Source: Candidatus Saccharimonadales bacterium (GTDB taxonomy: Bacteria > Patescibacteriota > Saccharimonadia > QS-5-54-17). From it: a stretch of DNA of 64,000 bases. This document shows positions 1-64,000 of this stretch, one piece after another. The DNA lies in the NCBI GenBank assembly GCA_040903985.1, contig JBBDUI010000002.1:262038-326037 (forward strand), in the 5' to 3' direction. Every line of letters starts with the position of its first letter. Within the stretch, counting starts at the first letter, position 1. The notes under the pieces were generated by a model. It had not been told where the DNA came from and did no database searches. It was given only the letters and a program-made list of their open reading frames with translations. The position numbers and the translations under genes are program-made.

Positions 1-176
1 TTATCGTCCAGCAGTCCTCGTACACTACTATCGGTTTCTTCGCGGGACTGCGACCGCTGAGCTTCATTCTTCTCGTGCAGTTGTAGCAGTAGCTTCTGCA
101 TCACCCCACGGAGGCCTAGAAATAGCGCTCCGAAGCCCAGTAGCACGATTAGTATGAGCACAACTTCCTGATTCAT
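1..176 (-). CDS. Partial CDS running off the left window edge. Only the N-terminus of a small membrane protein is present (MNQEVVLILIVLLGFGALFLGL...).
   Basis: ATG at 174-176 on the minus strand is followed by a hydrophobic TM-like segment. The frame is open to the window edge. It is shorter than the ORF-track cutoff. Confidence 0.3.
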   Translation of the reverse strand, partial: MNQEVVLILIVLLGFGALFLGLRGVMQKLLLQLHEKNEAQRSQSREETDSSVRGLLDD

Positions 177-669
177 GGTCTCTATTGTAACGGCAGTAAC
201 TTTAAATTGCGATAAAATCGGCTACAAGTCGTTAAAAGCCCGTTGACACAATATATATTATATGTTTTACTCTAATAAGTTTTTCGTTATGAAGACGCTT
301 CTTGAAGCCTTTTCACTCTAATAACGGACAACCAACCACCTTGACAGACTAGACGGAAGGAACGCATGGAGTAATTCCGGCCCATCCACCACCTCGCAAC
401 GGCTCGACGACCTTGGAGGCGCCCAGTGCGCATGGTACTCGAGAAACGCTAGCGTTTGCGCTGGATAACCACCGACTCGGCGGAACAGATCTACCGGTGG
501 CCACCGCAAACGCATCCGGGAGCAGAAGCACCCCTAAGAAAGCTCCTTCCAGGGAGCGTACAGTCCGGGGAGAGGAGAGCCACTCGACCAGGCGTCGACT
601 CGCGCGGGCGCACTTTGCCCCTCCTCTCCCCGGCCTACCCCTTTCCACACCTAGTCTGTCATCATACTC

Positions 670-692
670 GCCCTCCACCCGGAGGGCTTTTT
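670..692 (+). terminator. Rho-independent terminator-like hairpin (GCCCTCC-ACCC-GGAGGGC followed by TTTTT)
   Basis: 7-bp GC-rich stem followed by a T-run at 688-692, at the end of a GC-rich structured region. Confidence 0.45.
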
Positions 693-795
693 CCTGCCTT
701 AATTCGAATCTGAAGCCGTCACCCTCTGCAGCCACCCTACCAGTGTCATAGGGGGTAGTTGGTATAATGAAGAGAGAATAAGGGGAGGCTTAGCT

Positions 796-1026
796 ATGAC
801 CTATCAACAACGCGATGAACTACCGGAAGGCGTACGTAACGTTTTGCCAGAGCACGCCCAGGACATCTACAAGGAAGCCTACAACAGTGCCTGGGAGCAG
901 TACGAAGACCCTGCGGATCGTAAACAAGGTGGCAGCCGTGAGGAAGCCGCCCACCGGGTAGCCTGGAATGCCGTTAAACAAAAGTACGCTAAAGGCGACG
1001 ACGATAAGTGGCATCCCAAGGATTAG
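796..1026 (+). CDS. chaB: ChaB-family protein (putative cation transport regulator ChaB-like)
   Basis: 76 aa. MTYQQRDELPEGVRNVLPEHAQDIYKEAYNSAWEQY matches the ChaB N-terminal pattern. A GGAGG RBS lies about 8 nt upstream. Confidence 0.6.
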   Translation: MTYQQRDELPEGVRNVLPEHAQDIYKEAYNSAWEQYEDPADRKQGGSREEAAHRVAWNAVKQKYAKGDDDKWHPKD

Positions 1027-1490
1027 CGACCCAGATAGGCTTTAAGTTTCAAAATATCAGCCTGATCTTTGGCGCGATTAGCTACTAGCTTCCACTCCAG
1101 TACTTTCTCTAGACCTACTATCGGAATACCCTCTGTCTCTTCGGCGGACGGGAGCAGCTGCTCTAACTCCCCACCCCAATTCAACATAATCTCTACTCTG
1201 TCACAGGCTAGACCTGCATTACCATCGGGAAAGGTAATCGAAGTCCAGCCCGCCGCTTTTAGCTGATGGTAAAGATGAGACGACACTACGATATCGATAT
1301 CATCGGTCTGTCTTAAGCCGTGCAGCGCCTTAACAGCCCCGCCGACAACGACATACTCACCTTTGCCAGTGCTAACTCTACCTCTGTCGTCGGGCAGATT
1401 AAGCTCACGTATCTCACTAATAATATCTACCGCGTCCATGATCCTGAGTATAGCACTCAGTTCTTGATAGAATTTACGGCTAAGCCCCAC
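1023..1490 (-). CDS. Nucleotidyltransferase-fold protein (Lnu/ANT-like), function unknown
   Basis: 155 aa. A GG...LHGLRQTDDIDIVV motif resembles the minimal nucleotidyltransferase (Pol beta superfamily) active site. Confidence 0.4.
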   Translation of the reverse strand: MGLSRKFYQELSAILRIMDAVDIISEIRELNLPDDRGRVSTGKGEYVVVGGAVKALHGLRQTDDIDIVVSSHLYHQLKAAGWTSITFPDGNAGLACDRVEIMLNWGGELEQLLPSAEETEGIPIVGLEKVLEWKLVANRAKDQADILKLKAYLGR

Positions 1491-1685
1491 CTAGTACAGC
1501 GGCTTACTATGCAATGACAGCCCTCTCCCCACCGCACCTCTCAACTCAAACCCAAGTACACACCCCTTCCTAAGCCATGAAAAGTTGTAACAAATTTTTT
1601 GACGATCGCAAATAAATTAGTTACAAATTCGGGGTTAGAAATGGGCTGCACTAAAATGAGGTGGGTTAGGTATAATTAATCTCAT

Positions 1686-1762
1686 CGGGGTGTGGCGCAG
1701 CTTGGTAGCGCGCTGCGTTCGGGACGCAGAGGTCGCCGGTTCAAATCCGGCCACCCCGACCA
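1686..1762 (+). tRNA. tRNA-Pro (anticodon CGG)
   Basis: Cloverleaf read by eye. Acceptor CGGGGUG/CACCCCG, D-stem GCGC/GCGC, anticodon stem CUGCG/CGCAG with loop UUCGGGA, T-loop UUCAAAU. CCA is encoded. Confidence 0.85.
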
Positions 1763-1838
1763 GTAGAAGTGCTCATGATTCTATCCCCGCCCTGAGTAAG
1801 ACTGTGTCCACCCGCCCTATATCAACGGTAACTGTGGC

Positions 1839-2486
1839 TTACTCACGTTTGAGCAAGTAGCCCATCCACTGTCTGCCCTCTACTTCCGTATCGGTACTCT
1901 GTAATAATTTCAACGGCTGAAACGGTGCAACCGAAAGTAGTTCAATAAAATCTTCCTGGCTATAAAAGCGACGAAACCTAACTGATTTAGCATGAAAATT
2001 CGTCTTTTCCGCATAACCTTCACATGATACCTCATGCTGAGTGGTCGACACCAAAGCAATGCCACCGGAAGACAACAGTTGGTACATTTTCCGAACTATA
2101 GTCTCTGCATCATCTCGAGTAAACAGATGAATAAATGCAACAGCAAAGATAGCGTTAAACTTCTGCCCCTTAAAGTCGTGGCTCATAAACTCATCTACTA
2201 TTAGTTCAGCGGCAGGAGCCGTAATCTGAGCTAATCTTGCCATTGGCTCCGAGAACTCAATAGTAGTCACCTGGTACCCCCTATCACACAGTAGTTTAGC
2301 CGCGTAGCCTGAACCCGGCCCTAATTCCAGTACCCTAATATCGGTGGCTGGGTATTCTAGGTCTAAGTAGTCACTAAGCTCCCTCACTAACGCAGCTGTA
2401 TTCTCACTCCTTAGCCGTTTTTTAGCTTGAAACTCTGGGGCGGTGGCATCGTAAGCCGCTTGATTAATACTGATGTAGTCTTTCAT
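1839..2486 (-). CDS. Class I SAM-dependent methyltransferase
   Basis: 215 aa. VLELGPGSGYAAKLL is the glycine-rich SAM-binding motif I. Confidence 0.7.
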   Translation of the reverse strand: MKDYISINQAAYDATAPEFQAKKRLRSENTAALVRELSDYLDLEYPATDIRVLELGPGSGYAAKLLCDRGYQVTTIEFSEPMARLAQITAPAAELIVDEFMSHDFKGQKFNAIFAVAFIHLFTRDDAETIVRKMYQLLSSGGIALVSTTQHEVSCEGYAEKTNFHAKSVRFRRFYSQEDFIELLSVAPFQPLKLLQSTDTEVEGRQWMGYLLKRE

Positions 2487-2537
2487 CTCCTAGATGATAG
2501 CAGAGCCATAGAGGCAGTGGATATAACCGACTCTATG

Positions 2538-3044
2538 TTAGCGAAACCACTTCTGGTACAACGCTGGCAGCTGTGCCACCTGGCGCTTAGCTGGTCGTCG
2601 CTTTGGCTTGGCTTGGGGGTGATTACTCCGTATGAAGGCCCCCCAGTGCTCCTTCAGCCACTGCTGTTGCTCATCGTAGAGTGCGACCAAACCTCGCCCC
2701 GCAAACTCTTGGCGGATTACCCCGCCGGCATGCGGATACCGGTGCTGCGTCTCCTCCGCTCCGGAGTTAAACCCGTGAGCATAGTGGCAGAGCTCGTGCA
2801 CTATCACCGACTGAACTAAGAACTCCGGTATCTCCGACTGGCGAAACCACCCATTAATTCTAATTACCGACTGGCTACTCTGCTTCGGATCGACACTGAT
2901 CGAGCCCAGCCGGCGTTTAGCCCGGCGACCGAATTCTATGCGTAGATTATTCACGCGCTCGACGTCACTAAAATAGTCACGCCAGGTACGGCTTAGTAGA
3001 TCCTCCAGCCAAGCTTGATCGCGATGTAGATTAACTTTTACCAT
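2538..3044 (-). CDS. YgjP/DUF45 (SprT-like) family metal-dependent hydrolase
   Basis: 168 aa. VIVHELCHYAHG contains an HExxH zinc motif in the DUF45/WLM-like context. Confidence 0.5.
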   Translation of the reverse strand: MVKVNLHRDQAWLEDLLSRTWRDYFSDVERVNNLRIEFGRRAKRRLGSISVDPKQSSQSVIRINGWFRQSEIPEFLVQSVIVHELCHYAHGFNSGAEETQHRYPHAGGVIRQEFAGRGLVALYDEQQQWLKEHWGAFIRSNHPQAKPKRRPAKRQVAQLPALYQKWFR

Positions 3045-3331
3045 TCCCCTACTCTACACTTTTTTATGAATTCTAGCAGTCGATTTAGTGCCACTCAGAC
3101 GAAACGAACACACTAGCGTGCCAACCGAAAATCATCGATTTTCATCCTTAAATTCCAACTAGCCAAATATGGCTAGTTAGCTAAGACTGTATTTAAAACA
3201 ATAAATCCAGTATTCGATCGATTTAGGGTCAATACACACCGCTAATAGCGACGGACTTGATGGGCATGTCTCAGAGCTATAACAGATAGTTCGTAGTTAT
3301 AATTACTACGCTATTTTCAGGATATCCTGCA

Positions 3332-4930
3332 CTACATCGTTTTACGAGGCGACACACCCATAAGGGCGAAGTAAGTCTCGAAAACCTGCTCCAATTGAGC
3401 CAGGAAGTAGAGCTTTTCTGCCGCTTTTGCGGGCGGCAAATCGATGATCTTCTCCTGCTCATACCAGTCGTGAAATAACCGGGCCAATTCCTGTCCGAAG
3501 AAAGTTAACTTATGCACTTCGTAGGTGCGAGCGATAGTCCCTAGAAGCTCCGGCAGTTCCGCTACTTGGCGCACAATAGCCTGCTCACCAGCACTAAGCT
3601 CACCCAGTGCTGAACCTGGCTTCAACTGCTGCTCAGCCGCCTTATTATTAATCGCCTGCAGGCGTACATATGCATACATTACGTACCAAAACGGGTTCTT
3701 CTGACTCTGTTCAGCCGCCAAATCAAGGTCGAAATCCATATGCGTGTCGTTACTGCGCATCAACATAAACCAGCGGGCCACATCTGTTCCGACCCGCTCT
3801 ACCAACTCATCTACCGTTACATAAGTCCCGGCTCGTTTACTGATCTTAAACTCCCGTCCGTCTTTAATTAGCCGCACCCACTGAACAATGAGAAACTCGA
3901 TCTCTTTCCCTGTAAATAGCTGATTAACTGTCAACTTCAGTGATGGGACCTGACCAGCGTGATCCGCCCCCCATACCTTTATCGCGCGATCAAACTCACG
4001 GTTAACGAAAACATCGTGATGGTAGGCGATATCGTTAGCCAAATAGGTTAGGTCACCGCTAGATTTAATCAACACTCGATCACGTTCATCGCCAAAAACA
4101 GTACTCTTAAGCCATAAAGCACCCTCGCGCTCCTCTAATAAGCCTTGGGAGTCCAGCTGTTGTCGGATGCCATCGAACTCCGTGCTAATAACTCGTTCGT
4201 TAGTAAAACGATCGAAAGTGATATTAGCGGCGGCTAGGGCCGGTTTAATGTAGGTGTCAAAGATATGGTTGGTGAGCAAAATCCCTTCTTCTACTGGGGT
4301 AGACTCAACTAAACCAGCGATCTGGTGGCGCAGCTTAGGGTGCTGGGCCACTTCCTGCATATACTCTCCCCTATAAGGGGTGTCGTCGTCCACCTTGTCT
4401 GTGACATGAGCAGTATAACTCTCCAGCAGCTTGCCGATCTGGGTGCCGGCATCATTAAAGTAGTACTCCCGTGTCACCTCATACCCCTGAGAAGTAAGGA
4501 CATTGCTCAATACATCACCGATAAAGCCGCCGCGCGCATTCCCTAGGGTCAAGGGACCGGTCGGGTTAGCAGAAATGTATTCGACTTGAACTTTCTCCCC
4601 GCTACCCCTGTTACTACGGGCAAAGTTATCATCGATAGCCACAAAATAATCCCGCCAGTAAGGCTCAGACAGGCGGAGATTGATGAAGCCTGGTGCCGCT
4701 GCTTCGGCTTGGGTGATATTCTGGTCGACTAGCTCGAGTGCTAACTCTTCCGCAATCGCTAGCGGCGAGCGACCCAGTTCTTTAGCCAGCTGAAAAGCGA
4801 TATTAGTAGCATAATCTCCCTGCTCGGCAGGTGGCAACGCTATATCTACCCCTGTTATATCAAGATCATAGCACTCTTTGACCCGCTGCCGGATAGTTGT
4901 TTGTAGGCTCTCTCTTATGCTCATTACCAT
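3332..4930 (-). CDS. argS: Arginine--tRNA ligase
   Basis: 532 aa. ISANPTGPLTLGNARGG is the class I HIGH-region equivalent of ArgRS. The C-terminal KISKRAG resembles the KMSK motif. Length is typical. Confidence 0.9.
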   Translation of the reverse strand: MVMSIRESLQTTIRQRVKECYDLDITGVDIALPPAEQGDYATNIAFQLAKELGRSPLAIAEELALELVDQNITQAEAAAPGFINLRLSEPYWRDYFVAIDDNFARSNRGSGEKVQVEYISANPTGPLTLGNARGGFIGDVLSNVLTSQGYEVTREYYFNDAGTQIGKLLESYTAHVTDKVDDDTPYRGEYMQEVAQHPKLRHQIAGLVESTPVEEGILLTNHIFDTYIKPALAAANITFDRFTNERVISTEFDGIRQQLDSQGLLEEREGALWLKSTVFGDERDRVLIKSSGDLTYLANDIAYHHDVFVNREFDRAIKVWGADHAGQVPSLKLTVNQLFTGKEIEFLIVQWVRLIKDGREFKISKRAGTYVTVDELVERVGTDVARWFMLMRSNDTHMDFDLDLAAEQSQKNPFWYVMYAYVRLQAINNKAAEQQLKPGSALGELSAGEQAIVRQVAELPELLGTIARTYEVHKLTFFGQELARLFHDWYEQEKIIDLPPAKAAEKLYFLAQLEQVFETYFALMGVSPRKTM

Positions 4931-4964
4931 TCATTATACGCATTTGATAGGTATAATCGAAGGG

Positions 4965-5399
4965 ATGAAGATAATCGCGAAGAACAAACGAGCTAGATTT
5001 GACTACGATATCACCGACACCTTAACTGCCGGTCTAATTCTGCGTGGTACAGAGGTCAAAAGCGTCAAAGACGGGTCGATCAGCCTCAAGGGCAGCTATA
5101 TTCGTTTCATTAATGACGTGCCCCACCTCACCGGAGCCCATATATCCCCTTACGCCCCGGCGGCCACACAGCACGAGCCGGAACGCGACCGTCCATTGCT
5201 ACTACATAAGGCCGAGATTGCTCGCCTGCGGGCTGCGCAAAACGACGGCCAACATATATTGCCGCTGGCCGTCGGCTTAGTACGAAACTTAGTTAAGCTA
5301 GAAATCGGACTAGGTACTTCGCGCAAAAAACACGACAAACGCGAAGTACTTAAGCGCCGCGATGCTCGACGCCAAATCGACCGCGCCTTAAAACGATAA
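4965..5399 (+). CDS. smpB: SsrA-binding protein SmpB
   Basis: MKIIAKNKRARFDYDITDTLTAGLILRGTEVKSVKDG... is the canonical SmpB N-terminus. The start was chosen at the internal ATG that has an AAGGGA RBS. The basic C-terminal tail is present. Confidence 0.85.
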   Translation: MKIIAKNKRARFDYDITDTLTAGLILRGTEVKSVKDGSISLKGSYIRFINDVPHLTGAHISPYAPAATQHEPERDRPLLLHKAEIARLRAAQNDGQHILPLAVGLVRNLVKLEIGLGTSRKKHDKREVLKRRDARRQIDRALKR

Positions 5400-5425
5400 T
5401 TTTATTATAAAACGCTAAAATATTG

Positions 5426-5454
5426 TTGACACTAGCATAAGAGTTGTATATCTT
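5426..5454 (+). promoter_or_regulatory. Sigma70-like promoter candidate (TTGACA, 17-nt spacer, TATCTT)
   Basis: The -35 hexamer is perfect and the -10 is imperfect. It lies in the smpB-gspE intergenic region upstream of an A/CA-rich non-coding stretch. Confidence 0.35.
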
Positions 5455-5597
5455 AAGTATATGCACTTTGAATAACAAAAGTGCTCAAAAACAAAAACGT
5501 AAAATAAAGCTCCCTAAGCAACGGCTTACCAAAGCCGTTGCTTACCTAAAAATCAACAGACAAAATAACACACAAACACATCAAACACATCAATAAA

Positions 5598-5627
5598 AAG
5601 CCCCGAAACAAACTCGGGGTTTTTTAT
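5598..5627 (+). terminator. Rho-independent terminator (CCCCGA-AACAAAC-TCGGGG followed by TTTTTT)
   Basis: GC stem followed by a T6 run, located between smpB and the downstream ATPase gene. Confidence 0.6.
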
Positions 5628-5692
5628 TGCCGTAAGCTAAGTAGCTATGTCGCTTATGGTATTTAAGGCCAAAATCGACTACCATACACTAT

Positions 5693-7351
5693 ATGAATAA
5701 GGCGGATGAGGCGGTACGAAATAAGGAAGAGCAAGCGGCCAAAAGCCGGGCCGACTTGCTCCGTGTCAGCTACACCGATTCCCGCCAATTAGACGAGTCG
5801 AGCTTCTACCCCGACCTATTGAGCCTAGATGAAATCGATCGTTATAAAGTTGTGCCGGTTAGTGTGGACGCCCAGCAGCTCCAGGTCGGCTTTAGCCTGC
5901 AGACACCGCAAACCAGCTTGGAGGAGCTGCCAAAACTCTTTCCCGAGCACCGCGTCTTCTTTACCTATCTGTCCCAGTCCGGTTTCGACGCCTTGCGCCA
6001 ACGTCACTACGAGCATGCCCACCGTGACGATCCGAAACCGCCCAGTCCGCATGAACTAGCCGACCAGTTAGCCGACCAAATCCTCGAGACTCACCAACAG
6101 TTGAAAGATAGCACCGAGATCGATCTCTTCGGGGATACACTCGATAGCACCCAGCAGTCGGAACTGTTTAACTTCATCGCCCAGCAAGCCTACCTTCTCG
6201 ACTCCTCCGATGTGCATATCGAGCCAGAACCGAGCGGCGCCCGCATCCGCTTTCGGATCGACGGTCGGCTACACGTAGTCGGTCGACTCACAGAAGAGCG
6301 CTATAAAGTACTACTAAACGAGATCCAGATGCAGGCGCACATCCGCTGGAACGCCGACTACCCGCAGACCGGTAGCACCAAAGCTACCCTGATCGGTAAA
6401 GACAAACAGAACGTCGAGGTTAACATGCGGGTAGAGACGGTGCCGACGCTGCACGGAAGTGACGTAGTGGTACGGATCTTCAATCTTCAAGAAGAGTACC
6501 TCAGCCTCGATAACTTGGGATTAAGCGAACGCCAGCGGGAAGTGGTCGATACTATCGTCTCTCGCCCGCACGGCTTGGTGCTAACTGTCGGCCCGACCGG
6601 CTCCGGCAAAAGCTCGACTCTCTACTCTATCCTGCACCAGCTCAACTCAACCGAGGTTAAGATCATCACCCTGGAAGATCCGGTCGAGTATCAAATATCT
6701 GGCATTACCCAGATTCCGGTCGTCACTGATGACAAGGAGCTGGATACCGATGATGCCTTCATGACCAACCTACGTGCCGTCATGCGAGAAGACCCCGATA
6801 TCATCATGATCGGTGAGATTCGTGACAAAGAAACAGCCCGTACCGCCCTCCAAGCCTCTCTGACCGGCCATCTCGTCCTCTCTACCTTCCACGCTACCAA
6901 CGGAGCCGCCGCTCTTAGCCGCCTGTTGGACCTTATCGACTATAACCCTCTCCTAGCCTCTGCTATCCGCCTCATCATGCCTCAGCGGCTCCTACGCCGT
7001 CTCTGCGAACACTGTAAGGTTGCCTACACACCCGATCCTAGTGTGATAGCGACGATTACGAAGGCCATGCAGGGCCTGCCCGACCTGCCAGCCGAGATTA
7101 TGCTCTACAAGCCAGTCGGCTGCGATCAGTGCCACAACATCGGCTATCAGGGCCGACTCAGTATCCTAGAACAGTTCGAAATGAGTCCGGCTATTAACGA
7201 AGAGATCTCCAGTAACCGCGACCTCTCGGTCGAGCGCCTGCAGGAGCTGGCCATCAGCGAAGGGATGATAACTATGCTGCAGGACGGGATTACTAAAGCG
7301 CTGGGCGGGGAGACCTCAATTGAGGAAGTACTGCGCGTCGTCGACCTATAG
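5693..7351 (+). CDS. GspE/PilB-family secretion ATPase (type II secretion, type IV pilus or competence family)
   Basis: 552 aa. Walker A is GPTGSGKSST. The Asp/His boxes and the C-terminal CxxC...CxxC zinc motif (CEHC...CDQC) are present. It is a second copy, separate from the pilus cluster. Confidence 0.85.
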   Translation: MNKADEAVRNKEEQAAKSRADLLRVSYTDSRQLDESSFYPDLLSLDEIDRYKVVPVSVDAQQLQVGFSLQTPQTSLEELPKLFPEHRVFFTYLSQSGFDALRQRHYEHAHRDDPKPPSPHELADQLADQILETHQQLKDSTEIDLFGDTLDSTQQSELFNFIAQQAYLLDSSDVHIEPEPSGARIRFRIDGRLHVVGRLTEERYKVLLNEIQMQAHIRWNADYPQTGSTKATLIGKDKQNVEVNMRVETVPTLHGSDVVVRIFNLQEEYLSLDNLGLSERQREVVDTIVSRPHGLVLTVGPTGSGKSSTLYSILHQLNSTEVKIITLEDPVEYQISGITQIPVVTDDKELDTDDAFMTNLRAVMREDPDIIMIGEIRDKETARTALQASLTGHLVLSTFHATNGAAALSRLLDLIDYNPLLASAIRLIMPQRLLRRLCEHCKVAYTPDPSVIATITKAMQGLPDLPAEIMLYKPVGCDQCHNIGYQGRLSILEQFEMSPAINEEISSNRDLSVERLQELAISEGMITMLQDGITKALGGETSIEEVLRVVDL

Positions 7352-8614
7352 GAGCGTGGTGCGATAGTCCCGCACTAGCTGGGCGAAGACGGCGTTAGTC
7401 CAGCCAAAGCCGACTTGGTTAGGATAGACGCCATCTTTAGGCGGGACGGCGATATCTACTACGTTATATTTCTCGAAAAACTCACCCGAATTGATAAAGC
7501 CCTGCAGATTGTTGTGCAGCCAACGGTGAGCGATTCTAGCGGCCAATTCCTCATAGCCATATCTGGCTAGTCCTCGGATAGTTAACAGATGTAATGGCGC
7601 CCAACCGTTAGGATGAGACCACTGCGCCGGCTGGTGTTCGGCCACGTGAGGATATTCTAAGGTTGTAGCTAATCCACCGTACTCTTCGAACTTCTCGATG
7701 TGCGCCGCTAAGTGCGCCGCTTGCTCGGCACTAGCCATGCCAGACCAGAGGGCATAATAAGCCGCTAGCGACCAAACGTTCGAGTGACGACCGGTCTGGT
7801 AGTTATGATCGAAGTAAAAGCCAGCCTTAGGATTCCAGAGATACTTATCGACCGTCTTGCGCCGCTCCTGAGCCAGTTCCTGCCACTGCTCGGCCTCTTG
7901 CGGTTTGCCCAGGATTAAGGCCGCCCGGGCAAAATCACTCTCGCACTTAAACAACAGCGCATTGAGGTCGATCGGGGTGTAGTCCAGCGCTCGCCCGTGA
8001 AAGCGAGTGGTGTAGTCCCAGCCACTCTCACACTCAGCCAGATCATTGAGCACATTTATCTCGTAATTTCGGCTTAGGCCATGGAAAACATCACGCCAGT
8101 GCGGCTGTTCTCGGCCGCGCCAGACGTTACGATACTCCAGCTTGGCCAGCTCGATGCGCGGTGCCAGCCACTCCTTACTACCGTCGTGATCGTAGAGGTC
8201 GAGTAGAAGCGAGCTTAGCAGAGGTGGCTGCGAACGTGAGGTGAGATATAGCCGATTGCCGGTCGGCACCATGCCGAAGCGCTTTAGGAGGTGTAGTAGA
8301 TTGTCGGCCTGTTCGTAGGCCTGATGCTCCCGACTAGTACCGAGCAGGCTGAGGGCGATAAAGTAGGTATCCCAGTAGTACATCTCCTTATGGATAAAGC
8401 CATTTCTCGGCTTACTACCCGGGGTGAAATAAGGATGTGGAACGCCGATTAGTGTCTCAGTATCGGTCGGACAGGCTGTCTCTAACTGCCCCCACTTCGC
8501 CTCGATATAGCCCATAGCCCGCTCGACGCTAGCTTGATTCAGGCGGGGCGGCAGACGCAACAACAGGTCATCACCAGTTCTAGTTTTAATCTTAGTAGTA
8601 AGCTCTCGGGCCAC
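7346..8614 (-). CDS. treA: Trehalase (glycoside hydrolase family 37)
   Basis: 422 aa. FIHKEMYYWDTYF matches trehalase signature 1 (...Y-x-W-D-x-Y). QWSHPNGWAPLH matches signature 2 (QWDxPxGWxP). Confidence 0.8.
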   Translation of the reverse strand: MARELTTKIKTRTGDDLLLRLPPRLNQASVERAMGYIEAKWGQLETACPTDTETLIGVPHPYFTPGSKPRNGFIHKEMYYWDTYFIALSLLGTSREHQAYEQADNLLHLLKRFGMVPTGNRLYLTSRSQPPLLSSLLLDLYDHDGSKEWLAPRIELAKLEYRNVWRGREQPHWRDVFHGLSRNYEINVLNDLAECESGWDYTTRFHGRALDYTPIDLNALLFKCESDFARAALILGKPQEAEQWQELAQERRKTVDKYLWNPKAGFYFDHNYQTGRHSNVWSLAAYYALWSGMASAEQAAHLAAHIEKFEEYGGLATTLEYPHVAEHQPAQWSHPNGWAPLHLLTIRGLARYGYEELAARIAHRWLHNNLQGFINSGEFFEKYNVVDIAVPPKDGVYPNQVGFGWTNAVFAQLVRDYRTTLL

Positions 8615-8746
8615 CCTGCCTCACTTTTCTCTAGTTCTCTTGTCCACTACTATAGCGCTTGTGGTTATGAGGGTCAAAGCAAGGACGCTTAACTATTTCC
8701 TATGTTTCAGCTACTATAGCGAGAACTAACCTGTGAGGTTTTACCT

Positions 8747-8953
8747 ATGGAGCGCAAAAACCAGACATCTCTACCTCATGTATACTTAATCGGGACAGCA
8801 GCAGCTCTGCTGGTATCAGCGACTCTGGCACCAAATGAAACTACACCGGTACGGAAACCTACCCCAGAAACTGTAGCTGCTGGTCAAGTTGCAGCTTATT
8901 TACCGGAAGATGCGAGTGAGTTACCTAGACTGAAGATGAATCGGGTTAGGTAA
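8747..8953 (+). CDS. Hypothetical small protein (hydrophobic N-terminus) in the low-GC island
   Basis: 68-aa ORF. No recognisable family. Confidence 0.25.
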   Translation: MERKNQTSLPHVYLIGTAAALLVSATLAPNETTPVRKPTPETVAAGQVAAYLPEDASELPRLKMNRVR

Positions 8954-9071
8954 GCTAATGAATATATGACGAGAACTCACTGCATTCTATTTAGCCGCAA
9001 TCTACATTGTGCTATTATTAATTCTCTTTTAGATTTATAATTAAAGTTAACAATTCAAGCTGGGAGCAGCA

Positions 9072-9302
9072 ATGATATTTTCATATGATAAGGAATACAA
9101 ATCTAGAATTCTAGATTCTTTTAGTCTTGCAGCACAAGAAGGTCAGGTCGTAGACAAGAGCACCGGCAGGCCAGTGCCAGACAACCTCGGCGGAAAGCTT
9201 ACTGTAAAGAGATTTGGCGGGATAAGAAAAGGATCGCTTGAATTTATTAATAAAGACGCCTCTTCACTTATACGGCTTAGACAAAAACTAAAGGAAAAAT
9301 AA
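9072..9302 (+). CDS. Hypothetical protein (island)
   Basis: 76-aa ORF that ends 2 nt before the next ORF (9305), so the two are probably one operon. The region is AT-rich. Confidence 0.3.
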   Translation: MIFSYDKEYKSRILDSFSLAAQEGQVVDKSTGRPVPDNLGGKLTVKRFGGIRKGSLEFINKDASSLIRLRQKLKEK

Positions 9303-9304
9303 TC

Positions 9305-10117
9305 TTGTTCGAGTGGTTAAGTAACCTACTACCTGAGAATATTAACATAAACATCAATATCGTTAAGCATGTCAAAATAAATTCAGATAATACTAATCTG
9401 CCCCCTGTATCAATCGAGGACGACAAGTTAGTGATAAGCGATTCGACTCCGGAAGGTAGAGATCTAGCGGAGAGAATTATAAAAGAGCTTCCTTTGCATA
9501 TAGAGCACAACGATATTGTCATTGAAGAAGCAAACCTAGAAAGCTACAGAGAAATTGATGCAGAGTTAAGCGAAGCAGACTTTGAGAATGAACTAGACAA
9601 GTTTAGGCCAATGATTCCTAAGGGCGATGTACCTATGCTGGAGGTGGCAATTCTCGTAAAGATCAGGTTTGATTCTGGCAAGAACGTAGGTCCAATTAAA
9701 GGACAAGCTATACACAGGTATGGCCCTAGAGCCGGAATGATATGTAACTTGTACAGCTCCGGATATTTTCATAACTTAATTAAGCCTCTCTATGAATCTA
9801 TCAAGAGTGGCGAAATAGGTTTCGATGAATACCTGGAGATATATAAAACAATAGTGACAGAATCACCTTTAGCAATGTTCGTAGGACTTGGTACTCCAGC
9901 AGACAAAATGAAGGAACAACTGCTTGATAAAATTGAGCTTAACAAAAAGAGTGGGATAGGTTATTTACATATTCATGGAATTGGAGTTAGTAATACTCGT
10001 TTTATAAAACGACTTCTGACAGATGAAGACATAAAGAATCATTTCGCTGAAGATCCAGATTTAATCCTCACTGGAAGAGCACTCAAGGCAACTATATACT
10101 TAACAGAGGTAGAATGA
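9305..10117 (+). CDS. Hypothetical protein (island cargo)
   Basis: 270-aa ORF in the low-GC region. No confident family assignment. A weak HIHGIG (Smr-like?) motif is noted only. Confidence 0.45.
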   Translation: MFEWLSNLLPENINININIVKHVKINSDNTNLPPVSIEDDKLVISDSTPEGRDLAERIIKELPLHIEHNDIVIEEANLESYREIDAELSEADFENELDKFRPMIPKGDVPMLEVAILVKIRFDSGKNVGPIKGQAIHRYGPRAGMICNLYSSGYFHNLIKPLYESIKSGEIGFDEYLEIYKTIVTESPLAMFVGLGTPADKMKEQLLDKIELNKKSGIGYLHIHGIGVSNTRFIKRLLTDEDIKNHFAEDPDLILTGRALKATIYLTEVE

Positions 10118-10428
10118 ATCCCTGCATCTACCTCATCGAAGCTGTGGGGAATACCCAAATAGTATTTTCGTGGTAGAGAAAGTCCGAAAAAGTTGGCACA
10201 AAGCCCTGAACGAGTTAAAGCACTGAAGGGGTGTGCTGGGAGGAGACTACCAGAAACATAAGTTACACGCTCGAGCTTTTTCTTCAGACACATATCCCTA
10301 GCCTAAGTAGCATCCGCTCTTCCTGCTTTCACTTAATACAACTACTCCCGTGTAGTTGTGGATAGTAGTGATCTTTTAGTTCGTTAACCCCGTACATGAC
10401 GAACCACTTCCTTAGTTATCTACGTTAC

Positions 10429-10629
10429 CTACCACCGGTCTTTAGTCCATGTATTATAAATAGCCTTAATACTTACGAAAAGAAGCCCAAGAGCCAACAA
10501 AATACCGAATAAACTACCTGTTAGTGCTCCAGCATTATCTTCTGGACGAATTGACCCAAGAAACTCACCTAAAAGAGATAGGGAGAATAGACTTAAGAGG
10601 CCCCATAAAGCTATCTTTATAAATCTCAC
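10429..10629 (-). CDS. Hypothetical small membrane protein (two TM segments)
   Basis: 66 aa, strongly hydrophobic. Confidence 0.3.
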   Translation of the reverse strand: MRFIKIALWGLLSLFSLSLLGEFLGSIRPEDNAGALTGSLFGILLALGLLFVSIKAIYNTWTKDRW

Positions 10630-10830
10630 TGTGCCCTCCGTTGATTATATAACTTACTATTTATAAGCAAACACTTTGCTCTTAGCTCAAAAGTAAAATT
10701 GTTTACCATCAGTAATGTTTTAAGGGTACCATATTATGGGAATCGTTTATCTTTCTGCTCGCTCATGGTTCGCCTGCGGCTCACTCAAAGTATCCTAAAG
10801 CTGCCGCTGTCAGCTTTAGACCTCGCGGGC

Positions 10831-10900
10831 GCGATTCCCCTCTCGAAAACTAAACCAATGAAAAAGCCCGACTATGGTCGGGCACTTTCATTGGTGGAGC
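10831..10900. repeat. Direct repeat R3. It is a roughly 85%-identical copy of the tmRNA 3' terminus (gctccacca), the terminator hairpin and about 37 nt of downstream flank.
   Basis: Hand-aligned to 12601..12672 with about 60 of 70 identical positions. It contains the same AATGAAAAAGCCCGAC...GTCGGGCACTTTCATT hairpin. Confidence 0.7.
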
Positions 10901-11118
10901 ACCTCGAAAAAAGTTCACCCCTCATTATAGATGAGGTGCATCGGTGGCGGGATTTACTCTGGAACGACTATAAATACAAGCAAAAACGCTCAACAGAGAT
11001 AGATAACCCCTGAGGGTATACCACCTTATTCATTTTATAAAGATTGTACTATTTCAGTACGAGTCCTATGATGAGTGTTAGATGCATCGTGTATCTAACT
11101 TAATTATATCATTTTGGG

Positions 11119-12321
11119 TTAGCTTGCTATAAATCTCTTAATCCTAGAGACAACGTAATCCCTAATTAGTTGTTCTGACTGGCTAATTAGGTCCTTGTAC
11201 TCAGCCTTTTCGGTTGATGTTGCCTTACTGTAGCCATGAATTTCAATTTTGCCGTGAATGACTTCGTGTCTAGCATTAAACAGCTTCTCTATGTGCTTTA
11301 TGCAATTTTCTCTATCGGACTCGGTTTTTGAAATAGTCTCAGCTATTACAGGTGCCTTTTCGCTAATCGTCGGTACGATATTACTATTTGTTATACTGTG
11401 TTTCCTAGTTGGGAATAGTGAATCAACTACCGATACCAGAAAAACTAGTTGTAGGCTCCAATCTTCATTATTCAAGAACTCTAGGTACCAATAGAGAGCA
11501 TTACATAATTGAATCCGTGCATTTTCTTTATTTTTTGCAGATTGTTTTTTTGAAATATCCTTAAACAATGAATTTACGGCATTAATTCTATCCTTATCGT
11601 TCTTGAAAGAAAGCGTCGTAGCTCTAGAGGCTTTTAGCGGATTTTTGAAGTTTGAATTATATTTGTCATCTAACTTAAATACTCTCGGAGTGGGGGAATG
11701 TCTCCTAATACTATTTGTTGCGAGTGTGCCGAATACGACATGTAGCGAATAATAAAGTCCTACTAATCTATCTGGACTGTAATTTGATTCTAGAAATGCG
11801 TATTCTCCAGTCCTAACAAGACCTTTATCTTCAATGTAGAGGTACTTCTCGCCAACTTTAGGTATGTTATCGCCAAACATCTGCTCTCTCAAAGCTTTGG
11901 CAAGTCCCTGACCCTTAACTTCATTTTTACTTTTGAATTGGTTAAATCTTTTCTGGTCAACCTCAATTATCTTAATGCTATCAAGATCTTGCAGGCCACC
12001 ACAATAATCATCAGGTAATTGGTAATAAAATTTATAAATATAAGGAATTCCTGAAGCCAGCTTATGTATATCAGTTATGACTTTATCTTTTTCGGCAGCA
12101 GTCATGGCTCTAGATTCACGGTTAAAATCACTGACTTTGAAAGCACTTGTGATAAGCATGTTCCAGAAAAACGGCCAATCAATTGCCGAATCATAAAGCT
12201 TCAAATCCACTATCTTATATAGCGGGTCAAAATTAATTGTGTCCACATCTATAAAGCCATCATTTAGCTTAGCGTTGGATAAACTATTCTTTAGTAATAC
12301 TTCTGGATTCTGTCTGGCCAT
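11119..12321 (-). CDS. Hypothetical protein, island cargo. It may be an Abi-like protein with a C-terminal HEPN-like R-x4-H motif (NARHEVIHG).
   Basis: 400-aa ORF in AT-rich DNA bracketed by tmRNA-end repeats. The functional call rests only on the motif and the context. Confidence 0.5.
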   Translation of the reverse strand: MARQNPEVLLKNSLSNAKLNDGFIDVDTINFDPLYKIVDLKLYDSAIDWPFFWNMLITSAFKVSDFNRESRAMTAAEKDKVITDIHKLASGIPYIYKFYYQLPDDYCGGLQDLDSIKIIEVDQKRFNQFKSKNEVKGQGLAKALREQMFGDNIPKVGEKYLYIEDKGLVRTGEYAFLESNYSPDRLVGLYYSLHVVFGTLATNSIRRHSPTPRVFKLDDKYNSNFKNPLKASRATTLSFKNDKDRINAVNSLFKDISKKQSAKNKENARIQLCNALYWYLEFLNNEDWSLQLVFLVSVVDSLFPTRKHSITNSNIVPTISEKAPVIAETISKTESDRENCIKHIEKLFNARHEVIHGKIEIHGYSKATSTEKAEYKDLISQSEQLIRDYVVSRIKRFIAS

Positions 12322-12492
12322 ACTTACAAAATACTATACTGATACTTATTAATATATAACTGTGTCGTACAAATATTATTAACGGCGAATTTTATATAGA
12401 TAATTCTGCAAAAGTTCACACCCCCAAATTGAGCACAATTTACACCTTAGGAAAAAACAAAAAAGACCCCGAAGGATCAAATTTTGACAAAA

Positions 12493-12511
12493 TGGTGGAG
12501 CTGCGGGGAAT
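12493..12511. repeat. Direct repeat R2. It is a 19-nt copy of the tmRNA 3' end (ATTCCCCGCAGCTCCACCA on the minus strand) and looks like an att core.
   Basis: Identical to the 3'-terminal 19 nt of the tmRNA gene, located 170 bp downstream of it in the same orientation. Confidence 0.7.
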
Positions 12512-12629
12512 CGTATCATATTATGCTCGCTCGAAATGCGTTTCTCGCTCGGCCAAGCAAGGAATTCTTAAGCTGCCACCGGCAGCTTAAGCCCTCTCGG
12601 GTGCAATTCCCCACCACAAAACTAAACCA

Positions 12630-12663
12630 ATGAAAAAGCCCGACTATCGTCGGGCACTTTCAT
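12630..12663 (-). terminator. Rho-independent terminator immediately after the tmRNA CCA end
   Basis: On the minus strand it reads AUGAAAGUGCCCGAC-GAUA-GUCGGGCUUUUUCAUU, a GC stem followed by a U5 run. Confidence 0.75.
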
Positions 12664-13076
12664 TGGTGGAGCTGCGGGGAATTGCACCCCGGTCCGCAAG
12701 TTAACTTCCTATCCCGCTACGAGCGTATTCGGTTTGAAAAGTTTCAGATATTTCCCGATCAAACCGACAAAAAAGAACTATCTATAGTCACAGTAAAGCT
12801 TCAGGCGGTTCGCCTCTGACGTACGAACTGCCCTACACCGGATAAATGTCACCAGATTTCCGTTATCCAGTAATCACGGAATTGATGGCTGCGGCGGTTA
12901 GGCTACAGCTGTCGCAAGGTTTCGAGGAGTCATAGCCTCAGAAACTGAAGCTAGAAAACTGTTCACCTTACTAGTAAATGTGTTTACATTTATTTGGGTT
13001 GGTCCAACTAACGTGTAGACCGAACCGGCTCGCTGAATAGGTTGTCAAAATACTCACGTCGAAGCTAATCAGCCCC
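12664..13076 (-). ncRNA. ssrA: tmRNA (SsrA), standard one-piece form, about 413 nt
   Basis: The 5' end GGGGCUGAUUAGCUUCGACG... matches the E. coli 5' end (GGGGCUGAUUCUGGAUUCGACGGG). The 3' end ...CGGGGUGCAAUUCCCCGCAGCUCCACCA gives a T-arm and an acceptor strand with the G3·U70 alanine identity pair. An internal tag frame ends ...GCG ACA GCU GUA GCC UAA. Confidence 0.85.
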
Positions 13077-13209
13077 ATGCCACTATTTTAACACATGCAC
13101 CCCGAGAGCGGTAAGAGTTACTAGCCATAAATGGTTAGTAACTCCTGTCACGGAGCAAGGGACGATTTACTCTTATCCGAGTAATTTGCTACAATAAACC
13201 ACAAGCATC

Positions 13210-14175
13210 ATGGTGGATAAAAATACTCATAACCGGTCGCAAAGCGATGAACCGTCTCAGGTTCGTAAGCACTACTACCTTAATCAATACGTAGTCATCG
13301 CCCCTCGTCGTAACAAACGCCCACGGCCTAAATCGGAAGAAGTGCTGAGCCAGAAAACCGAGCTGCAGCCACAGATTGAGTCTAACCCCAGCCTGTACGA
13401 AGTGCCGAACGAGGAGGGAGGCTGGCGCATCAAGGTAGTAGCTAACGACTACCCGGCCCTCTCTCCCGGTAGTACCCGCGCTAAAGGGGCTCAAGAAGTA
13501 GTACTCGAGACGCCAGCCATCAACACTCCCTTCCATCAGTTATCGATTGAACAGATCCAGGCGGTGCTAGAAACCTATCAACATCGCACTCACTTACTGC
13601 GCCAACGTTACGGCTACGTCAGTATCTTTAAAAACCACGGACCGCAGGCCGGTGCTACCCTAGCCCATACTCACTCCCAGATCATCGCCAGTGAATTTAT
13701 CCCACCCGAAGTCCGTCGCGAGCGTGAAGTATTAACCGAGTATCAGCTCAAGCACGATACCTCCGCCCTCTGCGACGTCATTCGTTGGGAGCTAGAACAG
13801 GACCAACGAGCCGTAGCTCATACCCGTTTCACCACTACCATCACTCCCTACGCTAGCCAATACCCGCTAGAGATTTGGATCATTCCTAACCGCCAGTCCC
13901 ACTCTATCGTTAATCTCAGTACTGAAGAGCTGCGCTCCCTAGCCGACCACCTCAAAGGTGTCGCTACTGCCCTGGGTGGTAACGGGGTGGATTATAACTA
14001 TCACCTCCAGGAAGGCATCGCCGACGAATACAATCACTTCTTTATCAAGGTCATCCCCCGCCTCTCGATCCTGGGTGGTTACGAGCTCAACACCGGCACG
14101 CACATTAACACTATCAGTCCCGAGTATGCCTGCAAGTGGTATCAGAAACACATTAAAACCCCCGATGTTGGCTAA
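13210..14175 (+). CDS. galT: Galactose-1-phosphate uridylyltransferase-family (GalT/HIT-like) nucleotidyltransferase
   Basis: 321 aa. The H-x-H-x-Q active-site motif is present (LAHTHSQI) and the two-half GalT architecture is recognisable. Confidence 0.6.
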   Translation: MVDKNTHNRSQSDEPSQVRKHYYLNQYVVIAPRRNKRPRPKSEEVLSQKTELQPQIESNPSLYEVPNEEGGWRIKVVANDYPALSPGSTRAKGAQEVVLETPAINTPFHQLSIEQIQAVLETYQHRTHLLRQRYGYVSIFKNHGPQAGATLAHTHSQIIASEFIPPEVRREREVLTEYQLKHDTSALCDVIRWELEQDQRAVAHTRFTTTITPYASQYPLEIWIIPNRQSHSIVNLSTEELRSLADHLKGVATALGGNGVDYNYHLQEGIADEYNHFFIKVIPRLSILGGYELNTGTHINTISPEYACKWYQKHIKTPDVG

Positions 14176-15673
14176 GGTCTATACCGCTGCAAACGATGGA
14201 TTCGCCGGCCAGATAGTAGAAACTGAATGTGACATGAGCAAGGGCCTGCCCGGCATCACAGTAGTGGGCCTACCGAACAAAGCCATAGATGAGGCGAAAG
14301 AACGCGTCCGTAGCGCCATCAAGAACAGCCGACTAGAGCTGCCGCGCAAACGCATCACCCTGAACCTCGCCCCGGCCGACCTCCCTAAAGACGGTACGGC
14401 TTACGATATACCTCTAGCCGTAGCTATCTTAGCCGCTAGTGAGCAGATCGACACGGGGGCTCTAGCTAAAAGTGTATTCGTTGGCGAGCTAGCTCTCAAC
14501 GGCACCCTCCGACCGGTTCCCGGCATCCTTAACTACGTCCAAACCGCTGCTCAAGCCGGCTTTAAACGGATCTTCATTCCGGCCGCCTGTCAGGATGAGG
14601 CCCGACTGATCAGCGGCATTAAAATATATCCGGTTAAGAATCTACGGGCTCTCTACCGCCACCTAGTCGGTGAGCGCAGCTTAACGGTCGCACCAACGCT
14701 CCGGCGCCTACCGCGAAACACTCAGGCTGAGTTCGATCTCGCCGATGTACATGGCCAGCAACAGGCCAAGCGAGCCCTCGAAATCGCTGCCGCCGGAGCA
14801 CATAACATCTTACTCAGCGGACCTCCCGGTAGTGGCAAGACCATGCTCGCCCGCTGCCTGACCTCGATTCTGCCCCCACCCACTCGGGAGGAGATTGTCG
14901 CCATCACTAAGCTCCACTCCCTCGGTAGTGCCCACGATTACCGTATCGTCACTACCCGTCCCTTCCGTGCGCCCCACCACACCACTAGTGATATCGCTAT
15001 CATCGGGGGTGGAACTAACCCTACTCCGGGTGAGATATCGCTAGCCCACCACGGCATCTTATTCTTAGACGAGTTACCGGAGTTTCGCCGCCATGTACTT
15101 GAGGTATTACGCCAGCCCCTAGAGGACGGCACCGTCACCGTGGCCCGAGCTAAGCGCAGTGTCACCTACCCGGCCGAGTTCATGCTAGTCGCCACTCAGA
15201 ATCCCTGTCCTTGTGGCTTTCTCGGTGATGAACGACGCGAATGTAGCTGTGACCAGGCGGCTATCAGCCGCTACCAGAAGAAAGTATCCGGACCGCTACT
15301 AGATAGAATCGATATGCACGTCACAGTAGGCAGGGTCGAACACACCAAGCTGCTAGCTCCCCCAGCCGGTGAGCCAAGTCGCACAATCGCCGGCCGAGTG
15401 AAACGGGCTCGCGAGCGAGCGCACCGTCGCTCTCACTATCCGAACGCTAAGCTGAATAATCAAGCAGTCCGGCGCTACTGCCGGACCGATGCGACTACAG
15501 CCGAACTACTAGCCCAGGCCATGCAGCGACTGGATCTCTCTGCCCGCGGCTATATACGCACCTTAAAAGTAGCCCGCACCATCGCCGACTTGGATGATTC
15601 TGAAGAGATAAAAGTCACCCACGTCAGTGAGGCACTGCAGTATCGACAGCCGGCTCACACCTCAACCGAGTAG
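14165..15673 (+). CDS. comM: Mg-chelatase-like AAA+ ATPase, YifB/ComM family
   Basis: MLAKVYTA...MSKGLPGITVVGLPNKAIDEAKERVRSAIKNS...ITLNLAPADLPKDGTAYDIPLAVAIL aligns with the E. coli YifB N-terminus. Walker A is GPPGSGKT. The ATG at 14165 was chosen and overlaps the galT stop by 11 nt. Confidence 0.85.
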   Translation: MLAKVYTAANDGFAGQIVETECDMSKGLPGITVVGLPNKAIDEAKERVRSAIKNSRLELPRKRITLNLAPADLPKDGTAYDIPLAVAILAASEQIDTGALAKSVFVGELALNGTLRPVPGILNYVQTAAQAGFKRIFIPAACQDEARLISGIKIYPVKNLRALYRHLVGERSLTVAPTLRRLPRNTQAEFDLADVHGQQQAKRALEIAAAGAHNILLSGPPGSGKTMLARCLTSILPPPTREEIVAITKLHSLGSAHDYRIVTTRPFRAPHHTTSDIAIIGGGTNPTPGEISLAHHGILFLDELPEFRRHVLEVLRQPLEDGTVTVARAKRSVTYPAEFMLVATQNPCPCGFLGDERRECSCDQAAISRYQKKVSGPLLDRIDMHVTVGRVEHTKLLAPPAGEPSRTIAGRVKRARERAHRRSHYPNAKLNNQAVRRYCRTDATTAELLAQAMQRLDLSARGYIRTLKVARTIADLDDSEEIKVTHVSEALQYRQPAHTSTE

Positions 15674-15949
15674 GAGCTCGGTCCAAGTGTCGGGTAGCAC
15701 CCCACTCCGCAGTGACCACCAGAAGATCAACTGCACTATCGCTAAGACAGCGAAGACTAGCAGGCTCAGCTTCATTAACCGCACACGCTGTAGCTGATGG
15801 CTGTCCGGCTCATCTGATTTGTCTGTTGCTTTAGGTGGCCTCACATTAGTGGTGCGAGTTTCAACCGGGGTGGTATCGACGAACGCACTAGATCGGGGTC
15901 GAGCCTGGAGGCGTTCTTTCTGCTGGCGAGTCTTACGTTTTTTGGGCAT
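15662..15949 (-). CDS. Hypothetical small membrane-anchored protein (basic N-terminus MPKKRKTRQQK..., one TM segment)
   Basis: An ORF with a lysine-rich N-terminus and a single hydrophobic segment. The start was set at the internal Met. Confidence 0.35.
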   Translation of the reverse strand: MPKKRKTRQQKERLQARPRSSAFVDTTPVETRTTNVRPPKATDKSDEPDSHQLQRVRLMKLSLLVFAVLAIVQLIFWWSLRSGVLPDTWTELLLG

Positions 15950-16082
15950 AACTATAATTATGGTACGCAATTTGGAATATAAATTCTACCGACAAATCGG
16001 TATCATCTCTGTTAGATTTAAGTTAGGTAGTGCTGAAATAAGGTATGGGCAAAGTCCGGGCATGCGCTATACTTAAGACTAT

Positions 16083-16565
16083 ATGCTAGAACCTTATTTC
16101 TTCGCTATCGTCATCGCTACTGCTGCTGCCGCTCTCGCCCTCTTAGGACTGTGGCGGCAAGCAAAGCTCCACCGCCGCATAGAAAAACTATTCGCCGGAC
16201 TCAATGATGACGGCAACCTAGAGGAAACGATCGAGCAGTACTTTGCTGAGGTTAAGACTACCCGAGATAAACTCAGCGGCCTACAGCAGAACTACCAGCA
16301 CCTCTCCCAGATTGCGGCCACCAGTTTGCAAAAAACCGCCATCGTCCGCTTCAATCCGTTTAAGCACACCGGTGGTGATCAGAGCTTTACCCTGGCACTG
16401 CTCGATAACCATGACAGCGGCTTTATCCTTACCAGCATCCACTCTCGGGAAGGAACCCGCGTCTACATCAAGCCGATTCGCTACGGGTCGAGCGATCATA
16501 CGCTTTCTCGCGAGGAGCAGTCCGCGCTCGATAACGCTAAGAGTACGAAGAGCCCTAAGGAGTAG
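16083..16565 (+). CDS. DUF4446-family protein (N-terminal TM segment)
   Basis: 160 aa. RFNPFKHTGGDQSFTLALLD...GFILTSIHSREGTRVYIKP matches the conserved DUF4446 core. Confidence 0.5.
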   Translation: MLEPYFFAIVIATAAAALALLGLWRQAKLHRRIEKLFAGLNDDGNLEETIEQYFAEVKTTRDKLSGLQQNYQHLSQIAATSLQKTAIVRFNPFKHTGGDQSFTLALLDNHDSGFILTSIHSREGTRVYIKPIRYGSSDHTLSREEQSALDNAKSTKSPKE

Positions 16566-16653
16566 ATCGTCCCAGATGCTTTCAATTTAAGGGGTTCAGC
16601 AGTATGGTAGATGCAAGACACGAGTCAGCCCAGTACTAAGGTTAGGAGGACAA

Positions 16654-17022
16654 ATGGCTAAGAAATCATATACCCCGGCGAATTTAGCCGACACCGTCAT
16701 CGCCCATGACCTGCGAATTAAAGGCGATCTCACTAGTGACAACGATATCTGGATCGACGGTCAGGTAGAGGGCAATGTCACCACGCACGGCAACTTAAGT
16801 ATCGGAGCTAACGGCACCATTACCGGCGACTTAATCGCTCACCAGGTCCGAGTCGCCGGTACCGTCATCGGCAACATTCAGGCCGAAGGCACTCTAAGCT
16901 GTGGCGATACCGCCCAGATTACTGGCAGTCTCCAGGCCGGTGATCTAGCCGTCAGTAGCGGGGCAGTCATTCGGGGCGAAGTAAACGTGACCTCTATCCT
17001 GGCCTCCGACGAAGAGGAGTAG
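16654..17022 (+). CDS. Bactofilin (polymer-forming cytoskeletal protein, DUF583)
   Basis: 122 aa. Repetitive beta-helix-like I/V-x-G-x pattern (IKGDLTSDNDIWIDGQVEGNVTT...). Size and acidic tail are typical of bactofilins. Confidence 0.7.
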   Translation: MAKKSYTPANLADTVIAHDLRIKGDLTSDNDIWIDGQVEGNVTTHGNLSIGANGTITGDLIAHQVRVAGTVIGNIQAEGTLSCGDTAQITGSLQAGDLAVSSGAVIRGEVNVTSILASDEEE

Positions 17023-17030
17023 AGACCACG

Positions 17031-17816
17031 ATGTACTACTACATCGTCAATCCCAGTTCGGGCGACAGGAGCTTTGAATCGATCCAGGCCAAGCTTCAGG
17101 CCAAGGTACGCCAGCTCGACATCGACGGAGAGTTTGCCAAAACCCTCGATGCCGATGATGCAGCCCGTATCACCCAAGCGGCCCTGCGCCAGGGCGCCCA
17201 GACTATCGTAGTGGTCGGCGGAGACAGAACCGTCAACGAAGTCATAACTGCCGTGAACGAGTCCAGTAAGTCCTCGATCTCGGTGGGTGTTATCCCTATC
17301 GGTCACACCAATACGCTTGCCCAACAGATCGGCATTCGCGATTGGAATCATGCCGTTGAGCTCTTAGCCGCTCGACGCCTCCGGAGCTTCCGGCTGATAC
17401 ATATTAACGATCACAGTTTCATTCACTCCTGTGTTCTGGAGTCGACTAACGATTCTACTGCTGAGGCCTTGATCGAGGTCGATGGTGCTTACCGCATCCG
17501 TGGCCCAATCCTGCAGGCGCAAATCAGCAATACCCGGCTACATAATCCCAGTTTGAGCAACGAGCTATTCGTCCAGTTAGCTACCCAAAACTCTGAGACC
17601 GGTCGGCTCCAGCGCTGGCTCAAGCGTGAGACACCCCGACCAGCGCTACTTTCGCAGCTCCATGCTCGGGTAATAGTCCTGGAGTTCCCCCATCCCTACC
17701 GCGCCGTAGTAGATGGGCGCGAAATAATCGACACTCAGTTTCGGATTCGCCTCTCGGAAAAACCGATTCACATTATCACCGCCAAATACGACAGTAACGG
17801 CAGCCCGCAAAACTAG
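17031..17816 (+). CDS. Diacylglycerol/lipid kinase catalytic-domain protein (DAGK_cat, YegS-like)
   Basis: 261 aa. MYYYIVNPSSG... is followed by the GGDGT-type motif (VVVGGDRTVNEV). Confidence 0.65.
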   Translation: MYYYIVNPSSGDRSFESIQAKLQAKVRQLDIDGEFAKTLDADDAARITQAALRQGAQTIVVVGGDRTVNEVITAVNESSKSSISVGVIPIGHTNTLAQQIGIRDWNHAVELLAARRLRSFRLIHINDHSFIHSCVLESTNDSTAEALIEVDGAYRIRGPILQAQISNTRLHNPSLSNELFVQLATQNSETGRLQRWLKRETPRPALLSQLHARVIVLEFPHPYRAVVDGREIIDTQFRIRLSEKPIHIITAKYDSNGSPQN

Positions 17817-17872
17817 CTCGCCCAGCTCCACCACCACGAGTTGACCTCCGGTAGCGGAGTTGTTACAATCTT

Positions 17873-18403
17873 TTGACGGAAGAGCTTAAGGAGTCCTTGA
17901 TCAAAAAACCACGCTTAAACCAGCAGATAAAAGCACCTGAGGTGCGTTTAATCGATGCCGAAGGGAAACAGCTCGGTGTAGTTAGCTCTCAAGAAGCACT
18001 GGCGCAAGCGCAAGCAGCTGGATACGATCTGGTAGAGATGTCGCCGCAGGCAAAACCACCGGTCGTCCGCATGGTAGATTGGGGCAAGTACCAGTACGAG
18101 AAAACCAAGCAGGAACAGCAGGCTCGTCGTAAGCAGAAGACGCACGACATGAAGCAGATGCGTTTCGGGCTCAAGATCGGACAACACGATCTCGATGTCA
18201 AACTGGGACAGGTACGTAAGTTCTTAGAGCGTGGACACAAGGTCAAGCTGACCGTACGTTTCCGTGGTCGAGAGATCATTCACCCAGAATTGGGCGATGA
18301 ACTGCTCCAAACTATGGTAGAATCTCTCAGTGATGTGGCGGTAGTAGATCAAGAACCCTCACTCACAGGCAAACAACTTAATATGGTTATCAGGAAGAAA
18401 TAA
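17873..18403 (+). CDS. infC: Translation initiation factor IF-3
   Basis: APEVRLIDAEGKQLGVV...KPPVVRMVDWGKYQYE... are the IF-3 N- and C-domains. The start codon is non-AUG (TTG), as is typical for infC. rpmI and rplT follow. Confidence 0.85.
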   Translation: MTEELKESLIKKPRLNQQIKAPEVRLIDAEGKQLGVVSSQEALAQAQAAGYDLVEMSPQAKPPVVRMVDWGKYQYEKTKQEQQARRKQKTHDMKQMRFGLKIGQHDLDVKLGQVRKFLERGHKVKLTVRFRGREIIHPELGDELLQTMVESLSDVAVVDQEPSLTGKQLNMVIRKK

Positions 18404-18600
18404 TGCCCAAGCTGAAAGTACATAAAGGCGCTAGCAAGCGAATTAAGAAAACCGGTACCGGTAAGCTACGACACCGCCGAGCTTTTCGATCGCACATGCT
18501 AAGCAAGAAGCGTAATTCCCGTAAGCGTAACTTTACGCGTGAATTCGGCTTTGGCGATGGCGACAAGGCAAATGTTAAAAAGATGCTCGGAGGTAAATAA
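18403..18600 (+). CDS. rpmI: 50S ribosomal protein L35
   Basis: [31 protein letters not shown]... is canonical L35. Confidence 0.9.
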
Positions 18601-18950
18601 TGAGAATTAAGCGCGGTGTTACCGCTCGTAAACGCCATAAAAAGCTACTTAAAGCCGCGAAAGGCATGCAGCACGCTCGCACCTCCAGCCCACGAATGGC
18701 TCGCCAAGGCGTGCAGAAGGCGATGCAGTACCAGTATCGTGACCGTCGTAACCGCAAGCGTGACTTCCGTCGCCTCTGGATTACCCGCATTAACGCCGGC
18801 GCCCGCGAGAATGGCGTTAGCTACAGCGTTCTAATCAAACAGTTAGATACGGCCGGCATCCAGCTCGACCGTAAAGTGTTAGCCGAGTTAGCCGCTAACC
18901 AACCGACCACTTTCTCCGCCGTGGTTGAAGCTGCCAAAAAAGCCGCTTAG
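18600..18950 (+). CDS. rplT: 50S ribosomal protein L20
   Basis: [22 protein letters not shown]...[21 protein letters not shown] is canonical L20. Confidence 0.9.
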
Positions 18951-18973
18951 ATAAATTTCATAAATTAGCCATT

Positions 18974-19001
18974 AAAAAACTCCGGATTTCCGGAGTTTTT
19001 T
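18974..19001. terminator. Bidirectional rho-independent terminator (AAAAAACTCCGGA-TT-TCCGGAGTTTTTT)
   Basis: Perfect 7-bp stem flanked by an A-run and a T-run. It terminates rplT on the plus strand and abuts the RNase P RNA 3' end on the minus strand. Confidence 0.7.
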
Positions 19002-19237
19002 AATGCAAGATCGCCTGTAAGCCGGATTCTGTTTGCTTAAACGCCCGTTGCCGAGCGTGAAGCAAGATGACTATCTCTCTAGTCCCGCGATTGCTCGTGG
19101 GATCAAGCGGGTAAAATATGTTTGCCACCGCCTGGGCTAAGCGTATGGTGACTCACTCCTTGCAGCGGACGGGGTTTACCTCCTGCCGATGTCACCACCG
19201 GTAGCTGTGGGCTCTTACCCCACTCCTTTCACCCTTA

Positions 19238-19367
19238 CCCCGCACCTGAAAATGATAGTGCTGGCGCACAAATGTAACCTCATACCAACCATATAACAGG
19301 GGTGATTATACCTTTACTGTTGCACGGAAGTTGATGATTGCAAGATCAATCATTTTCAGGTGCGGGG
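19238..19367. mobile_element. Miniature (non-coding) copy of the TIR element. It has 19-bp perfect terminal inverted repeats CCCCGCACCTGAAAATGAT / ATCATTTTCAGGTGCGGGG and sits at the P12 position of rnpB.
   Basis: The TIRs are identical to those of the GIY-YIG element 90 bp away. The 92-bp interior has no ORF. Confidence 0.7.
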
Positions 19368-19453
19368 CGGTATCGTTTCTGTGGCACTTTCCCTAAGGTC
19401 TCCCTCGGTTGTCGTTAACAACCGTCCTGCCCATGCGCTGTCCGGACTTTCCT

Positions 19454-19752
19454 CCCCGCACCTGAAAATGCTAACCAAAGCCGAGCCTCTTCTTCAGCTC
19501 TACAAGTCCTCGACCATAACGTTTGAGCTTACGCTCTCGTTCTTGAGCCAAGGCTTTGGTTGTAAAAGCCTCATAGTAGACAAGCTCCCAGGGTACACCA
19601 CTCTTTGTGGACGTATTCATACCTTGGTTATGTTGATGAAATCGCCGTTTCAAATCTGCCGTAGATCCGATATAGAACGTACCTGTCTTTTTACTGCGCA
19701 AGAGGTAGACATAATACATAGCGATTTCATCATAGCATTTTCAGGTGCGGGG
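19454..19752. mobile_element. TIR-bounded GIY-YIG element (299 bp). It has 20-bp perfect TIRs CCCCGCACCTGAAAATGCTA / TAGCATTTTCAGGTGCGGGG and sits at the P3 position of rnpB.
   Basis: The perfect 20-bp inverted repeats enclose one 82-aa GIY-YIG ORF. The ORF stop codon lies inside the TIR. Homologous elements are at 63276..63577 and (miniature) 19238..19367. Confidence 0.75.
19471..19719 (-). CDS. GIY-YIG nuclease-family protein (YhbQ/COG2827-like, 82 aa) encoded inside the TIR element
   Basis: MYYVYLLRSKKTGTFYIGSTADLKRRFHQHNQG... has the GIY...YIG motifs and a conserved R and H/N, as in E. coli YhbQ. It is on the same strand as rnpB. Confidence 0.75.
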   Translation of the reverse strand: MYYVYLLRSKKTGTFYIGSTADLKRRFHQHNQGMNTSTKSGVPWELVYYEAFTTKALAQERERKLKRYGRGLVELKKRLGFG

Positions 19753-19794
19753 CAGCCATCCAGCGATCTTGCAAGGGAAAATTATAGGCTAGAG

Positions 19795-20490
19795 CTAGCC
19801 GTTTTGCAACTTAGCTTCTTCGTCTAGAATGATGTTCACCTGCTCATCAGCTAAGGTGTTATGTTCGCGGTATACATGCCTGAAAGTCACATTCCCGATC
19901 TCCTCGGCCAACACCTTGATCGAATTATATACCGGCCATAATTCCTTATTTTTCACCTTGAATATGCCATTTAACTGGTTAGCTACTAGTAAACTATCCA
20001 TACAGAAGTCGATAGCAGTGGGCTTAAACTTCCGAGCAGCCTCCAGGGCGTGTTTGACTGCTTGGTATTCGGCCTGATTGTTAGTAGTTATACCGAGATA
20101 CTGGCCGCCCTGCTCTAGGAGCTTGTCCTCATTTTCAGTTAAGATGACGAAGCCGCTAGCCGACGGACCGGGGTTTCCGCGAGAACCACCATCGGAATAA
20201 ATTCTAAGTTTCGTAGTATTTTCTACACTGTTTTCAGTAGTAACTGAATTTTTATTTAAAGCGGGCTCAATATTTTGTCGGGACTGTAAAGCCGTTAGAG
20301 CATCACGCCAAACATCCTTACTCTCACGGCTTTTTGATATAAGCTCTTTCGATCCATCCGGATGCAGGCCATAGATGTGGTGGCCTTTTTTGATGATGGC
20401 TATCCCCTGCTGCAAGGCCGCTAGTGCGACCGTTTCCCGTTTGGTATGTGTTGGTTTTGCGGCTGACATCTGTCTCATTATATCAGACAC
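19795..20490 (-). CDS. rnhA: Ribonuclease HI with an N-terminal extension
   Basis: IYSDGGSRGNPGPSASGFVI...NNQAEYQAV...CMDSLLVANQ...HVYREHNTLAD matches the RNase H DEDD catalytic-residue pattern. The stop is about 19 nt from the RNase P RNA 5' end. Confidence 0.8.
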   Translation of the reverse strand: MSDIMRQMSAAKPTHTKRETVALAALQQGIAIIKKGHHIYGLHPDGSKELISKSRESKDVWRDALTALQSRQNIEPALNKNSVTTENSVENTTKLRIYSDGGSRGNPGPSASGFVILTENEDKLLEQGGQYLGITTNNQAEYQAVKHALEAARKFKPTAIDFCMDSLLVANQLNGIFKVKNKELWPVYNSIKVLAEEIGNVTFRHVYREHNTLADEQVNIILDEEAKLQNG

Positions 20491-20632
20491 ACAGTGGCTT
20501 TAGCCTAGATAGGCACCAGCTTCACGAATCATCGATGATTTTAAGCTGACACAAAGTTACTGTAACGAAGTAGATAAACCTCGTAGCTAAGTCGGACTAT
20601 ATGCAAACGTAGGGATCTAATCGACTGAGATA

Positions 20633-20706
20633 TGGTCGGGGCGCCGGGAATTGAACCCGGGTTACTGCACCCCCAGCGCAGCGTAATACCATTATACGAC
20701 GCCCCG
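20633..20706 (-). tRNA. tRNA-Pro (anticodon GGG), CCA encoded
   Basis: Acceptor CGGGGCG/CGCCCCG, anticodon stem CUGCG/UGCAG with loop CUGGGGG, T-arm CCGGG-UUCAAUU-CCCGG. Confidence 0.75.
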
Positions 20707-20787
20707 TTCACAGTAATTCATTATAGATCATTCCAAGAGGAAACCTAAGATTATAACTAGATTCTACTTAACCTAGTAGCAGTAATT

Positions 20788-20817
20788 AAAAATACCGCTC
20801 CAAAGAGCGGTATTTTT
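20788..20817. terminator. Bidirectional terminator hairpin (AAAATACCGCTC-CAAA-GAGCGGTATTTT)
   Basis: Perfect stem flanked by A-runs and T-runs, downstream of the minus-strand M50 protease gene. Confidence 0.6.
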
Positions 20818-21006
20818 AGATCCCCGTATCGTCACACGAAGACTGTTTCTCCTACTTAAAGCAGGTGGGTATCCGCAAGAATAAGTCTGCGAACGAATCG
20901 CGGGACTTACCTGATGTAAGATTCCCAGAAGAAACAAATATTCAGGAAAACAATGTCAACGTGCGGGCTGATACGGAGACATACTTATTATAGCACAAGC
21001 AGAAAA

Positions 21007-21642
21007 CTAATAGGTTAGCCTAACTCCGGTAATGACCTCTGTTAATATACCGATTGCCGAACCCATAAACGGCCCTATAAAGCGAAATCCAACCATAATG
21101 AATACCGCCACTCCCAGAAGCCCGGTACTCTCGATCGTGCGCATCAGCTGGCGAACCGGTTCCGGAGCTAAAACGTAAAGTGCTCGAGAGCCGTCCAGCG
21201 GTGGAAACGGGATTAGATTGAAAATGAAGAAGGCGAGGTTGACGATGACGAACAGCATCATTACATCAAATGCTACGCTGGGCGCTCCCATCAGGCGCAC
21301 GACCGCCCCGCCCAGCAACGCTAATACCAAGTTAGTCAATGGCCCAGCGAGCGATACCATCACCATCCCGGTCTCCCCGTTACGCAGCCGGCTAGGATTA
21401 AACGGCACCGGCTTAGCCGCTCCAAACGGGGGTAAGCCGGCTAAATGCAGGAATAATGGCATCGCTACCGTCAAGAAAGGATCGACGTGCTTTAACGGAT
21501 TAAGTGTCAGTCGGCCGCTCAGCCGAGCCGTATCATCCCCGAGCCGATCGGCTATGAAGCCGTGCATAAACTCGTGCGTGGTGATCGACACCGCTAAGAT
21601 AGCGATAATCGTAATAATCTCCCCTATAACTCCAATATCCAT
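21007..21642 (-). CDS. Site-2 protease-family (M50) membrane metalloprotease
   Basis: 211 aa, polytopic. An HEFMHG (HExxH) motif sits in TM1, consistent with M50/SpoIVFB-like proteases. Confidence 0.65.
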   Translation of the reverse strand: MDIGVIGEIITIIAILAVSITTHEFMHGFIADRLGDDTARLSGRLTLNPLKHVDPFLTVAMPLFLHLAGLPPFGAAKPVPFNPSRLRNGETGMVMVSLAGPLTNLVLALLGGAVVRLMGAPSVAFDVMMLFVIVNLAFFIFNLIPFPPLDGSRALYVLAPEPVRQLMRTIESTGLLGVAVFIMVGFRFIGPFMGSAIGILTEVITGVRLTY

Positions 21643-21778
21643 ATCCTCCAGTATAACCTAGCCGCCGGCTAGCCGAAAAGTGCGCTGCCTCCCGCTCGAC
21701 TAGACAGTCTAGATTTGACTCCCAACTCTAGTCGGGGTACTATATCATTTGATTGTTTTAGAATTCAGGAGAGTGGCC

Positions 21779-22003
21779 ATGGCCTACAAATGTGAAATCA
21801 CCGGCAAAGGTAAGCAGTTCGGTAACAACGTCAGCTTTTCCCAGCGCAAAACCAAGAAAGTTTGGAAACCTAACCTGCACAAGCAGACCTTCCTACTCGA
21901 TGGTAAGAAAGTCACGATGAAAATCAGTGCTCAGGGGCTACGCACACTGAAGAAACACGGCCGCTACCAACCGCTCGCCGCTCGCACTAGCCCAGACGCC
22001 TAA
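21779..22003 (+). CDS. rpmB: 50S ribosomal protein L28
   Basis: MAYKCEITGKGKQFGNNVSFSQRKTKKVWKPNLHK... is canonical L28. AGGAGAG RBS. The start was set at the internal Met. Confidence 0.85.
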   Translation: MAYKCEITGKGKQFGNNVSFSQRKTKKVWKPNLHKQTFLLDGKKVTMKISAQGLRTLKKHGRYQPLAARTSPDA

Positions 22004-22070
22004 GTTAAGAGTAAAAACTAAAGCTCATACCCCCGCCGCAGCGGGGGTATTAATATAGGGCCCGAGAATA

Positions 22071-22706
22071 TTACTTAGTGCGCGGCTGCAGAACGATGAA
22101 GGTGGTCTCTTCCGAAGCATCCCGCGCGGTGATCTTAAGGCTATCTTCCCTGGCGGCATCACTAGAACCTACCTCTTGCAAGAAAGCCTCGACCGTATCC
22201 TGTGGCACTGGATATACAGTGCGTGAATCCTCGTAGTGCACCGGCACTACATAGCTGGGGTCAAACTGACGGACCAAATCGGAGGCAGCTTCCTTATCTA
22301 AGGTTAGACCCTTACCACCGACCGGAACGACCAAGACATCGATCCCATCGATACGTTCTACCTGCTCTTCACTTAAATTCGGATGAATATTACCACAGAT
22401 TAAGACACGTAGATCTTTGTGCGAGATTGCATACATCACACCATCCTGCTTGTCTTCGGCCTCTTCAGTGTGCAACCGAGCTGCTACGGCATCAATCGTC
22501 ACTCCTTTAATCTCATACTCACCCGGTCGGTCGATCACGAAGTCAGGATTGGATTGGGTCGACTGTTTGGGTAGCTGGGAGAATAGCACCACGTCGGCCG
22601 CTACCTTCGGGTCAGGTCCGTACTCACTAGTGATCGGATCGATCAGTATCGTAATATTCTTGGTCGTAAGAGTTAGGCAGTTTGCGCCGTAGTACATCAG
22701 TTCCAT
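22071..22706 (-). CDS. Metal-dependent hydrolase, MBL-fold-like (function unknown)
   Basis: 211 aa. ...ILIDPIT...VVLFSQ...HPNLS...VLVVPVGG has a UPF0173/MBL-like pattern. The assignment is weak. Confidence 0.4.
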   Translation of the reverse strand: MELMYYGANCLTLTTKNITILIDPITSEYGPDPKVAADVVLFSQLPKQSTQSNPDFVIDRPGEYEIKGVTIDAVAARLHTEEAEDKQDGVMYAISHKDLRVLICGNIHPNLSEEQVERIDGIDVLVVPVGGKGLTLDKEAASDLVRQFDPSYVVPVHYEDSRTVYPVPQDTVEAFLQEVGSSDAAREDSLKITARDASEETTFIVLQPRTK

Positions 22707-22722
22707 GCGAATCTTCTCCTTT

Positions 22723-23349
22723 TTAGGTCGTTTTCTTAGATTTTTTAGTCGTCTTAGTCTTAGCCGGCTCCTCGGTCACATTCAGCTTATCGATCAATAC
22801 CGTCTGCTTGGCATCGAGCGCTGAAGTTAAAAAGCGATCGTTAAGGTTACGACGGTAGTCGTACTGCTCTCGGCTCAAGACAGTATAACGTAACTCCTGA
22901 CCCTCTTCACCTTCGAGCTCCTTGATCAGCTTCTCCAACTTATTGCGGTTCACATCGCCGACAATTAAAACATCTACCGGTGAGAGCTGATCTCGCGTAA
23001 ACACTCCGCTGAGAGCGGCATACTCGACACTACCTAGCGCCTTGAAACCGGCCGTCGCGTCGTTACTGGCGAGAGTCGAATCTTTCTGAGCGTTGACCTT
23101 AGTAAACATGGCGTGTAGCGCATCGTAGTGAGGGTGCTTTTGGTTTACCTCATAATACAGCCGGTTGCCGCTGGAGTCAGATTTAATGATGCCGATAGTC
23201 AGAAGATTAGCTAGTTCCCGCCGCACCGAATTAATCTGCTCGTCGATCTTACGGGTTATCTCTCGGACGTAAAAACTCCGATTCGGGTTGTTGTAGAACA
23301 AGTGCAGTAGCTTTACCCGCGTTTTCGATCCAAATAGTTGCTCGATCAA
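22723..23349 (-). CDS. Putative winged-helix transcriptional regulator
   Basis: 208 aa. The N-terminal 80 aa have a wHTH-like pattern (RSFYVREITRKIDEQINSVRRELANL). The lysine-rich C-tail is noted. Confidence 0.35.
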   Translation of the reverse strand: MIEQLFGSKTRVKLLHLFYNNPNRSFYVREITRKIDEQINSVRRELANLLTIGIIKSDSSGNRLYYEVNQKHPHYDALHAMFTKVNAQKDSTLASNDATAGFKALGSVEYAALSGVFTRDQLSPVDVLIVGDVNRNKLEKLIKELEGEEGQELRYTVLSREQYDYRRNLNDRFLTSALDAKQTVLIDKLNVTEEPAKTKTTKKSKKTT

Positions 23350-23452
23350 GACGACTCTCCATATTCATATATTCGATATCTCACTCATTGTAGCAAAAAG
23401 TAGCTCACCGTGACACTGTCTTGACGCCAAAATAGGAACTACTTCAGGGGTA

Positions 23453-24178
23453 CTACTGTGGTCGGCGTTTAGCGACGGCCGCCGCTCGCTCCGCTAGACT
23501 ATCATCGATCTTATCAGTAATAACTAACTTATCACCTCGGCGCTCCAATGCACGACGCAGCAGCTCGTCAGTAAAGTCAGGGTTCTTAGGCAGTAATGAT
23601 CCATGTAGATAGGTGCCGAACACATTATGTACCACTGCTCCCTCGAAGCCATCCTCACCGTTGTTCCCGTGTCCCTGCACTACCCGGCCTAGAGCGCTCT
23701 GCTCTGGAGCTAAGGTCGTCTTGCCACTATGGTTCTCAAACCCAACCACCTCACCCCACGGCGTCTGCACTACTACATTACCGATTAAGCGCTCACTAGA
23801 GCCGACCGTCTCAGCATCAAATAACCCGATGCCCGGTAGTTCGGCCCCTTCTATGGTAGTGAACATATGACCAAAGAGCTGATACAAGCCGCAGACTAGC
23901 AAAAATACCGTACCCTGTTCGGCCGCGACATGAATCGCCTCCCGGTGACGCTGCAAATCATCGGCCACCGCTACTTGGCCGCGATCCTGACCGCCACCTC
24001 CGAATACGATATCGGCTCGGGAGAAGTCATACTCTGCACCTAGACCGATCGGCTCATACACCACTTCATAGTCGCGCCACTCGAGCCGTTTAGTAAGAGC
24101 TACTATATTGCCCCAATCACCATAGATATTCATCTCCCTGGGGTAGAGATGGGCAAGCACTATCTTCTTCACTCCCAA
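23453..24178 (-). CDS. gatD: Lipid II isoglutaminyl synthase glutaminase subunit GatD (CobB/CobQ-like GATase)
   Basis: 241 aa GATase1-like protein. It has a Cys nucleophile context (LLVCGLYQL) and a His. It lies immediately downstream of murT and overlaps it. Confidence 0.7.
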   Translation of the reverse strand: MGVKKIVLAHLYPREMNIYGDWGNIVALTKRLEWRDYEVVYEPIGLGAEYDFSRADIVFGGGGQDRGQVAVADDLQRHREAIHVAAEQGTVFLLVCGLYQLFGHMFTTIEGAELPGIGLFDAETVGSSERLIGNVVVQTPWGEVVGFENHSGKTTLAPEQSALGRVVQGHGNNGEDGFEGAVVHNVFGTYLHGSLLPKNPDFTDELLRRALERRGDKLVITDKIDDSLAERAAAVAKRRPQ

Positions 24179-25449
24179 GCTCCGATCTCGGTACGCCGAC
24201 CGATTAGTTTGCGCAACTCTAACATAGCCGTATAGGTGGGGACGATATAGCCACGCCCACCAGGGGGAACTTCCGCCAGCAGTTCATCCAGTGCCGCTCT
24301 TAAACTCGGCATCGCCCTACTAGGGATATCAGCGTACTGCAGCCGTAAAGCCATGTCATAACCCCGGCTACCACTAGTGATGATCGGCTGAGTATCGGCT
24401 TCCGCCCAGCTCTCGATCCGCACGTCCCACAGCCACGATACGTCCCGTCCATCGGCATAGTTATCGTTAATAGCTATCATAGTCGGTAGTGGCTCTACAC
24501 TTAAAAAGCTGGCTATAACTTGGTTAAAGCCGCTGGGATTCTTCACTAGTAGAATCTGCAATGTTTTATCCCCGATCGTAATCTCTTCCGTCCGACCGAA
24601 AGCCGGCTTTACCTCACCCAGCGCAGCTACGGCACGTGCGGTATCTATCTCTAGTAGCTCGGAAACCGCTAAAGCTAAGGCCGCGTTATAAATGTTAAAT
24701 ACCCCTGGTATCTGCAGACTAGCCGAATAGCTGCGCTGATTGATACGAAAGGATACTGCCTGCGCGGCGTCCTGATTAGCGTTGTCCTCGATAAATACTT
24801 CAGCCGCCGTGTAGTCAGGCTCCGTCGGTTCATCATCTAGATAGAGTGCTTCGTCGCTTGGCACCTGCTCCCGAACGTTACTGGCAGCGGCTGCCCCACT
24901 TACACTGTCTAGTTGAAACGAGTTCCGCAGGCGCGGATCGTCATAATTAATTACGGTGTGTTTAGCGTGAGCAGCCGCCTCAACCAGTAGATCGGCTACG
25001 CGCTCCAACTCGCCGTAACGGTCCAGCTGATCACGATGTAGGTTTAAGACCACCATTACTTCAGGCTGAAGAGCTGTCGATAGGTGCGCTGCAAAACCCT
25101 CATCGACCTCAAATAGTCCGACCTCGGCGCTCAGTTCACCCCGCCAGTCCAGCGCTGCTAGAGTGGCCGAGATGATCCCCCGCGACATATTGCTACCGGC
25201 CTGATTGTGGACAATTGTGTTGTATTTACAACGTAGTATTTCTTGCAACATTTTAGTGGTCGTAGTCTTGCCGTTAGTACCCGTTACAAGTATCACCGTT
25301 TGAAAGTGAGGCCGCAGAGAATGAATAAATTTTGGGTAGAGACGCTCGACTACCAGGCCAGGTAAGGCCGAGCCGCCCCGGCGCAGCCGACTTAAAACTA
25401 AGACCGTCTTCCCTATCCAAATGACTAATAATCGCAACATGCTTATCAT
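24169..25449 (-). CDS. murT: Lipid II isoglutaminyl synthase MurT (Mur ligase-family, DUF1727)
   Basis: 426 aa. The VTGTNGKTTTTKML Mur-ligase ATP motif and a C-terminal DUF1727-like region are present, paired with gatD. Confidence 0.75.
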   Translation of the reverse strand: MISMLRLLVIWIGKTVLVLSRLRRGGSALPGLVVERLYPKFIHSLRPHFQTVILVTGTNGKTTTTKMLQEILRCKYNTIVHNQAGSNMSRGIISATLAALDWRGELSAEVGLFEVDEGFAAHLSTALQPEVMVVLNLHRDQLDRYGELERVADLLVEAAAHAKHTVINYDDPRLRNSFQLDSVSGAAAASNVREQVPSDEALYLDDEPTEPDYTAAEVFIEDNANQDAAQAVSFRINQRSYSASLQIPGVFNIYNAALALAVSELLEIDTARAVAALGEVKPAFGRTEEITIGDKTLQILLVKNPSGFNQVIASFLSVEPLPTMIAINDNYADGRDVSWLWDVRIESWAEADTQPIITSGSRGYDMALRLQYADIPSRAMPSLRAALDELLAEVPPGGRGYIVPTYTAMLELRKLIGRRTEIGAWE

Positions 25450-26327
25450 TATACCGTGTCGAGAAACTTTTCGACGAACCGATCTGCTTCATCCACCTCA
25501 CTCACCCAGATAATGTCGCGATTACGCTTGAACCAAGTCCGCTGTCTCTTAGCTAAATCAAGCGTCGCCTTGATGATGCGGCGACGGGTCTCTTGATTAC
25601 TCTGATTACTCTCGAAATAGGCCTGCCACTCCCGGTAACCGATACCTCTCATCGCCTCCACTTCCCAGCCGTACTTCTCCGCCAACTCCCGCACCTCATG
25701 CTTTAGTCCACGCCGAAGCATGACTTCTACCCGGCTCTCGATATTCTTCCGCAGCTGGGCGCGGGGTATATGCACTCCTACTACTAGAGTGTTTTTCCGC
25801 AGTGGAGTACGCTTTGGTGTCTGGCCACGCGTCTCGATTAGCCGAATCAAGCGGCGCTTATTGCGGATATCGACCGCGGTTAAGTCGTAACCCGCGACCT
25901 CGATCTGCTTGAGCAGCTCGGGAATCGATTTCGCCTGCAGGCTAGCCCGCTCCCCGGCCTTACCCGGTGGCATAAAGGAGTAATCAAACAACACGCAGTC
26001 GATATACAGACCAGTACCGCCGACTAAGATCGGTAGCTTGCCCCGCTCTACCACTTCACTTATGGCCGTCTGAGCTAACTCCTTATACACCGCCGCCGTA
26101 AAGTCCTGATCGGGAGCGACGATATCGATTAAATGATGGGGCACTTCGCTCTGTTCCACGCTAGAAGGCTTAGCCGTACCGATGTCCATCTCGCGGTAAA
26201 CCTGCCAAGAATCAGCGTTAATAATCTCGCCATTATGACGCCGGGCCAGCTCAAGCGCTATGGCCGACTTTCCACTGGCCGTCTCCCCTACAATGGCAAC
26301 TAGCTTCGGTGGCTTACTCACATTCAA
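25449..26327 (-). CDS. miaA: tRNA dimethylallyltransferase
   Basis: LVAIVGETASGKSAIALELARRHNGEIINADSWQVYREMDIGTAKPS is the canonical MiaA P-loop and motif. Confidence 0.85.
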   Translation of the reverse strand: MNVSKPPKLVAIVGETASGKSAIALELARRHNGEIINADSWQVYREMDIGTAKPSSVEQSEVPHHLIDIVAPDQDFTAAVYKELAQTAISEVVERGKLPILVGGTGLYIDCVLFDYSFMPPGKAGERASLQAKSIPELLKQIEVAGYDLTAVDIRNKRRLIRLIETRGQTPKRTPLRKNTLVVGVHIPRAQLRKNIESRVEVMLRRGLKHEVRELAEKYGWEVEAMRGIGYREWQAYFESNQSNQETRRRIIKATLDLAKRQRTWFKRNRDIIWVSEVDEADRFVEKFLDTV

Positions 26328-26661
26328 CCTCCGCAGTTTCGGTAGCTGCTAAGGGCCACCAGATCAGACCGTTCACATCTACCCTATCGTTCTCATCCAC
26401 CGCCACTCCTTCGGCCTCTAGGTGCTGGCGCTGCCCGGACCGACCGCCGAAACTATAGGTAGCCGCCAGTTGACCTGATTTATTTACCACCCGATGCCAA
26501 GGCAGCTCCTCCGGTCCAAAATGGGCTATCTGCCCCACTACCCGGGCTGCTCTAGGGTGAGAGCTAAGAGCCGCCAGCTGACCATAGGTCATCACGCGAC
26601 CGGCCGGAATCTGCGCTACTAACGCATAGACAGCTAGTTTGAAACTATCGTTCGTCATCAC
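26314..26661 (-). CDS. atl: Alkyltransferase-like (ATL) protein. It has the MGMT DNA-binding fold, with the active-site Cys replaced by Trp (PWHRVV).
   Basis: 115 aa. MGMT/Ogt C-domain pattern. P-W-H-R-V sits where MGMT has P-C-H-R-V. Confidence 0.55.
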   Translation of the reverse strand: MMTNDSFKLAVYALVAQIPAGRVMTYGQLAALSSHPRAARVVGQIAHFGPEELPWHRVVNKSGQLAATYSFGGRSGQRQHLEAEGVAVDENDRVDVNGLIWWPLAATETAEVECE

Positions 26662-27259
26662 TAAGCAGTATCTTTAACACGTCATCCCAGTTATCGGCCC
26701 GCACCGTATGCGGTGGCAACCTATCGGTCTGGTTCCAGTGGTAGTCACCAAAGAGTATGCCTCGCATACCGCACTCAACCACTTCTGTAATATGCTTCAA
26801 TGAATCATCAATTAGATACTCAGCGGCGATTGCCTCACAGACATTACGCTTGGAAACGTTTTTCACCGTACCCCACTCGTGATCAAAATTAGAGAAGTAG
26901 ACATCCTGGAAGGTATCAGGGAAATGCTGCTGCAGCCAGCGCTGTGTCATGTTGTGCGTTATACCGGGACGAGCCGTCACGACCGTTAAGTCGTAGCGGC
27001 GCTTCAACTGATCTAAGGCGGCGACCGCCTCCTCCACCGGTGCAATAGCCGCAAACTCATCCGACTCGAGAAAGTCATGGATTTGCTGCTGGATCTCACC
27101 CTTGGTCTTACCGAACGAGTCCATCAACTCATCGAGTGAATAAAATCCCTCCATGCTCACTTGCGCGCTAAACATCCGGTTAAGATGATCGATCAAGACC
27201 TCACCATGGGGCACCAGCACATCATCGACATCGACGGCGATCGTAGTACGTCGACTCAT
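26645..27259 (-). CDS. HAD-superfamily 5'(3')-deoxyribonucleotidase-like hydrolase
   Basis: 204 aa. N-terminal DxDxV (VDVDDVL) HAD motif I. NT5C-like length. Confidence 0.5.
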   Translation of the reverse strand: MSRRTTIAVDVDDVLVPHGEVLIDHLNRMFSAQVSMEGFYSLDELMDSFGKTKGEIQQQIHDFLESDEFAAIAPVEEAVAALDQLKRRYDLTVVTARPGITHNMTQRWLQQHFPDTFQDVYFSNFDHEWGTVKNVSKRNVCEAIAAEYLIDDSLKHITEVVECGMRGILFGDYHWNQTDRLPPHTVRADNWDDVLKILLSDDER

Positions 27260-27966
27260 TTATGCGCCTCTAACTGCCGCTTCCAGTCGGACAGGAAAAG
27301 CTCCCCAGGGCAGTCGGTCTGCGGATTCACTTCCCGATGTCCCACTAGCTGGCAGCTGGGATAGTTAGTTTGTAAAAGATCTGCCACAGACTGGAGGGCG
27401 GCTACAGACGGCCGAGCCTGACTGAGATCGGCATCGAAGCAGACCGCCACGCTACGGCAGTTAACCTGCCAGTTACCGGCATGCCAGCCGATCTCGTTAT
27501 CCTCCAGTAGGCGTTCGCAGCTTCCATCTTCTCGAATTAACCAATGATAAGCGTAGAAGACCGGCCGATCGGCCTTAAAGTGACCGGAATAGATAGGCCG
27601 GCCCTTTATCTGGGACTCTGCAGCGGGTGGATGAGCATAATGGGCCGCATAGAGCCGCAATAGATGAATGGCATTTAAGCGAGCCAGGCTCATCCCAGCT
27701 GCACTACTGGTATGATGGATTACTACTGTATCTAGCTCAGCTCGTTCCTGATCGAAGTCTTCGCCCTCCCGACCGATATACAGAGTGCCGTCGGCCAGCA
27801 GCTCTTCCGTCAGGGAGTAAATTTCCGACTTAATCTTTTCTTTCGTAGCGGCATCGGAGCGTTCGGCCGTCTGCAGTAGTGCTCGATAATCAGGCTCCAG
27901 CTGTAGATACCAGTCTTCCTGAGTGGCTAATTGCCGCCATTTAGTTTCGTCAATAAATCGAGTCAT
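27256..27966 (-). CDS. N-acetylmuramoyl-L-alanine amidase (Amidase_2/PGRP family)
   Basis: 236 aa. The VVIHHTSS and GHREV...TDCPGE zinc-ligand motifs are typical of Amidase_2. Confidence 0.6.
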   Translation of the reverse strand: MTRFIDETKWRQLATQEDWYLQLEPDYRALLQTAERSDAATKEKIKSEIYSLTEELLADGTLYIGREGEDFDQERAELDTVVIHHTSSAAGMSLARLNAIHLLRLYAAHYAHPPAAESQIKGRPIYSGHFKADRPVFYAYHWLIREDGSCERLLEDNEIGWHAGNWQVNCRSVAVCFDADLSQARPSVAALQSVADLLQTNYPSCQLVGHREVNPQTDCPGELFLSDWKRQLEAHK

Positions 27967-27968
27967 AA

Positions 27969-29864
27969 CTACAGCTCGAGCAGAAAATCGGCCACCGCTT
28001 CCAGCTTAACCTTCGTCTCGCCAGCTTGGGTGCGGACGCTGACCTCGCCGGCCATCTCGTCTTTTGGCCCGACGATCAAAATCACCGGTACTTTCGCGGT
28101 TTCGGCCTCCCGAATCTTCTTACCTAGTGACTCGTTGCGATCATCGACGGTAAAGCGCAGTTCATTATATTTAACCGGTTCATTTAGTACTACCTCAGCT
28201 AATTCCGTTGTAACTTTATCTATATATGAGCTAACTGCATCGTTAATACTCAAGATGCGGATCTGCTCTGGAGCGAGCCAGAACGGGAAGCGACCGGCAG
28301 TGTGTTCGATATAGACGGAGAGGAAACGCTCAAACGAGCCGAGCAGGGCGGCATGGATCATGACCGGAGTCTGCCGCTCACCGGCCTCGTCAATATACTC
28401 CAAGCCGAAGCGTCCGGGTTGCACGAAATCTAACTGCACTGTAGCTACTTGCCATTCTCGTGCTAGCGCATCCACTGCGATGAAATCGATCTTCGGTCCG
28501 TAGAAAGCGGCCTCTCCGGCTACGACGCTATAGTCCAGCTTCTCGGCCCGGGCGATAGTCTCCAAGGTCTCCTGCGCCTGCGCCCACAGCTCTGCGTCAC
28601 CCAGCCACTTATCGCTCTCATCCTTAAAAGAAAGACTAAATCTTAACTGCATATCTACCTGAGCGTACAACTCCTGCGCGGCCTCGACCAACTCCTTTAT
28701 ACTAGCCTCAATCTGATCTGGTCGGGCAAACACGTGTGAATCGTCCTGCGTAATCGAACGCACCCGACTCAGACCGTGCAGCTCGCCCGACTTCTCGTCC
28801 CGATAGACCGTAGTATTTTCCATGTACTTCACCGGTAGATCACGATAGCTGCGCGGCTTAGAGGCGTAGAGTTGTGTATGATGTGGGCAGTTCATCGACT
28901 TAAGCACTAGGGTATCGGAGCTCTCCTGAGAGTTGATGATTAATAGCTCGTCTTTAAACTTATCCCAATGCCCAGAAGTCTGATACAGCTCGTGCTTAGC
29001 TAGATGCGGTATCCATACCGCCTCAAACCCACGCTTAGCACGCAGCTGCTGCGTGTAGCGCGCCAGCAGGTCCCGCAGCACGGTACCCTTAGGAGTGAAC
29101 AGCGGTAAGCCAGAGCCGACCAGATCAGAGAAGGTGAACAGCTCCAGATCAGCCCCTAACTTACGGTGATCCCGCGCCTTGGCCTCCTCTCGCTGCTGCT
29201 GATACGCGGCCAACTCAGCGGAACTGGAGAAGGCCAGACCGTAAATCCGAGTAAGCATCGCCCGCGACTCGTCTCCACGCCAGTAGGCCCCTGCTACGGT
29301 ATCGAGCGTGAAGGCGCAGGGATCAAGCGCCTGCGCTAGATCAGCGACATGACCACCGCGACAAAGCTCTACCGCGTGCTCAGCCCCTACAGCCTCTCCG
29401 CTCGCTTTAGTGCTAAGGATATCCTCTACCGTAGGTAGAGGATCGGCTGGACCGGAGTAGTACAGTGTAAGCGGTTGCCCCTGCTCGCTCAGTTCGGCAA
29501 TCAGCTCAAGCTTATACGGGTTATGGGCAAAAACCTGCGCTGCTGCCTCCGCTGTGACTGGAATCTCATGAAAACCGTGCCAACTCGGTAGGATCTCCCG
29601 CATCCGCTGCTCTATCTGTAGTAAGTCATCTTGAGAGATAGCCCCGTCGTTGAGATCAAAATCGTAATAAAAACCGTTACTAACGGCCGGCCCAATAGTT
29701 GGCTTTGCCTCAGGATAGAGGTCAACTACGGCGGCGGCCAACAAATGCGCCAAGCTATGACGCAAGGCTCTCAGGTCATCATTGGTCTGCTTCACACCGT
29801 GCTTCATCTGCTCCAGTATAACTGAGTCAGCCCAGATAGGTAAATCGGGGCTGACTGACACCAT
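27969..29864 (-). CDS. thrS: Threonine--tRNA ligase
   Basis: 631 aa. Class II motifs are present (FRDE-like ...TVYRDEKSGELHGLSRVRSITQDDSHVF). The N-terminal editing domain and the anticodon-binding C-terminus are recognisable. Confidence 0.9.
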   Translation of the reverse strand: MVSVSPDLPIWADSVILEQMKHGVKQTNDDLRALRHSLAHLLAAAVVDLYPEAKPTIGPAVSNGFYYDFDLNDGAISQDDLLQIEQRMREILPSWHGFHEIPVTAEAAAQVFAHNPYKLELIAELSEQGQPLTLYYSGPADPLPTVEDILSTKASGEAVGAEHAVELCRGGHVADLAQALDPCAFTLDTVAGAYWRGDESRAMLTRIYGLAFSSSAELAAYQQQREEAKARDHRKLGADLELFTFSDLVGSGLPLFTPKGTVLRDLLARYTQQLRAKRGFEAVWIPHLAKHELYQTSGHWDKFKDELLIINSQESSDTLVLKSMNCPHHTQLYASKPRSYRDLPVKYMENTTVYRDEKSGELHGLSRVRSITQDDSHVFARPDQIEASIKELVEAAQELYAQVDMQLRFSLSFKDESDKWLGDAELWAQAQETLETIARAEKLDYSVVAGEAAFYGPKIDFIAVDALAREWQVATVQLDFVQPGRFGLEYIDEAGERQTPVMIHAALLGSFERFLSVYIEHTAGRFPFWLAPEQIRILSINDAVSSYIDKVTTELAEVVLNEPVKYNELRFTVDDRNESLGKKIREAETAKVPVILIVGPKDEMAGEVSVRTQAGETKVKLEAVADFLLEL

Positions 29865-30072
29865 TTACTTCTACCGCTTCGATAAACATCGACAGTGGCC
29901 GCACCCATAGTGTCCCCTCGTCATACTCTGCCTGATACACTACCAGCTCCTCCAGAGTCTCACTATGACGAGCTATACCAATCAGCTGATAGTACTTGTC
30001 TTTATAGTGTCGATAGCGACCCAGTCGCAAGCTCTCGGCTGCCGGTGACAGTGACGGTAGATCGCTACTCAT
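29827..30072 (-). CDS. DUF1653-family protein
   Basis: 81 aa. YQLIGIARHSETLEELVVYQAEYDEGTLWVRPLSMF matches the DUF1653 core. Confidence 0.55.
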   Translation of the reverse strand: MSSDLPSLSPAAESLRLGRYRHYKDKYYQLIGIARHSETLEELVVYQAEYDEGTLWVRPLSMFIEAVEVNGVSQPRFTYLG

Positions 30073-30245
30073 ATCCCACTCCTCTTCTTACTACCTATGG
30101 TAATGCTTCTATTCTACACTTGATAACACGGACGAGGTAATTTTAAACTATGAAACTCACCCCATATATAACCCTTGCATAAGCCATAAAAAATAGCTTG
30201 CAGTAGATAGCTAGCAGCGATACTATAAGGGTACAAAACAAAAAG

Positions 30246-30300
30246 TTGGGGGCTACAGGAGCTGCGTAAATGCGCACTGTTGTAGCCCCTTTTTTGTTAT
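30246..30300 (+). terminator. Terminator-like hairpin (GGGGCTACA...TGTAGCCCC followed by TTTTTTGTT)
   Basis: 9-bp GC-rich stem with a 22-nt loop and a T-run, in the intergenic region before tRNA-Val. Confidence 0.4.
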
Positions 30301-30566
30301 CATTCTCTTCAAGAATAAGCCGGAACAGATTACAGCTGAGCTGGGAAGCGCCAAACACGTACTAAACCAAATATATGTCAGAGCTGGACAGGCTGAGAGC
30401 AACTCAAGCAGAGGGAGCCACCCCTATCTACAACGACTTTATTCCCTAAGATATCCATCACTCAGTGTAAAAAACGCAAACCACCAACCTCTTAGCAGGG
30501 GCCGGCTATACCGAGAATTAACGCTCGGTTCTTATCTGAATTATAACGCGTACAAAAAGATCGATT

Positions 30567-30643
30567 TGGTGGATCTGAGAGGACTCGAACCTCTGACCCC
30601 CTCAACGTCAATGAGGTGCTCTAGCCAACTGAGCTACAGATCC
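30567..30643 (-). tRNA. tRNA-Val (anticodon GAC), CCA encoded
   Basis: GGAUCUG acceptor, GCUC-AGUUGGCUA-GAGC D-arm, anticodon loop UUGACGU, T-loop UUCGAGU. Confidence 0.85.
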
Positions 30644-30758
30644 ATACCTATCGAATATACTACACCTCTAATCCAGTTTCCACGTTAATTGAGAATTACC
30701 CACCACCCGGCGCCAAAACCGAACATAAGGATATAACCCACTGTTCTTGACAAAAGGC

Positions 30759-30787
30759 TTGACTTATTGTGTTAGATCCACTACAAT
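30759..30787 (+). promoter_or_regulatory. Sigma70-like promoter (TTGACT, 17-nt spacer, TACAAT)
   Basis: Good -35 and -10 hexamers with canonical spacing, about 35 nt upstream of a small ORF that has a GAGGT RBS. Confidence 0.5.
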
Positions 30788-30821
30788 CAGTCCTGTTTGC
30801 TTAATATGTGAGGTAAACGTT

Positions 30822-30980
30822 ATGAGTAAACAGCGCAAGCTAAGTAGCTATCCGTTGTTTTATGAGCAGGTTCCTGCAGAGGTACCTGTGGCCGAGCAGC
30901 CCCTCAAACGGCGCCCGGGCCGAAAACCTAAGTTCCCCCGCTTGCCGGAGGACAACGTACTCGAGAATCTCGAGCAATAA
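30822..30980 (+). CDS. Hypothetical small basic protein (52 aa, MSKQRKLSSYPLF...RRPGRKPKFPRL)
   Basis: ATG preceded by a GAGGT RBS 7 nt upstream and by a promoter. The ORF-track entry 30747.. is an artefactual upstream extension. Confidence 0.4.
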   Translation: MSKQRKLSSYPLFYEQVPAEVPVAEQPLKRRPGRKPKFPRLPEDNVLENLEQ

Positions 30981-31270
30981 GCCGCTCTATACCCTACATA
31001 TCCCCATGATCCAGCGCGATTATGGGGATATTTCTATTTTGAATTACTTATAATTACCTAATGTAACAGGGGCAGAACGAGAAAATATAGACTTATCCAC
31101 AGCTTTCCACTTGTGTTTCTGACAGCGGCATGACAATATATAGTCATGGTACGAACAAAGAGACGTACCACAAAAACGAGTGATGTGAATTTGTTGTTTT
31201 AACAAATCTAAAAGAACAGTCCCGCCTCTGGCGGGACTGTTCCATAACAGATTAATAAGGAGAGATTAAG

Positions 31271-31717
31271 GTGCACTGCCCCTTCTGTGGTCACAAGCGG
31301 ACCGAAGTTTATAATAGTCGCAATACCAGCCAGTCCCGTCGTATATGGCGCAGACGCCGCTGCAGGCGCTGTCAGCGGGCCTTTACCACTTATGAAGCTA
31401 GTGACCTCAGTTGGCTCACTATCTCCAAGCAGGCGGGCCACAGCGAGCCCTACATACGATCAAAGCTACTGGTAAGCTTGCACCATGCCTGTCAGGGGCT
31501 AGACAATCACATCGAGATGATCGATGCCCTGACTAATACTGTCGAGGATCAGCTTATCGGCCTGCAACAGGAGACGATATCGGCCCGCGAAGTTGCCGAT
31601 ACCACTCTGACCATCTTGAAGCGCTTCCATACCAGTGCTTACTTACGCTACCTCTCCTACCGCGGGGACTTAGCCAGTTCGGCCCATCTCAAAGAAACCG
31701 TAACTAACTTACAGTAA
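31271..31717 (+). CDS. nrdR: Transcriptional repressor NrdR
   Basis: MHCPFCGHKRTEVYNSRNTSQSRRIWRRRRCRRCQRAFTTYE is the NrdR zinc ribbon. An ATP-cone domain follows. Confidence 0.85.
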   Translation: MHCPFCGHKRTEVYNSRNTSQSRRIWRRRRCRRCQRAFTTYEASDLSWLTISKQAGHSEPYIRSKLLVSLHHACQGLDNHIEMIDALTNTVEDQLIGLQQETISAREVADTTLTILKRFHTSAYLRYLSYRGDLASSAHLKETVTNLQ

Positions 31718-31757
31718 CGCGGCCCAGACAGGGTTCAATCCCACTCAGACGAGTAGT

Positions 31758-32459
31758 TTACTCGTCTTCCTTCTCTAGGGTAGGCTTATCATCTTCGCCC
31801 TCTTCGTCGTCAGACTCATCTGGCGCACCGTGCTCAGAAGCCACCTGCTCTTCGGCATCGGCCGCAATCGCTTCATCCAGTTCTTCTAGCTCTTCCTCAC
31901 TACGCGGTGGATCAATCTTTACGATCAGCTCTTCGGGGTCGGATAACAGTTCTACACCTTCCGGTATAGTGATGTCGCTGACATGAACGGCGGCGTTAAT
32001 CTCTTCCAGCTGCTCCAAATCGACAGTGAAGCTTTCCGGCAGCTTATTCGGCAGTGCCTTTACTTCGATACTCTCTAGGTTCTGAACTAAAATTCCATCG
32101 TGATTATAAGTGGCCGGAGCCGTACCTTCGAAGTGGATCGGAATCTCGGTCTCGATCTCCTCGTCCATCTTCACCGTATAGAGGTCGAAATGCATCAACG
32201 CCCCACTAACCGGATCGTGCTGGACATCGACAAACAAGGTGTTAAGCGCCGTCTTCTTATCATCAATCTTCAGCTGGATCAGACGGTTAGTGCCGGCGCG
32301 GTTATATACCTTAGATAGCTCTACCCCGTAAGCTGCGATAACCTGAGCGTCACCCCCCTGCCCATACACTACTCCGGGAATCAGTCCTTCACGGCGTAGA
32401 CCAGCTACGGCCTTTCCGGTCGCTTGGCGTAATTTAGCCTGTAATACTACATCTTGCAC
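31758..32459 (-). CDS. rplY: 50S ribosomal protein L25 / general stress protein Ctc, with an acidic C-terminal tail
   Basis: MQDVVLQAKLRQATGKAVAGLRREGLIPGVVYG... is the L25/Ctc N-domain. A beta-barrel C-domain and a D/E-rich tail follow. Confidence 0.8.
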   Translation of the reverse strand: MQDVVLQAKLRQATGKAVAGLRREGLIPGVVYGQGGDAQVIAAYGVELSKVYNRAGTNRLIQLKIDDKKTALNTLFVDVQHDPVSGALMHFDLYTVKMDEEIETEIPIHFEGTAPATYNHDGILVQNLESIEVKALPNKLPESFTVDLEQLEEINAAVHVSDITIPEGVELLSDPEELIVKIDPPRSEEELEELDEAIAADAEEQVASEHGAPDESDDEEGEDDKPTLEKEDE

Positions 32460-32538
32460 GGGGTGCGAACTCCTTTAAACACTCGAAGCATAATTATACA
32501 CATAGTAGTTTAAGGTGACAAACTCCCACCCATTCCCC

Positions 32539-33576
32539 TTATTGGGCGCCCGCAGCTCGCAAACGCACTAAACTGACGGTTACCACTAGTAGGATCATCA
32601 ACACCAGAAAGGCCGCCACCCCGCCGTAGATGAGGGCCGTTAGGCCGATCGCTGCTGCCACCAGATAGAGATGTGTGACGACTTGCGGCTGAGTCAGGCC
32701 GGAATCGAGCAGTAGATGATGGATATGCCCCCTATCCGGCGAGAACGGTGAGCGGCGATTATATAGCCGCCGCGTCACAGCCCAGATCGCATCGAAGATG
32801 GCCACGCCCAGCACTAGTACACCAACCGCTATCTTCGAACCGGAATAGATAGTTATAACGGCCAGAATCAGGCCGATCGTATAGGCCCCGCTATCACCCA
32901 TAATGATAGAGGACGGATGCCAGTTATAGAGCAGAAAGCCTAGCAGTGAACCAGCTAGGATAACCGCCATCATCGCTAGTCCCGGATCGTCGATCGCTGG
33001 TGTCAGCGCTAGCACAAACAGTACCACAGCCGCTATCACGCAGACCCCCGCCGCTAGCCCGTCCATACCATCAAGAAAGTTAACGGTATTCACGATACCG
33101 ACGATCCAGAGGATGCTGACCAGATTAGCTACCGGAAGAATATTAAAGCTAAGACTACCTAGCTCCATCGGAATCCGCCAATCATCTAGAAAAATAGAGC
33201 CCCCACCGAAGGGATTAGTAGCGGCCACTATACCGATTCCTCCGGCTAAGACGGCGATGGCGGCCACTATCTGCCAGGGCAGTTTTCGCCAAGCGCTGAG
33301 ACCTTTGATATCATCCACCAGACCAACCACAAACATTATCACCAGACCGATTAGGAAACCCCACAGTCGTCGATCCAGTTCAAACTGAAGCAGAAACGGC
33401 ACTATGAAGCCGAGGAATATAGCTATTCCACCGATACGTGGCAGAGGCTGAGTATGAATTTTACGTACATTTGGCAGATCTACCGCCCCGATGCGTGCCG
33501 CTAATCGCTTAACCATGGGTATGGCTACGGCGACGATAGTAAAGGCCAAAACGAAAGTAAGTAAATAGTTAAGCAC
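32539..33576 (-). CDS. Glycosyltransferase family 4 (MraY/WecA-like) undecaprenyl-phosphate sugar-1-phosphate transferase
   Basis: 345 aa, polytopic. GLVDDIKGLSAWRKL and NAVNFLDGMDGLAAG are MraY/WecA signature motifs. Confidence 0.7.
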   Translation of the reverse strand: MLNYLLTFVLAFTIVAVAIPMVKRLAARIGAVDLPNVRKIHTQPLPRIGGIAIFLGFIVPFLLQFELDRRLWGFLIGLVIMFVVGLVDDIKGLSAWRKLPWQIVAAIAVLAGGIGIVAATNPFGGGSIFLDDWRIPMELGSLSFNILPVANLVSILWIVGIVNTVNFLDGMDGLAAGVCVIAAVVLFVLALTPAIDDPGLAMMAVILAGSLLGFLLYNWHPSSIIMGDSGAYTIGLILAVITIYSGSKIAVGVLVLGVAIFDAIWAVTRRLYNRRSPFSPDRGHIHHLLLDSGLTQPQVVTHLYLVAAAIGLTALIYGGVAAFLVLMILLVVTVSLVRLRAAGAQ

Positions 33577-33579
33577 AAG

Positions 33580-33969
33580 TTATCCTAACTGGGCTAATAA
33601 GGTGTGCGTGACGACGATAGCAAAGATATTAATCACAATTGCTCCCAGCAAGAGGAAAAAGCTGGTGATCCGACTCTTCTCAAAAGCTACCACTGCTAGA
33701 GCGATATTGCCTAGAGTAACCAGTAGGCTGTAGACCCCATAACCGTAAATCAAACGCCAATCCCCCAGTCGAGTCAGACCGGCACCGCTGACATACTCGA
33801 GCGGTACCACGAAGCCGGTCGGACGCAGGCGAATCAGCAGCTGACCAATCTGCACCATACACAACAATAGCGCGATGATGAGAAACCAGCGCAGAAACTT
33901 ATCGCGCAGAATCCGCTGCTGCTTCAAAAACTCAATCGGACGCTCTATCAGAATTGCTCGTATATTCAT
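33580..33969 (-). CDS. Hypothetical membrane protein (3-4 TM segments)
   Basis: 129-aa hydrophobic ORF, co-directional with and 3 nt upstream of the GT4 gene. Confidence 0.35.
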   Translation of the reverse strand: MNIRAILIERPIEFLKQQRILRDKFLRWFLIIALLLCMVQIGQLLIRLRPTGFVVPLEYVSGAGLTRLGDWRLIYGYGVYSLLVTLGNIALAVVAFEKSRITSFFLLLGAIVINIFAIVVTHTLLAQLG

Positions 33970-34181
33970 CTGGTGGCTATTATAGCGGTTTTATGGAATA
34001 AACGGCAAAGGTTTCCTGCGACCCGCTTTCTGCTACGCAAAAAATCCGCTTCAGACCGAGGACAAGCACTCATCAGAAATTAAAAAACCACCCTAACGGG
34101 CGGTCATTAATTTCTCCTGGCGGGCCGTTACTTTGCAGGTGTGGAACTACTTTGTGCTAAACAATTCAGTTCAGACAAAAC

Positions 34182-35348
34182 TTAAGTAGCCTTATTAAAA
34201 GCTATGTTATCTGGGTTGACACCATTTGCCGTAGCAGTACGACGTGCTAAGTCACGGAACATTGCACGAGCTTCTTCACCTTGTTTGCCGGCGGCACGGG
34301 TCTTTTCGGCGGCGTAACTAAATATCTTTTCCCTATGGGACGTTAATGATGTACCTGGTATTTGTACCGGTTCGTCACCAACTGCAATTCCTTCTGCTAC
34401 ATTTTGTGGAATACGAGAAGTCTCACGGTCCTTAAAAGCGTCTGGGCTATCTTTAGCTAAGGCGATAACCATGCCAAGTACATCATCAGAGTGCTTGCCG
34501 TCCACATAGACGACAATTCCATCACCACGTAATCCACTTGTTTCATGTCCCATAGCCTTGCCTTTATGGGCACTGGCTGCTTCTGGTGCTCTTTGGAGCA
34601 TTTTAAGTTGCATAGAGATGCCCGCTTCATTAGCGGTCTGCAAAAGCTTCTCAAACAGTTCTGGCGTAGCTTCCATATCGGGGTTTAAGTAAATTCGCTT
34701 GTCTAACACCTCATCTTTGCCAGCCATTTTTTCGTGTACTCGACTATCTGTATATGCCATAACAAACACGCCGCCAAACTGGCGTTGTATCTTAAAGTTA
34801 GGTCGCACGTCGAGCGCACCTTTACTCTGAGCGTCTAGTACATCCGTACCGTCAACCTTAAAGCCACGATACTCTACAGCTCCCACAGGGAAATTACGGG
34901 TATCACCGTTACACCAATCTACGATTTCATTAGCAGCCTGTGGAGCTTCTTCGCCAAGATGGGCCAGAAATTCTTCTTTGGCTTGCCAAACCTGTCCACG
35001 TCGTTCTTGAGCTTGTTCAGGACTGCTACTGCGGGCTACGGCAACTTTAAGGTTACGAGCAAGCATTTCTGTTGTACGAAGATACAGTCCTGCAATGCGT
35101 TCTGGGCTCTCAATAACTTCTTTATCTTTTGCGATACTCTCAACATTATCAAGATAGCCTTTAATTCCAACCTTTTCGTTACCTAACCGTAAATCACCGC
35201 CAATAGCTCCGTCAATGAAGGTGTCAGAAAGGTGTTTTTTGGCTTCTTGAGCTTGCTCAAAAGTCTCGTACCTAACTTTTAAGTCAGTAGCCGTGATGTT
35301 TCCACCTAGCTGGGAAGGGTCAGCAGCAATATACTCTTGAGCCGTCAT
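34182..35348 (-). CDS. Hypothetical protein (388 aa), no family recognised
   Basis: Long ORF with consistent codon usage. No diagnostic motif was identified by eye. Confidence 0.45.
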   Translation of the reverse strand: MTAQEYIAADPSQLGGNITATDLKVRYETFEQAQEAKKHLSDTFIDGAIGGDLRLGNEKVGIKGYLDNVESIAKDKEVIESPERIAGLYLRTTEMLARNLKVAVARSSSPEQAQERRGQVWQAKEEFLAHLGEEAPQAANEIVDWCNGDTRNFPVGAVEYRGFKVDGTDVLDAQSKGALDVRPNFKIQRQFGGVFVMAYTDSRVHEKMAGKDEVLDKRIYLNPDMEATPELFEKLLQTANEAGISMQLKMLQRAPEAASAHKGKAMGHETSGLRGDGIVVYVDGKHSDDVLGMVIALAKDSPDAFKDRETSRIPQNVAEGIAVGDEPVQIPGTSLTSHREKIFSYAAEKTRAAGKQGEEARAMFRDLARRTATANGVNPDNIAFNKAT

Positions 35349-35451
35349 ATTGTGACGTTGAGCTGTTTCTGGTGAATATGGGTAAGTTCTGACATGTTTT
35401 TATTTTAGCGTAATACTAAAATAGTACCACAAAAATGGTACTAAGTCAATC

Positions 35452-35529
35452 TGGCGGGCCCGACCGGATTCGAACCGGCGATCTCCTCCGTGACAGGGAG
35501 GCGTGATAGGCCTACTTCACTACGAGCCC
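35452..35529 (-). tRNA. tRNA-Asp (anticodon GUC), CCA encoded
   Basis: Acceptor GGGCUCG/CGGGCCC, D-arm GUGA...UCAC, anticodon stem CCUCC/GGAGG with loop CUGUCAC, T-loop UUCGAAU. Confidence 0.8.
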
Positions 35530-35664
35530 GCGTCAATCACCAGTTAATTGTAGATGAGAGTGGGTCAGCATACAATTAACAAGCTCATATATAGTAACAA
35601 CAATGCTATATCGAGGGCAATTGCCCTCGATATAGCATTAAATATATACTGATACGGATCACTT

Positions 35665-35740
35665 GCCACCTTAGCTCAGTTGGTAGAGCGACACTTTCGT
35701 AAAGTGTAGGTCGCCGGTTCGATTCCGGCAGGTGGCTCCA
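35665..35740 (+). tRNA. tRNA-Thr (anticodon CGU), CCA encoded
   Basis: GCCACCU/AGGUGGC acceptor, GCUC-AGUUGGUA-GAGC D-arm, anticodon loop UUCGUAA, T-loop UUCGAUU. Confidence 0.85.
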
Positions 35741-35890
35741 CGTCGGAACTCATGTTTAGTTTCCACCATTGCAACACCAGCTAACGCTCTGCTTGCAATG
35801 GCTCCAACTTAACATGGTTCCTCCTTACAAACTGAAAACACCATAAGATGTTTCCAGTTTGGCTTAAGCTTCGTAGAACTAAGCGAAGTA

Positions 35891-35930
35891 AAATCCCTCC
35901 ATAGCCTTGGCGACGGAGGGATTTTTGTTT
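35891..35930 (+). terminator. Rho-independent terminator (AAATCCCTCC...GGAGGGATTT followed by TTGTTTT)
   Basis: 10-bp stem followed by a T-run, downstream of tRNA-Thr. Confidence 0.5.
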
Positions 35931-36053
35931 TCAAGCAGAAATTCTACTTTTTTACGCGATTGCGTATTTTAGTAAAACCCCCGCAAGACTAAGTATCCAA
36001 GCAATAGCCTCGCTAATTAGCGAGGCTATTTTATTACACTAAGTAACTAGTCT

Positions 36054-37208
36054 TTACTCTTCAGTACCCTCTTCCTGGGGTGGCTCGGTGGTCTCTGGCT
36101 GCTGGGGCTCGGATGAGACACCGATGTAGTTTCTAACCTCGACCTCATCAAGTCGGCGCTGGATCTCACCTTGAACCGAGCTAGGGTCGATAAGAATGTG
36201 GGACACCCGTAAGCCCTCCTCCTCATCTCGCTCTGTAGCCTTGATGATGTGGTAGCCGTACTGGCTCTCGACTAGGCCGCTGACCTCCCCAGGCTCTAAA
36301 GCGAGAGCTGCGTCAAGGAATTCCGGCACAAACTGGGTTTCGTCGGTGACAAAGCCTAAGTCTCCACCTTCACTAGCACTACCATCACTTGAGAACTCAC
36401 GGGCTAATTCAGCAAAGTCCTCGCCAGCTTCCACTCGGGCTAATACCACCTCGGCCTCCTGCTCTGCTAACTTCTGCTGTAGTAGCTGTACGTGGATTAC
36501 GCTACGGAAATCGCTTAGATTCCAGCCGTAAAAGCTCTCGATAGCTTCTTCTAATTGCTCTTCCCCGCCCTCATTCTCAATGTACTGCTGGATGGTTTCA
36601 TCTAGCTCTTCTTTAGATACACTCACCTCACGCTCCCGGGCTAGCTCTTCGACGACTACCTTGCGCTGGGCTTCTGCCATAGCGAGCGTACGTAAGGTCT
36701 CAAGCTGAGCCTGACCCTCCTCAGTGGTAAAGTCGATGCCCTCACCACCGCCGATCGGATTAGAGGAGTAGCTCTTCAGCGAACGTAGCTCAAACAGATA
36801 CTCCCGGTAGGTCACATAAGACCCCCCAGCACAAAGTGCCGGATATGGTAGTAGCTGGGCCGAACCATCTACACATGCAGCTGGATACGGGATGATGCGA
36901 GAAGCTCCGTACACCAGATCACTATCACTTTTAAAACGATAGATTAGGAGAGCGAACAGCAGCACGATACCGACTAGCAACACACCGATGATAATACCGG
37001 TGATCTTCAGTGCCTTTTGTGGGTTGAGGCTCATCGGCTTGATGTAGTTCTTGCCCCGCTCTAGGATACTGGCACGTTCGGCATCTATATCGTTATCTAC
37101 TGGAGTATCGGCTAACGCATCCGCAGGAGCTTCCGCTACACCTTCATCCCCTTTACGGTTGAGTTTACGCTTCAGCTGTTCTAGCTTCTTTTTCATCATC
37201 TCCTCCAT
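36054..37208 (-). CDS. Membrane-anchored parvulin-type peptidyl-prolyl cis-trans isomerase (PrsA/SurA-like)
   Basis: 384 aa with an N-terminal TM segment. A C-terminal parvulin domain is present (FSSDGSASEGGDLGFV...QYGYHIIKATER). The C-tail is acidic. Confidence 0.6.
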   Translation of the reverse strand: MEEMMKKKLEQLKRKLNRKGDEGVAEAPADALADTPVDNDIDAERASILERGKNYIKPMSLNPQKALKITGIIIGVLLVGIVLLFALLIYRFKSDSDLVYGASRIIPYPAACVDGSAQLLPYPALCAGGSYVTYREYLFELRSLKSYSSNPIGGGEGIDFTTEEGQAQLETLRTLAMAEAQRKVVVEELAREREVSVSKEELDETIQQYIENEGGEEQLEEAIESFYGWNLSDFRSVIHVQLLQQKLAEQEAEVVLARVEAGEDFAELAREFSSDGSASEGGDLGFVTDETQFVPEFLDAALALEPGEVSGLVESQYGYHIIKATERDEEEGLRVSHILIDPSSVQGEIQRRLDEVEVRNYIGVSSEPQQPETTEPPQEEGTEE

Positions 37209-37707
37209 TTATAGTGGCCGGATCGACCGGTACCACATCTCTAATTATCCTGTTCAAGTGTTGCTGGACCTCTTCCGGATGATGGATATAGTGCAGAATT
37301 AAATCTCCAGCGAATGTCTGCACCGTAACCGTCCCGAACTTCATAAACGTCGCCTGCAAACCCTTAATGGTATAGTTTACACTCTGAATTCGGTTATGAC
37401 TAATGTCCTGAACACTGCGGTTAAATAGACCTACCTGTTTAATCTGAATCAGCCGCTCATCAGTAATGATATAGACGCTGAAGTACCAACCGAGAAACCA
37501 ATAACTGAACACTAACAGACTGAGAACGAGTCCGGCTAGCGCGCACCACCAAGACCAGGTCTCAAGCGGCCAGATACTAGAAGGCACCAGCCCGACTGCA
37601 AAGACGCCGAGGGCAACCGTCACCCCCTTTCGCATTACTACCGGATGTTGACGAAAGACGAAATCGATCGTCTCATCAGGGTGTTGGCCAGGGAATGTGT
37701 TTGCCAT
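37165..37707 (-). CDS. bPH_2 (YdbS/YdbT-like, DUF304) membrane protein
   Basis: 180 aa with two TM segments and a PH-like domain (RLIQIKQVGLFNRSVQDISHNRIQSVNY). Confidence 0.55.
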   Translation of the reverse strand: MANTFPGQHPDETIDFVFRQHPVVMRKGVTVALGVFAVGLVPSSIWPLETWSWWCALAGLVLSLLVFSYWFLGWYFSVYIITDERLIQIKQVGLFNRSVQDISHNRIQSVNYTIKGLQATFMKFGTVTVQTFAGDLILHYIHHPEEVQQHLNRIIRDVVPVDPATINGGDDEKEARTAEA

Positions 37708-37930
37708 GAGAGTAGTATATAGGTTTTAGGTTTTCGGGTGTAGTCTGCCCCTACAGCTACCGGATTCGACTCTATGTCAGCGCCATACCAAAAAGTAGAA
37801 ACTATAAAAACTAAAATGGCTGTTCACCAGCTAAAACGATACTGTTTTAGCTGGAAGAGGAAGACAAACCGTAAGCTGAAAGTAAAACAGCTTCCGCTGT
37901 TTTAGAGGAAGCTGTAGGTTTAGTCTGACG

Positions 37931-38007
37931 TGGTGCCCCGGGCGGGAGTCGAACCTGCGACCTTCTCCTTAGGAGGGAGACGCTCTATCCTGCTGAGCTA
38001 CCGGGGC
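37931..38007 (-). tRNA. tRNA-Arg (anticodon CCU), CCA encoded
   Basis: GCCCCGG/CCGGGGC acceptor, GCUC-AGCAGGAUA-GAGC D-arm, anticodon stem UCUCC/GGAGA with loop CUCCUAA. There is one A·C mismatch in the T-stem. Confidence 0.75.
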
Positions 38008-38068
38008 GTAAATCCACTATCAATGTAGCAGCAATTTACTCACGATGGCAGTCACTGAACAAAATCAG

Positions 38069-38551
38069 CTAACTAACTTGCGGCCTACCCTCACGTTCGT
38101 TATCTTCATACACATGCAGGTACTCACTCTTATCGTAACTGAACAACTCGGCACCGCTAAAGAAGCGCTCCACCTCTGTCATTCCACTCTCGGCATTATC
38201 GGAAGCATGGATTAGATTCCGGCCCTGCCCCATGGCAAAGTCCCCGCGAATGGTACCGGCATCTGCTGCCCGTGGGTTAGTAGCGCCTACGATCACTCGC
38301 ACACTAGCGGTACACTCATACCCTTCCCATGCCATTGCGACTAAGGGAGAGCTCTTCATAAAGCTCTTAATTCCACTAAAAAACGGCTTATCGGTCAGAT
38401 GCGAATAGTGCTGCTCCAGTATCTCATCATCAACTGAAATCATTTTTAATCCGATTAACTTCAGACCTTTACGCTCAAAGCGAGTTATAATTTCGCCAAC
38501 CAGTCCCCGCTGTACGGCATCAGGCTTGGCTAAGATCAGTGTTCGTTCCAT
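38069..38551 (-). CDS. ndk: Nucleoside diphosphate kinase
   Basis: MERTLILAKPDAVQRGLVGEIITRFERKGLK...NLIHASD (His active site) is canonical NDK. Confidence 0.9.
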   Translation of the reverse strand: MERTLILAKPDAVQRGLVGEIITRFERKGLKLIGLKMISVDDEILEQHYSHLTDKPFFSGIKSFMKSSPLVAMAWEGYECTASVRVIVGATNPRAADAGTIRGDFAMGQGRNLIHASDNAESGMTEVERFFSGAELFSYDKSEYLHVYEDNEREGRPQVS

Positions 38552-38562
38552 AAATATATCCT

Positions 38563-39348
38563 CTAAATTACTAGTATTAACACCAAGGCGCCAGCTAAAA
38601 TCAGGCGGTACCAGGCGAAGACGGCCAGCTTATGCGTGCTGAGGTAGTCCAGTAAGAAGCGTATCACAAAATAGGCGCTAGCTGCGGCTACCAAGAAACC
38701 GAGTATATAATATGGCAACTCAGCACTGAGCTCACTGAGCACATCTGAGCTACTTAGGACCCTTAAGTTAGCACCGAGCAAGATTGGTACCGCCATCAAA
38801 AAACTGAAGCGAGCTGCCTCGGCGTTATTAAAACCTAGCCATGAACCGGCCACTAATGTTGCCCCGGCGCGCGAAGTACCGGGGATTAAAGCCAGTGCCT
38901 GAGAAAACCCGATGATAACGGCGTCGCGCAGTCTCAGTTCACCTAGCTCCCGGGAGCCTCGCCGACGGTCTACGAGGAACATCACCAGTGCACCGACTAC
39001 CAGCATGACGACTATCACCCACAGAGAACGGAGAGCGCTTTCGATCAAATCACTGGCGAAAAAGCCGACGATCGCGGCCGGCAAGGTGGCGATCACCAGG
39101 TAGCCAAGCAGTTTACGCGACGCACCCGGGTGAAATACTGCCCGCCCCAGGGTGATCAGCTCCGCTCGAAAATAGATCAGTAGTGCCGTCAGCGTACCTA
39201 AATGCAGCACTACGTCGTAAGCTAACCCACCGAAGTTAGCGTCCACCCCCTCTTCGGCGATAATTAAGTGAGCCGAACTCGATACGGGGATAAACTCCGT
39301 TAGCCCTTGCAAAAGTCCCAGCAGTACCGCCTGTAATAGTTCAATCAT
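38563..39348 (-). CDS. uppP: Undecaprenyl-diphosphatase
   Basis: 261 aa, polytopic. GLTEFIPVSSSAHL is the BacA signature. Confidence 0.85.
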   Translation of the reverse strand: MIELLQAVLLGLLQGLTEFIPVSSSAHLIIAEEGVDANFGGLAYDVVLHLGTLTALLIYFRAELITLGRAVFHPGASRKLLGYLVIATLPAAIVGFFASDLIESALRSLWVIVVMLVVGALVMFLVDRRRGSRELGELRLRDAVIIGFSQALALIPGTSRAGATLVAGSWLGFNNAEAARFSFLMAVPILLGANLRVLSSSDVLSELSAELPYYILGFLVAAASAYFVIRFLLDYLSTHKLAVFAWYRLILAGALVLILVI

Positions 39349-39392
39349 ACGCCCCTAAGTATCTTTGATTTAGAAGTATAAATCAAAGATAC

Positions 39393-39842
39393 TTAGCGAA
39401 TAACTGGTTCAGTTAGGAAAATAGTCCGCTCGAAGCAAGCCCGGCCGGCCGGATGATAAGCGAAAGTGTATTCATGTGACTGCTCATCGGCCAGCGCCGT
39501 GGTGTCGGTCCGAAAAACGGCGCAAAGCTCAATACGGTATTCATCCACAGCCTCATCCTTAAGTAGTGGCCACACCTCATACCCGTTAGCCTCAACTCTC
39601 TCTTCGACTGCACGGGGGAGATCTAAAGCAGCTAAAGAATAAGGCGCTACAGTTAAACTGGCCGTAGGCTCAGGCTCAGGCTCCCCTTCTAGCTCTAAAC
39701 GCAGCTGTTCTTCGATTAAAGTTAGATCACGCTCAATCTGTTGGTCGTGGCGAACATCGATAGTTAGAATGAACTGTAGCACCACTAAAGCGATGAAGAA
39801 CAACCCCAAACCGGCCGCGAGAAGGTAGTAGCGTCGCATCAT
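39393..39842 (-). CDS. Hypothetical membrane-anchored protein
   Basis: 149 aa with an N-terminal TM segment. No family recognised. Confidence 0.35.
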   Translation of the reverse strand: MMRRYYLLAAGLGLFFIALVVLQFILTIDVRHDQQIERDLTLIEEQLRLELEGEPEPEPTASLTVAPYSLAALDLPRAVEERVEANGYEVWPLLKDEAVDEYRIELCAVFRTDTTALADEQSHEYTFAYHPAGRACFERTIFLTEPVIR

Positions 39843-40507
39843 TCTAGCCGTGACTGTTCTCGGAAATACTTCCAGAAGATACCGCCGGCCAGACCGATAG
39901 TTACTGTCGCATGCAGTGTCTCAGCGACCAAATTGATGCCGTCTACCCCACCTAAAGTTAAAATATTATAAACATAGGCCACCAGCTTGGCTACACCGAT
40001 AATGAAGGTGACTAACAGCAGCAATTGTACCGCCCGTCGCCGGGACGGATCGTGTAGTATCTCAGCTCGAGCGGCCTCCTTGCGACGCAAGCGTAGCATC
40101 AAACCAAGGTAGATCGGACCGGCCACTACTAAGGCAGCGCTAGCGGTGGGGATCACATCTTGGTAGAAGCTAAACTTCTGCGTTACGACCAGAACGTTAA
40201 TGATATTGTGCAGCATTGAGCCTACTGATAGCGCTACCACACCCAGGGCTAGGAAGTAGATCATATATTCAAAACCGTTACCAGAAAAACCACTATTGAC
40301 CACGTTAATCGGACCGGACGCAGTGGGATGAGCTGAAACAGATTGCTGACCACTCGGGGTAGGCGGGACTAAACTATCATCTCCATCCAGAGCCGTATAG
40401 ATCTCCCCAACCTCCCAGCCGGCATCTAGTAGGCGTTGGCGAATAGCCGCATCGTCTAATCCCTTCTTGCGGGCATTTTCAACGTAGTGTTGTAGTTTAT
40501 CATTCAT
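39839..40507 (-). CDS. Hypothetical polytopic membrane protein with a cytoplasmic N-terminal domain
   Basis: 222 aa. Its stop overlaps the start of the downstream ORF. Confidence 0.35.
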   Translation of the reverse strand: MNDKLQHYVENARKKGLDDAAIRQRLLDAGWEVGEIYTALDGDDSLVPPTPSGQQSVSAHPTASGPINVVNSGFSGNGFEYMIYFLALGVVALSVGSMLHNIINVLVVTQKFSFYQDVIPTASAALVVAGPIYLGLMLRLRRKEAARAEILHDPSRRRAVQLLLLVTFIIGVAKLVAYVYNILTLGGVDGINLVAETLHATVTIGLAGGIFWKYFREQSRLE

Positions 40508-40524
40508 TGCTGTGATTTTAGCAT

Positions 40525-41469
40525 ATGCCTTTTCCGGCGTACAATATAGGTATGCTTTTATCCGATGCCATCATAGATTTTCTAGAACACCTCGAGATTG
40601 AGCAAAATCGATCACAGAGAACCATAGCTAACTATGATCATTACCTGCAACGGTTTCTCGAACTGACCGATGATATAGAAGTGACTAAGATCGACAGTGA
40701 GCTAATTCGCAAGTATCGCCTGCGGCTCAACCGGACGACCGACCGCCACGGTCGAGAGCTGTCCAAGTCGACCCAAAACTACCACCTCATTGCCCTGCGC
40801 TCCTTTCTAAAGTACTTAACTAAGCGTGATATAGATGTGATGTCGGCCGATAAAATTGAACTAGCCCGCGTCTCCCGACCCAAGGTGGCCTTTCTTGATC
40901 CGGAGGAGCTCACCCGCCTCTTCGATCAACCCGATCTCGACACCTTAATCGGACAGCGTGACCGGGCCATCATTGAGTTACTTTATTCCAGCGGATTGCG
41001 CGTCTCCGAACTAGTTAACCTCGATCGAGGCCACATCAACCTCGAGCGGCGGGAGTTTATGGTCCGAGGTAAGGGCCAGAAAGATCGCCCAATCTTCATC
41101 AGCCAGACCGCGGCCGACTGGCTGAGTACCTATCTCAAAGGGCGGATCGACAACTACCGCCCCCTCTTCATTCACTATTCTGGCACCCAGAGTGGACTAG
41201 ACGATGGGAACTACACTCGCCTAACGGCTCGCAGCGTGCAGCGCAATGTAGCTAAATATGCCCGACTAGCCGGCATCACCAAGCGAGTCACTCCTCATGT
41301 ACTGCGCCATAGCTTCGCGACCGACCTCCTGCGTAATGGAGCCGATCTGCGCAGTGTTCAGGCTATGCTAGGTCACAGCGATATCTCCACCACTCAGATA
41401 TATACCCACGTGACCGATCCCCAGCTCAAGTCAGTGCACGAGCGCTTTCACGGCCCGACCGCTAGATAG
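40525..41469 (+). CDS. xerC: Tyrosine site-specific recombinase, XerC/XerD family
   Basis: 314 aa. R...HxxR...Y catalytic residues are present (LRVSELVNL...HVLRHSFATDLL...IYTHV) with an N-terminal SAM-like core-binding domain. It lies in the chromosomal core and is not in the island. Confidence 0.8.
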   Translation: MPFPAYNIGMLLSDAIIDFLEHLEIEQNRSQRTIANYDHYLQRFLELTDDIEVTKIDSELIRKYRLRLNRTTDRHGRELSKSTQNYHLIALRSFLKYLTKRDIDVMSADKIELARVSRPKVAFLDPEELTRLFDQPDLDTLIGQRDRAIIELLYSSGLRVSELVNLDRGHINLERREFMVRGKGQKDRPIFISQTAADWLSTYLKGRIDNYRPLFIHYSGTQSGLDDGNYTRLTARSVQRNVAKYARLAGITKRVTPHVLRHSFATDLLRNGADLRSVQAMLGHSDISTTQIYTHVTDPQLKSVHERFHGPTAR

Positions 41470-41475
41470 CTCTCC

Positions 41476-42270
41476 CTATAGACCGGAGAGGCGCAAATAC
41501 CAATCGACTATTCCCTCGCCCCAGAGTAATGCTATCCAGGCCCCGAGTAGTAGAAACGGTCCGAACGGTATTAAATCCTGACGACTACGCCAGCCCAGGC
41601 CGATTAGAAGCAGACTGATGACAGCCGCTAAGTTAAAGGCCAGCAGTAAGCCGAGGGCCATCAGCTGCCAACCTAACAGGAGTCCGAGGATAAAGACTAG
41701 TTTGACGTCCCCGCCCCCCATCCAGGCACCGCGACCCAGCACGTGCAAACCATAGAATAAAGCTAACGCTCCGGAGGCGCCAATTAAAGGATCGACCAGC
41801 CAGCTGGCGAGCAATGCACCCGAGAAGGCCTGAGTCAGGAGAAAAACGATAACCACGCCAAGTAGTGCTTTCAGTAATCGGTTAGGCAGCAGCATCCAGC
41901 GCAGATCATAAACGGCCAGGGCTACAAAAAGCCCGGAGATAACGATCCAAATTCCCAGCTGAACGGCATCGGTTAGGTTACTCGGCTGCCAGGCTAATGT
42001 ACTAAGAGCGGCGGCTACACCCACTATCAGTTCCACTACGGGGTACTGTCTAGAGATAGGCTTGCTACAGTGACGGCATCTACCCCTCAGCCACAACCAG
42101 CTCACTACCGGTAGTAGATCCAGGGCAGTGAGCAGATGTTTACACCGCGGACACAACGAGCGCCCATGGCTGATAGACCGCTTGGTGTGCACCCGCCAGA
42201 TATAGGCGTTCATAAAACTACCGATCACCAACCCGAACAACGCGGCAAAGACCGGGTAGGCCAGCGGCAC
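41476..42270 (-). CDS. pilD: Prepilin peptidase (A24 family)
   Basis: 264 aa. The N-terminal CxxC...CxxC zinc motif (CPRCKH...CRHCSK), polytopic topology and GGGDVKL are present. Confidence 0.8.
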   Translation of the reverse strand: MPLAYPVFAALFGLVIGSFMNAYIWRVHTKRSISHGRSLCPRCKHLLTALDLLPVVSWLWLRGRCRHCSKPISRQYPVVELIVGVAAALSTLAWQPSNLTDAVQLGIWIVISGLFVALAVYDLRWMLLPNRLLKALLGVVIVFLLTQAFSGALLASWLVDPLIGASGALALFYGLHVLGRGAWMGGGDVKLVFILGLLLGWQLMALGLLLAFNLAAVISLLLIGLGWRSRQDLIPFGPFLLLGAWIALLWGEGIVDWYLRLSGL

Positions 42271-42275
42271 GTCCC

Positions 42276-43343
42276 TTAGCCTCGCATTAGACGGTCAAGC
42301 TCTTGAATATCGACGGCATAGTTCTTAGCTTCATCATAGGTGATCTTGCCCGCATGAATTAACTCCACCAACGTCTTATCCATCGACTGCATGCCCTGGT
42401 CCGCCCCGGTCTGGATCACGGAGTCGAGCTGGTGGGTCTTACCCTCACGAATGATATTACGTACAGCCGGGTTAGCGATTAAGATTTCGGTCGCCGGTAT
42501 ACGCCCACCTCCGATAGCCGGGACTAGACGCTGAGAAATTACACCCTTTAAGATCGAAGCTAGCTGCACACGGACCTGCTGCTGCTGGTGCGGCGGGAAG
42601 ACATCGATGATACGATCCACGCTCTGCGAAGCGGAGTTGGTGTGCAAGGTAGCAAACACCAAATGGCCGGTCTCGGCAATAGTGATAGCGGCGGCGATGG
42701 TTTCTAGATCGCGCATCTCTCCAATTAGCACGATATCCGGATCTTGACGCAAGGTCGACCGTAAAGCGGCGGCAAAGGAGTAGGTATCATAGTGGACCTC
42801 GCGCTGAACGATAACCGCTTTCTTACTGGTATGAGCATACTCGATTGGATCCTCAATGGTAATGATATGAACAGCCCGGGTAGTATTGATCTGATCGATC
42901 ATCGCCGCTAGCGTAGTCGACTTACCACTACCGGTCGGACCGGTCATTAACACCAGGCCGCGGGGGAATTCAGTAAAGCTGTTAACTACCTTAGGCAGGC
43001 CCAGTTCCTCAATCGTCTTAATCTCATTAGTAATTAGACGTAAGGCAGCGGCCATATTGCCCCGTTCGTGAAAGGCATTTACCCGAAATCGCCCAAGGTC
43101 GCCGAAGGCAAAGGAAAAATCCAGTTCCTTATCTTTAGTTAAGATCTGTTTCTGCTCCTCATCAACGATAGAGTAAAGCAGACCCTCTACTGTCTCTTCA
43201 TCTAGTGGCACCGCATCTTGGGCAGCGACCAGAGACCCGTCCAGGCGGAGCATCGGCGGTAACCCTACCTGTAAGTGGAGGTCCGAAGCACCCTTATCTA
43301 TCACTTCCTGTAGCAAAACTTCGATCCTGAGATTACTCTGCAT
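42276..43343 (-). CDS. pilT: Twitching motility / pilus retraction ATPase PilT
   Basis: 355 aa. Walker A is GPTGSGKSTT. PilT-size hexameric ATPase, adjacent to pilB. Confidence 0.85.
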   Translation of the reverse strand: MQSNLRIEVLLQEVIDKGASDLHLQVGLPPMLRLDGSLVAAQDAVPLDEETVEGLLYSIVDEEQKQILTKDKELDFSFAFGDLGRFRVNAFHERGNMAAALRLITNEIKTIEELGLPKVVNSFTEFPRGLVLMTGPTGSGKSTTLAAMIDQINTTRAVHIITIEDPIEYAHTSKKAVIVQREVHYDTYSFAAALRSTLRQDPDIVLIGEMRDLETIAAAITIAETGHLVFATLHTNSASQSVDRIIDVFPPHQQQQVRVQLASILKGVISQRLVPAIGGGRIPATEILIANPAVRNIIREGKTHQLDSVIQTGADQGMQSMDKTLVELIHAGKITYDEAKNYAVDIQELDRLMRG

Positions 43344-43364
43344 ACCTATATCCCCGCCTCTCTA

Positions 43365-45155
43365 TTACGCATCTGACGCTACCCGCATGACCTCTTCTAG
43401 GGTGGTCACACCGTTCAAAGCCTTGAGGTAGCCGTCCTGTTTCATGGTTATCATGCCGTCCTTCTGAGCCTGAAGCTGTACCTGAGTACTGGTGGTCTGA
43501 CTAGCTAGTAGCTTCTCCATCTCCGGTGTAATCGAGAAGACTTCGAAGATGCCGGTTCGTCCCTTGTAACCGTCCTGGCACTCACTGCAGCCCTTGCCTC
43601 TGTACAAAGTATAAGCGTTTTCACCTAATGAGGGCAAGTTCTCATAACCCAAGTCTTCACGTAGCTGCGCATCGGCCGTACCCGACTCCGGTAGTATCCC
43701 CTCCATCGACTTCCTGATCGACTCTACTTCCGCCGGCGAAGCCTCATAGCTCTCCGAGCACTTATCACAAATACGACGCACAAGTCGCTGTCCGATGATG
43801 GTATTAACCGTAGAGGCAATCAAGAAAGGTTCGATACCCATATCGATCAACCGGGGCAGAACACCAGAGGCCGAGTTAGTGTGCAGGGTCGAGAGCACTA
43901 CGTGTCCGGTCAAAGCCGCCTGCACCGCCAAATCAGCCGTCTCGCTATCTCGAATTTCCCCGATCATCACTACATCTGGGTCTTGACGCAAGATCGAGCG
44001 TAAGCCGCTGGCAAAAGTTAAACCGACCTGGGGGTTGACCTGCATCTGATTCACCCCATTCATCTTATATTCGACCGGATCTTCCAAAGTGATAATGTTA
44101 ATCGCCACTTCCTTAATAGTGTTGAGTGCAGCATACAAGGTCGTCGACTTACCACTACCGGTCGGACCGGTCGAAAGCGTCATACCGTGCGGACGCTTCA
44201 ACCCTTCACTAATAAGCCGTTTAGCCCGCCCAACATAACCGAGCGATTCGATACTGAGTAGGCTGGAATCTTTATCCAAGAGACGAATGACTACCTGTTC
44301 ACCCCATACTAAAGGCGCGATCGAGATACGTAAATCGATGTCACGACCCTGATGCTCGATCTGAAACTCACCGTCTTGAGGAATCCGGTGCTCGTCGATC
44401 TTTAGATTGGCAAGAATCTTTACGCGAGATACCAGAGCGGCTTCGACCTCTTTCGGTAGCGTCATGGTATCCTGCAGGATACCATCGACGCGGAAACGAA
44501 TCTTCAGCTCTTCTTCCCGTGGCTCCATGTGGATATCGGAAGCTTCCATCTGAGCGGCATAATCTAATATTGTGTTCAACGCCCGCGTAATTGGAGCGTC
44601 CTGAACTAAAGTCTTGACCTCTTGTGACCCGTTGGCCTGAAGTTTATCCTGATGCGCCTGTTCGGCTTGAGCAAACTCGTCGGCCGAACCGACTACGGCA
44701 GAGACTTCTTCTGAGACATCCGCCTTATACTGGGAGAGGACGGCATTAATGCTTTTACCCGAAACCATATGTGGTGTGACCGGGCGGCCAAGTTTACGCG
44801 TAATAAAGTCCACCGCTTGCAGGTTGGTCGGATCGATCATGCCGACCACCAATCGCCCCTCCATCACTCCAATCGGTACCACCTGATGACTGCGCGCCAA
44901 ATCCTTGGGAATCAGTTTCTTCAGCTCATCGTCGACCTGAAAGCCCTGTAAGTTAGCATAAGGCACGTTATCGGCCTTAGCTACCGTCTGTACTACCTTC
45001 TCCTCGTCAATCAAACGCCGCTCGGAAATTAGACTGAGAATAGATTTATTTGTCTCGGCCGATTCGCGCTGTAGATCCTTGAGTTGATCGGCAGAGAGAT
45101 AGCCCTGATCCAGAAGTAACTGCTCAAATGTCTTTTGGGCTTCACCGGTTAACAC
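43365..45155 (-). CDS. pilB: Type IV pilus assembly ATPase PilB (GspE family)
   Basis: 596 aa. It has the N-terminal GSPII_E_N domain, the Walker A GPTGSGKSTT and the C-terminal zinc-binding CxxC...CxxC (CDKC...CSEC). Confidence 0.85.
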   Translation of the reverse strand: MLTGEAQKTFEQLLLDQGYLSADQLKDLQRESAETNKSILSLISERRLIDEEKVVQTVAKADNVPYANLQGFQVDDELKKLIPKDLARSHQVVPIGVMEGRLVVGMIDPTNLQAVDFITRKLGRPVTPHMVSGKSINAVLSQYKADVSEEVSAVVGSADEFAQAEQAHQDKLQANGSQEVKTLVQDAPITRALNTILDYAAQMEASDIHMEPREEELKIRFRVDGILQDTMTLPKEVEAALVSRVKILANLKIDEHRIPQDGEFQIEHQGRDIDLRISIAPLVWGEQVVIRLLDKDSSLLSIESLGYVGRAKRLISEGLKRPHGMTLSTGPTGSGKSTTLYAALNTIKEVAINIITLEDPVEYKMNGVNQMQVNPQVGLTFASGLRSILRQDPDVVMIGEIRDSETADLAVQAALTGHVVLSTLHTNSASGVLPRLIDMGIEPFLIASTVNTIIGQRLVRRICDKCSESYEASPAEVESIRKSMEGILPESGTADAQLREDLGYENLPSLGENAYTLYRGKGCSECQDGYKGRTGIFEVFSITPEMEKLLASQTTSTQVQLQAQKDGMITMKQDGYLKALNGVTTLEEVMRVASDA

Positions 45156-45200
45156 TTATATGACTCCGCTCTTAGCTGTAAATAACTACCTGTCTCTAGA

Positions 45201-46238
45201 CTAGACAAACGACCGTTGGGCCAGCCCGACGGCGACCGCGAACTGCAAGGATTTACCCATCAGCATATCCTGCTGAGCAGCCGGATAACTAACGTTCATC
45301 CAGGGATTAGCAATCTCGACCGGCAGATTAAGGGTGTTGGCGACGTAAGAGGGCATTTCCGGTAAGGCGGTAGGTCCGCCAGTTAGAACTACCTTCTCCA
45401 GCGCTACACCGGCATTCTGGCTGGTAAAAAACTTAATTGATTTCGATATTTCACTCATCACGCTGTCTAAGCTACCCTTAACGGCCTTGAGTACCTGGCC
45501 TTCTAGCTTAGTCTGAGTAACACCAAACTTCTGCAGGAACTGACTGGCCTGCTCCTCGTCGATGTTGAGATTCTGAGCTACTGAACGCACTAGGGTCGCT
45601 CCGCCGATATTAACGGAACGCACCAGATGCGGTACCCGCTGCCAGATGACCGTAATCTCCGTACTGGTATTACCAAAGTCGACTACTGCTACCGGCACTT
45701 CGGTTACACTAATCACGCTACGACCGGTAGCTAGAGCGTTAATCTCCAGTGCATGTAGGTTAAGCCCAGCCTTTTCTACCACAGAGAGATACTTATCGAC
45801 GACATTCTTCGGGGCCGCTACTAGTAGTACCGACATTTCAGTCTCGCTCTTATTCGGATCGATGATGTGCCAGTCCAGCTTAGCCTCGCTCACCGGCATC
45901 GGTATATACTGATCGGCCTGTAGCTGAATCGACTTAGCTAGCTCACTCTCACTTAACTTCGGCGTAGTGATTACAGTGGTAAAGGCGTGAGCGGAGGGGA
46001 TCGCCGTAACAACCTCGTTGGTCTTAATCTGAGTCTCATCTTTCAACTGTCGGATAACGGCAGCGATCCGGTCATGATCAATCTCAGAATCACTACTGAT
46101 TAAATCGGCTGGAGCAGCCATCGCTCCGTACGCTACTAAGGCCGGTGCACCAGCACCAGCCTTAAGCTGTACCATGCGAATGCCGGTAGTACCGATATCA
46201 AGTCCGAAATAATCTGTGTTTTTATCTAAGATAGCCAT
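45201..46238 (-). CDS. pilM: Type IV pilus assembly protein PilM (actin-like ATPase fold)
   Basis: 345 aa. The FtsA/PilM-like fold begins FGLDIGTTGIRMVQL. Confidence 0.75.
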   Translation of the reverse strand: MAILDKNTDYFGLDIGTTGIRMVQLKAGAGAPALVAYGAMAAPADLISSDSEIDHDRIAAVIRQLKDETQIKTNEVVTAIPSAHAFTTVITTPKLSESELAKSIQLQADQYIPMPVSEAKLDWHIIDPNKSETEMSVLLVAAPKNVVDKYLSVVEKAGLNLHALEINALATGRSVISVTEVPVAVVDFGNTSTEITVIWQRVPHLVRSVNIGGATLVRSVAQNLNIDEEQASQFLQKFGVTQTKLEGQVLKAVKGSLDSVMSEISKSIKFFTSQNAGVALEKVVLTGGPTALPEMPSYVANTLNLPVEIANPWMNVSYPAAQQDMLMGKSLQFAVAVGLAQRSFV

Positions 46239-46279
46239 TTGGAATAACTATAAGGCATAAGCAGGTTGCACGCAACCGG

Positions 46280-46957
46280 TTAACCCCCGTGCTGAGGCAA
46301 TAAATAACGGATGTTAATCGCCTCACGTCGCATAGCTATCCAGTCGATAATCGACTCCCCTTCAGTTATCTCACCTTGTTCATCTAGCTCCTGACTAAGC
46401 TTAAACTGCAGGATCTGAGTACGCACCTGTCGTCGCACCATATCATCCCCCACCCCATGACTTGCTAGCTGCTCACTCAATTCTGTGTCACTGCCGTATA
46501 AATGCTCCAAATTGATATCGATCTCGGCCGCACTAACCGTTAGCCCTCGTTGATACGATTCGAGCTCGACGATCTTAGCGTTAATTAAACTCTCAATCGA
46601 CTGTAGGTCGATCTGCTCCTGCGTAATGGTGCTATCGGCGTCCGGTGACTCATAGGCAATCAAACCATCGAGGTAGCGCACCTGATCTAGATAGACCGAG
46701 TAACGCAGCGACTCCCCCTCCACCATAGCAGCCGGAAATGGCACTATCTGTGACACGACATGGGTAAACCGATTCTGGCGGCCGGAACCATATATACTAA
46801 CTATCGCTACCGCAAGCGCTACGATTACGGCGACAATTATAACCTTAGCTCCCTGGCGCAGGCCGGCTCGGTGATTATGAGCCCACTTCCGACCGTGATC
46901 GTATCCCTGCTTTAGCTCTTGTGGCCAGCTGGTAGGATTGGGCTGAGAGTCAGGCAT
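46280..46957 (-). CDS. Hypothetical membrane-anchored protein in the pilus cluster (SurA-N-like region)
   Basis: 225 aa with an N-terminal TM segment. After the TM it shares the motif IVPFPAAMVEG with the parvulin gene at 36054..37208 (IIPYPAACVDG). Confidence 0.35.
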   Translation of the reverse strand: MPDSQPNPTSWPQELKQGYDHGRKWAHNHRAGLRQGAKVIIVAVIVALAVAIVSIYGSGRQNRFTHVVSQIVPFPAAMVEGESLRYSVYLDQVRYLDGLIAYESPDADSTITQEQIDLQSIESLINAKIVELESYQRGLTVSAAEIDINLEHLYGSDTELSEQLASHGVGDDMVRRQVRTQILQFKLSQELDEQGEITEGESIIDWIAMRREAINIRYLLPQHGG

Positions 46958-47060
46958 GAGAGGGGCTCCGTATTACTTTAACTACTTAGTTAACCTAACT
47001 ATAAACCATAAGCTTCAATTCATTAAATCACGCGTGGTCTATCCCGAGTAAGAACTAGAA

Positions 47061-48692
47061 CTATCTAACAAACTCGAGATAGTCGACCTCTAAGCAGCCG
47101 TACCCGGAGTAGTTAACTACGTAGTACAGATTGAATTGCGAACTGCCACTAACATTGAAGGTATAGGTGTTGTAACTAGTGCTAGATACTATATGGGTAG
47201 TGCCCACATAGTTACTGCCACCGTTGATGTTTATACGCATCCTGGGGCTACCTGAAGTACTACAGCGTCTTGCCCGCACCTCGATACTAGAGTAGTTATC
47301 CTGGGGCGTGAGGTACATCCCGACCCAAGAGTGCGACGGATTCATACGCTGGGCTTGACCGCCAGAAGCACTACCGTTGTTAACTACTACGGCACCCGAG
47401 TTGACATTAAAAGTTTCAGCCTCATAAATCTCCTCATCCGGCTCAGGCGGATCATCCTGAGGCAAATCAGGTAGAGTTGGTTCTTGGCCTTGATCGACAT
47501 TACCTGCCACTAAACAGTTACCCAGAGTATAGCCCGTGCCCGGTGCACTAGGTTCATCAACCTGCTGCACGCCGACCTTACAGACCGGCAGGACTGGATC
47601 GCCGGAGTAGAGTACGTAATCGAAAATACCCAGGATACGGCCGTTGCGCTCTTTCCGGGCCACGATACGCCGCCGGATATCTCCGGACTGACCCACTACA
47701 TCGATCAGCACGGTACTTCCAGGGATATACAGCGGCGGCTGAGTGCTGCCAGGCTGGTGGGAATTAAGTCGAGTATCGATCAGCTTAGTCCGGTAGCTGA
47801 CCTGGTAAGCATTTGGATTCGAATCAGAGGCTCCGGCAAAAAGTGGTCGAACCCGAAAGATGTAGCGCCGACTGGTATCGGTGGTCGTAATGTCGATACA
47901 GTTAGCGTAGAGATCCTGCTCGGTCGGGTTGGTACCGGCCACGCTAATATTTATAAACCGACCCGACTGAACATTAGAAACTTCGGAGAACACATACTTC
48001 TCCGTCTCGATGGCCCCGGCGTTGTTACTCGGATACGAAAGAACGGTTAGCTCCAGATCCGGCAGTACAGTTACATTTCCCGGGCCTTTAGGTGTCCAGC
48101 AGTACTCGATTCCCCCAAAAGCCGCATGGATCGAGCTGCCGTCACTGTCTGTACCGTCGTTACCATAGATCGTGCCGTTAATCTCCCGACGTAATTCAGT
48201 AGTATCGAGCTGAATCGACTCATCTTTTACCTGCGTACCCAGCGGCGCCAAGGGCTCTTCATACACTCGCCGTTGCCGCCAGGACAGTCGACCGAAGATA
48301 TCGGCATGGTCGGACTCCGGATCCGCCGCGATACCGAGCGAACCACCCAAGTTACTTCCTCCATCACTATCAGTTAACTGCATACGATCACCATGCTGAG
48401 AACCACCATTAGCACCGTTAGTGTACTGTTCAGGAAATATCTCGGCCAGCTCCAATTCGACACTTGTATTGGCATCCAGGCGACGGCTGGCCTCTTCGAC
48501 ACCGGCTTCGGCCGCATAGTAAGCCGCGTCTGATAGATCGACTTCACTGGCCTGTGAGAGCTCACTAATCGCTAGCCGCGAGGCCACCACCGTAGTTGTC
48601 ATGAGTAAAATAGACATGATCATTACCAGATAGAGCGCTACACTACCCTGACTATCCATCCGGTGTTGCGGCTGCAGACTACGTACTATCAT
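47061..48692 (-). CDS. PilX-N-like pseudopilin-related protein with a C-terminal carbohydrate-binding-module-like (CBM6/35-type) domain. It is a candidate pilus-associated adhesin.
   Basis: 543 aa. It has an N-terminal hydrophobic PilX_N-like segment (SVALYLVMIMSILLMTTTVVASRLAISE). Its C-terminal ~130 aa (YEAETFNVNSGAVVVNNGSASGGQAQRM...YVVNYSGYGCLEVDYLEF) resemble CBM6/35 beta-sandwich lectins. Confidence 0.55.
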   Translation of the reverse strand: MIVRSLQPQHRMDSQGSVALYLVMIMSILLMTTTVVASRLAISELSQASEVDLSDAAYYAAEAGVEEASRRLDANTSVELELAEIFPEQYTNGANGGSQHGDRMQLTDSDGGSNLGGSLGIAADPESDHADIFGRLSWRQRRVYEEPLAPLGTQVKDESIQLDTTELRREINGTIYGNDGTDSDGSSIHAAFGGIEYCWTPKGPGNVTVLPDLELTVLSYPSNNAGAIETEKYVFSEVSNVQSGRFINISVAGTNPTEQDLYANCIDITTTDTSRRYIFRVRPLFAGASDSNPNAYQVSYRTKLIDTRLNSHQPGSTQPPLYIPGSTVLIDVVGQSGDIRRRIVARKERNGRILGIFDYVLYSGDPVLPVCKVGVQQVDEPSAPGTGYTLGNCLVAGNVDQGQEPTLPDLPQDDPPEPDEEIYEAETFNVNSGAVVVNNGSASGGQAQRMNPSHSWVGMYLTPQDNYSSIEVRARRCSTSGSPRMRININGGSNYVGTTHIVSSTSYNTYTFNVSGSSQFNLYYVVNYSGYGCLEVDYLEFVR

Positions 48693-49216
48693 CGTCGCGG
48701 CACCACTGTAGTTGTCGTCTCGTACTCATAGTAGTAAGGATCCGTCTCAACTAAGCCGGCTTGGGGCTGGGCACTACGCATATACAGCCGCAAAGGACTG
48801 GTAGCGGAAGATCCGGTAGCGATAACTTCTAGCTCAAAGTCGATTACCCTAATCACACCGCTCGTTAGGTTCTCTCCGGCAGTGGCCGAAGTCGGACAAC
48901 TCACCCCGCACTGCACTCGATAAATTCCATCGTCAACTATATAAGTGTAGCGGACTTGGGCGGACGGGGTCAGAGCGTTAGGCAGTAGGATCTGTCGCCC
49001 GTTATCACTCAGTGAGTAGGTATTGGCGTTACGGACATCACGTGTGATGGTCTCCAGGGCATACCGAGTAGTTTGCTGGACGTTACGTACCGACTCTGCC
49101 TTCTCCTGCAGGCGCACAATTGAGATAAAGCCCATAGTGGCCACCATCATGGTCACCGATAAGATAGCCATACTTATCGCCACCTCAACCAGGGTGAAAC
49201 CGTGCTGATTATTCAT
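48689..49216 (-). CDS. Prepilin-type N-terminal cleavage/methylation domain protein (minor pilin-like)
   Basis: MNNQHGFTLVEVAISMAILSV is the class III signal peptide G|FTLVE. Confidence 0.7.
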   Translation of the reverse strand: MNNQHGFTLVEVAISMAILSVTMMVATMGFISIVRLQEKAESVRNVQQTTRYALETITRDVRNANTYSLSDNGRQILLPNALTPSAQVRYTYIVDDGIYRVQCGVSCPTSATAGENLTSGVIRVIDFELEVIATGSSATSPLRLYMRSAQPQAGLVETDPYYYEYETTTTVVPRR

Positions 49217-49835
49217 AGGTAGCTCCTAGCGGAGTCGAGAGTACGCTGCGATAAACGAGCTCTCGCCGGGGCGGACCGGCCTCCTGCCATAACACTCTTA
49301 CTTCCACATCGTAGAGGAACTGGCTGGTCTGGTAGCCGCCCTGAGCCACTCCGTCTACCAGGTCCACGCTATACTCTTCTGTCTCGCATAGCTCGATAAC
49401 CCGCTCAAAGTTATCGAAGCCAACATAATCGCCACCGCTGGCAAAGTCACTCTGCTGATAAGCCGTTGGCTCCTGATAACTACTAGTCGGCTCCAGCCGC
49501 CAGCCGGTATCACTCTCTTCATCGCCCACCACTACAAAGGAAAAGCAACGGCTGCCGCTACCTTGAGCCGGCACGTTAGCCAGTAAATCGGTAATTAACA
49601 GCGTACTCTCACCACCCCCCCGCTCGGCTAGCCCGTCACGGTGATTTCGTAAGGTCTCCAGCTCACGCATTGCTAAGGCTGTCGCCTGAGTCCGCCTACC
49701 AGACTCAGTAGTTAATCGTGTAGTGCTGGTAGCTAAAGCGCCGGAGGCAGCCATGGCGATAGCTAGCAGCGCGATAGCGATTACCACCTCAATTAAGGTT
49801 AAGCCGGTTTGATCTTTAGTTAATCTAAGCTGCAT
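49209..49835 (-). CDS. Prepilin-type N-terminal cleavage/methylation domain protein (minor pilin-like)
   Basis: MQLRLTKDQTGLTLIEVVIAIALLAIA contains G|LTLIE. Confidence 0.7.
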   Translation of the reverse strand: MQLRLTKDQTGLTLIEVVIAIALLAIAMAASGALATSTTRLTTESGRRTQATALAMRELETLRNHRDGLAERGGGESTLLITDLLANVPAQGSGSRCFSFVVVGDEESDTGWRLEPTSSYQEPTAYQQSDFASGGDYVGFDNFERVIELCETEEYSVDLVDGVAQGGYQTSQFLYDVEVRVLWQEAGPPRRELVYRSVLSTPLGATYE

Positions 49836-49838
49836 CTA

Positions 49839-50534
49839 TTACTGTACCCTCGTATCAATACTACCGTTTTTCGGATCATAGGTCACATAACCTACCAGGC
49901 TGGTCGCCTCATCTTCTAGCACAAAAGTGACCGGTACCTCTTGATCATAGGCGCGTACATTAGGGTCATAGGCGTTAGGATTACCGGGACTGGCATTTAC
50001 ATAGTGTTGATCGGCGGTGTATGCACGACCATCCGGAGCCAGCAGAGCTAGCGATAACTCGCCGTGAGTAGACGCACACATAGCACCGACGTTTGATGAT
50101 AAGTCCGCTAGGTTACAGTTACTGCCGATACCGCTGAGATTCAAGCCGATATCAGTTAGGCGGTATTCCTGCCGGATCTGTTTTCCGGTCAGACCCAAGC
50201 GCTGATCGATATTATTGCTAAAACGTGAGATATCTTGCCCTAACAGTAAGTACTGCCGGTAGAGATCACCGCCGACACTATACTCGAGCACGTTGCCTCG
50301 CCAGTAGCAGTCAGCTCCTTCCGCGCAGCTACCGACCTGCGATGAGTAAGCGTTTACCTCAGCCTCTGTAATGGCGTTGGCAAACTCGTTGACGTTACCA
50401 CTGAAGCGCTCGATAGCTATATTGCTAGTACCGGAACCAACTAAAGTCATGGTAAAAATACCGATGATTGCTAGCACCACCACTATTTCGATTAAGGTGT
50501 AGCCGTCTGAGTTGAATAGTCGGTTTTTTTTCAT
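49839..50534 (-). CDS. Prepilin-type N-terminal cleavage/methylation domain protein (minor pilin-like)
   Basis: MKKNRLFNSDGYTLIEIVVVLAIIGI contains G|YTLIE. The start was set at the internal Met, because the track ORF carries a 14-aa artefactual extension. Confidence 0.65.
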   Translation of the reverse strand: MKKNRLFNSDGYTLIEIVVVLAIIGIFTMTLVGSGTSNIAIERFSGNVNEFANAITEAEVNAYSSQVGSCAEGADCYWRGNVLEYSVGGDLYRQYLLLGQDISRFSNNIDQRLGLTGKQIRQEYRLTDIGLNLSGIGSNCNLADLSSNVGAMCASTHGELSLALLAPDGRAYTADQHYVNASPGNPNAYDPNVRAYDQEVPVTFVLEDEATSLVGYVTYDPKNGSIDTRVQ

Positions 50535-50619
50535 GTTTCCGGTCTGGGTTATGTTTACGCTTATAGTAACATACACTGGTCATATCTGACTCCTGTATGT
50601 TGCGCCGCGGTGTAACGAT

Positions 50620-51051
50620 TTACTGGTTGCGAATATCTACTTCGCCGCCGACTTCCAAGCAGACACCTAGATCGTAGCTGCGACCGCCGTCCGAGCGGGA
50701 ATAGGTTATCTGATAGGTATCACCATCCTCAGTACTACAAGCATCGGCATCAAAGGCTCCAATTCGCGTGTACTTAAACCCGCCGACATCACCTTCAAGT
50801 TCCGGCAAATAGTCATCGATCTCGTCAATAACAGCGGTATTAGCTGGGTACTCGCCGCCGTTATTTGCAGAATATGACTCAAGGGCGGCGGCAATCTGGC
50901 TAGCCTCTTGGCGCCGCGTGCTGTCCCGCTGATTACGCTGAGCGGAGGAAATGGCGTTTAAGACTACTAGAATAATTAAAGCACCGATGGCTAGAACGAT
51001 AACTACTTCGATTAGGGTAAATCCGCGACTGTTTTTGGCTTTTTCTAGCAC
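50620..51051 (-). CDS. pilA: Type IV pilin (probable major pilin, PilA-like)
   Basis: 143 aa. MLEKAKNSRGFTLIEVVIVLAIGALIIL contains G|FTLIE with Glu5. The size is typical of major pilins. Confidence 0.7.
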   Translation of the reverse strand: MLEKAKNSRGFTLIEVVIVLAIGALIILVVLNAISSAQRNQRDSTRRQEASQIAAALESYSANNGGEYPANTAVIDEIDDYLPELEGDVGGFKYTRIGAFDADACSTEDGDTYQITYSRSDGGRSYDLGVCLEVGGEVDIRNQ

Positions 51052-51134
51052 GCTGTCCTCCTTAGGTAACCGACTGCTATCTGGTTATGCTTTATTGTAC
51101 TAAAGATATGTAGTTGTAGTCAATTATTCTACAA

Positions 51135-52355
51135 CTACCGTATATTTGAGACGAGATTATAGATCGGCAGTAGTACGGCCGCTACTAAGAAAGCTACGAT
51201 TCCACCTAGAACCACCATCGTGATCGGCTCGATTAGTGAGGATATATTTTCCATCGCCTCATCAACCTCGGACTCAAAGTAGCTAGCTACTCGGTTCATA
51301 CTATCGCCCACGCTACCGGTCTCTTCGCCGACCTCAATCATCTGACCTACTAACGGTAGAAACAGCGGGTTATTCTGAATCGGCTTCGAGATGGCGTCAC
51401 CGGACTTAACCCGCTCGGAGATCTCCTTAATAGCTCGCTCCAGATGGACGTTATTAATAGCTCGCGAGGTGATCTTTAAGGCCTGTAGCACCGACACCCC
51501 GCTGTTAATCAGTGAGGCCATCGTTCGGGTGAACCGCGCCATGTAGACCTTTTTGACGATGATGCTGACGGCCGGAATGTGCAATTTCAAACTATCGAAC
51601 GCGTCCCGACCCCTATCACTTTTAATGTAGGCTCGGCTGCCGTAAATCGCTAAAGCCAGCGCCGCGAGTACTACATAGAAGTATCCTTTAAAGAAATCAG
51701 AGATGGTGATTAGGATGTTGGTCAAACTCGGCAGTGGCTGGTTCAGCTCGACATACATGTTAGCTACCTGGGGAATCACCATGGTAATCATTAGACCAGT
51801 TACAGCCAACAGCACGATCAGTACCACAACCGGATAAGTTAGAGCACTACGCACCTTCGAACGAATCGCCTGATCCTTCTCCTCCTGATCTGCCAGGCGC
51901 AGTAAGGTCTCATCTAGATTACCGCTCATCTCCCCGGCCTCGACCATACTGATATAGATCATGTTAAAGACTTCCGGATACTGCGCCAACGAATTAGCTA
52001 GAGTTCCACCGCCCTGAATGTTGTTGCTCACCCCCTGCATGATCTTGCTCAGTTTCTGATTATCGATCTGCTGTACCAGGATCTGAAGCGCTTTAGCCAA
52101 TGGCAGACCGGCCCGGACCAGGGTCGCCAACTGACGGGTCAATATCACTCTATCCTTGGCCTTAATGCGACGTACATCCTGTACGTAGCGACGAAGCTTC
52201 TCCCCAAAATCCGACTCATCCAGCGGCTTAACCTCTACCGGGAACAAGTTCTTACTAACTAGTAGTTTAGCCGCTTCAGACGGGCTAGTAGCCTCTACTC
52301 GGGCCTTAACGACCTTGCCGTTAGTATCCTTGGCGATATAGGTATATTCCTGCAT
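51135..52355 (-). CDS. pilC: Type IV pilus inner-membrane platform protein PilC (GspF family)
   Basis: 406 aa with duplicated GspF domains and 3 TM segments. Confidence 0.8.
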   Translation of the reverse strand: MQEYTYIAKDTNGKVVKARVEATSPSEAAKLLVSKNLFPVEVKPLDESDFGEKLRRYVQDVRRIKAKDRVILTRQLATLVRAGLPLAKALQILVQQIDNQKLSKIMQGVSNNIQGGGTLANSLAQYPEVFNMIYISMVEAGEMSGNLDETLLRLADQEEKDQAIRSKVRSALTYPVVVLIVLLAVTGLMITMVIPQVANMYVELNQPLPSLTNILITISDFFKGYFYVVLAALALAIYGSRAYIKSDRGRDAFDSLKLHIPAVSIIVKKVYMARFTRTMASLINSGVSVLQALKITSRAINNVHLERAIKEISERVKSGDAISKPIQNNPLFLPLVGQMIEVGEETGSVGDSMNRVASYFESEVDEAMENISSLIEPITMVVLGGIVAFLVAAVLLPIYNLVSNIR

Positions 52356-52358
52356 ACG

Positions 52359-52616
52359 CTAAAACGAGAAGGGGTTAGATTTACCGGTATCGGTTTCCAG
52401 ATTAGGCCGGTTGTCATTAGCCTGCTCGACCGCATTTAGCCCGTCGAGGTTAAAGTCGGTACTAAACTCTGTACTGCGCGGGGTGATGGGACCTGGCTCG
52501 GTACTGGAGGAAGATAGGGCAAAGTAGGCTACCGCTATAAGAGCGATCACTACTAAGACTGCTACCTCATTCACAGTACGGCGCTGTTCCCGAGTTAGTT
52601 TATCTAGGACTTTCAT
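52359..52616 (-). CDS. Hypothetical small membrane protein in the pilus operon
   Basis: 85 aa with one TM segment, between pilO and pilC. Confidence 0.35.
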   Translation of the reverse strand: MKVLDKLTREQRRTVNEVAVLVVIALIAVAYFALSSSSTEPGPITPRSTEFSTDFNLDGLNAVEQANDNRPNLETDTGKSNPFSF

Positions 52617-53260
52617 TCTTGACCTCCTAGCTCATCCGCATCATCCGGTGAGATATTCTGGTAGTAGGCATCTAGGGTTAACGTCAGATTAAGTGCACTA
52701 TCGGCAATAACATCACCGGAACTGCCCGAAGCGCTAAAACTACGTACCTCGATGAAACGAGAACTACTCTCAAGTTGATCCAAGAAACTAGTGATGGCTT
52801 CGTATGAGCCAGTCAGGTTCACCGTGGCACTATAGTTAGTGTAAGTACCGGTCTCATCCTGGCTGGCTACACTACCGCTTCCGGCTATCGTCTCTGGGCG
52901 GAAATTACTTAGTAGAACGTTGTTATCTTGCGCCAGGCTACCGAGCAAAGCGATCAGGTACTGCTCTTCATTCTCTTCCGGTAGCAGGCTTAAGATTTCG
53001 TCACGCTGATCGAGCACGGAATCATAGTTCTCGCGTAGCCGTTGTGTATCGTCGATTAGTTTCTGTAGATTATCATTCTGCTCTAGGATCTGCGCTCGCT
53101 CGGTTCGGGTAGCCTGAAGGTTTGTATAAGCCGGACGGATCAAAAGATAACCAACTAAAGCCGCCACGACAAGGCCACCCAGCAGATACAAACCAAGTAA
53201 GTTATTGAGACTCATATCGTTGAGCTTCTGCTTCATGTTCTGAATCGAATTATTCATCAT
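52613..53260 (-). CDS. pilO: Type IV pilus assembly protein PilO-like
   Basis: It has an N-terminal TM segment and a coiled-coil (LQATRTERAQILEQNDNLQKLIDDTQRLRENYD), and lies downstream of pilN. The start was set at an internal Met, because the long track extension overlaps pilN. Confidence 0.55.
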   Translation of the reverse strand: MMNNSIQNMKQKLNDMSLNNLLGLYLLGGLVVAALVGYLLIRPAYTNLQATRTERAQILEQNDNLQKLIDDTQRLRENYDSVLDQRDEILSLLPEENEEQYLIALLGSLAQDNNVLLSNFRPETIAGSGSVASQDETGTYTNYSATVNLTGSYEAITSFLDQLESSSRFIEVRSFSASGSSGDVIADSALNLTLTLDAYYQNISPDDADELGGQE

Positions 53261-53939
53261 TCTCTCCCGGTGCGGCGGGTTCGGCTGCACCACTATCTTG
53301 CGCCGGAGTCGACCCCTCTGTTTCCGCAGCATCATCCTCCGGCACTTCTTCCTCCTCAGCCACCGGCCGTAACGGCACATAGCCGGCCTGAAGCTCGAAA
53401 TTAACTGCCCCGGCATCAGCTAGAGAAGCACCGAAGAGGGCTACATCACGAAAGTAGCCGAGAGTATCACGGTTAGTCTCAGCCCGAACGGCAGAATTCT
53501 TCATTGCCTGCTCGAACTCTCCGACCGCTTGGTACGATCGGGCCGTACCACTGATACTAATCGCTCCGTCACGGCCATAGATTAAATCTCGTACTCTCAC
53601 ATTGGCCGTCGAGGTATCAGCTAGTACTTGCAGGAACTGACCGGCCGATTGTCGATCGACAAAGAGCTGGGCTAAAGCCTCCAGACTGGACTGAACTGCT
53701 AACGCTTCTTCTCTAAAAGCTACACTCTCTTCCGAATTAGCGATACTCTCCAAGCGCTGCTGCTCATCGACCGCATTATTGCGCATCACTACCTGCACTC
53801 GAGCGACCGCAAAAACCCCCAGCCATATTGCTAAGAATAGTCCTAGCCAAGCTAAAACAGATAGATTAGCGATATGTCGGATGCGCGCCTGTCGTCGTCG
53901 TTCTAGAACTACGTCAGGAAGTAAGTTTATTTTTACCAT
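53250..53939 (-). CDS. pilN: Type IV pilus assembly protein PilN
   Basis: MVKINLLPDVVLERRRQARIRHIANLSVLAWLGLFLAIWL contains the conserved INLLP motif and a TM segment. Confidence 0.7.
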   Translation of the reverse strand: MVKINLLPDVVLERRRQARIRHIANLSVLAWLGLFLAIWLGVFAVARVQVVMRNNAVDEQQRLESIANSEESVAFREEALAVQSSLEALAQLFVDRQSAGQFLQVLADTSTANVRVRDLIYGRDGAISISGTARSYQAVGEFEQAMKNSAVRAETNRDTLGYFRDVALFGASLADAGAVNFELQAGYVPLRPVAEEEEVPEDDAAETEGSTPAQDSGAAEPAAPGENDE

Positions 53940-54007
53940 TATATATATTGACCCATTTGGTTGTTTTCAGTGTACCTTATACTACTTATGCTTCACAAGT
54001 ACCGACC

Positions 54008-57000
54008 CTAGTTGCGCGGTACGGTGTCGTTCCATACGGCATCAGCAGTAAAGATACGGCTGAATCCAGGTGGCGGATTGACCACGACCCGACCGTCGTA
54101 GAAGAACTGCTCTGCTCCATTGCCGAGTCGATTACTGGCACCACTTGGTTGACGGGCGAGAATGAAGTTATTGGCAATTACTAAGCCGTTAATACTAAGG
54201 GGAGAGTCATCTAGTATGCGGTTGCTGTTCCCGACCGGCTGAGCGCAGCTGCGGTTACTAGTATCAGTTAAGAGAAGGCTGCCGGAGTTGAAACAGCCGT
54301 TAGCGAAGTAACTGCCGGAGATACTGGTAACGTTTGGACTGATGTAGATATTACCGGTAACGATAAAGCCGGCTGAAGGCAAGATATCCCGATCATTCAC
54401 CAGAGCGGTGTTATAACTTACATTGTCGGTGATATACAGATCACCATCGACAATAATAGTTCCTGCACCCCCGGTAAAAGTATGGCTGCTCAGGTTGAGA
54501 TCACCGTCACAATAGAATACGTTGTCACTCTTCTGCGCACTAGCTCGCTCTAGGTTATTGGGAATGCTACAGGTGTCTGCAGCTGTGTTAACCAGCGCCT
54601 GATAGTCTTGAAATACGTAGTTAACTGGGTCTTCCCCGTCCGGATAGAAGGCGCCGACTCGGTCGCGGTTCGGGTTTATATTGTAGTCTTCAAAACTCCG
54701 GCTCTGATTACGGAAATTAATGATCTGACTATTAGAGAACAGGAAGGCCGAATTTGCTTGCGAGTCTTGGAAGTAGCTATGTAGGTTTCCCCCAGAGAAT
54801 ACGTCAGCCGCGCTGACATCCACGATCGGATTATAAATAGTGGCTAAACCGCGGCCAGCTAGAGTGGCCCGGGTCGGGTCGGTACCATACAGACGTTCAT
54901 CCCCAGTACCGCTGCGGTAGCGCGGACCGAGCTTACGCTCACGATTAGTATAGGTCTGCTCATAACGCACTCGCTGTAAGTTAGAGGCCCAACTCCAGCC
55001 GACGTCTACGAGTCCGTCGCTGTTACCATCATAGGTAGCGGCATTACCGTATTTACCATAAACATGACCATTGATTGCACTTGAAGAGGTATCTTCATAT
55101 ATCCGCTTTGCACTGGGGTAGTAAGAGGCCACACTAACGGTTGTCGTAAAGGTTGTGTGGCTCCCATTGGGGTACCGGGTGATACAGGATGAGCCAGTCT
55201 TGTACCAATCGTCCCTAAAGCTGGGCGTAATACTCTGGCTGAAGATGTGACGGTTATTGTAGGCCGGATCGCTAGTATTGTAGATCCAGCGGTTGAAATG
55301 TGACGGCTTTTGACTAGAGGCAGAGTTACTCATATTAGTAACCCCACTATCTTGCCAGAAGTTCGTCACCCCTACCCGCCCCCAAGTTGGCGTAGTACTG
55401 TAGCTACTATAGAAAGCGCTCGAAGCGTTCCCTCCATTCCCACCGTAGGGCATCTGCTGTGTAGTAGTCTGAGTATTGCGCCAACCATAGCGACTTTGGG
55501 TAGAGTCATTATAGTAGTTCAAACTATTATTACGGTAGGCCACACTGGTATTACCAACACAGTAAGTCGAGGTCGAGGTATAGCTAGTACCGGTTCGGAA
55601 GCAGTTCCACGAACCAGTGTGATGATTGTTAGGGTTAGACCCTATACTACTGTAGCTATGAGTATGCGATGAACCGGTATTACTATGTACGCAGCGCCAA
55701 TGATACGCTGTAACCTGTCTTGAACCATAGTTAGTGAGTTGGATTCGATTAACACTGGTGCTTGTGGTACCCCCGCGGGGACCCCTATCCACTCCGGTAG
55801 CCCGACGGGCCTGATTGGTGTACCAGTGCCCTTTATCGTCCACCTGACTCCAGTCGACATACTCATCCCACTGCAGGTCAACCCGATCGATACTATCAAG
55901 TGAGGCGGTATAGGTCAGCGGTTCGTTAGGATTGTCATACGGTGGATTTGAGTTATCCTGTCCGTCCTGCAGGAGTGATACGGCTGTACCGCTCGCATAA
56001 ATGCGATCGGCTGCCGTGTAGTCGGTACCGATATTTTGTGGGTCGTAAACAAAGTTTCCCACTCCGCCCGAACTCGTAACATTAGGGAAGGTTTGATTCG
56101 GACTGGTTTCGGTCACGTTAAGCAAGCCGGTACTGGGCTCGCGGATGTTATCCCAGGCTGGACCACTGTCTGGTCCTTGGCTCTGACGTGGTAAGGTCGA
56201 CTGGCTATTGTCGGTAGGAAATAACAGCGGCTGCTGCAGTAAGTCTCGGTCTATCGGGCCCTGCAAACCGCCTTCAGCTAAAAGTCCACTCATCCCGCGT
56301 CCTTCAATGTGGATATTCGACATCTCGATATTATTAATTCGATTACCCTGAAAGCCACCGACATTACTGTTCAGTCCTGAGGCCACTCCGCCACAATAAC
56401 GGTTATAGCTAGTGGTGTAGTTGCCGCAGCTAGTGACCTGGGAGCTGCTCTGAGAGCCCAGACTTTCGTCACGAATACTACGCCAATTATTCCCTCCCGG
56501 GGTAGTTGAGCCGTCCTTAGTATTAGTAGTCGCGACTCCAGTTCCGTCCGACTGCGGGACGTAGGCGGCCGGCACGCGCTTACGACAGAGTCCGGCTTCT
56601 GGCGTCGGACAGTTTGCCTCAGCAGCTAAGTTAAAACTAGTCCAGGTCTGCGGGTGGGCATTAGAAGATTGATCCCCGATTCCCATACTGTCTCCACGAT
56701 CATCACCATAAATGCCCGCTAGCCATAGGTTAGTATTGTTATCATCTCCCCGATCTAAGATACCAGCATTGGGCCAAAGATAGGCCAGCACATTAATCTG
56801 AAACTGTTCATTATCCCGCACGTAAGCCTGGGGGATGTCGACTGTAGTCGCTCCATATATCCGGTGGTCGGCCGCTTCCGGCAGCGCAGCTAAACGTTCA
56901 AAGTGCCACCACACACTCACGTAGTGCTCAACAGAATCGTTGGGAACGTTTATAGTAATCGAATTCTGCTGCAAATGACCGGCGGCATTATGATAGGCCA

Positions 57001-58330
57001 CGGTAGAGTCCTGATCCACACAAGTTGTAGCGGTTCGCACGCACATAGTTAGACCGAGAAATTCATAAGCAGCTGGATGATTACCTAAAGTATTGTTCAT
57101 ACCGAATGCAAAGGTATGATCCCCTGGCTGGAGACCATCAATTATATAGCTAGCTCCACCCTGACCCTCTTCCTGAGGTGAGCCCGGGCCGGCAGTATGA
57201 CGAATAAAAACAGAGTTTAGACCGTTATCGGTCACATGTGAACCGTCATCTTGGTGGACTACCTTGCGGCCAGTGATTAAACCGCCCGGGTCACAAGGCG
57301 AGTTATAGTTCTGACTGTCATACGGCATCCAAATCTGGATACCGTTAGTAGTAGCGACGTTACTCCAGATCCAGGTGTACTTACGGTCCATCCGAACAGT
57401 AAACTTTTCCCAGGCATACTCGTCATTACCCCCTAGCTGTGACCCTGAGAGTGAAAAGTCTTCATCCGGTACTCGATCGCCACTTTCACGATCACGGACT
57501 TCTACTCTCCAATTCAAATTATTGGGCTGATTAGAGGCACCGTAGTCAGCGTCGAACCACTTTAAGTAAGCTTCTCCATTATGTTCTTCGATGTCATCTG
57601 CATCTAAACAGCTGGTGGCGAACTCGAGTTGAAAAGTACCCGGGCCACTACCGGAGCGTTGCTGCAGAGCGAAAGATCCGTAATCGCTTCCACTCTGATT
57701 ACCGTCTGAAGGGTCTACATCATTATACTGAGTACCGTTTTGGGCTAGGTCGGCATAACCGACTATACCGCCATGGTTCAACGCCTGTACCTTAAAAGCG
57801 TTTACGCCACCACTATTAAGCCCGCCAGTGTGTAGGGCCTTTAGTAGGACTACATACTTCCCTTCACTCTCGGGTCGAATGGATTGGGTCATCGCCTCTT
57901 CCGGAATAGTGAACTCTCGATCAGGGCAGTTTGCCAGTTGACTAGAGAAATGAAAGAAAGGATTATTTTCACCTTCTCTCACTCCTAGCTCATTCACTTG
58001 AGCCCAACGAAAACTAGTCGGAGCGTTGGTATTAGTATCGACTCCGCTAGAACAGACATCACCGTTGATTAACCTGACCCTGTTACCACTGGCTTGATCA
58101 AAATAAAGCTTAAGCCATACTATCGGAGCATCAAGAGCATTTCCATTACCGTTCCTGGCTACCTCGACCCAGAAATTATTACCCCCTGGGCTGAAATCGG
58201 CCGGATTGGGCAGAATATTAACCGCATCGGCCTTGACTGGCTCGGGCTGCAAACTAACGAATGGACTAGTAAATAGACTAACCATAGCTAGAGCTAGCAA
58301 GACATCTTTTAAGTTCAGCTTAGCTTTCAT
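54008..58330 (-). CDS. Giant secreted low-complexity protein (1440 aa) with a signal peptide, rich in N/S/T/G/Y/W. It is a candidate pilus-associated or cell-surface adhesin.
   Basis: The N-terminal signal peptide is MKAKLNLKDVLLALAMVSLFTSPFVS. The frame is continuous and there are no TM segments. It sits at the head of the pilus operon, between the TPR genes and pilN. Confidence 0.6.
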   Translation of the reverse strand: MKAKLNLKDVLLALAMVSLFTSPFVSLQPEPVKADAVNILPNPADFSPGGNNFWVEVARNGNGNALDAPIVWLKLYFDQASGNRVRLINGDVCSSGVDTNTNAPTSFRWAQVNELGVREGENNPFFHFSSQLANCPDREFTIPEEAMTQSIRPESEGKYVVLLKALHTGGLNSGGVNAFKVQALNHGGIVGYADLAQNGTQYNDVDPSDGNQSGSDYGSFALQQRSGSGPGTFQLEFATSCLDADDIEEHNGEAYLKWFDADYGASNQPNNLNWRVEVRDRESGDRVPDEDFSLSGSQLGGNDEYAWEKFTVRMDRKYTWIWSNVATTNGIQIWMPYDSQNYNSPCDPGGLITGRKVVHQDDGSHVTDNGLNSVFIRHTAGPGSPQEEGQGGASYIIDGLQPGDHTFAFGMNNTLGNHPAAYEFLGLTMCVRTATTCVDQDSTVAYHNAAGHLQQNSITINVPNDSVEHYVSVWWHFERLAALPEAADHRIYGATTVDIPQAYVRDNEQFQINVLAYLWPNAGILDRGDDNNTNLWLAGIYGDDRGDSMGIGDQSSNAHPQTWTSFNLAAEANCPTPEAGLCRKRVPAAYVPQSDGTGVATTNTKDGSTTPGGNNWRSIRDESLGSQSSSQVTSCGNYTTSYNRYCGGVASGLNSNVGGFQGNRINNIEMSNIHIEGRGMSGLLAEGGLQGPIDRDLLQQPLLFPTDNSQSTLPRQSQGPDSGPAWDNIREPSTGLLNVTETSPNQTFPNVTSSGGVGNFVYDPQNIGTDYTAADRIYASGTAVSLLQDGQDNSNPPYDNPNEPLTYTASLDSIDRVDLQWDEYVDWSQVDDKGHWYTNQARRATGVDRGPRGGTTSTSVNRIQLTNYGSRQVTAYHWRCVHSNTGSSHTHSYSSIGSNPNNHHTGSWNCFRTGTSYTSTSTYCVGNTSVAYRNNSLNYYNDSTQSRYGWRNTQTTTQQMPYGGNGGNASSAFYSSYSTTPTWGRVGVTNFWQDSGVTNMSNSASSQKPSHFNRWIYNTSDPAYNNRHIFSQSITPSFRDDWYKTGSSCITRYPNGSHTTFTTTVSVASYYPSAKRIYEDTSSSAINGHVYGKYGNAATYDGNSDGLVDVGWSWASNLQRVRYEQTYTNRERKLGPRYRSGTGDERLYGTDPTRATLAGRGLATIYNPIVDVSAADVFSGGNLHSYFQDSQANSAFLFSNSQIINFRNQSRSFEDYNINPNRDRVGAFYPDGEDPVNYVFQDYQALVNTAADTCSIPNNLERASAQKSDNVFYCDGDLNLSSHTFTGGAGTIIVDGDLYITDNVSYNTALVNDRDILPSAGFIVTGNIYISPNVTSISGSYFANGCFNSGSLLLTDTSNRSCAQPVGNSNRILDDSPLSINGLVIANNFILARQPSGASNRLGNGAEQFFYDGRVVVNPPPGFSRIFTADAVWNDTVPRN

Positions 58331-58892
58331 CGAGAATACCCTCGAGCTCAGCGACTCTCGCTTGAGCCTGAGCTACCAAATAGTTACTCTCGCCAGTATC
58401 GACTGCCTCAGGTTCTGCCTGGGGTTCTAACAGCTCAATGTACCGCCGCTGGTAGTCTAGCTCCAGGGCAAACTGCTCTGTCTTTCGGGCAAGCTCGATC
58501 ACTCCGCTGACCACAAACTCACTCTCTGTTAGACCGAGCTCTTCGGCTCCTTGATAACACTCGAGAGCAGCTGCATAATCTCCCTGTTCAAAGTATAGTC
58601 GGCCCAGCTCAGCCAGAAGGTAGCTTCGCTCCTCCGCTTGAGCGGTCTCCGTCTGGGCTGTATTCAATAGCTCGATTGCTCCGTCTAAATCACCAGCTGA
58701 CCGTAGCTGTAGTGCCGTATCGATCTGTCTCTCGAAATCCGCTAATACAGCTGTATCCTGACCACCGTCCAGCACCGGCGCAGATTCGCTGTAGCGGCTA
58801 TATAGCCCGTAGCCAGCCACACCGATAAGCACTACTATAGCCACACTGACTAGTATTATTTTGGATCTAATTATTTGTTTGATATCAGGCAT
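58320..58892 (-). CDS. Membrane-anchored TPR-repeat protein
   Basis: 190 aa with an N-terminal TM segment followed by TPR-like helices (LGRLYFEQGDYAAALECYQGA). Confidence 0.5.
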   Translation of the reverse strand: MPDIKQIIRSKIILVSVAIVVLIGVAGYGLYSRYSESAPVLDGGQDTAVLADFERQIDTALQLRSAGDLDGAIELLNTAQTETAQAEERSYLLAELGRLYFEQGDYAAALECYQGAEELGLTESEFVVSGVIELARKTEQFALELDYQRRYIELLEPQAEPEAVDTGESNYLVAQAQARVAELEGILDES

Positions 58893-58981
58893 GCCATGAA
58901 CTATTCATTTTACTTTTAAGCTTATCCTTAAATATAGAGTTATTATGGGGTAATTGCAAGGTAGAAGACCGACCGGAATGA

Positions 58982-59620
58982 TTACGCTTCAAGGCTATCC
59001 TCTAGGGTCTCTACTCGGCGTTCTATCTCCTTTATCAGGTCAGGGTCAGTGGCCTCAACTGCGCCGGAGATATCGAGGTAGCGACGATAAGTAGCCAGAG
59101 CTTTCTCCGACTCACCCGTTCGCTCCGCTAACCGTCCCACTTCCAGTAAAGCTCTCGCAAGCTCGAACTGCGTCTGGGCCTCGGCGTGAGCTATCTCGAA
59201 TTGACGAAGCGCCAGCTCGTTCTTCTCTAACCCGCTATAGATTAAGCCGAGCTCGTAGTGTAGTTCATGTAACCAGTCTATATCCCGCCCTCGTTTAGTC
59301 TCGTTCTCAAGCAGAGTAATCGCAGCAAAGGTATCCCCTGAGTTAACCCGACGATAAGCCTCCCGCAGGACAGAATCAAGTGAAGCACCTGTCTGCTCAC
59401 TCGCTTCCGTCGACAGTTGAGCTGTCGTATAGAGACGACCTACCACAACGGCAGCTGCTAAGAGGAGCACAGCACCTAAAGTGAGTAATGTCGGACGGCC
59501 GATACGTGAGAACCTCTTACCGACCGACTTTAACTTGTCTGCAGAAGCTAACTTGGGTAGCCTAATACGCTTATACCCTTTAACTAACGTTTGGAATCTC
59601 TGTTTCAGCTTCATAAACAC
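58982..59620 (-). CDS. Membrane-anchored TPR-repeat protein (PilF/PilW-like?)
   Basis: 212 aa with an N-terminal TM segment and TPR-like repeats. It is the first gene of the minus-strand pilus cluster. Confidence 0.5.
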   Translation of the reverse strand: MFMKLKQRFQTLVKGYKRIRLPKLASADKLKSVGKRFSRIGRPTLLTLGAVLLLAAAVVVGRLYTTAQLSTEASEQTGASLDSVLREAYRRVNSGDTFAAITLLENETKRGRDIDWLHELHYELGLIYSGLEKNELALRQFEIAHAEAQTQFELARALLEVGRLAERTGESEKALATYRRYLDISGAVEATDPDLIKEIERRVETLEDSLEA

Positions 59621-59705
59621 ATCACGAGGTTAGGTTTTATACTTAAGCGTTATTCTAGCCCAACAGATTGCCCAATAGCAAGCAGATAGGCTAGAATAAA
59701 CAGAT

Positions 59706-60821
59706 ATGAGTCTATCTATCGGAATCGTCGGACTGCCTAATGTGGGCAAGTCCACGCTCTTCAACGCGCTTACTAGTAATAACGCCCTAGCGGCCAACTA
59801 CCCCTTCGCCACCATCGAGCCAAACGTCGGTGTCGTGGGCGTGCCGGATGAGCGCTTGGATAAACTCGCCGGAGTCTACCCTGGAGCACCGATTGTACCG
59901 GCCGATGTCCATTTCACCGATATCGCCGGCCTGGTGTCCGGGGCCAGTACCGGTGAGGGATTAGGCAATCAGTTCCTCGCTAACATTCGTGAAACCGGCG
60001 CCATCGCCCACGTCGTGCGCACCTTTGCCGATAGCAACGTTACTCATGTGGCAGAAGATATCGATCCCGAACGTGACATCTCCACTATAAACACCGAGCT
60101 CGTCTTAGCCGATCTCGCTAGCGTCGAAAAAAGACTACGCTCGATAGCCAAGGCAGCCCGAGCTCAGCCGGCACTCAAGCGGGATATAACTATATTAGAA
60201 GAACTGTATCAAGCACTTGATAACGGGAAATTGATCACAAATTTTGTTCAAAATGGTGATGTAGGATTATACCTTGAAAAAGCCAAAGTTAGTCATGATA
60301 CTCAAATTTTAGTCACTCAACTACTAACCGCTAAACCGATGCTCTACGTCTTCAACATTGATGAGCAGACTCTAACCAACGCCGCTAAAATGGCTAAACT
60401 GAGTGCCCTGGTTAGCCCTAGCCTAGCGGTCTTCATCTGCGCCCAAATCGAGGCCGAACTACAAGGACTAAGCGCAGAAGATGCTCGGGAAATGCTACAA
60501 GAATACGGTCAGCATGAATCCGGACTGAGTAAGTTAATTCACGCCGGCTTCGGCGCTCTAGGCTTGCAAAGCTTCTTTACAGCCGGTGAAAAAGAAGTCC
60601 GGGCTTGGACTATCCCCCAGGCGGCTACCGCCCCTCAAGCAGCCGGAGCCATCCACACCGACTTTGAGCGTGGCTTTATCGCCGCTGAGATCATCAACTG
60701 GGAAGACCTAGTAACGGCCGGCTCACGTGCGGCGGCCCGAACTAGCGGTAAACTCCGCACCGAAGGCAAAGACTACCAAATGCAGGATGGTGACGTAGCA
60801 GAGTTCCGCTTCAACATCTAG
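59706..60821 (+). CDS. ychF: Ribosome-binding ATPase YchF (Obg-family GTPase)
   Basis: MSLSIGIVGLPNVGKSTLFNALT... contains the G1 motif. The TGS-like C-terminus is present. Confidence 0.9.
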   Translation: MSLSIGIVGLPNVGKSTLFNALTSNNALAANYPFATIEPNVGVVGVPDERLDKLAGVYPGAPIVPADVHFTDIAGLVSGASTGEGLGNQFLANIRETGAIAHVVRTFADSNVTHVAEDIDPERDISTINTELVLADLASVEKRLRSIAKAARAQPALKRDITILEELYQALDNGKLITNFVQNGDVGLYLEKAKVSHDTQILVTQLLTAKPMLYVFNIDEQTLTNAAKMAKLSALVSPSLAVFICAQIEAELQGLSAEDAREMLQEYGQHESGLSKLIHAGFGALGLQSFFTAGEKEVRAWTIPQAATAPQAAGAIHTDFERGFIAAEIINWEDLVTAGSRAAARTSGKLRTEGKDYQMQDGDVAEFRFNI

Positions 60822-60890
60822 CCCTCCACTTCACGCAATCGCTCCATATAATAAAATTACAGTTAATTGTATGTTCGGGTGGGTTAAGAC

Positions 60891-61616
60891 TTAAGTAGCT
60901 GGCTTTATAAGGTAGAAGCGCTCGATATTACCTTTAGCTCCGGCTACGGCGGAGTCGGCCTTATCTATGACTATGAATCCATGTTGCTTCAGCCAGAGCT
61001 CAAACTCCTTAAGGATCCGCCGCCGAATAGTATCGTTCTTAATCACCCCTTTGTGCTTACTGGCCTCAGCGACCCCTGCCTCAAACTGTGGCTTACACAT
61101 AGCCATAATTATACCTTGCGGTGCTACAAACCTAGCGATATAGGGTAGGACTTGTCGCAAGGATATAAATGAGACATCGATAACGACGATATCGACTGTT
61201 TCTGGCAACTGAGCTACCCGAATATCGGTCTGCTCCATCACTACTACGCGTGAATTAGCTCGAATTCGCTCGTGCAGCTGGTTAGTCCCGACATCGACCG
61301 CATAGACTTTTGTAGCACCCTGTTGCAAGGCATAGTCACTAAAACCACCGGTAGAGGAGCCGACATCTAGCACCGTTTTTCTCTTAAAGTCTACTCCAAA
61401 CTTAGCGTTAACCGAAGCCAGCTTAAGTCCAGCCCGGGAAACATACTGCATGGCCGCCTCCAGGCTGAGATCGGCCCCTGCATCTGTCTGCCAACCCGGC
61501 TTGTCTCGTCGTACCCCATCCACCCGGACCTTGCCGGCCATAATCAGCGCTGCTGCTTGAGTGCGTGATTCAGCTAGGCCACACTGGTGCACTAGATGGT
61601 CCAGACGTATCTTCAT
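60891..61616 (-). CDS. tlyA: TlyA-family rRNA 2'-O-methyltransferase (S4 domain plus FtsJ-like MTase)
   Basis: An N-terminal S4-like domain, then VLDVGSSTGGFSDYALQQGA, the SAM motif. Confidence 0.8.
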   Translation of the reverse strand: MKIRLDHLVHQCGLAESRTQAAALIMAGKVRVDGVRRDKPGWQTDAGADLSLEAAMQYVSRAGLKLASVNAKFGVDFKRKTVLDVGSSTGGFSDYALQQGATKVYAVDVGTNQLHERIRANSRVVVMEQTDIRVAQLPETVDIVVIDVSFISLRQVLPYIARFVAPQGIIMAMCKPQFEAGVAEASKHKGVIKNDTIRRRILKEFELWLKQHGFIVIDKADSAVAGAKGNIERFYLIKPAT

Positions 61617-61621
61617 GCTCC

Positions 61622-62179
61622 CTACACCCGCTCGATGTAAGTACCAGTCCTAGTATCGATCCGGATCGTATCTCCTGCTGCGATAAAAAGCGGCACCTGG
61701 ATATCGGCCCCAGTTTCAATCCGGCAACCCTTCATCACACTACCAGCACTGTCACCCTTAACGTTAGGATCAGCGCTCTCCACCACCACTTCCACCTTAA
61801 TCGGTAGCTCCACTCCAGCCAACTCGTCGTTGATGTAGAGCAACTTCACTTCCTGTCCCTCCTGGAGATAGACCAGCTCTTCCACTACATTTTCTCGGTC
61901 CAAGCCGGTCTGCTCATAAGTATCGAGTCGCATAAAATGAGCTAACGCACCATCGCTATAGAGGTACTGGGCGGCAACTGGCTCTAAGTGAGCCGAAGCT
62001 ATCTTTTCATTGCCCTTAAAGGTCTTGCTTAGAGTCGAGCCGTCGCGCAGATTCTTTAATTTTGTCCGCACTACCGCCCCTCCTCGCCCCATACTGGCAT
62101 GGTCATAGCTCAACACTCGGTAGACGCTCCCGTCGAGCTCGATTAAAGTTCCTTTTTTTAGATCGGTAATACTATACAT
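61622..62179 (-). CDS. efp: Elongation factor P
   Basis: MYSITDLKKGTLIELDGSVYRVLSYDHASMGRGGAVVRTKLKNL is canonical EF-P, including the KPGKG-equivalent loop region. Confidence 0.9.
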   Translation of the reverse strand: MYSITDLKKGTLIELDGSVYRVLSYDHASMGRGGAVVRTKLKNLRDGSTLSKTFKGNEKIASAHLEPVAAQYLYSDGALAHFMRLDTYEQTGLDRENVVEELVYLQEGQEVKLLYINDELAGVELPIKVEVVVESADPNVKGDSAGSVMKGCRIETGADIQVPLFIAAGDTIRIDTRTGTYIERV

Positions 62180-62205
62180 GGCAGATTAACTGCGCTCCAG
62201 AGCAA

Positions 62206-62400
62206 TTACTCGGCTACAAACGGTAGTAGTGCTATATGGCGGGCGCGTTTAACAGCTTGGGATAGATCGTTCTGCATCTTTGCGCTCAAACCGGTCTTGC
62301 GGCGTGGCTCGATCTGACCAAACATGTTGGTGTAGCGCTGCAATGTTTTGACATCTTTATAGTCAAATACTTTGGGTGCTCTTCCGTGCTTCTTCGGCAT
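62206..62400 (-). CDS. rpsR: 30S ribosomal protein S18
   Basis: ...[50 protein letters not shown] is canonical S18. Confidence 0.9.
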
Positions 62401-62445
62401 ATTTATCTCCTTGTTTAAGTTAAATCTTCTATCTTCTTAGGTCGA

Positions 62446-62901
62446 TTAGAAAGGTATCTCACTGAGATCGACGTCGTCATCCTGGTCTTCGATCTGGGCA
62501 CTCTTCTTCGGGGCCGAGCTGGCTTTAGCCTTGCTGCCACTCTCCGCTGCATCGCCTCCACCTTCACTACTAGGGCCATCGAGGAAATTGATGTCGCTAG
62601 CTACGATCTCGGTACGATAGTTCTTCTTCCCATCATCACCATCCCAAGATCGAGTTTGCAAACGGCCTACGATCATGACTCGCCGTCCCTTACTTAGATA
62701 CTGGTCGGCTAGCTCAGCTAGTTTTGCCCAGGCTACTACGTTATGAAAGTCGGCCTGTTCTTGCTGATCACCGTTCTGGTCGGTCCAGACTCGGTTGGTT
62801 GCTACGGCAAAAGAGGCTACAGCACGACCACCAGAGGTGGTGCGTAACTCAGGATCCCGAGCCATATTACCTACGATTATTACTTGGTTGAAACTACGCG
62901 C
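62446..62901 (-). CDS. ssb: Single-stranded DNA-binding protein
   Basis: MARSFNQVIIVGNMARDPELRTTSGGRAVASFAVATNR... is an OB fold. The acidic C-terminal tail DDVDLSEIPF (DDDIPF-like) is present. The start was set at an internal Met. Confidence 0.85.
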   Translation of the reverse strand, partial: ARSFNQVIIVGNMARDPELRTTSGGRAVASFAVATNRVWTDQNGDQQEQADFHNVVAWAKLAELADQYLSKGRRVMIVGRLQTRSWDGDDGKKNYRTEIVASDINFLDGPSSEGGGDAAESGSKAKASSAPKKSAQIEDQDDDVDLSEIPF

Positions 62902-63250
62902 CATCCTCATCCTCCTTATCCTTATCCTTAGTCTCTCGCTTATCCTCCCGCACCTCTTCTTCCGCTGGTGGTTCATAAACCACCACCTGGTGGCGTAAGA
63001 CCTCATCGCTAAGACGTAAAGCTCGCTCTAACTCGGCCACTTTGCTCGTATCGAGGTCGATTACAAAGAATAAATAGACGGCAAAGGTCTGATTCTTAAT
63101 CGGATAAGCTAGCTTACGCTTGCCCCAGTTATCACGTTTCACTACCTTCGCATCGACGCCATTTAGAATGTCGTCCAGCCGCTTAAGTGGTGCCTCGAGA
63201 TCGATCTCGAGATCCGGATGCAGTAAAACTGCTATTTCGTATTGGTTCAT
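62894..63250 (-). CDS. rpsF: 30S ribosomal protein S6
   Basis: MNQYEIAVLLHPDLEIDL... is canonical S6 with an acidic C-tail. A GAGAGGAG RBS is present. The start was set at the internal Met. Confidence 0.85.
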   Translation of the reverse strand: MNQYEIAVLLHPDLEIDLEAPLKRLDDILNGVDAKVVKRDNWGKRKLAYPIKNQTFAVYLFFVIDLDTSKVAELERALRLSDEVLRHQVVVYEPPAEEEVREDKRETKDKDKEDEDGA

Positions 63251-63275
63251 CACCAACTCCTCTCTTTGGACTCCG

Positions 63276-63577
63276 CCCCGCACTTGAAAACGTTAACGAA
63301 AGCCAAGCCGTTTCTTGAGCTCGACTAAACCACGACCGTAACGCTTTAGTTCGCGTTCTCGCTCTAAAGCCAGGGCTTTCGATGGGAACGCTTCGTAATA
63401 GACGAGCTCCCATGGAATGCCACTCTTAGTCGCTTTACTGCGACCTAGGTTGTGTTGTTTGAATCGCTGCTTGAGATCTGCCGTGGAGCCGATATAAAAA
63501 GACTCATCTTTCTGACTCTGCAACAGGTACACAATAGTACATGAAGCGATTCTAACATAACGTTTTCAGGTGCGGGG
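63276..63577. mobile_element. Third copy of the TIR-bounded GIY-YIG element (302 bp). Its TIRs are CCCCGCACTTGAAAACGTTA / TAACGTTTTCAGGTGCGGGG, and it sits 26 bp upstream of the rpsF start.
   Basis: The 20-bp TIRs have one T/C difference and are homologous to the TIRs in rnpB. The element encloses a homologous 79-aa GIY-YIG ORF whose stop codon again lies inside the TIR. Confidence 0.7.
63293..63532 (-). CDS. GIY-YIG nuclease-family protein (YhbQ/COG2827-like), about three-quarters identical by eye to the copy at 19471..19719
   Basis: (V)YLLQSQKDESFYIGSTADLKQRFKQHNLG...RYGRGLVELKKRLGF. It has an apparent GTG start. A 1-nt indel relative to copy A removes the MYY N-terminus. Confidence 0.65.
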   Translation of the reverse strand: MYLLQSQKDESFYIGSTADLKQRFKQHNLGRSKATKSGIPWELVYYEAFPSKALALERERELKRYGRGLVELKKRLGFR

Positions 63578-63629
63578 AGAAAGGTTAACTTTATATCCAG
63601 CCTATTATACCAGATATCCGCCCCATAAC

Positions 63630-63956
63630 TCAATCTGTTCTCTCTGGCGCCTCAGCTACCCGCACCGTACGCTCTTCCGTCGTGGTCCGCCCCATACTAC
63701 TCCGAGCAACCAGCGTGAAGGTATAGGTACCTTCATCTAGGGTAACCTGATGACTAAAGCTACCGTCGTCCGCGACTATAATCGGCTGGCCGTCAATCGT
63801 CACCTCACTACCTAGACTGGTAGTGCCAGTAATAACGATCTCTCGGCTATAAATGGTCTGATCCTGAGTCGGAAACTCCACATGGAGCTGCGGGTTACCG
63901 GCCAGCAGAAGAACTTGCCAGATAATGTAGGCGATAACAGCAGCAATACCCAGCAA
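63630..63956 (-). CDS. Hypothetical membrane-anchored protein with an Ig-like/beta-rich C-terminus
   Basis: 108-aa ORF with an N-terminal TM segment. The true start may lie upstream. Confidence 0.3.
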   Translation of the reverse strand: MLGIAAVIAYIIWQVLLLAGNPQLHVEFPTQDQTIYSREIVITGTTSLGSEVTIDGQPIIVADDGSFSHQVTLDEGTYTFTLVARSSMGRTTTEERTVRVAEAPERTD

Positions 63957-64000
63957 AATACTAGCCTGCTTGATTAGACTGGTAGTAACTATCGGTGCAC

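Follow-up and report, generated by a model that had tools for sequence, protein, structure and literature searches.

A probable array of decayed insertion elements downstream of ssrA in a Candidatus Saccharimonadales bacterium

Downstream of its tmRNA gene (ssrA), a Candidatus Saccharimonadales bacterium carries approximately 4 kb of foreign, AT-rich sequence made up of eroded insertion elements, with at least four units stacked in the window, the 64,000-nt stretch of DNA analysed here. We consider it likely that the segment ~8700–12663 is an array built up by accretion from integrative elements, now decayed, that targeted the tmRNA 3' end. The first-pass annotation had proposed tandem integration remnants without an integrase, which is supported by the copies of the ssrA 3' end that bound the units and by a large-serine-recombinase (LSR) gene remnant at 12375–12521. 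The foreign composition, the variable slot, the LSR remnant, the homology to an intact island in L031 and an occupied/empty pair of a related LSR island were all demonstrated, and any order of events is inferred. The array is a clean but ordinary case of an already known genomic-island kind. The features of the region are as follows.

7346–8614, minus strand: trehalase gene, the conserved chromosomal flank (Pfam PF01204, E = 1e-83; synteny)
8747–8953, plus strand: ORF68, a small ORF at the border of the low-GC DNA towards trehalase, partly hydrophobic (GC 0.48, GC3 0.33)
9072–9302 (ORF76) and 9305–10117 (ORF270), plus strand: two-gene cassette (13 homologues; context comparison)
10429–10629, minus strand: ORF66, small hydrophobic ORF in low-GC unit 4 (called as a gene in Logan contig L013)
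10738–10891, minus strand: block B', second B unit (85% identical to B in its core)
10892–10972, minus strand: conserved far end of the LSR island (79% identity to L031 8965–9046)
11119–12321, minus strand: ORF400, 400 aa, cargo of the LSR-island remnant (homologue searches, HEPN family matches)
12375–12521, plus strand: LSR gene remnant, last ~49 codons (tblastn against the L031 and L153 LSRs; frame translation)
12493–12511, minus strand: copy a', exact 19-nt copy of the ssrA 3' end (repeat analysis)
12512–12663, minus strand: block B, 152-nt gene-less unit (repeats and inverted repeats, terminator scan, RNA fold, homologous blocks)
12664–12682: copy a, last 19 nt of ssrA, the target and repeat sequence
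12664–13076, minus strand: tmRNA gene (ARAGORN; Rfam RF00023, 112.7 bits, model positions 1–374, the full model), in agreement with its earlier placement on the minus strand ending at 12664

Read from ssrA in the tmRNA direction, unit 1 is the gene-less block B, which supplies a terminator for ssrA and ends in the exact 19-nt ssrA-end copy. Unit 2 is a 1.6-kb deletion derivative of an LSR island that keeps the last ~49 LSR codons and ORF400, and unit 3 is B', a diverged second B unit with a shortened terminal ssrA copy. Unit 4 comprises ~2 kb of low GC that holds small ORFs and the ORF76–ORF270 cassette, its far boundary being eroded.

Analysis of the base composition indicated that the region departs strongly from its host. 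The GC content is 39.2% in 8615–12663 versus 50.8 ± 1.6% in other 4-kb windows (z = -7.4), the tetranucleotide distance to the rest of the window is 0.424 versus 0.158 ± 0.018 elsewhere, and GC3 is 0.30–0.35 in the island ORFs versus 0.60–0.67 in the flanking genes. The conspicuous AT-richness reported earlier downstream of the tmRNA gene is therefore real, and the windowed GC and codon-usage check proposed with it sets the region apart from the host. Blocks B (GC 0.515) and B' (GC 0.528) have a host-like GC of ~0.52. All of the ORFs listed in the first-pass annotation (9072–9302, 9305–10117, 10429–10629 and 11119–12321) are present, and the 68-aa ORF at 8747–8953 was added; none of the window ORFs of the island has a match in Pfam, PADLOC, PHROGs or NCBIfam. 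The absence of an integrase also holds for intact genes, the exception being the 49-codon remnant. The gene at 40525, the only recombinase gene checked elsewhere in the window, has the domain make-up typical of XerC/D recombinases, and nothing links it to the island.

Comparison with relatives, which had been suggested as a check, revealed that the gene order SmpB, T2SSE, trehalase, ssrA and GalT-like gene is kept, with ArgRS/SmpB/T2SSE/trehalase on one flank and GalT-like/ComM on the other in L040, L043 and L170. The slot between trehalase and ssrA is empty in L040, where 136 nt separate the two genes, and is filled by two unrelated ORFs in L043 and by three other unrelated ORFs in L170; no cargo similarity was found between the slots compared. 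The region is thus foreign and the slot a hypervariable insertion site. Since the syntenic relatives are distant, their GalT-like proteins being 56–68% identical, an empty site in this very lineage is deduced from them. Even the 'empty' L040 spacer carries a terminator resembling the ssrA-proximal end of an LSR island, so that none of the sites seen is untouched. It is highly improbable that the region is ancestral and merely AT-rich, with repeats produced by chance or by replication slippage. The host-like GC of B and B' would suit such an origin, as would the result that no same-species genome lacking the region was found, but it is contradicted by the slot being empty or otherwise filled in four syntenic relatives, by the composition, by the LSR gene remnant, by the homology of both island ends and cargo to the intact L031 ssrA island, and by the occurrence of the ORF76–ORF270 cassette at unrelated loci in other genomes.

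Another rival reading is a chimeric join of strains at the repeated block of this metagenome-assembled genome. Two independent Logan contigs (run SRR27977662) do end inside B, L013 at 12548 and L011 starting at 12533, with a 16-nt overlap. However, both match the window at 100% identity and terminate in a B-specific part that differs from B'. L013 alone reaches from trehalase through unit 4, B', ORF400 and copy a' to the first 37 nt of B beyond it, and the gap between the contigs is bridged by the NCBI assembly; an assembly artefact is therefore scarcely credible.

The exact repeat of the last 19 nt of the tmRNA gene that had been noticed downstream was recovered: TGGTGGAGCTGCGGGGAAT occurs exactly twice, at 12493–12511 and 12664–12682, and two matches were found in 0/100 shuffles. 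Copy a' serves both as the distal repeat of block B and as the ssrA-side junction of the LSR-island remnant, and when extended to 21 nt (12493–12513) it has the standard CGATTCCCC T-loop form of the relatives. The second repeat had been described as a 70-nt, ~85% identical copy, at 10831–10900, of the last 9 nt of the gene, the terminator hairpin and ~37 nt of flank. It is real, with 85% identity over a 115-nt core (10786–10900 versus 12558–12672) and 78% identity in a further part (10738–10764 versus 12506–12532), but the duplicated block measures ~155–165 nt rather than 70 nt, and it is more than a duplicated gene terminus, being a second copy of a conserved 150–190-nt gene-less unit that is also found behind ssrA in other Saccharibacteria. 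The 9-mer TGGTGGAGC occurs three times on this strand, each time at one of these unit boundaries, and block B' closes with ACGATTCCC, which corresponds to the initial 9 nt of the 21-nt ssrA-end copy terminating block B.

Block B contains a terminator hairpin (12626–12667) with a stem that includes pairing to the CCA end, the tmRNA T-arm in inverted copy (12599–12612), a GNRA mini-hairpin, hairpin 2 (12567–12591) and two direct repeats of CGAGCGAG. The RNA fold of 12700–12493 has an energy of -105.6 kcal/mol (z = -9.3). Blocks homologous to B directly follow ssrA in L170, L056/L124/L147 and L129, and a 135–190-nt block followed by an exact 19–21-nt ssrA-end copy is present in L056/L124/L147, L066, L128 and L170. 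A terminator common to L040 and L170 directly follows ssrA in L040 and follows B plus the copy in L170, which amounts to precise presence/absence of the B unit. Either a functional structure or a miniature mobile element is conceivable for block B, and we favour a miniature att-bearing element that would have been mobilised by a recombinase in trans.

That B and B' instead serve ssrA as a functional appendage, for example as a small RNA, a spare attachment site, or a 3' trailer or processing signal with its own structure, paired by local duplication or unequal crossing-over with foreign DNA entering later between the copies, is possible but unlikely. Between the window and L170, B plus the repeat is 77.5% identical (3' half 90.7%), versus 65.6% for the tmRNA gene and 62–66% across the tmRNA, GalT-like and trehalase genes, and this better conservation suggests that B is possibly functional rather than mobile. 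The ssrA end and the start of B form one long hairpin (z = -9.3), and the inverted T-arm copy tracks the T-loop variant of the tmRNA it belongs with, showing GCAATT/AATTGC in the window and GCGATT/AATCGC in L170 and L129. Pairing in hairpin 2 is kept despite sequence change, three pairs being changed on both sides in five sequences (matched by 10/500 shuffles), and the L170 hairpin 2 stem is largely different yet complementary; the host-like GC points the same way. On the other side, a strong intrinsic terminator at the very start of B should stop most ssrA transcripts before the remainder of B, the unit is present at only ~8–10% of ~103 distinct Saccharibacteria ssrA loci examined, with the inverted T-arm still rarer, and B has no Rfam match. 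The conserved CGAG(C/G)A direct repeats resemble protein-binding sites more than RNA helices, and precise presence/absence between L040 and L170, with direct repeats of 19–21 nt, is what site-specific insertion or deletion characteristically leaves.

To return to the preferred array of decayed elements, its unit 2 retains part of a recombinase gene. The LSR remnant is 53% identical to L031 LSR residues 471–519 over 49 aa (tblastn, E = 5e-10) and 37.5% identical to the L153 LSR over 56 aa (tblastn), and frame translation placed an in-frame stop codon upstream of it. Its 36 codons in 12375–12492 are not tmRNA-derived, and a terminator scan located a replacement ssrA terminator (stem 12465–12478, minus strand) within the remnant codons (KKDPEGS). 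Intact LSR copies lie at the same junction in L031 and L153; both proteins have a Resolvase domain and that of L031 also a Recombinase domain, the LSRs here being 526–558 aa long. In L031, sequence homologous to window 12513–12369 directly follows ssrA, the next ~7 kb hold the LSR and other genes, and an ORF400 homologue (57% aa identity) comes after these. Just behind it, at 8965–9046, the island end homologous to window 10972–10891 finishes in the same terminal GGTGCTCCACCA as in the window, where the far end reads GGGGTGAAC(N12)GGT followed by copy a'' (GCTCCACCA, 10892–10900). Both ends of unit 2 and its cargo are thus homologous to those of the intact L031 island. In one metagenomic population, ssrA sites are both occupied and empty: in L153 an LSR island of 5.57 kb is inserted precisely at the CCA end of ssrA, the overlap being the 8-nt TCCACCAA, and the L124 and L147 flanks are 100% identical to L153 on both sides.

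Intact LSR islands recombine within (GC)TCCACCA at the extreme ssrA end or a copy of that end. They carry the LSR gene at the ssrA-side junction on the opposite strand, its reading frame crossing the junction into ssrA and a new ssrA terminator lying, on the other strand, within the LSR C-terminal codons. In unit 2, a deletion runs from LSR codon ~470 to the ORF400 promoter region, leaving the unit unable to move by itself; the integrase so lost was an LSR. The earlier reading as integration remnants that have lost their integrase is supported, but the recombinase was of the serine type and not of the tyrosine type implied by 'classic' islands.

It is doubtful that the units are still mobilisable as gene-less or integrase-less cis-mobilisable elements moved by a recombinase in trans, for example that of an incoming LSR island. 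The GCTCCACCA core lies at both unit 2 junctions, recombination there would restore a junction identical to the ssrA–B junction, B is framed by a perfect 19-nt repeat, and related LSR islands are active in nature, as the occupied/empty pair indicates; such movement has been proposed for integrase-less Dehalococcoides ssrA islands (PMC3146451). Against this, no LSR gene was seen in the examined 5.5–15.5 kb part of the window and the 40525 recombinase is XerC-like, the B' terminal repeat is shortened, and unit 4 has no distal repeat.

Unit 4, assigned tentatively to the array as island DNA, is identified by composition, slot variability and the finding of its cassette elsewhere; no distal ssrA-end repeat was found for it, and the trehalase-side end of the stack has no recognisable repeat. 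The trehalase upstream sequence (~8615–8690) resembles that of L043 when compared by eye, which places the island end between ~8690 and 8747. ORF270, with an Alba/Smr-like fold in its last ~76 residues and an invariant H224-G225-I226, has 13 homologues, one of them named Saccharibacteria in its source record. It is preceded by a 75–77-aa ORF in 3/3 contexts examined, at other loci in other Saccharibacteria; the cassette lies two genes from a tyrosine integrase in L045, while in L047 its neighbours are dnaK on one side and a NUDIX gene on the other.

The layout resembles that of the Dehalococcoides ssrA islands (2011, PMC3146451), which stand in tandem downstream of a single-copy ssrA, have as their limits either ssrA or short direct repeats of the gene's 3' end, and show low GC and broken synteny. 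Their integration module is encoded on the reverse strand beside the ssrA-side junction, its first gene specifying a serine recombinase of ~540 aa, similar to the 526–558 aa here; the module is missing from many units, for which a cis-mobilisable or fixed state was proposed (PMC3146451). That system belongs to another phylum and has DsiA/ParB/Mom-type companion genes, of which none was seen in the Saccharibacteria islands; the latter are much smaller (1.6–8.5 kb), leave a repeat of 7–9 nt rather than 20 bp and, unlike the former, have an LSR frame crossing the junction into ssrA. Islander/TIGER-type tRNA/tmRNA islands with tyrosine integrases (PMC4383910) share the ssrA 3' end target, the restored gene end, the supplied terminator, the displaced gene fragment at the far boundary and the tandem arrays, but here the remnant is of a serine recombinase and the array has no associated tyrosine integrase. 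The 19–21-nt repeats around B would fit a tyrosine-integrase element, whose parent was not found. With CIMEs and accretion–mobilisation, the array shares att-type flanking repeats without recombination or transfer genes, in tandem with, or derived from, integrase-bearing elements at the same site. CIMEs are several kb long and carry genes, from which the gene-less 152-nt block B differs, and mobilisation in trans is here a proposal.

ORF400, the cargo of unit 2, has no recognised fold in its N-terminal ~240 aa; its C-terminal domain is of the HEPN type and contains the motif RNxxxHG (R351, H356). Nine homologues were found among 5.8 billion proteins and 70 cluster representatives among 1.84 billion; across 50 members, G167, W278, R351 and H356 are invariant, and 15 of the 50 match PF18735 HEPN_RiboL-PSP, although for the protein of the window neither Pfam nor PADLOC gave a match. 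In this respect, in the unrecognised fold of its N-terminal part and in having no evident partner antitoxin, ORF400 differs from known HEPN toxins and abortive-infection proteins (RiboL-PSP-type HEPN, HEPN/MNT toxins, AbiV, Csm6). An HTH gene precedes the homologue in L031 and is absent in the window. Homologues neighbour SIR2 and DUF87/HerA-like genes in one setting and PLD-SNF2 helicase, Eco57I-type methylase and AAA_13 genes in another, and ORF400 may be an RNase of the HEPN type, its putative role in defence or as a toxin being suggested by association.

Analysis with ARAGORN and Rfam (RF00023, 112.7 bits over the full model) placed the end of the tmRNA gene (ssrA) at 12664 on the minus strand, where the first-pass annotation had put it. 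The gene is full-length and is directly followed by foreign DNA, an arrangement consistent with downstream insertion that regenerates the gene end. The exact 19-nt repeat of this end that had been noticed was recovered: the 19-mer TGGTGGAGCTGCGGGGAAT has exactly two occurrences, at 12664-12682 (copy a, the ssrA 3' end itself) and at 12493-12511 (copy a'), and none of 100 shuffled sequences contained two matches. The imperfect second repeat reported at 10831-10900 also proved real, but its length is larger than had been seen: 10786-10900 matches 12558-12672 with 85% identity over 115 nt, and 10738-10764 additionally matches 12506-12532. The main features are:

12664-13076, minus strand: tmRNA gene (ssrA)
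12512-12663: block B, the copy next to ssrA
11119-12321, minus strand: ORF400, named, like the other island ORFs, by its length in amino acids
10738-10891: block B', the second copy of B

In the tmRNA direction, the order is ssrA with copy a, B, the exact 19-nt copy a', a remnant of a large serine recombinase (LSR) gene together with ORF400, a 9-nt copy a'' (10892-10900), B', a partial copy ACGATTCCC, a low-GC unit 4, and the trehalase gene. The end repeats are 19 nt and exact for B, 9 nt for the LSR remnant (GCTCCACCA, common to the Logan contig L031), and a 9-nt partial copy for B'; no ssrA-end repeat was found in unit 4 (8700-10737), including its far end. Windowed GC analysis bore out the AT-rich character ascribed to the region, with a GC content of 39.2% for 8615-12663 versus 50.8 +/- 1.6% in other 4-kb windows (z = -7.4). 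The tetranucleotide distance of this interval is 0.42 versus 0.16 elsewhere, and GC3 is lowered to 0.30-0.35 in the island ORFs versus 0.60-0.67 in the flanking genes, with B and B' having a host-like GC content of 0.52. Use of the 19-mer as an element identifier was abandoned, as a scan of viral contigs gave only unrelated tmRNA and tRNA-Ala ends and the sequence is too widely conserved. Two Logan contigs (SRR27977662) match the window with 100% identity; both stop inside the B-specific part of B, where they overlap by 16 nt (12533-12548), and one of them alone spans the trehalase gene through ORF400 into B. A chimeric join in the window assembly is unlikely, and the break of the Logan contigs in B may reflect low coverage or strain heterogeneity.

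Synteny was analyzed by searching for homologues of the GalT-like protein encoded next to ssrA and inspecting their contigs. Four relatives, all distant (56-61% identity in the GalT-like protein), share the order ArgRS/SmpB, T2SSE, trehalase, ssrA, GalT-like, and ComM, and differ in the trehalase-ssrA interval, which contains:

L040 (GCA_050486185.1): 136 nt only, empty
L043, a contig of a relative: two ORFs of 120 and 151 aa
L170, a contig of a relative: ORFs of 389, 145, and 148 aa, the 148-aa ORF with a rhodanese domain
Window: ORFs of 68, 76, 270, 66, and 400 aa

Comparison of the cargo of these slots with one another revealed no similarity. The slot contents vary inside conserved flanks, and by the test that the first-pass annotation had set, the region is not ancestral. 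Scanning genome contigs for the GalT-like protein gave only distant relatives with 25-34% identity (Acidobacteria, Planctomycetes, and others), which were of no use for synteny. In a second Saccharimonadales genome (GCA_040876925.1; contig L041, 8745-9496), T2SSE and trehalase are absent between SmpB and ssrA, and the gap consists of ~750 nt of very AT-rich non-coding DNA; the ssrA terminator hairpin there shares homology with ~40 nt at the start of block B, and the same locus is present on the Logan contig L042 (SRR27977662).

The origin of the segment between B and B' was indicated by the closest ORF400 homologue (57% identity), which lies on L031, a 63-kb contig carrying SmpB and ArgRS as in the window. 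The tmRNA gene of L031 (111-507) is directly followed by sequence homologous, by DNA comparison, to window 12513-12369. A 558-aa LSR, encoded on the opposite strand, occupies the junction end of the next ~7 kb, beyond which come an HTH gene and the ORF400 homologue, in this order. The last 82 nt of the island are homologous to window 10972-10891 and close in ...GGGGTGAACTTTTT(N6)GGTGCTCCACCA as in the window. Translation of window 12375-12521 on the plus strand gives INGEFYIDNSAKVHTPKLSTIYTLGKNKKDPEGSNFDKMVELRGI, which aligns with residues 471-519 of the L031 LSR (53% identity, E = 5e-10) and also matches the LSR of the comparison contig L153, the alignment being confined to the C-terminal tail. 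The L153 LSR carries PF00239 (E = 5e-12) and the L031 LSR both PF00239 and PF07508; in the window, the Resolvase and Recombinase domains are deleted, an in-frame stop codon lies upstream of the remnant, and only the last ~49 LSR codons are left. No other recombinase was found in 8615-12700, which leaves the region without an integrase of its own. The homologous island ends, together with the C-terminal remnant, identify window 10892-12511 as 1.6 kb left of an LSR island by deletion of its recombinase, with both ends and ORF400 retained.

Both block B and the LSR remnant have att-type repeats on either side and carry no recombination or transfer genes. Recombination in silico at GCTCCACCA would remove the LSR remnant unit and leave a junction identical to that between ssrA and B, which implies that the LSR island could have used either copy of the site. 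The expected circle junction would read ...TTTTTTCGAGGTGCTCCACCATTTTGTCAAAATTTG... and the expected empty site ...GATACGATTCCCCGCAGCTCCACCAATGAAAGTGCCCGACC.... The presence of two B units flanking the LSR island may have arisen by tandem duplication, by later insertion of B, or by unequal exchange between strains, the last of which would require strains carrying the island at different copies of the site. A prophage or phage satellite is not suggested by the data, since the cargo has no significant PHROG match and the relatives of ORF400 and ORF270 include none in IMG/VR; blastn of the island against phage and plasmid collections likewise gave no match. The evidence supports a history of site-specific integration by an LSR at the end of ssrA, after which further units accreted and the recombinase was deleted, and the earlier interpretation of the locus as tandem integration remnants that lost their integrase is upheld.

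Searching metagenomes for tmRNA 3' ends of the Saccharibacteria type yielded at least 120 loci. In L153, a 5.57-kb island begins exactly after the ssrA CCA and carries a 526-aa LSR at the junction, whose frame ends 41 nt inside ssrA. The JGI metagenome contigs L124 and L147 are without the island and are 100% identical to L153 in both flanks, the alignments overlapping by the 8 nt TCCACCAA. The attP of L153 is CCACTTCG-TCCACCAA-GTCATGATT, and attB consists of the ssrA end and the start of B. L153 and L124/L147, all JGI metagenome contigs, form a natural occupied/empty pair that provides exact attL, attR, and attB sequences. As judged from these sequences, LSR islands of this type appear to be mobile, and the L153 island is apparently active. 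A compact LSR aimed at a conserved gene end is a candidate tool for the genetic engineering of difficult organisms.

Short remnants of the LSR C-terminus also adjoin ssrA or its copies in several other loci, including L170, and in both L170 and the window the remnant is located at the distal ssrA-end copy. The C-terminal LSR codons contain the new ssrA terminator in every case, on the other strand. The LSR genes cross the junction into the tmRNA gene and stop 41-149 nt inside it (L153, 2470-4050; L031, 359-2035; window, 12375-12590). Since the frame crosses into ssrA, the C-terminal tail of the recombinase must differ between the integrated and excised states, and such a state-dependent C-terminus could bias the direction of recombination.

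Block B starts with a strong terminator. Over 12599-12689, the T-arm and acceptor end of the tmRNA, its CCA, and ~70 nt at the start of B fold into one long imperfect hairpin with a 14-bp outer and a 19-bp inner stem (-105.6 kcal/mol, z = -9.3). The inverted T-arm in B matches the unusual T-loop base of its own tmRNA (GCAATT), while B', L170, and L129 have the GCGATT form. Another hairpin in B (hairpin 2) shows some compensatory changes among only five sequences and was equalled by 10 of 500 shuffles, and B also contains direct CGAG(C/G)A repeats (CGAGCGAG repeats). A gene-less block of 135-190 nt directly follows ssrA in L056/L124/L147, L066, L128, and L170 (9324-9496 in the latter) and is followed in each by 15-21 nt that repeat the ssrA 3' end exactly, and B-like blocks without such a copy are present in L129, L141, and L119. 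L040 and L170 have a common terminator sequence, located directly after ssrA in L040 and after B and the copy in L170, and the two lineages thereby differ by precise presence or absence of the B unit, the one indirect indication that such a unit may be mobilised by a recombinase acting in trans. In the window, loss of block B would put the ssrA end directly onto TTTTGTCAAAA. Comparison of the window with L170 revealed 77.5% identity in B and its repeat (90.7% in the 3' half) and 65.6%, 62.9%, and 62.3% in the tmRNA, GalT-like, and trehalase genes, respectively.

Our interpretation of B is a miniature element that bears att sites and has no genes. It may carry only putative recombinase-binding arms (the CGAGCGAG repeats, hairpin 2, and the inverted T-arm) and may spread horizontally by means of a borrowed recombinase. 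That B and the ssrA-end copy constitute an undescribed gene-less element of 150-190 bp specific to the Saccharibacteria ssrA 3' end is a tentative proposal that we regard as rather doubtful. Alternatively, B could be a selected appendage of ssrA, in which the long hairpin and a spare copy of the attachment site serve as a landing pad; if this is true, islands could insert without disturbing the essential ssrA gene. Either a miniature element or an appendage would explain the better conservation of B than of the tmRNA gene. A first metagenome scan with a 23-mer from the B hairpin found nothing, and scanning viral contigs for a motif conserved in the 3' half of B gave no match.

Several other identities of B were considered and rejected. 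As a tRNA-like or permuted-tmRNA gene, B gave an Rfam match of only 20 bits (E = 0.44), due to the real tmRNA end, and none by ARAGORN. As a coding remnant of a recombinase C-terminus, it would be expected to keep its frame, which by-eye translations did not find in L056 or L170. A fusion of two LSR-island ends is contradicted by its similarity to neither end. The inverted T-arm is not a general feature of Saccharibacteria ssrA, being confined to B-type lineages, nor is it a symmetric LSR attB, as its symmetry centre lies ~24 nt off the crossover.

The first-pass annotation had described the cargo as hypothetical proteins only, and HMM searches agreed, as none of the five ORFs matched Pfam, PADLOC, PHROGs, or NCBIfam and no significant match was obtained against PDB sequences. 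Homologues of ORF400 are rare, with only nine among 5.8 billion proteins, and an exhaustive profile search retrieved 70 cluster representatives among 1.84 billion proteins. Alignment of 50 diverse family members revealed that G167, W278, R351, and H356 are invariant and that N352 and G357 are at least 90% conserved, which defines an RNxxxHG motif that conforms to the Rx4-6H motif of HEPN proteins; the helical-bundle fold of HEPN is also found in ORF400. PF18735 (HEPN_RiboL-PSP) is matched by 15 of the 50 members (best E = 1.3e-5), the window protein being without a match, and PADLOC gave no meaningful match among the 50. ORF400 homologues adjoin SIR2 and DUF87/HerA-like genes on contig L036, and PLD-SNF2 helicase, Eco57I-type methylase, and AAA_13/DUF2130 genes on contig L035, and both neighbourhoods look like defence islands. 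ORF400 is most likely a HEPN RNase that acts in defence or as a toxin.

In unit 4, ORF76 and ORF270 form a cassette that recurs on two other contigs:

Window, 9072-10117: ORF76-ORF270 cassette
L045, 3615-4662: cassette two genes from a tyrosine integrase
L047, 9767-10810: cassette between dnaK and a NUDIX gene

The cassette has 13 homologues, one of which is named Saccharibacteria in its source record, and in all three contexts examined, at differing chromosomal loci, the ORF270 gene is preceded by an ORF of 75-77 aa. The C-terminus of ORF270 adopts an Alba/Smr-like fold, in which an HGI motif is invariant; assignment of ORF270 to prok_STING was rejected, the match being weak (E = 0.076) and without support from the fold search. 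The upstream region of the trehalase gene resembles that of L043, by eye, up to ~8690, which places the boundary of unit 4 between ~8690 and 8747. ORF400, as a member of a rare HEPN family, and ORF76-ORF270, so far mainly from Saccharibacteria, are candidate defence or toxin genes; to our knowledge, few defence systems are known in this phylum.

Saccharibacteria and other Patescibacteria have tiny genomes, and their gain and loss of accessory genes are little understood. The window locus and its relatives point to the ssrA 3' end as a busy insertion site in Saccharibacteria. The closest precedent of the array is provided by the ssrA islands of Dehalococcoides, which are tandem, low in GC, located downstream of ssrA, and bounded by 20-bp repeats of its end; a gene for a serine recombinase of ~540 aa adjoins the ssrA-side junction on the reverse strand, and the integration module is absent from many of the units, for which a cis-mobilisable or a fixed state was proposed (PMC3146451). 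For islands at tRNA and tmRNA genes, it is well established that the end of the gene is restored by the element, while the fragment it displaces marks the far boundary (PMC4383910). As in Dehalococcoides, the Saccharibacteria ssrA 3' end appears to be used by small LSR islands that decay to integrase-less remnants, and our search of the open-access literature found no paper on such islands in Saccharibacteria. The window island itself is of modest interest, being mainly confirmation of an ordinary decayed island array, and further attention is deserved by the B unit, which is conserved and gene-less, and by the continuation of the LSR frame into ssrA.

Two minor observations concern the tmRNA gene and the remainder of the window. 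The tmRNA is long (413 nt), and its tag, as called by ARAGORN, has ~29 residues starting with V, compared with 26-27 residues starting with AN in the relatives; the resume codon may be mis-assigned. Milder GC dips (0.44-0.48 versus 0.51) at 19500-21000, 29500-31000, and 34000-36000 coincide with tRNA-Pro (20633), tRNA-Val (30567), and tRNA-Asp/Thr (35452-35740), respectively, and could represent further small insertions or plain intergenic DNA.

Follow-up and report, generated by a model that had tools for sequence, protein, structure and literature searches.

A hairpin element with a GIY-YIG nuclease gene in peripheral helices of a Saccharibacteria RNase P RNA gene

The window, the whole 64-kb stretch of DNA analysed here, carries on its minus strand an intact RNase P RNA gene (rnpB) in which two peripheral hairpins are occupied by long hairpins with the same ends, one of them enclosing an ORF for an 82-aa GIY-YIG protein. 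We consider it probable that the locus serves its Saccharibacteria (CPR/Patescibacteria) genome as the functional rnpB and that a hairpin-bounded genetic element has colonised it. The account that we favour with the same confidence is that of an Ssn-like nuclease/hairpin mobile element surviving in peripheral helices of the ribozyme and in the 5′ leaders of housekeeping operons. It appears to be a mobile hairpin element living inside an essential RNA without destroying that RNA.

An interrupted but intact RNase P RNA gene

A preliminary description of the locus had recognised a type A RNase P RNA on the minus strand and had suggested searching it with RF00010, both with and without the inserts. 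By cmscan, the 64-kb window holds a single match to this model, at 19002-19492 on the minus strand, scoring 202.2 bits (E = 5e-64) and thus above the gathering threshold of 100 bits. The model was unable to span the 299-nt insert at P3 and misplaced P1 and P2, the real 5′ strands of which lie upstream of that insert. The gene has the following parts.

19781..19809, minus strand: rnpB promoter (TTGCAA, 17-nt spacer, TATAAT), 10/12 consensus positions
19005..19772, minus strand: rnpB, type A RNase P RNA gene, about 768 nt with both inserts included
19761..19772, minus strand: P1 5′ strand GCAAGAUCGCUG, 12 bp with 19017-19005, duplex −20.6 kcal/mol
19754..19760, minus strand: P2 5′ strand GAUGGCU, 7 bp with AGUCAUC at 19072-19066
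19442..19453, minus strand: J3/4-P4 5′ strand AGGAAAGUCCGG, immediately 3′ of element 1
19033..19065, minus strand: extra 33-nt hairpin at the P19 position, flanked by the 3′ strands of P2 and P4
19018..19032, minus strand: P4 3′ strand ACAGAAUCCGGCUUA, placed by cmscan
18970..19005, minus strand: intrinsic terminator common to rnpB and the convergent rplT, 16-bp stem followed by a T run

We read rnpB as intact because of its RF00010 score, its complement of consensus pairs, the pairing of P1 and P2 across the insert, its promoter and terminator, and its synteny with rplT. The P2 pairing is accompanied by covariation across 18 aligned sequences (columns 16-23 with 336-343), the P4 strands AGGAAAGUCCGG and ACAGAAUCCGGCUUA are complementary, and the MFE fold of the whole 768-nt RNA is closed by P1, 8 nt upstream of which the −10 box of the promoter ends. 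Consensus pairs were counted with RNAalifold on the trimmed window sequence plus 17 relatives, and it is by this count, not by RF00010, that the insert-deleted sequence was scored: the trimmed RNA forms 68 of the 72 pairs, as compared with 67-72 in the syntenic rnpB genes of the 17 Saccharibacteria relatives, none of which is interrupted. The assignment to type A is upheld, and the conserved blocks named earlier (AGGAAAGUCCGG, GGUAAGGGUGAAAGG and ACAGAAUCCGGCUUA) are all found in rnpB, but the length that had been given for the RNA with both elements removed, 360 nt, has to be corrected to 345 nt. The extra hairpin at 19033..19065 lies outside the CCCCGCACC family described below and is missing in 8 close relatives. 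One Logan assembly (L001), identical to the window sequence over 6249 bp, may share the window's own source.

The hairpin elements and their nuclease gene

Three copies of the element, the only ones in the 64 kb, are present in the window, where none is expected by chance.

19454..19752, minus strand: element 1, 299-nt hairpin in place of P3, 20-nt arms 100% complementary
19721..19732, minus strand: ORF leader segment, pairing with codons 25-28 (19634-19645) and burying the start codon
19471..19719, minus strand: GIY-YIG ORF, 82 aa, Ssn-like, sense to rnpB (PF01541, E = 4.7e-18)
19238..19367, minus strand: element 2, 130-nt copy of the hairpin in P12, without ORF, ends shared with element 1
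63276..63577, minus strand: third copy, ORF-bearing, in the 5′ leader of rpsF-ssb-rpsR

The elements are hairpins with a conserved stem base of CCCCGCACC at the 5′ end and GGTGCGGGG at the 3′ end, and fall into two size classes: 27-140 nt with little in the loop, and 299-303 nt with an 82-aa GIY-YIG gene. Their perfect stems of 15-24 bp are compatible with RNase III substrates, and the fold z-scores of the window copies range from −7 to −8. Element 1 folds as RNA with −119.9 kcal/mol (z = −7.9), its complementary arms agreeing with the perfect 20-bp TIR stem that had been reported for a 299-bp element at P3. The placement of a 130-bp element in P12 was equally correct: the cmscan alignment puts element 2 in the P12 loop, it has the same 17-nt ends as element 1 (6 matches in the window versus 0 expected), and its RNA fold reaches −54.4 kcal/mol (z = −7.0). 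In the third copy, a 1-nt insertion breaks the ATG frame, and a GTG start gives a 79-aa ORF (63293-63532).

The GIY-YIG domain alone spans the 82 aa of the element 1 ORF, with no separate DNA-binding domain. Eight residues that belong to the GIY-YIG motif (Y5, Y16, G18, R26, H30, N31, E50 and E62) are invariant in 11 homologues. Comparison of homologous sequences indicates that the ORF is under strong purifying selection, pN being 0.08-0.21 (0.13-0.2 for the element 1 ORF) against a pS of 0.6-1.0; synonymous sites are saturated, dN/dS is not computable for most pairs as a result, and the conclusion on selection is qualitative. We read the encoded protein as probably functional because pN is low while pS is saturated, and because the motif residues do not vary. 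Divergence among the ORFs shows no clustering by locus.

The 12-nt helix between the leader and codons 25-28 is 100% complementary and part of the MFE fold of element 1, and compensatory versions of it occur in L219 and in the third window copy in the rpsF leader. Scoring of element 1 on the rnpB strand returned no promoter-like site and no full −35/−10 pair; an extended −10-like motif, TGnTATGAT, lies 14 nt upstream of the ORF ATG. The strong rnpB promoter, or else this weak internal motif, probably drives expression of the ORF, whose translation is probably damped by the conserved helix that is predicted to bury the start codon.

Several familiar types of mobile DNA were considered and rejected. 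A MITE or an insertion sequence with TIRs does not fit, since no direct repeat that could be a target-site duplication is common to the flanks of the three window copies, the GIY-YIG nuclease is the sole ORF of the element and no transposase accompanies it, and the native P3 is replaced and not split. Nor does a homing endonuclease in a self-splicing intron: no group I, group II or other intron family was detected in the window at Rfam gathering thresholds, the insert is a simple hairpin and the protein has no DNA-binding domain. That the ORF-less hairpins are decayed autonomous copies is unsupported, as a search of these hairpins, element 2 included, found no GIY-YIG coding remnant. Concerted evolution of the TIRs within the genome was dropped as an explanation because arm identities in the window (17-20/22) are no higher than between genomes.

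Occurrence in relatives and alternative explanations

The element's anatomy recurs, and its presence or absence varies among relatives. Ten rnpB genes were observed to carry the ORF, nine in P3 (the window, L219, L222 and six further metagenomic genes, L158, L141, L111, L155, L168 and L109) and one in P12 (L226). All ten carry it in sense, extending the co-orientation with rnpB that had been noted in the window. The comparison with related genomes proposed in the preliminary description yielded 17 relatives with an insert-free rnpB at the same syntenic site and with the same rplT synteny as the window; these score 210-264 bits with RF00010, and their P3 measures 15-35 nt where element 1 would stand. 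Occupancy differs from gene to gene. P3 is filled and P12 native in L222; the ORF is in P12 and P3 native in L226, which RF00010 covers over its entire length at 208 bits; in L219, inserts occupy P3, P12 and the P19 position; and a single rnpB, that of L168, contains four hairpins with the same ends (P3, P9, P13 and the P19 position). At the P19 site, L168 and L226 have CCCCGCACC or CCCAGCACC hairpins. The insert-free relatives and the variable occupancy of L222, L226 and L219 support the earlier proposal that peripheral helices allow the essential RNA to survive its inserts. L226 and L222 also share the same P2 strand and differ in their P3 hairpins, from which we conclude that the element replaces the native P3 hairpin and does not insert into it. 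The location given earlier for the 299-bp element stands.

In a wider metagenome set, long P3 hairpins on a CCCCGCACC/GGUGCGGGG base were found in thirty distinct rnpB genes, all with a common 9-bp base whose invariance is partly built in by the search pattern. Stem positions 10-19, which lie outside that pattern, are 92% paired, with a covariation of 0.625 versus 0.154 in shuffles. G-U pairs outnumber A-C pairs in the stems (16 versus 7), which weakly favours selection at the RNA over the DNA level (p = 0.09). Five loci (L111, L168, L109, L136 and L153) score below the RF00010 gathering threshold, and their identity as rnpB was judged by eye from conserved motifs.

The element also occurs outside rnpB, as a 299-303 nt hairpin with the ORF in the rpsF leader and upstream of dinB. 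The rpsF-leader site is occupied in another species too (L225), and at the dinB locus a TIR change, CCCAGCAC/GTGCTGGG, is compensatory; the dinB-upstream locus of relatives gave no Rfam match at E ≤ 1. The best match in a scan of genome contigs (query L20) was 70% identical.

We think it unlikely that the ORF is instead a domesticated host nuclease gene, acting for example in the control of transforming ssDNA as SsnA does in Neisseria, expressed from constitutive promoters and accompanied by hairpins that serve as regulatory or recognition sites and are not selfish. Domestication of Ssn has been proposed in Neisseria (Chenal et al. 2025, PMC11893778), and several of our observations could be read in this way: the strong purifying selection and long-term retention of the ORF, the conserved translational-occlusion helix, the few copies in the window, and residence at three conserved loci (rnpB, rpsF and the dinB leader), each 25-30 nt downstream of a TATAAT box. 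However, the ORF-less copies, the colonisation of multiple helices in L168 and the variable occupancy resemble spread and not regulation, and two to three paralogues in a genome of <1 Mb would be odd for a housekeeping gene.

Less likely still is that nothing here is mobile, the long P3 and P12 hairpins being ordinary lineage-specific expansions of the CPR RNase P RNA in which an ORF is present by coincidence. Large helix extensions have been reported in CPR RNase P RNAs (Lui et al. 2021, PMC8172020), the mini inserts show no coding remnant, and the window and L219 have the P12 insert in common. Such expansions would leave unexplained the recurrence of the 299-303 nt hairpin, ORF included, at sites away from rnpB (upstream of dinB and in the rpsF leader), as well as the 17 identical terminal nucleotides of the P3 and P12 copies and the four same-ended hairpins of L168; in addition, the occupied helix differs among close relatives, and 17 relatives have no insert at all. 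That insertion killed rnpB, leaving a pseudogene whose role another copy or a protein-only RNase P has taken over, is barely credible: the failure of cmscan to align P1-P3 across the insert, the score of 202 bits against 210-264 in relatives and a view limited to 64 kb of the genome would allow it, but the core helices and conserved nucleotides are all intact, P1 and P2 pair across the insert between a promoter and a terminator that are in place, species in which synonymous sites of the ORF have reached saturation retain the filled arrangement, and L226, with the ORF in P12, aligns over its full length at 208 bits.

Relationship to Ssn nucleases and proposed mode of life

The element-borne nuclease is most similar in sequence to the Ssn family of ssDNA nucleases, not to the classical homing endonucleases. 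Homology to Ssn is indicated by the comparison with an N. gonorrhoeae ssnA homologue, which we picked by its flanking NTS repeats on a chromosome filed as a plasmid in PLSDB: the two proteins share 38% identity (BLASTP E = 7e-15; hhalign probability 98.5%), and a tblastn search with the ORF reached the gonococcal gene, amid 5 exact NTS repeats, at E = 5e-6. UPF0213 structures in the PDB gave only 29 bits against the ORF, below the gonococcal homologue. Ssn genes encode small site-specific ssDNA endonucleases and are flanked by cognate hairpin motifs; the enzymes cut ssDNA adjoining their hairpin, and still do so when the hairpin is split or is extended at its loop (Chenal et al. 2025, Nat Commun, PMC11893778). 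Members of the family (cd10448) consist of a single domain of about 94 aa, as compared with the 82 aa of the window ORF. In the Ssn systems with SRM/NTS repeats as in the window, the protein has one GIY-YIG domain and about 80-95 aa, inverted repeats that form hairpins and have a CCCGC/GCGGG-type core bound the gene, and repeat copies without the ORF lie elsewhere in the genome. They differ in that an Ssn gene stands between separate hairpins of 20-50 nt, whereas the window gene lies within the loop of one long hairpin, enclosed by a single long inverted repeat in place of SRM flanks. Nowhere in the 64-kb window is the published SRM consensus (HGTCWY N0-2 YYVSBRH N0-5 WNVSBRG N0-2 RNCYNB) matched (0, against a shuffle mean of 0.33), and its regular expression gave 6 matches around the gonococcal gene. 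Moreover, the window element has a low copy number, and its repeats reside in 5′ leaders and within the gene of an essential ribozyme, whereas Neisseria has hundreds of NTS repeats, which are almost never within genes.

The literature searched contained no prior report of an ORF or hairpin repeat inside a bacterial rnpB. The nearest precedent is provided by CPR 16S and 23S rRNA genes, in which non-intron insertion sequences encode GIY-YIG proteins (Brown et al. 2015, as cited in Tsurumaki et al. 2024, PMC11270868); such sequences in CPR rRNA genes also feature in Tsurumaki et al. itself. Those inserts share with ours the CPR host, a GIY-YIG ORF in a structural RNA gene, the lack of a group I or II intron and a location at stem-loop tips or bases in poorly conserved sites. 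The host gene differs (rRNA there, rnpB here), and a hairpin-end signature, ORF-less derivatives and a relationship to Ssn are not described for the rRNA inserts in the account cited.

Other systems offer partial parallels. The IVSs of 23S rRNA helices 25 and 45, which RNase III excises to leave the rRNA fragmented, are likewise extended hairpins at the tips of peripheral helices of an essential RNA that are tolerated without splicing; to our knowledge, no IVS encodes a GIY-YIG nuclease. Rickettsia palindromic elements and REP/RAYT hairpin repeats are short palindromes inserted where the product tolerates them, RNA genes included. REP/RAYT-type systems resemble ours in tying a nuclease gene to hairpin repeats, although their enzyme is a Y1 transposase and not a GIY-YIG protein, and here the gene itself lies within the hairpin. 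Homing endonucleases of group I introns (e.g., I-TevI) are similar in that a GIY-YIG gene is nested in a conserved essential gene and may spread via break repair on conserved flanks; the window element, in contrast, has neither an intron nor a DNA-binding domain and extends a helix instead of being spliced.

We infer the activity and target of the nuclease, its route of expression and the mechanism of movement as follows. At the RNA level, the element would be merely an extended helix. Its sites are predicted to be solvent-exposed hairpins of variable length, namely P3 and P12, to which relatives add P9, P13 and the P19 position, and confinement to such peripheral hairpins would leave the catalytic core untouched, so that the ribozyme should still work. 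The nuclease may recognise the hairpin in ssDNA, during replication or natural transformation, and the resulting break could be repaired by copying a filled allele or site. Repair of this kind would swap whole native hairpins without target-site duplications.

A bolder version of this proposal, which we regard as doubtful, would give the RNase P primary transcript of these CPR bacteria two functions, as the essential ribozyme and as the sole mRNA for the conserved Ssn-like nuclease. The transcript would be cut at the perfect 20-bp stems, leaving a mature ribozyme whose two or three pieces would be joined through P1, P2 and the bases of the stems, and the element would home to exposed rnpB hairpins as a preferred safe harbour.

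Where protein-coding genes lie in essential RNA genes, self-splicing introns usually keep them from doing harm. The nuclease gene described here merely extends a ribozyme helix, apparently without splicing, in an arrangement that is repeated across uncultured CPR lineages and reaches as many as four helices within a single RNase P RNA. These occurrences provide a natural map of the sites in bacterial RNase P RNA where 100-300 nt inserts are tolerated, and they account for covariance models missing or truncating CPR rnpB genes. They also connect the Ssn ssDNA nucleases, described only recently, with life as a mobile element, and they add a third class of structural RNA to the two rRNAs whose CPR genes pose the puzzle of GIY-YIG inserts without an intron. 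The question that they raise is whether the transcript of an essential ribozyme may also be an mRNA, or be naturally fragmented.

Hairpin elements within the RNase P RNA gene

The DNA derives from a member of the Saccharibacteria (TM7, CPR/Patescibacteria); a 6.2-kb stretch around its RNase P RNA gene (rnpB) was 100% identical in one Logan assembly, and GCA_040876815.1 ("Candidatus Saccharimonadales bacterium") matched the region around a third element copy over the part read. The main features are as follows.

19002–19492, minus: bacterial class-A RNase P RNA (cmscan, 202 bits, E=5e-64)
19772–19761 with 19017–19005, minus: helix P1, GCAAGAUCGCUG paired with CAGGCGAUCUUGC, −20.6 kcal/mol
19760–19754 with 19072–19066, minus: helix P2, GAUGGCU paired with AGUCAUC (complementarity)
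19454–19752, minus: element 1, in P3, with perfectly complementary 20-nt ends
19471–19719, rnpB orientation: 82-aa ORF of element 1, consisting solely of a GIY-YIG domain (PF01541, E=4.7e-18)
19721–19732 with 19634–19645, minus: perfect 12-nt leader/ORF helix, the leader pairing with codons 25–28 (K-R-R-F-H-Q)
19238–19367, minus: element 2, in the P12 loop of the cmscan alignment, without an ORF
19033–19065, minus: extra hairpin (33 nt) at the P19 position, which the closest insert-free relatives lack
63276–63577, minus: third copy, ORF-bearing, in the 5′ leader of rpsF-ssb-rpsR
63609–63604 and 63250, minus: TATAAT and rpsF ATG of that leader (from sequence)

The cmscan alignment spanned model positions 1–367, with the first ~45 forced to align with an ORF end. 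The model misplaces the 5′ part of rnpB because the 299-nt P3-loop insertion cannot be bridged; by sequence reading, the true 5′ end lies upstream of that insert. The preliminary description, which had placed a GIY-YIG hairpin element at P3 of rnpB and a miniature copy at P12, was correct at the coordinates it gave, given the folds of the elements, the RF00010 match, the 20-nt arms, the PF01541 domain and the 17 terminal nucleotides shared by elements 1 and 2 on both arms. All three copies folded much more stably than shuffled controls, with z-scores of −7.9, −7.0 and −7.6 for element 1, element 2 and the third copy. In the third copy, a single inserted nucleotide disrupts the ATG frame (63542), and a GTG start at 63532 preserves a 79-aa ORF (63293–63532) that includes the invariant Tyr.

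The gene has a promoter (TTGCAA-17-TATAAT) ending 8 nt upstream of P1 and a 16-bp terminator directly 3′ of its end. When the full 774-nt transcript is folded thermodynamically, P1 closes the molecule and both inserts form separate long hairpins (z=−8.8). Insert-free versions, sought in related genomes, were present at the same site in 17 of 18 Saccharibacteria loci (those fetched through L20), where an uninterrupted rnpB of 327–356 nt scored 210–264 bits. When the window was aligned with these 17 relatives, its extra DNA fell exactly at the P3 hairpin, at P12 and, as the 33-nt hairpin, at the P19 position. We trimmed each window insert to its 9-bp stem base before alignment with the relatives; 68 of 72 RNAalifold consensus pairs formed (67–72 in the 17 relatives), and P2, the helix bridging the P3 insert, covaried strongly across the window and relatives. 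The proposal that an essential RNA tolerates hairpins inserted at P3 and P12 is well supported, the core being intact. As judged from 64 kb of the genome, the conserved site, the consensus pairs and the covarying P2 argue strongly against a pseudogene.

The gene order rplT -> <- rnpB is conserved. At locus L222 (1446–2100), from a close relative, rnpB lies inverted, on the same strand as rplT, with the RNase H neighbour retained, which points to a local inversion around rnpB. In the window, this neighbour, directly upstream of rnpB (19795–20490, minus), is RNase H/RVT_3-like with a ~90-aa N-terminal extension; its orthologue in two further close relatives, L219 and L226, carries a Pterin_4a domain instead. 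The window tmRNA gene (12664–13076, minus; RF00023, 112.7 bits, 413 nt) aligns poorly to the model in its central part, with long unaligned stretches, and lacks the CCCCGCACC motif.

Recurrence of the element in and outside rnpB

A scan of JGI metagenomes for the junction RGTGCGGRG + AGGAAAGTCC returned at least 80 loci, including at least 30 distinct rnpB genes with a 62–314-nt P3 hairpin on a CCCCGCACC/GGUGCGGGG base; at least 8 of these hairpins encode a GIY-YIG protein. The search pattern preselects the 9-bp stem base and leaves stem positions 10–19 free of selection. Among the matches listed, 92% of cells in the full 22-pair stem were paired, with a covariation score of 0.625; shuffles gave 0.154 and slid controls no more than 0.18. 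Stem pairs compared for RNA- versus DNA-level selection included 16 G-U against 7 A-C (p=0.09), at most a weak lean towards the RNA level.

The inserts are hairpins that lie at the exposed hairpins of RNase P RNA or take their place, and occupancy differs between relatives. Protein-homologue look-ups added the three close relatives. In L219 (GCA_039738715.1), P3 carries the ORF and further inserts fill P12 (~190 nt) and the P19 position (165 nt); in L222, the ORF sits in P3 and P12 is native and short; and L226, whose rnpB cmscan aligned end to end (208 bits), has a native, short P3, the ORF element in P12 and a 110-nt CCCAGCACC hairpin at the P19 position. At metagenomic locus L168 (reverse strand, ~782–1595), one rnpB contains four hairpins whose CCCCGCACCUUU ends are identical: one in P3 (with the ORF), one in each of the P9 and P13 loops, and one, a 53-nt CCCCGCACC hairpin, at the P19 position; this rnpB scores below the RF00010 gathering threshold. 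Inserts therefore recur at a third site, the P19 position, which is filled in the window, L219, L226 and L168. L111 combines an ORF-bearing P3 with a 123-nt hairpin in P12, and in L112, P3 and P12 each hold a 27-nt version, in opposite orientation. All ORF-bearing rnpB inserts among the matches listed and the protein look-ups (10/10) are sense to rnpB.

The same element, at 299–303 nt, also occupies two further conserved Saccharibacteria sites, both sense to the genes downstream: the rpsF leader (the window third copy and L225, another species) and a site upstream of an operon of a hypothetical protein (91–98 aa) and dinB, in other Saccharibacteria.

L002 1318–1620, L215 1463–1767 and L213 1465–1768, sense to downstream genes: dinB-site element

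A TATAAT lies ~25–30 nt upstream of the element in the window rpsF copy, L002 and L215; the box is less distinct in L213 and L225. The dinB-site ends, CCCAGCAC/GTGCTGGG, represent a compensatory double change. Sequences immediately outside the terminal repeats there are complementary as well (GUGAGG/CCUCAC; L213 has a G-U variant), and ~250 nt of non-coding leader follow the element; the dinB-upstream locus had no Rfam match at E<=1, and this may be an undescribed structured leader.

The GIY-YIG protein and its relation to the Ssn family

The GIY, YIG, Arg, His, Asn and Glu positions are kept in 11 homologues. Between any two Saccharibacteria ORF copies, pS is saturated (0.6–1.0) and pN is low (0.08–0.21), and therefore the ORF has been under long-lasting purifying selection; this holds also for the P3 copies of the window and L219, which are orthologous. 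Among solved structures, UPF0213 proteins and the nuclease domain of SLX1 come nearest. In PLSDB, tblastn matched a gene in a Neisseria gonorrhoeae chromosome filed as a plasmid; five exact NTS repeats surround this gene and identify it as the gonococcal ssnA homologue, to whose product the 82-aa protein is 38% identical (BLASTP E=7e-15; hhalign probability 98.5%). The Ssn family, founded on ssnA, comprises site-specific ssDNA nucleases; cognate hairpins typically flank Ssn genes, and cleavage still occurs when the hairpin is divided between two strands or lengthened at the loop position (Chenal et al. 2025, PMC11893778). The gene-in-loop architecture fits these properties. The published SRM consensus had no match in the 64-kb window, which counts against strict Ssn membership; as judged from homology, the ORF product is conserved and Ssn-like.

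Proposed expression and spread of the element

No promoter-like site was scored inside the element on the rnpB strand. The ORF leader contains no Shine–Dalgarno sequence and has an extended −10-like motif, TGcTATGAT, 14 nt before the ATG. In the predicted fold, the leader/ORF helix buries the start codon; compensated versions occur in L219 (AAAUCGUUU/AAACGAUUU core) and the third copy (GAAUCGCU/AGCGAUUC). It is plausible that the RNase P precursor also carries the ORF transcript, as the preliminary description proposed, or the ORF could be transcribed from the weak TGcTATGAT motif; pairing of the leader with codons 25–28 would restrain its translation. RNase III cleavage and a fragmented ribozyme would be compatible with the perfect stems of 15–24 bp.

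Large helix extensions are known from diverged CPR RNase P RNAs, with no ORF or repeat described (Lui et al. 2021, PMC8172020). In CPR rRNA insertions, all GIY-YIG proteins lie in non-intron inserts at stem-loops, and these inserts are regarded as outside classical homing (Tsurumaki et al. 2024, PMC11270868). In the literature searched, neither a nuclease gene nor a family of hairpin repeats was described within a bacterial rnpB. We set the element beside Ssn/hairpin-repeat systems, which it resembles in its Ssn-like nuclease and hairpin ends, and beside the non-intron inserts of CPR structural RNAs, which it resembles in carrying a GIY-YIG ORF in a structural RNA gene.

L226 and L222 share the same P2 strand and have different P3 hairpins, so the native P3 was replaced, not split; the same comparison revealed no target-site duplication. 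Together these observations favour movement of the element by recombination or gene conversion over cut-and-paste transposition, and the nuclease may recognise the hairpin in ssDNA and promote the copying of filled sites.

Follow-up and report, generated by a model that had tools for sequence, protein, structure and literature searches.

A 64,000-nucleotide stretch of DNA from a Saccharibacteria genome (CPR; a MAG), referred to here as the window, contains three related units that we read, with a probability of roughly 60%, as members of a widespread family of selfish, IVS-like 'helix-cap' cassettes of ~300 bp that encode an 82-aa predicted GIY-YIG nuclease of the SLX1/UPF0213 type. The window holds a full cassette (A) at helix P3 of RNase P RNA, an ORF-less miniature at P12 and a partly decayed cassette (B) in the rpsF leader. 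Architecturally the cassettes are the same as the intervening sequences (IVSs) of bacterial rRNA, of which they are a nuclease-bearing relative. As we picture the element, a terminal helix of 13–30 bp with the base 5' (A)CCCnGCACC ... GGTGCnGGG(U) 3' would enclose a stand-alone GIY-YIG gene, and the cassette would take the apical-hairpin position of a peripheral stable-RNA helix, in the sense orientation. The host RNA could still fold, because the cassette helix would substitute for the native one.

Three units in the window and the rnpB gene

The earlier note on this DNA described three loci with the same termini, and these were recovered. Searching for CCCCGCACCTGAAAAYG with at most two mismatches returned six sites, at 19238(+), 19351(-), 19454(+), 19736(-), 63276(+) and 63561(-), compared with 0.03 expected from shuffles; six were attained in 0 of 100 shuffles. 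This count, together with the occurrence of the loci in an independent Logan assembly, rules out a chance repeat or an assembly artefact. The units and their arms are as follows.

19454..19752, minus strand: full cassette A, in place of helix P3 of RNase P RNA
19454-19473 / 19733-19752: arms of cassette A, 20 nt, 100% complementary (inverted-repeat search)
19238..19367, minus strand: ORF-less miniature of 130 nt that lengthens helix P12 of RNase P RNA (P12 loop by cmscan)
19238-19265 / 19340-19367: arms of the miniature, 28 nt, 86% complementary
63276..63577, minus strand: full cassette B, co-oriented with the rpsF-ssb-rpsR operon and lying in its leader
63276-63295 / 63558-63577: arms of cassette B, 20 nt, 95% (19/20) complementary

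The stem strands of the cassette are CCCCGCACC and GGTGCGGGG; in the RNA sense, 19733-19752 is the 5' arm of cassette A and 19454-19473 is the 3' arm. Homology between cassettes A and B ends on both sides exactly at CCCCGC / GCGGGG, and the differences between their arms are compensatory changes. The start of S6, the rpsF product, lies downstream of cassette B at 63250. The miniature folds with an energy of -54.4 kcal/mol (z = -7.0), and its arms match those of cassette A exactly. The interiors of the miniature and the full copies share only chance 7-8-mers, so common ancestry is shown for the termini only, and an origin of the miniature by internal deletion of cassette A was rejected. The view of the 130-bp unit as an ORF-less, MITE-like derivative is thus upheld by its matching termini but not by its interior, where no resemblance to the full copies could be detected. 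An ATG inside one arm, which had been ascribed to both full copies, is present in cassette A and in the miniature, out of frame and followed by a stop after two codons; cassette B has ACG. Sequence inspection found no target-site duplication at any of the three units, as had been noted, and Rfam 15 gave no match inside the cassette at gathering score or at E <= 10.

Cassette A and the miniature lie inside rnpB, where they stand in for P3 and P12. The elements that define the gene are listed below.

~19004..19773, minus strand: rnpB, RNase P RNA of bacterial type A, ~770 nt with two insertions inside
19762-19773 pairing with 19004-19015, minus strand: P1 of rnpB
19754-19760 pairing with 19066-19072, minus strand: P2 of rnpB
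19781..19809, minus strand: sigma-70-type promoter of rnpB, TTGCAA-17-TATAAT (promoter scan, 10/12 matches)
18970..19005, minus strand: intrinsic terminator directly 3' of the P1 3' strand, a 16-bp stem and then a T run

The RF00010 match in cmscan (202 bits) extends across 19002-19492 and forces P1–P3 with many mismatches; the genuine 5' portion of the RNase P RNA is upstream of the GIY-YIG unit at 19454-19752. Across seven genomes, compensatory changes occur in 9 of the 12 P1 pairs and in all 7 P2 pairs, and 96% of the P1 and P2 cells are paired, a value reached by 0 of 500 shuffles. Cassette A is placed within rnpB because this covariation spans it; the promoter and terminator bracket 19004-19773, with 7 nt between the end of the -10 box and the first P1 base. 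The P4 sequence GAGGAAAGUCC adjoins the 3' arm of cassette A, an arrangement that recurs in 11 other genomes. The RNase P RNAs of three relatives fall below the gathering cut-off of cmscan. The rnpB context of the units at 19238-19367 and 19454-19752 had been missed in the earlier note.

The GIY-YIG genes

Both full cassettes enclose GIY-YIG genes, previously described as homologous and about three-quarters identical; their proteins are 77-78% identical, and the proposed Pfam comparison gave PF01541 scores of 65.7 (gene A) and 62.2 (gene B) bits against a cut-off of 22.6. Both stop codons lie inside the TIR, as had been observed.

19471..19719, minus strand: GIY-YIG gene A, 82 aa, full length (Pfam PF01541, E = 4.7e-18)
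63293..63532, minus strand: GIY-YIG gene B, 79 aa from GTG 63532 (Pfam PF01541, E = 6e-17)
19471-19473 (TAG, gene A) and 63293-63295 (TAA, gene B), minus strand: stop codons within the 3' arm
19724..19732, minus strand: extended -10-like box TGATGAAAT, 4 nt upstream of the gene A ATG
63549-63557, minus strand: box retained at cassette B, TGTTAGAAT

Alignment and translation reveal a 1-nt insertion in gene B after the ancestral ATG-TAC-TAT (63542-63534), and gene B is open only from GTG 63532 because this insertion puts the ancestral ATG (63540-63542) out of frame. Five residues are invariant in 40 relatives (Y16, G18, R26, N31 and E62) and three more are at least 90% conserved (Y3, Y5 and H30). 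Protein A carries all of the conserved motif residues, whereas protein B lacks its first three amino acids through the frameshift. The closest solved relatives are UPF0213 BH0048 (1zg2, 1.7e-10), 1ywl (1.6e-6) and SLX1 (6e-6 to 1e-4), with a weaker match to I-TevI (0.002). On these similarities, the cassette protein is a predicted nuclease of the UPF0213/YhbQ-SLX1 branch of the GIY-YIG superfamily.

The comparison of gene A with gene B and with its counterpart in one relative (L003) gave pN of 0.12-0.14 and pS of 0.78-0.80, quoted as raw values in place of dN/dS because the Jukes-Cantor correction is unusable at pS >= 0.75. These values, with the invariant catalytic-motif residues, show that the ORF is under purifying selection. 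The dN/dS check that had been proposed between the two copies therefore yields a sign of selection (pN 0.14), with synonymous sites that are saturated (pS 0.80). Because of this saturation, the window copies are not recent transpositions; they are ancient, and this genome gives no sign that they moved recently.

The motif T[GA]nT[AG]nnAT stands 6-7 nt ahead of the ATG in 18 loci and is found within 24 nt upstream in 23 of 82 loci, compared with 2.2% of control windows; an SD-like 4-mer occurs in only 9 of 82. The gene A box TGATGAAAT is probably the gene's own promoter, one that would give rise to a leaderless mRNA.

The family in other genomes and its mobility

The comparison set comprised 80 homologues in other genomes, a sample picked by gene presence. 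A search for the arms in these genomes, as earlier suggested, showed the hairpin base CCCnGCACC / GGTGCnGGG to be conserved in 50 of the 80. Flanking inverted repeats score at least 12 in 50/80 (shuffled controls, 8-13), and the stems of 50 elements have a median length of 20 bp (range 13-30). Stable RNAs host 31 of the 80 homologues (RNase P RNA, 13; 16S, 7; 23S, 11), and every one of the 31 is oriented in sense with the host RNA. Within RNase P RNA the positions taken are P3, P9, P12 and P15-17, where apical hairpins are replaced. The 16S positions (E. coli numbering) are ~65-100 (h6), ~180-207 and ~452 (h17), and those in 23S are h25, h45 and near E. coli ~272, ~1360 and ~1706. Twelve genomes, drawn from several CPR phyla, have P3 occupied. 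Members also occur in the leader of an r-protein gene, in tRNA spacers and, as in-frame insertions, in prepilin leaders. Overall, at least 12 different insertion sites with unrelated flanks are used, and one 12-20-nt arm sequence is found again and again at places that are not homologous (P3, P12, the rpsF leader, 16S, 23S and pilin leaders).

Mismatches in the stems of RNA hosts are of the G·U type in 21 cases and of the A·C type in 1 (P = 1e-5), a bias that argues for maintenance of the repeats in these hosts as RNA helices and to which strand-asymmetric mutation could contribute. Outside RNA-helix hosts, including in prepilin leaders, the arms are still complementary (G·U type, 5; A·C type, 4). 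Complementarity kept without a G·U bias, where no RNA helix is needed, speaks for a classical cut-and-paste or copy-paste DNA transposon, a reading that we consider unlikely; the GIY-YIG protein would then be a transposase that binds and cleaves the TIRs, the 130-bp unit and the solo hairpins would be MITEs, and RNA genes would simply be where insertions survive. The same reading can draw on termini that are conserved across phyla and unrelated sites, on several genomes with ORF-less units whose arms match the resident ORF copy, and on the short direct repeats GGGTTTAC that flank the insert at pilin-leader sites. However, selection that keeps the G|FT cleavage site intact can account for those repeats, and among the RNA-gene sites examined, as at the window units, target-site duplications are absent: only the pilin-leader sites show GGGTTTAC, confounded there by coding constraint. 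Sense orientation in 31 of 31 RNA-gene elements is not required of an element that moves at the DNA level, near-identical copies are absent (pS 0.80), and the sole ORF is an 82-aa GIY-YIG domain, with no DDE, HUH, Ser or Tyr transposase. GIY-YIG enzymes hydrolyse DNA, and we know of no strand-transfer or rejoining activity among them.

Use of the P3, 23S h25 and ~272 sites in several phyla each is the pattern that would favour a conventional site-specific homing endonuclease, which would recognize its own uninterrupted site and convert empty alleles after horizontal transfer, as happens with the LAGLIDADG genes in rRNA introns of CPR bacteria. The GIY-YIG fold is known from homing endonucleases, and the near-palindrome is split by the ORF much as homing genes split their targets. 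This reading nevertheless seems to us very improbable. The protein is a catalytic domain of ~80 aa without a DNA-binding domain and is closer to SLX1/UPF0213 than to I-TevI; the sites number at least 12, with unrelated flanks; no group I or II ribozyme core surrounds the ORF (Rfam, E <= 10); and in a neighbour-joining tree of the 80-aa protein, in which resolution is weak, sequences group by host taxon and not by site. Tsurumaki et al. voice the same doubt about the rRNA cases (PMC11270868).

The frequency of P3 occupancy bears on a further alternative, that the family is not mobile at all: P3 and P12 would be lineage-specific expansions of native helices, and the GIY-YIG gene a domesticated YhbQ-like repair nuclease, nested in rnpB for its expression and inherited vertically. 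Strong purifying selection, the saturated divergence between copies and the occupancy of P3 in 12 genomes of several CPR phyla fit such a history, and Lui et al. (2021, PMC8172020) report that helix extensions are frequent in the RNase P RNAs of CPR bacteria. Nevertheless, we regard it as improbable, given that a single arm sequence recurs at P3, P12, the rpsF leader, 16S, 23S and pilin leaders. In two genomes (L012 and L061) P3 is short and normal, and the cassette lies in P9 or P15-17. Occupancy of P12 is patchy: the unit is present in three and missing from five related RNase P RNAs, with an orthologous insertion in L003 and L017 and a short native P12 in L006, L008, L010, L020 and L024. 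None of the rpsF loci of 80 relatives has a GIY-YIG gene or arms; these loci came from a metagenome scan in which S6 was only 47-56% identical, so the result describes absence in relatives and not strain-level polymorphism. Finally, different hairpins cap two helices in a pair of 23S genes that are 91% identical (L013 and L011). The repeats are host-gene helices, but not the native conserved ones that the earlier note had named as grounds for giving up its proposal. Because P3 is so commonly occupied in the sampled Saccharibacteria and other CPR, the P3 cassette itself may have a long history of vertical inheritance, or even benefit its host.

The mobility of the helix-cap cassettes is further supported, at the level of sequence comparison, by extra arm copies at the same loci that match the resident cassette (26, compared with 1.6 expected) and by solo or miniature hairpins in L013, L017, L020, L024, L046 and L063, in addition to the window P12 unit. 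The presence/absence comparison that had been called for thus gives differences between relatives (P12, rpsF and L013/L011), those at rpsF falling short of strain-level polymorphism. No phage matches to the cassette were found. A plasmid vector was rejected: the megaplasmid genes are at most 43% identical and of chromosomal type only.

The proposal of a new TIR-delimited GIY-YIG mobile element consequently holds for the recurrent family, the inverted repeats, the non-homologous sites, the ORF-less derivatives and the presence/absence differences between relatives; it does not hold for the architecture of a classical TIR transposon. The architecture is that of an IVS, because the P3 and P12 units and their relatives lie almost exclusively in sense at the apexes of stable-RNA helices.

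Relation to known systems and a possible mechanism

Known 23S rRNA IVSs lie at helices 25/45 in Salmonella and helix 45 in Coxiella burnetii, and in C. burnetii the IVS ends in a 28-bp stem, holds an ORF in its loop and is cut by RNase III (PMC4990558). Like these, the cassettes replace the apical hairpin of a variable stable-RNA helix, and their terminal inverted repeats pair into a stem of 20-30 bp whose loop may hold an ORF. Both groups have a sporadic distribution and are viewed as selfish; family members sit at exactly helix 25 (L021, L057 and L076) and helix 45 (L072). The cassettes differ in that their ORF encodes a GIY-YIG protein, whereas that of IVSs encodes the S23p four-helix-bundle protein. 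The window copies occupy RNase P RNA and an mRNA leader rather than 23S, although relatives occupy h25/h45, and hosts of the family extend to RNase P RNA, 16S, tRNA spacers and the leaders of an r-protein gene and of prepilins. All cassette sites have one conserved stem sequence in common, and the ORF copy is found together with solo or miniature hairpins.

The view that nothing of this kind had been described was overstated, as GIY-YIG ORFs are reported in non-intron insertions of CPR rRNA genes by Tsurumaki et al. (2024, PMC11270868), where Brown et al. (2015) are cited for GIY-YIG-encoding CPR rRNA insertions and Saccharibacteria rRNA genes are given as exceptions without insertions. Protein family, bacterial radiation and the lack of group I/II intron features are common to both sets, and the rRNA-located cassettes are very probably the same elements. 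The searched text of that paper records only the presence of the ORFs, and the terms inverted repeat, hairpin and RNase P are absent from it. What was known before is thus the ORFs in CPR rRNA insertions; the literature searched yielded nothing else on the element, and no report of the shared hairpin, of the miniatures, of RNase P occupancy or of RNase P RNA as host to any protein-coding insertion.

Invasive palindromic or MITE-like repeats include the palindromic elements of Rickettsia, the Correia elements of Neisseria, and the GC clusters (for yeast, PMC4478555) and double-hairpin elements of mitochondria. As with the cassettes, these are short hairpin modules tolerated inside RNA or protein genes, co-transcribed, sometimes processed by RNase III, and present in many copies with matching ends. 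We know of no enzyme encoded by any of these repeat families. Unlike such repeats, the cassette family has an autonomous partner, a nuclease gene with the same ends. HEARO and IS605-IS200 (TnpA-TnpB/IscB) elements likewise have a small nuclease gene between or beside ends that fold into hairpins, but the cassette has neither a HUH transposase nor a RuvC/HNH guide-RNA nuclease, shows no HEARO or IS605 RNA match in Rfam, and differs in chemistry and insertion logic. Archaeal rRNA bulge-helix-bulge introns carry homing endonuclease ORFs and resemble the cassettes as stem-bounded, ORF-bearing rRNA insertions that rely on host enzymes and not on a ribozyme. The cassette stems are continuous helices without the bulge-helix-bulge motif, and an intron of this kind is ruled out.

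We infer a mechanism for the helix-cap cassettes as follows. The GIY-YIG gene would be expressed from its own extended -10 box, and the long helix would be tolerated, or trimmed by RNase III in the manner of classical IVSs. The structure-specific nuclease may act at the arms by cutting hairpin or palindromic DNA, after which repair would copy a resident cassette with the ~20-bp arms as homology, leading to spread or homogenization of copies. For RecA-dependent copying 20 bp of homology is short, which counts against arm-templated copying. A bolder and more tentative reading, possible but one that we hold with less than even confidence, is that hairpin helix-cap cassettes and their solo-hairpin satellites form a new class of mobile element, mobilized by its own structure-specific nuclease of the SLX1/YhbQ type and persisting only at sites where the host either puts up with the insertion or takes it out once it has been expressed. 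Such sites would be the apexes of stable-RNA helices, the tRNA spacers that RNase P/Z cut, and the prepilin leader peptide, which prepilin peptidase cuts off.

If that reading is true, the elements would be a non-self-splicing counterpart of introns and inteins, with removal outsourced to the host. The origin and mobility of rRNA IVSs have been debated since 1990, and an element-encoded nuclease linked to these long-unexplained insertions is a candidate engine for them. The IVS class would extend to RNase P RNA, an essential ribozyme, and cassette insertion offers an explanation for why CPR RNase P RNA is often mis-annotated, truncated or below threshold. For UPF0213/YhbQ, an uncharacterized protein family, the cassettes provide a concrete functional hypothesis, and a cultured carrier, Methylotuvimicrobium sp. 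KM1 (NZ_CP173170, 23S helix 25), makes the predictions open to experiment.

Repeat-bounded GIY-YIG units in the window

Six copies of the 17-mer CCCCGCACCTGAAAAYG, against 0.03 expected, are present in the window and form three inward-facing pairs that delimit two larger units, referred to here as cassettes A and B, and a 130-nt unit that lacks an ORF.

Terminal inverted repeats (arms) of the three units
19454-19473 and 19733-19752: arms of cassette A, 20 nt, 100% complementary
63276-63295 and 63558-63577: arms of cassette B, 20 nt, 95% complementary
19238-19265 and 19340-19367: arms of the 130-nt unit, 28 nt, 86% complementary

Each larger unit encloses a minus-strand GIY-YIG ORF (PF01541; E = 4.7e-18 for A and 6e-17 for B), which together with the six arms confirms, with small corrections, the repeat-bounded GIY-YIG units claimed in the earlier note. 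Similarity between A and B is bounded exactly by CCCCGC and GCGGGG; the stop codons of both ORFs lie inside the 3′ arm and the window units have no target-site duplication, both as the note had described. The 130-nt unit had been read as a miniature of the full copies; it has the same arms, but its interior has no detectable sequence in common with them. No additional GIY-YIG copies were found in the window by tblastn. Copy B carries a 1-nt insertion directly 3′ of the ancestral ATG-TAC-TAT and thus retains only a 79-aa ORF that starts at GTG.

Relatives of the GIY-YIG protein number more than 500, and Saccharibacteria and other Patescibacteria supply the closest. The low pN relative to pS, both between copies A and B (pS 0.80, saturated; pN 0.14) and between copy A and its orthologue in helix P3 of the RNase P RNA of another genome, L003 (pS 0.78; pN 0.12), indicates long purifying selection on the protein. 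Despite the age of the window copies, their arms have stayed nearly identical. The cassette protein consists of the catalytic domain alone, the GIY-YIG motif residues do not vary among 40 relatives, and a PDB profile search ranks UPF0213 (1zg2, 1.7e-10) and SLX1 structure-specific endonucleases above I-TevI. Only 9 of 82 ORFs are preceded by a Shine-Dalgarno-like 4-mer. An extended -10-like box, T[G/A]nT[A/G]nnAT, lies at most 24 nt upstream of the ATG at 23 of 82 loci, compared with 2.2% of control windows, and is 6–7 nt from the ATG in 18 of these 23; nearly all members of the Saccharibacteria clade have it, both window copies among them. We infer an internal promoter that would give a leaderless mRNA of the GIY-YIG gene.

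Elsewhere in the window, a 115-nt direct repeat (10786-10900 and 12558-12672; 85% identical) surrounds 1.77 kb with one 400-aa ORF (11119-12321, minus strand), and the tmRNA gene (12664-13076) is overlapped at its 3′ end by the second repeat copy; the segment looks like a small island inserted beside the tmRNA. The tag peptide that ARAGORN predicts for this tmRNA, VNTFTSKVNSFLASVSEAMTPRNLATAVA, is unusually long at 29 residues, and the tag region holds a large unaligned insert in the Rfam alignment. A perfect 38-nt palindrome (35602-35639; AATGCTATATCGAGGGCAA/TTGCCCTCGATATAGCATT) lies between divergent tRNA-Asp and tRNA-Thr genes.

RNase P RNA and other hosts of the cassette

The minus strand at 19002-19492 matches the Rfam model of bacterial type A RNase P RNA (202 bits). 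In the Rfam alignment the 130-nt unit is a ~100-nt insertion in the P12 loop, and P3 takes its 3′ strand from the 3′ arm of cassette A, which adjoins GAGGAAAGUCC (P4) directly. The search program, cmscan, failed to span the 299-nt cassette and made a poor P1–P3 from ORF sequence; the true 5′ portion of the RNA lies upstream of cassette A. In an alignment of seven cassette-bearing RNase P RNAs (A3), with each cassette interior replaced by GAAA, the segment immediately preceding the cassette forms pairs with the 3′-terminal part of the RNA, with both-sided changes in 9 of 12 pairs of P1 and 7 of 7 of P2. Paired cells amount to 96% in P1/P2 versus 37–45% with the partner slid, and 0 of 500 shuffles reached the observed values.

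Signals bounding rnpB
19809-19781 (minus strand): promoter TTGCAA-17-TATAAT, ending 7 nt before P1
19005-18970 (minus strand): intrinsic terminator after the P1 3′ strand

The P1/P2 pairing, promoter and terminator together define an rnpB of ~770 nt (~19004-19773), of which the two insertions make up ~400 nt. GIY-YIG ORF A has the same sense as the ribozyme, and cassette B lies in sense 25 nt upstream of the rpsF start. Directly upstream of rnpB, a 231-aa ORF with an RNase H / RVT_3 domain (19795-20490) overlaps the rnpB promoter with its 3′ end.

A scan of one genome per species yielded at least 569 loci with homologues, and the best 80 were examined. Flanking inverted repeats scored at least 12 in 50 of the 80 (shuffled controls, 8–13), with a conserved outer motif: the 5′ arm has (A)CCC[C/A][G/T/C]CAC[C]TTT and the 3′ arm the complement. 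Further in, the arms vary with compensatory changes (median stem, 20 bp). The geometry is constant: the ATG usually lies ~30–40 nt past the point where the 5′ arm begins, and the ORF stops at or within the 3′ arm. According to Rfam, 31 of the 80 lie inside stable RNA genes, always on the strand of the RNA: 13 in RNase P RNA (three below the gathering score), 7 in 16S and 11 in 23S rRNA. When mapped on E. coli rRNA and the Rfam model, the cassette is seen to take the place of apical hairpins.

Insertion sites in stable RNAs
RNase P RNA: P3 (12 genomes including the window), P9 (L012), P12, P15-17 arm (L061)
16S rRNA (E. coli positions): ~65-100 (h6), ~180-207, ~452 (h17)
23S rRNA: helix 25, helix 45, and E. 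coli positions ~272, ~1360, ~1706

In 23S rRNA, helices 25 and 45 are the classic locations of bacterial intervening sequences (IVSs). A cultured gammaproteobacterium outside the Patescibacteria radiation (CPR), Methylotuvimicrobium sp. KM1 (NZ_CP173170; locus L076), is also a carrier; its helix 25 is replaced by a composite (2848-3369) with four arm copies, in the order CCCCGCACCTAAATT, ~70 nt, AATTTAGGTGCGGGG, ORF, CCCCGCACCTAAATT, ~70 nt, AATTTAGGTGCGGGG, so that two ORF-less hairpins flank the gene. Three RNase P RNAs with a P3 cassette (L017, L033, L058) score 76–99 bits against a gathering score of 100, and standard annotation would therefore miss them. In L005 (2915-3450) and L004, which have the same flanks, the cassette lies 10–15 nt downstream of a TTGACA-18-TATACT promoter in a ~400-nt ORF-free stretch with no Rfam match. 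The stretch may be an unannotated non-coding RNA of Saccharibacteria with the element in its 5′ hairpin.

At seven loci (L015, L022, L025, L040, L041, L051, L062; ~3001-3300 in most) the GIY-YIG ORF precedes a type IV prepilin in an in-frame fusion, and Pfam detects the N_methyl motif in five. Here the 3′ arm, ...GGTG[C/A]GGGG TTT ACC, codes for the G|FT(L)IE cleavage site, and arm pairs without an ORF (solo hairpins) also occur in frame in the leader (L051; GGGTTTAC, 42 nt, GGGTTTAC). Judging from these sequences, prepilin peptidase would strip the whole insert from the mature pilin. Repeat-less homologues occupy tRNA operons on the tRNA strand (L030, L035, L053, L064, L066, L067, L071, L074, L075), where the ORF either stops 1–25 nt short of a tRNA 5′ end or has its ATG 2–26 nt past a tRNA 3′ end, a placement from which RNase P/Z processing would free the ORF RNA.

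Helix maintenance and probable turnover

Non-Watson–Crick stem positions of elements in RNA genes are G·U-type in 21 cases and A·C-type in 1 (P = 1e-5), versus 5 and 4 in other contexts, where complementarity is still 97%. This bias is the mark of selection acting on the sense transcript, and the stem thus works as an RNA helix in those hosts that require one. Upkeep of the stem outside RNA genes suggests that it is also intrinsic to the element.

Occupancy is patchy: the window, L003 and L017 have the P12 unit, and five related RNase P RNAs lack it, their P12 being native and short. L012 and L061 have an ordinary short P3 with the cassette elsewhere in the ribozyme. Among 80 related rpsF loci, none carries the GIY-YIG gene or the arms. 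Extra copies of a locus's own arm number 26 versus 1.6 expected, and include three solo hairpins of 27–28 nt in the L013 23S, others in RNase P RNA (L024, L063) and miniatures of ~100–120 nt (L017, L046). Arms match within a genome and differ between genomes (CACCTGAAA at all three window sites, CACCCTT in L017, CACATAA in L024). Two helices are capped by different hairpin families in L011 and L013, of which the 23S rRNAs are 91% identical, and a weakly resolved protein tree groups by host taxon, not insertion site. Taken together, these observations argue for turnover, with intragenomic copying or homogenisation; they speak against a helix that is strictly native, and equally against classical site-specific homing. 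The earlier interpretation as a new mobile element delimited by terminal repeats is partly supported.

The second, unrelated family in L011 caps the 23S helices at ~272 and ~1706 (E. coli) and reads CCT[T/C]GTCCGTAGGAC[A/G]AGGAATTACCAAA..., then A/T-rich repeats; the same helices in L013 carry GIY-YIG-type solo hairpins.

Relation to intervening sequences and proposed mechanism

The IVSs of Coxiella, Salmonella and Leptospira, the terminal repeats of which form a stem cut by RNase III (PMC4990558), follow the same logic of a stem in place of an apical hairpin. For CPR rRNA genes, insertions that are not introns but carry GIY-YIG ORFs are on record, and were judged not to conform to homing (PMC11270868). 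The words inverted repeat, hairpin and RNase P do not occur in that paper, which counts the rRNA genes of Saccharibacteria among the exceptions, free of insertions. Lui et al. reported diverged CPR RNase P RNAs with extended helices and described no ORF (PMC8172020). Searches of full text from non-subscription journals turned up neither a GIY-YIG gene within RNase P RNA nor the conserved hairpin. We therefore class the finding as an IVS-type insertion, distinguished by its nuclease gene, a common terminal helix, its satellites and its new hosts.

The cassette helix stands in for a dispensable apical hairpin of the host RNA, and this substitution for a native hairpin makes insertion structurally neutral. 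The stem may be trimmed or tolerated. The SLX1-like nuclease may have as its substrate the hairpin or palindromic DNA that the arms form, and break repair would copy a resident cassette or homogenise arms, with the ~20-bp arms as homology. We give roughly one chance in three to a further reading, a mobile element that persists only at sites where it is masked by processing or tolerance on the part of the host, the in-frame insertions in prepilin leaders included.
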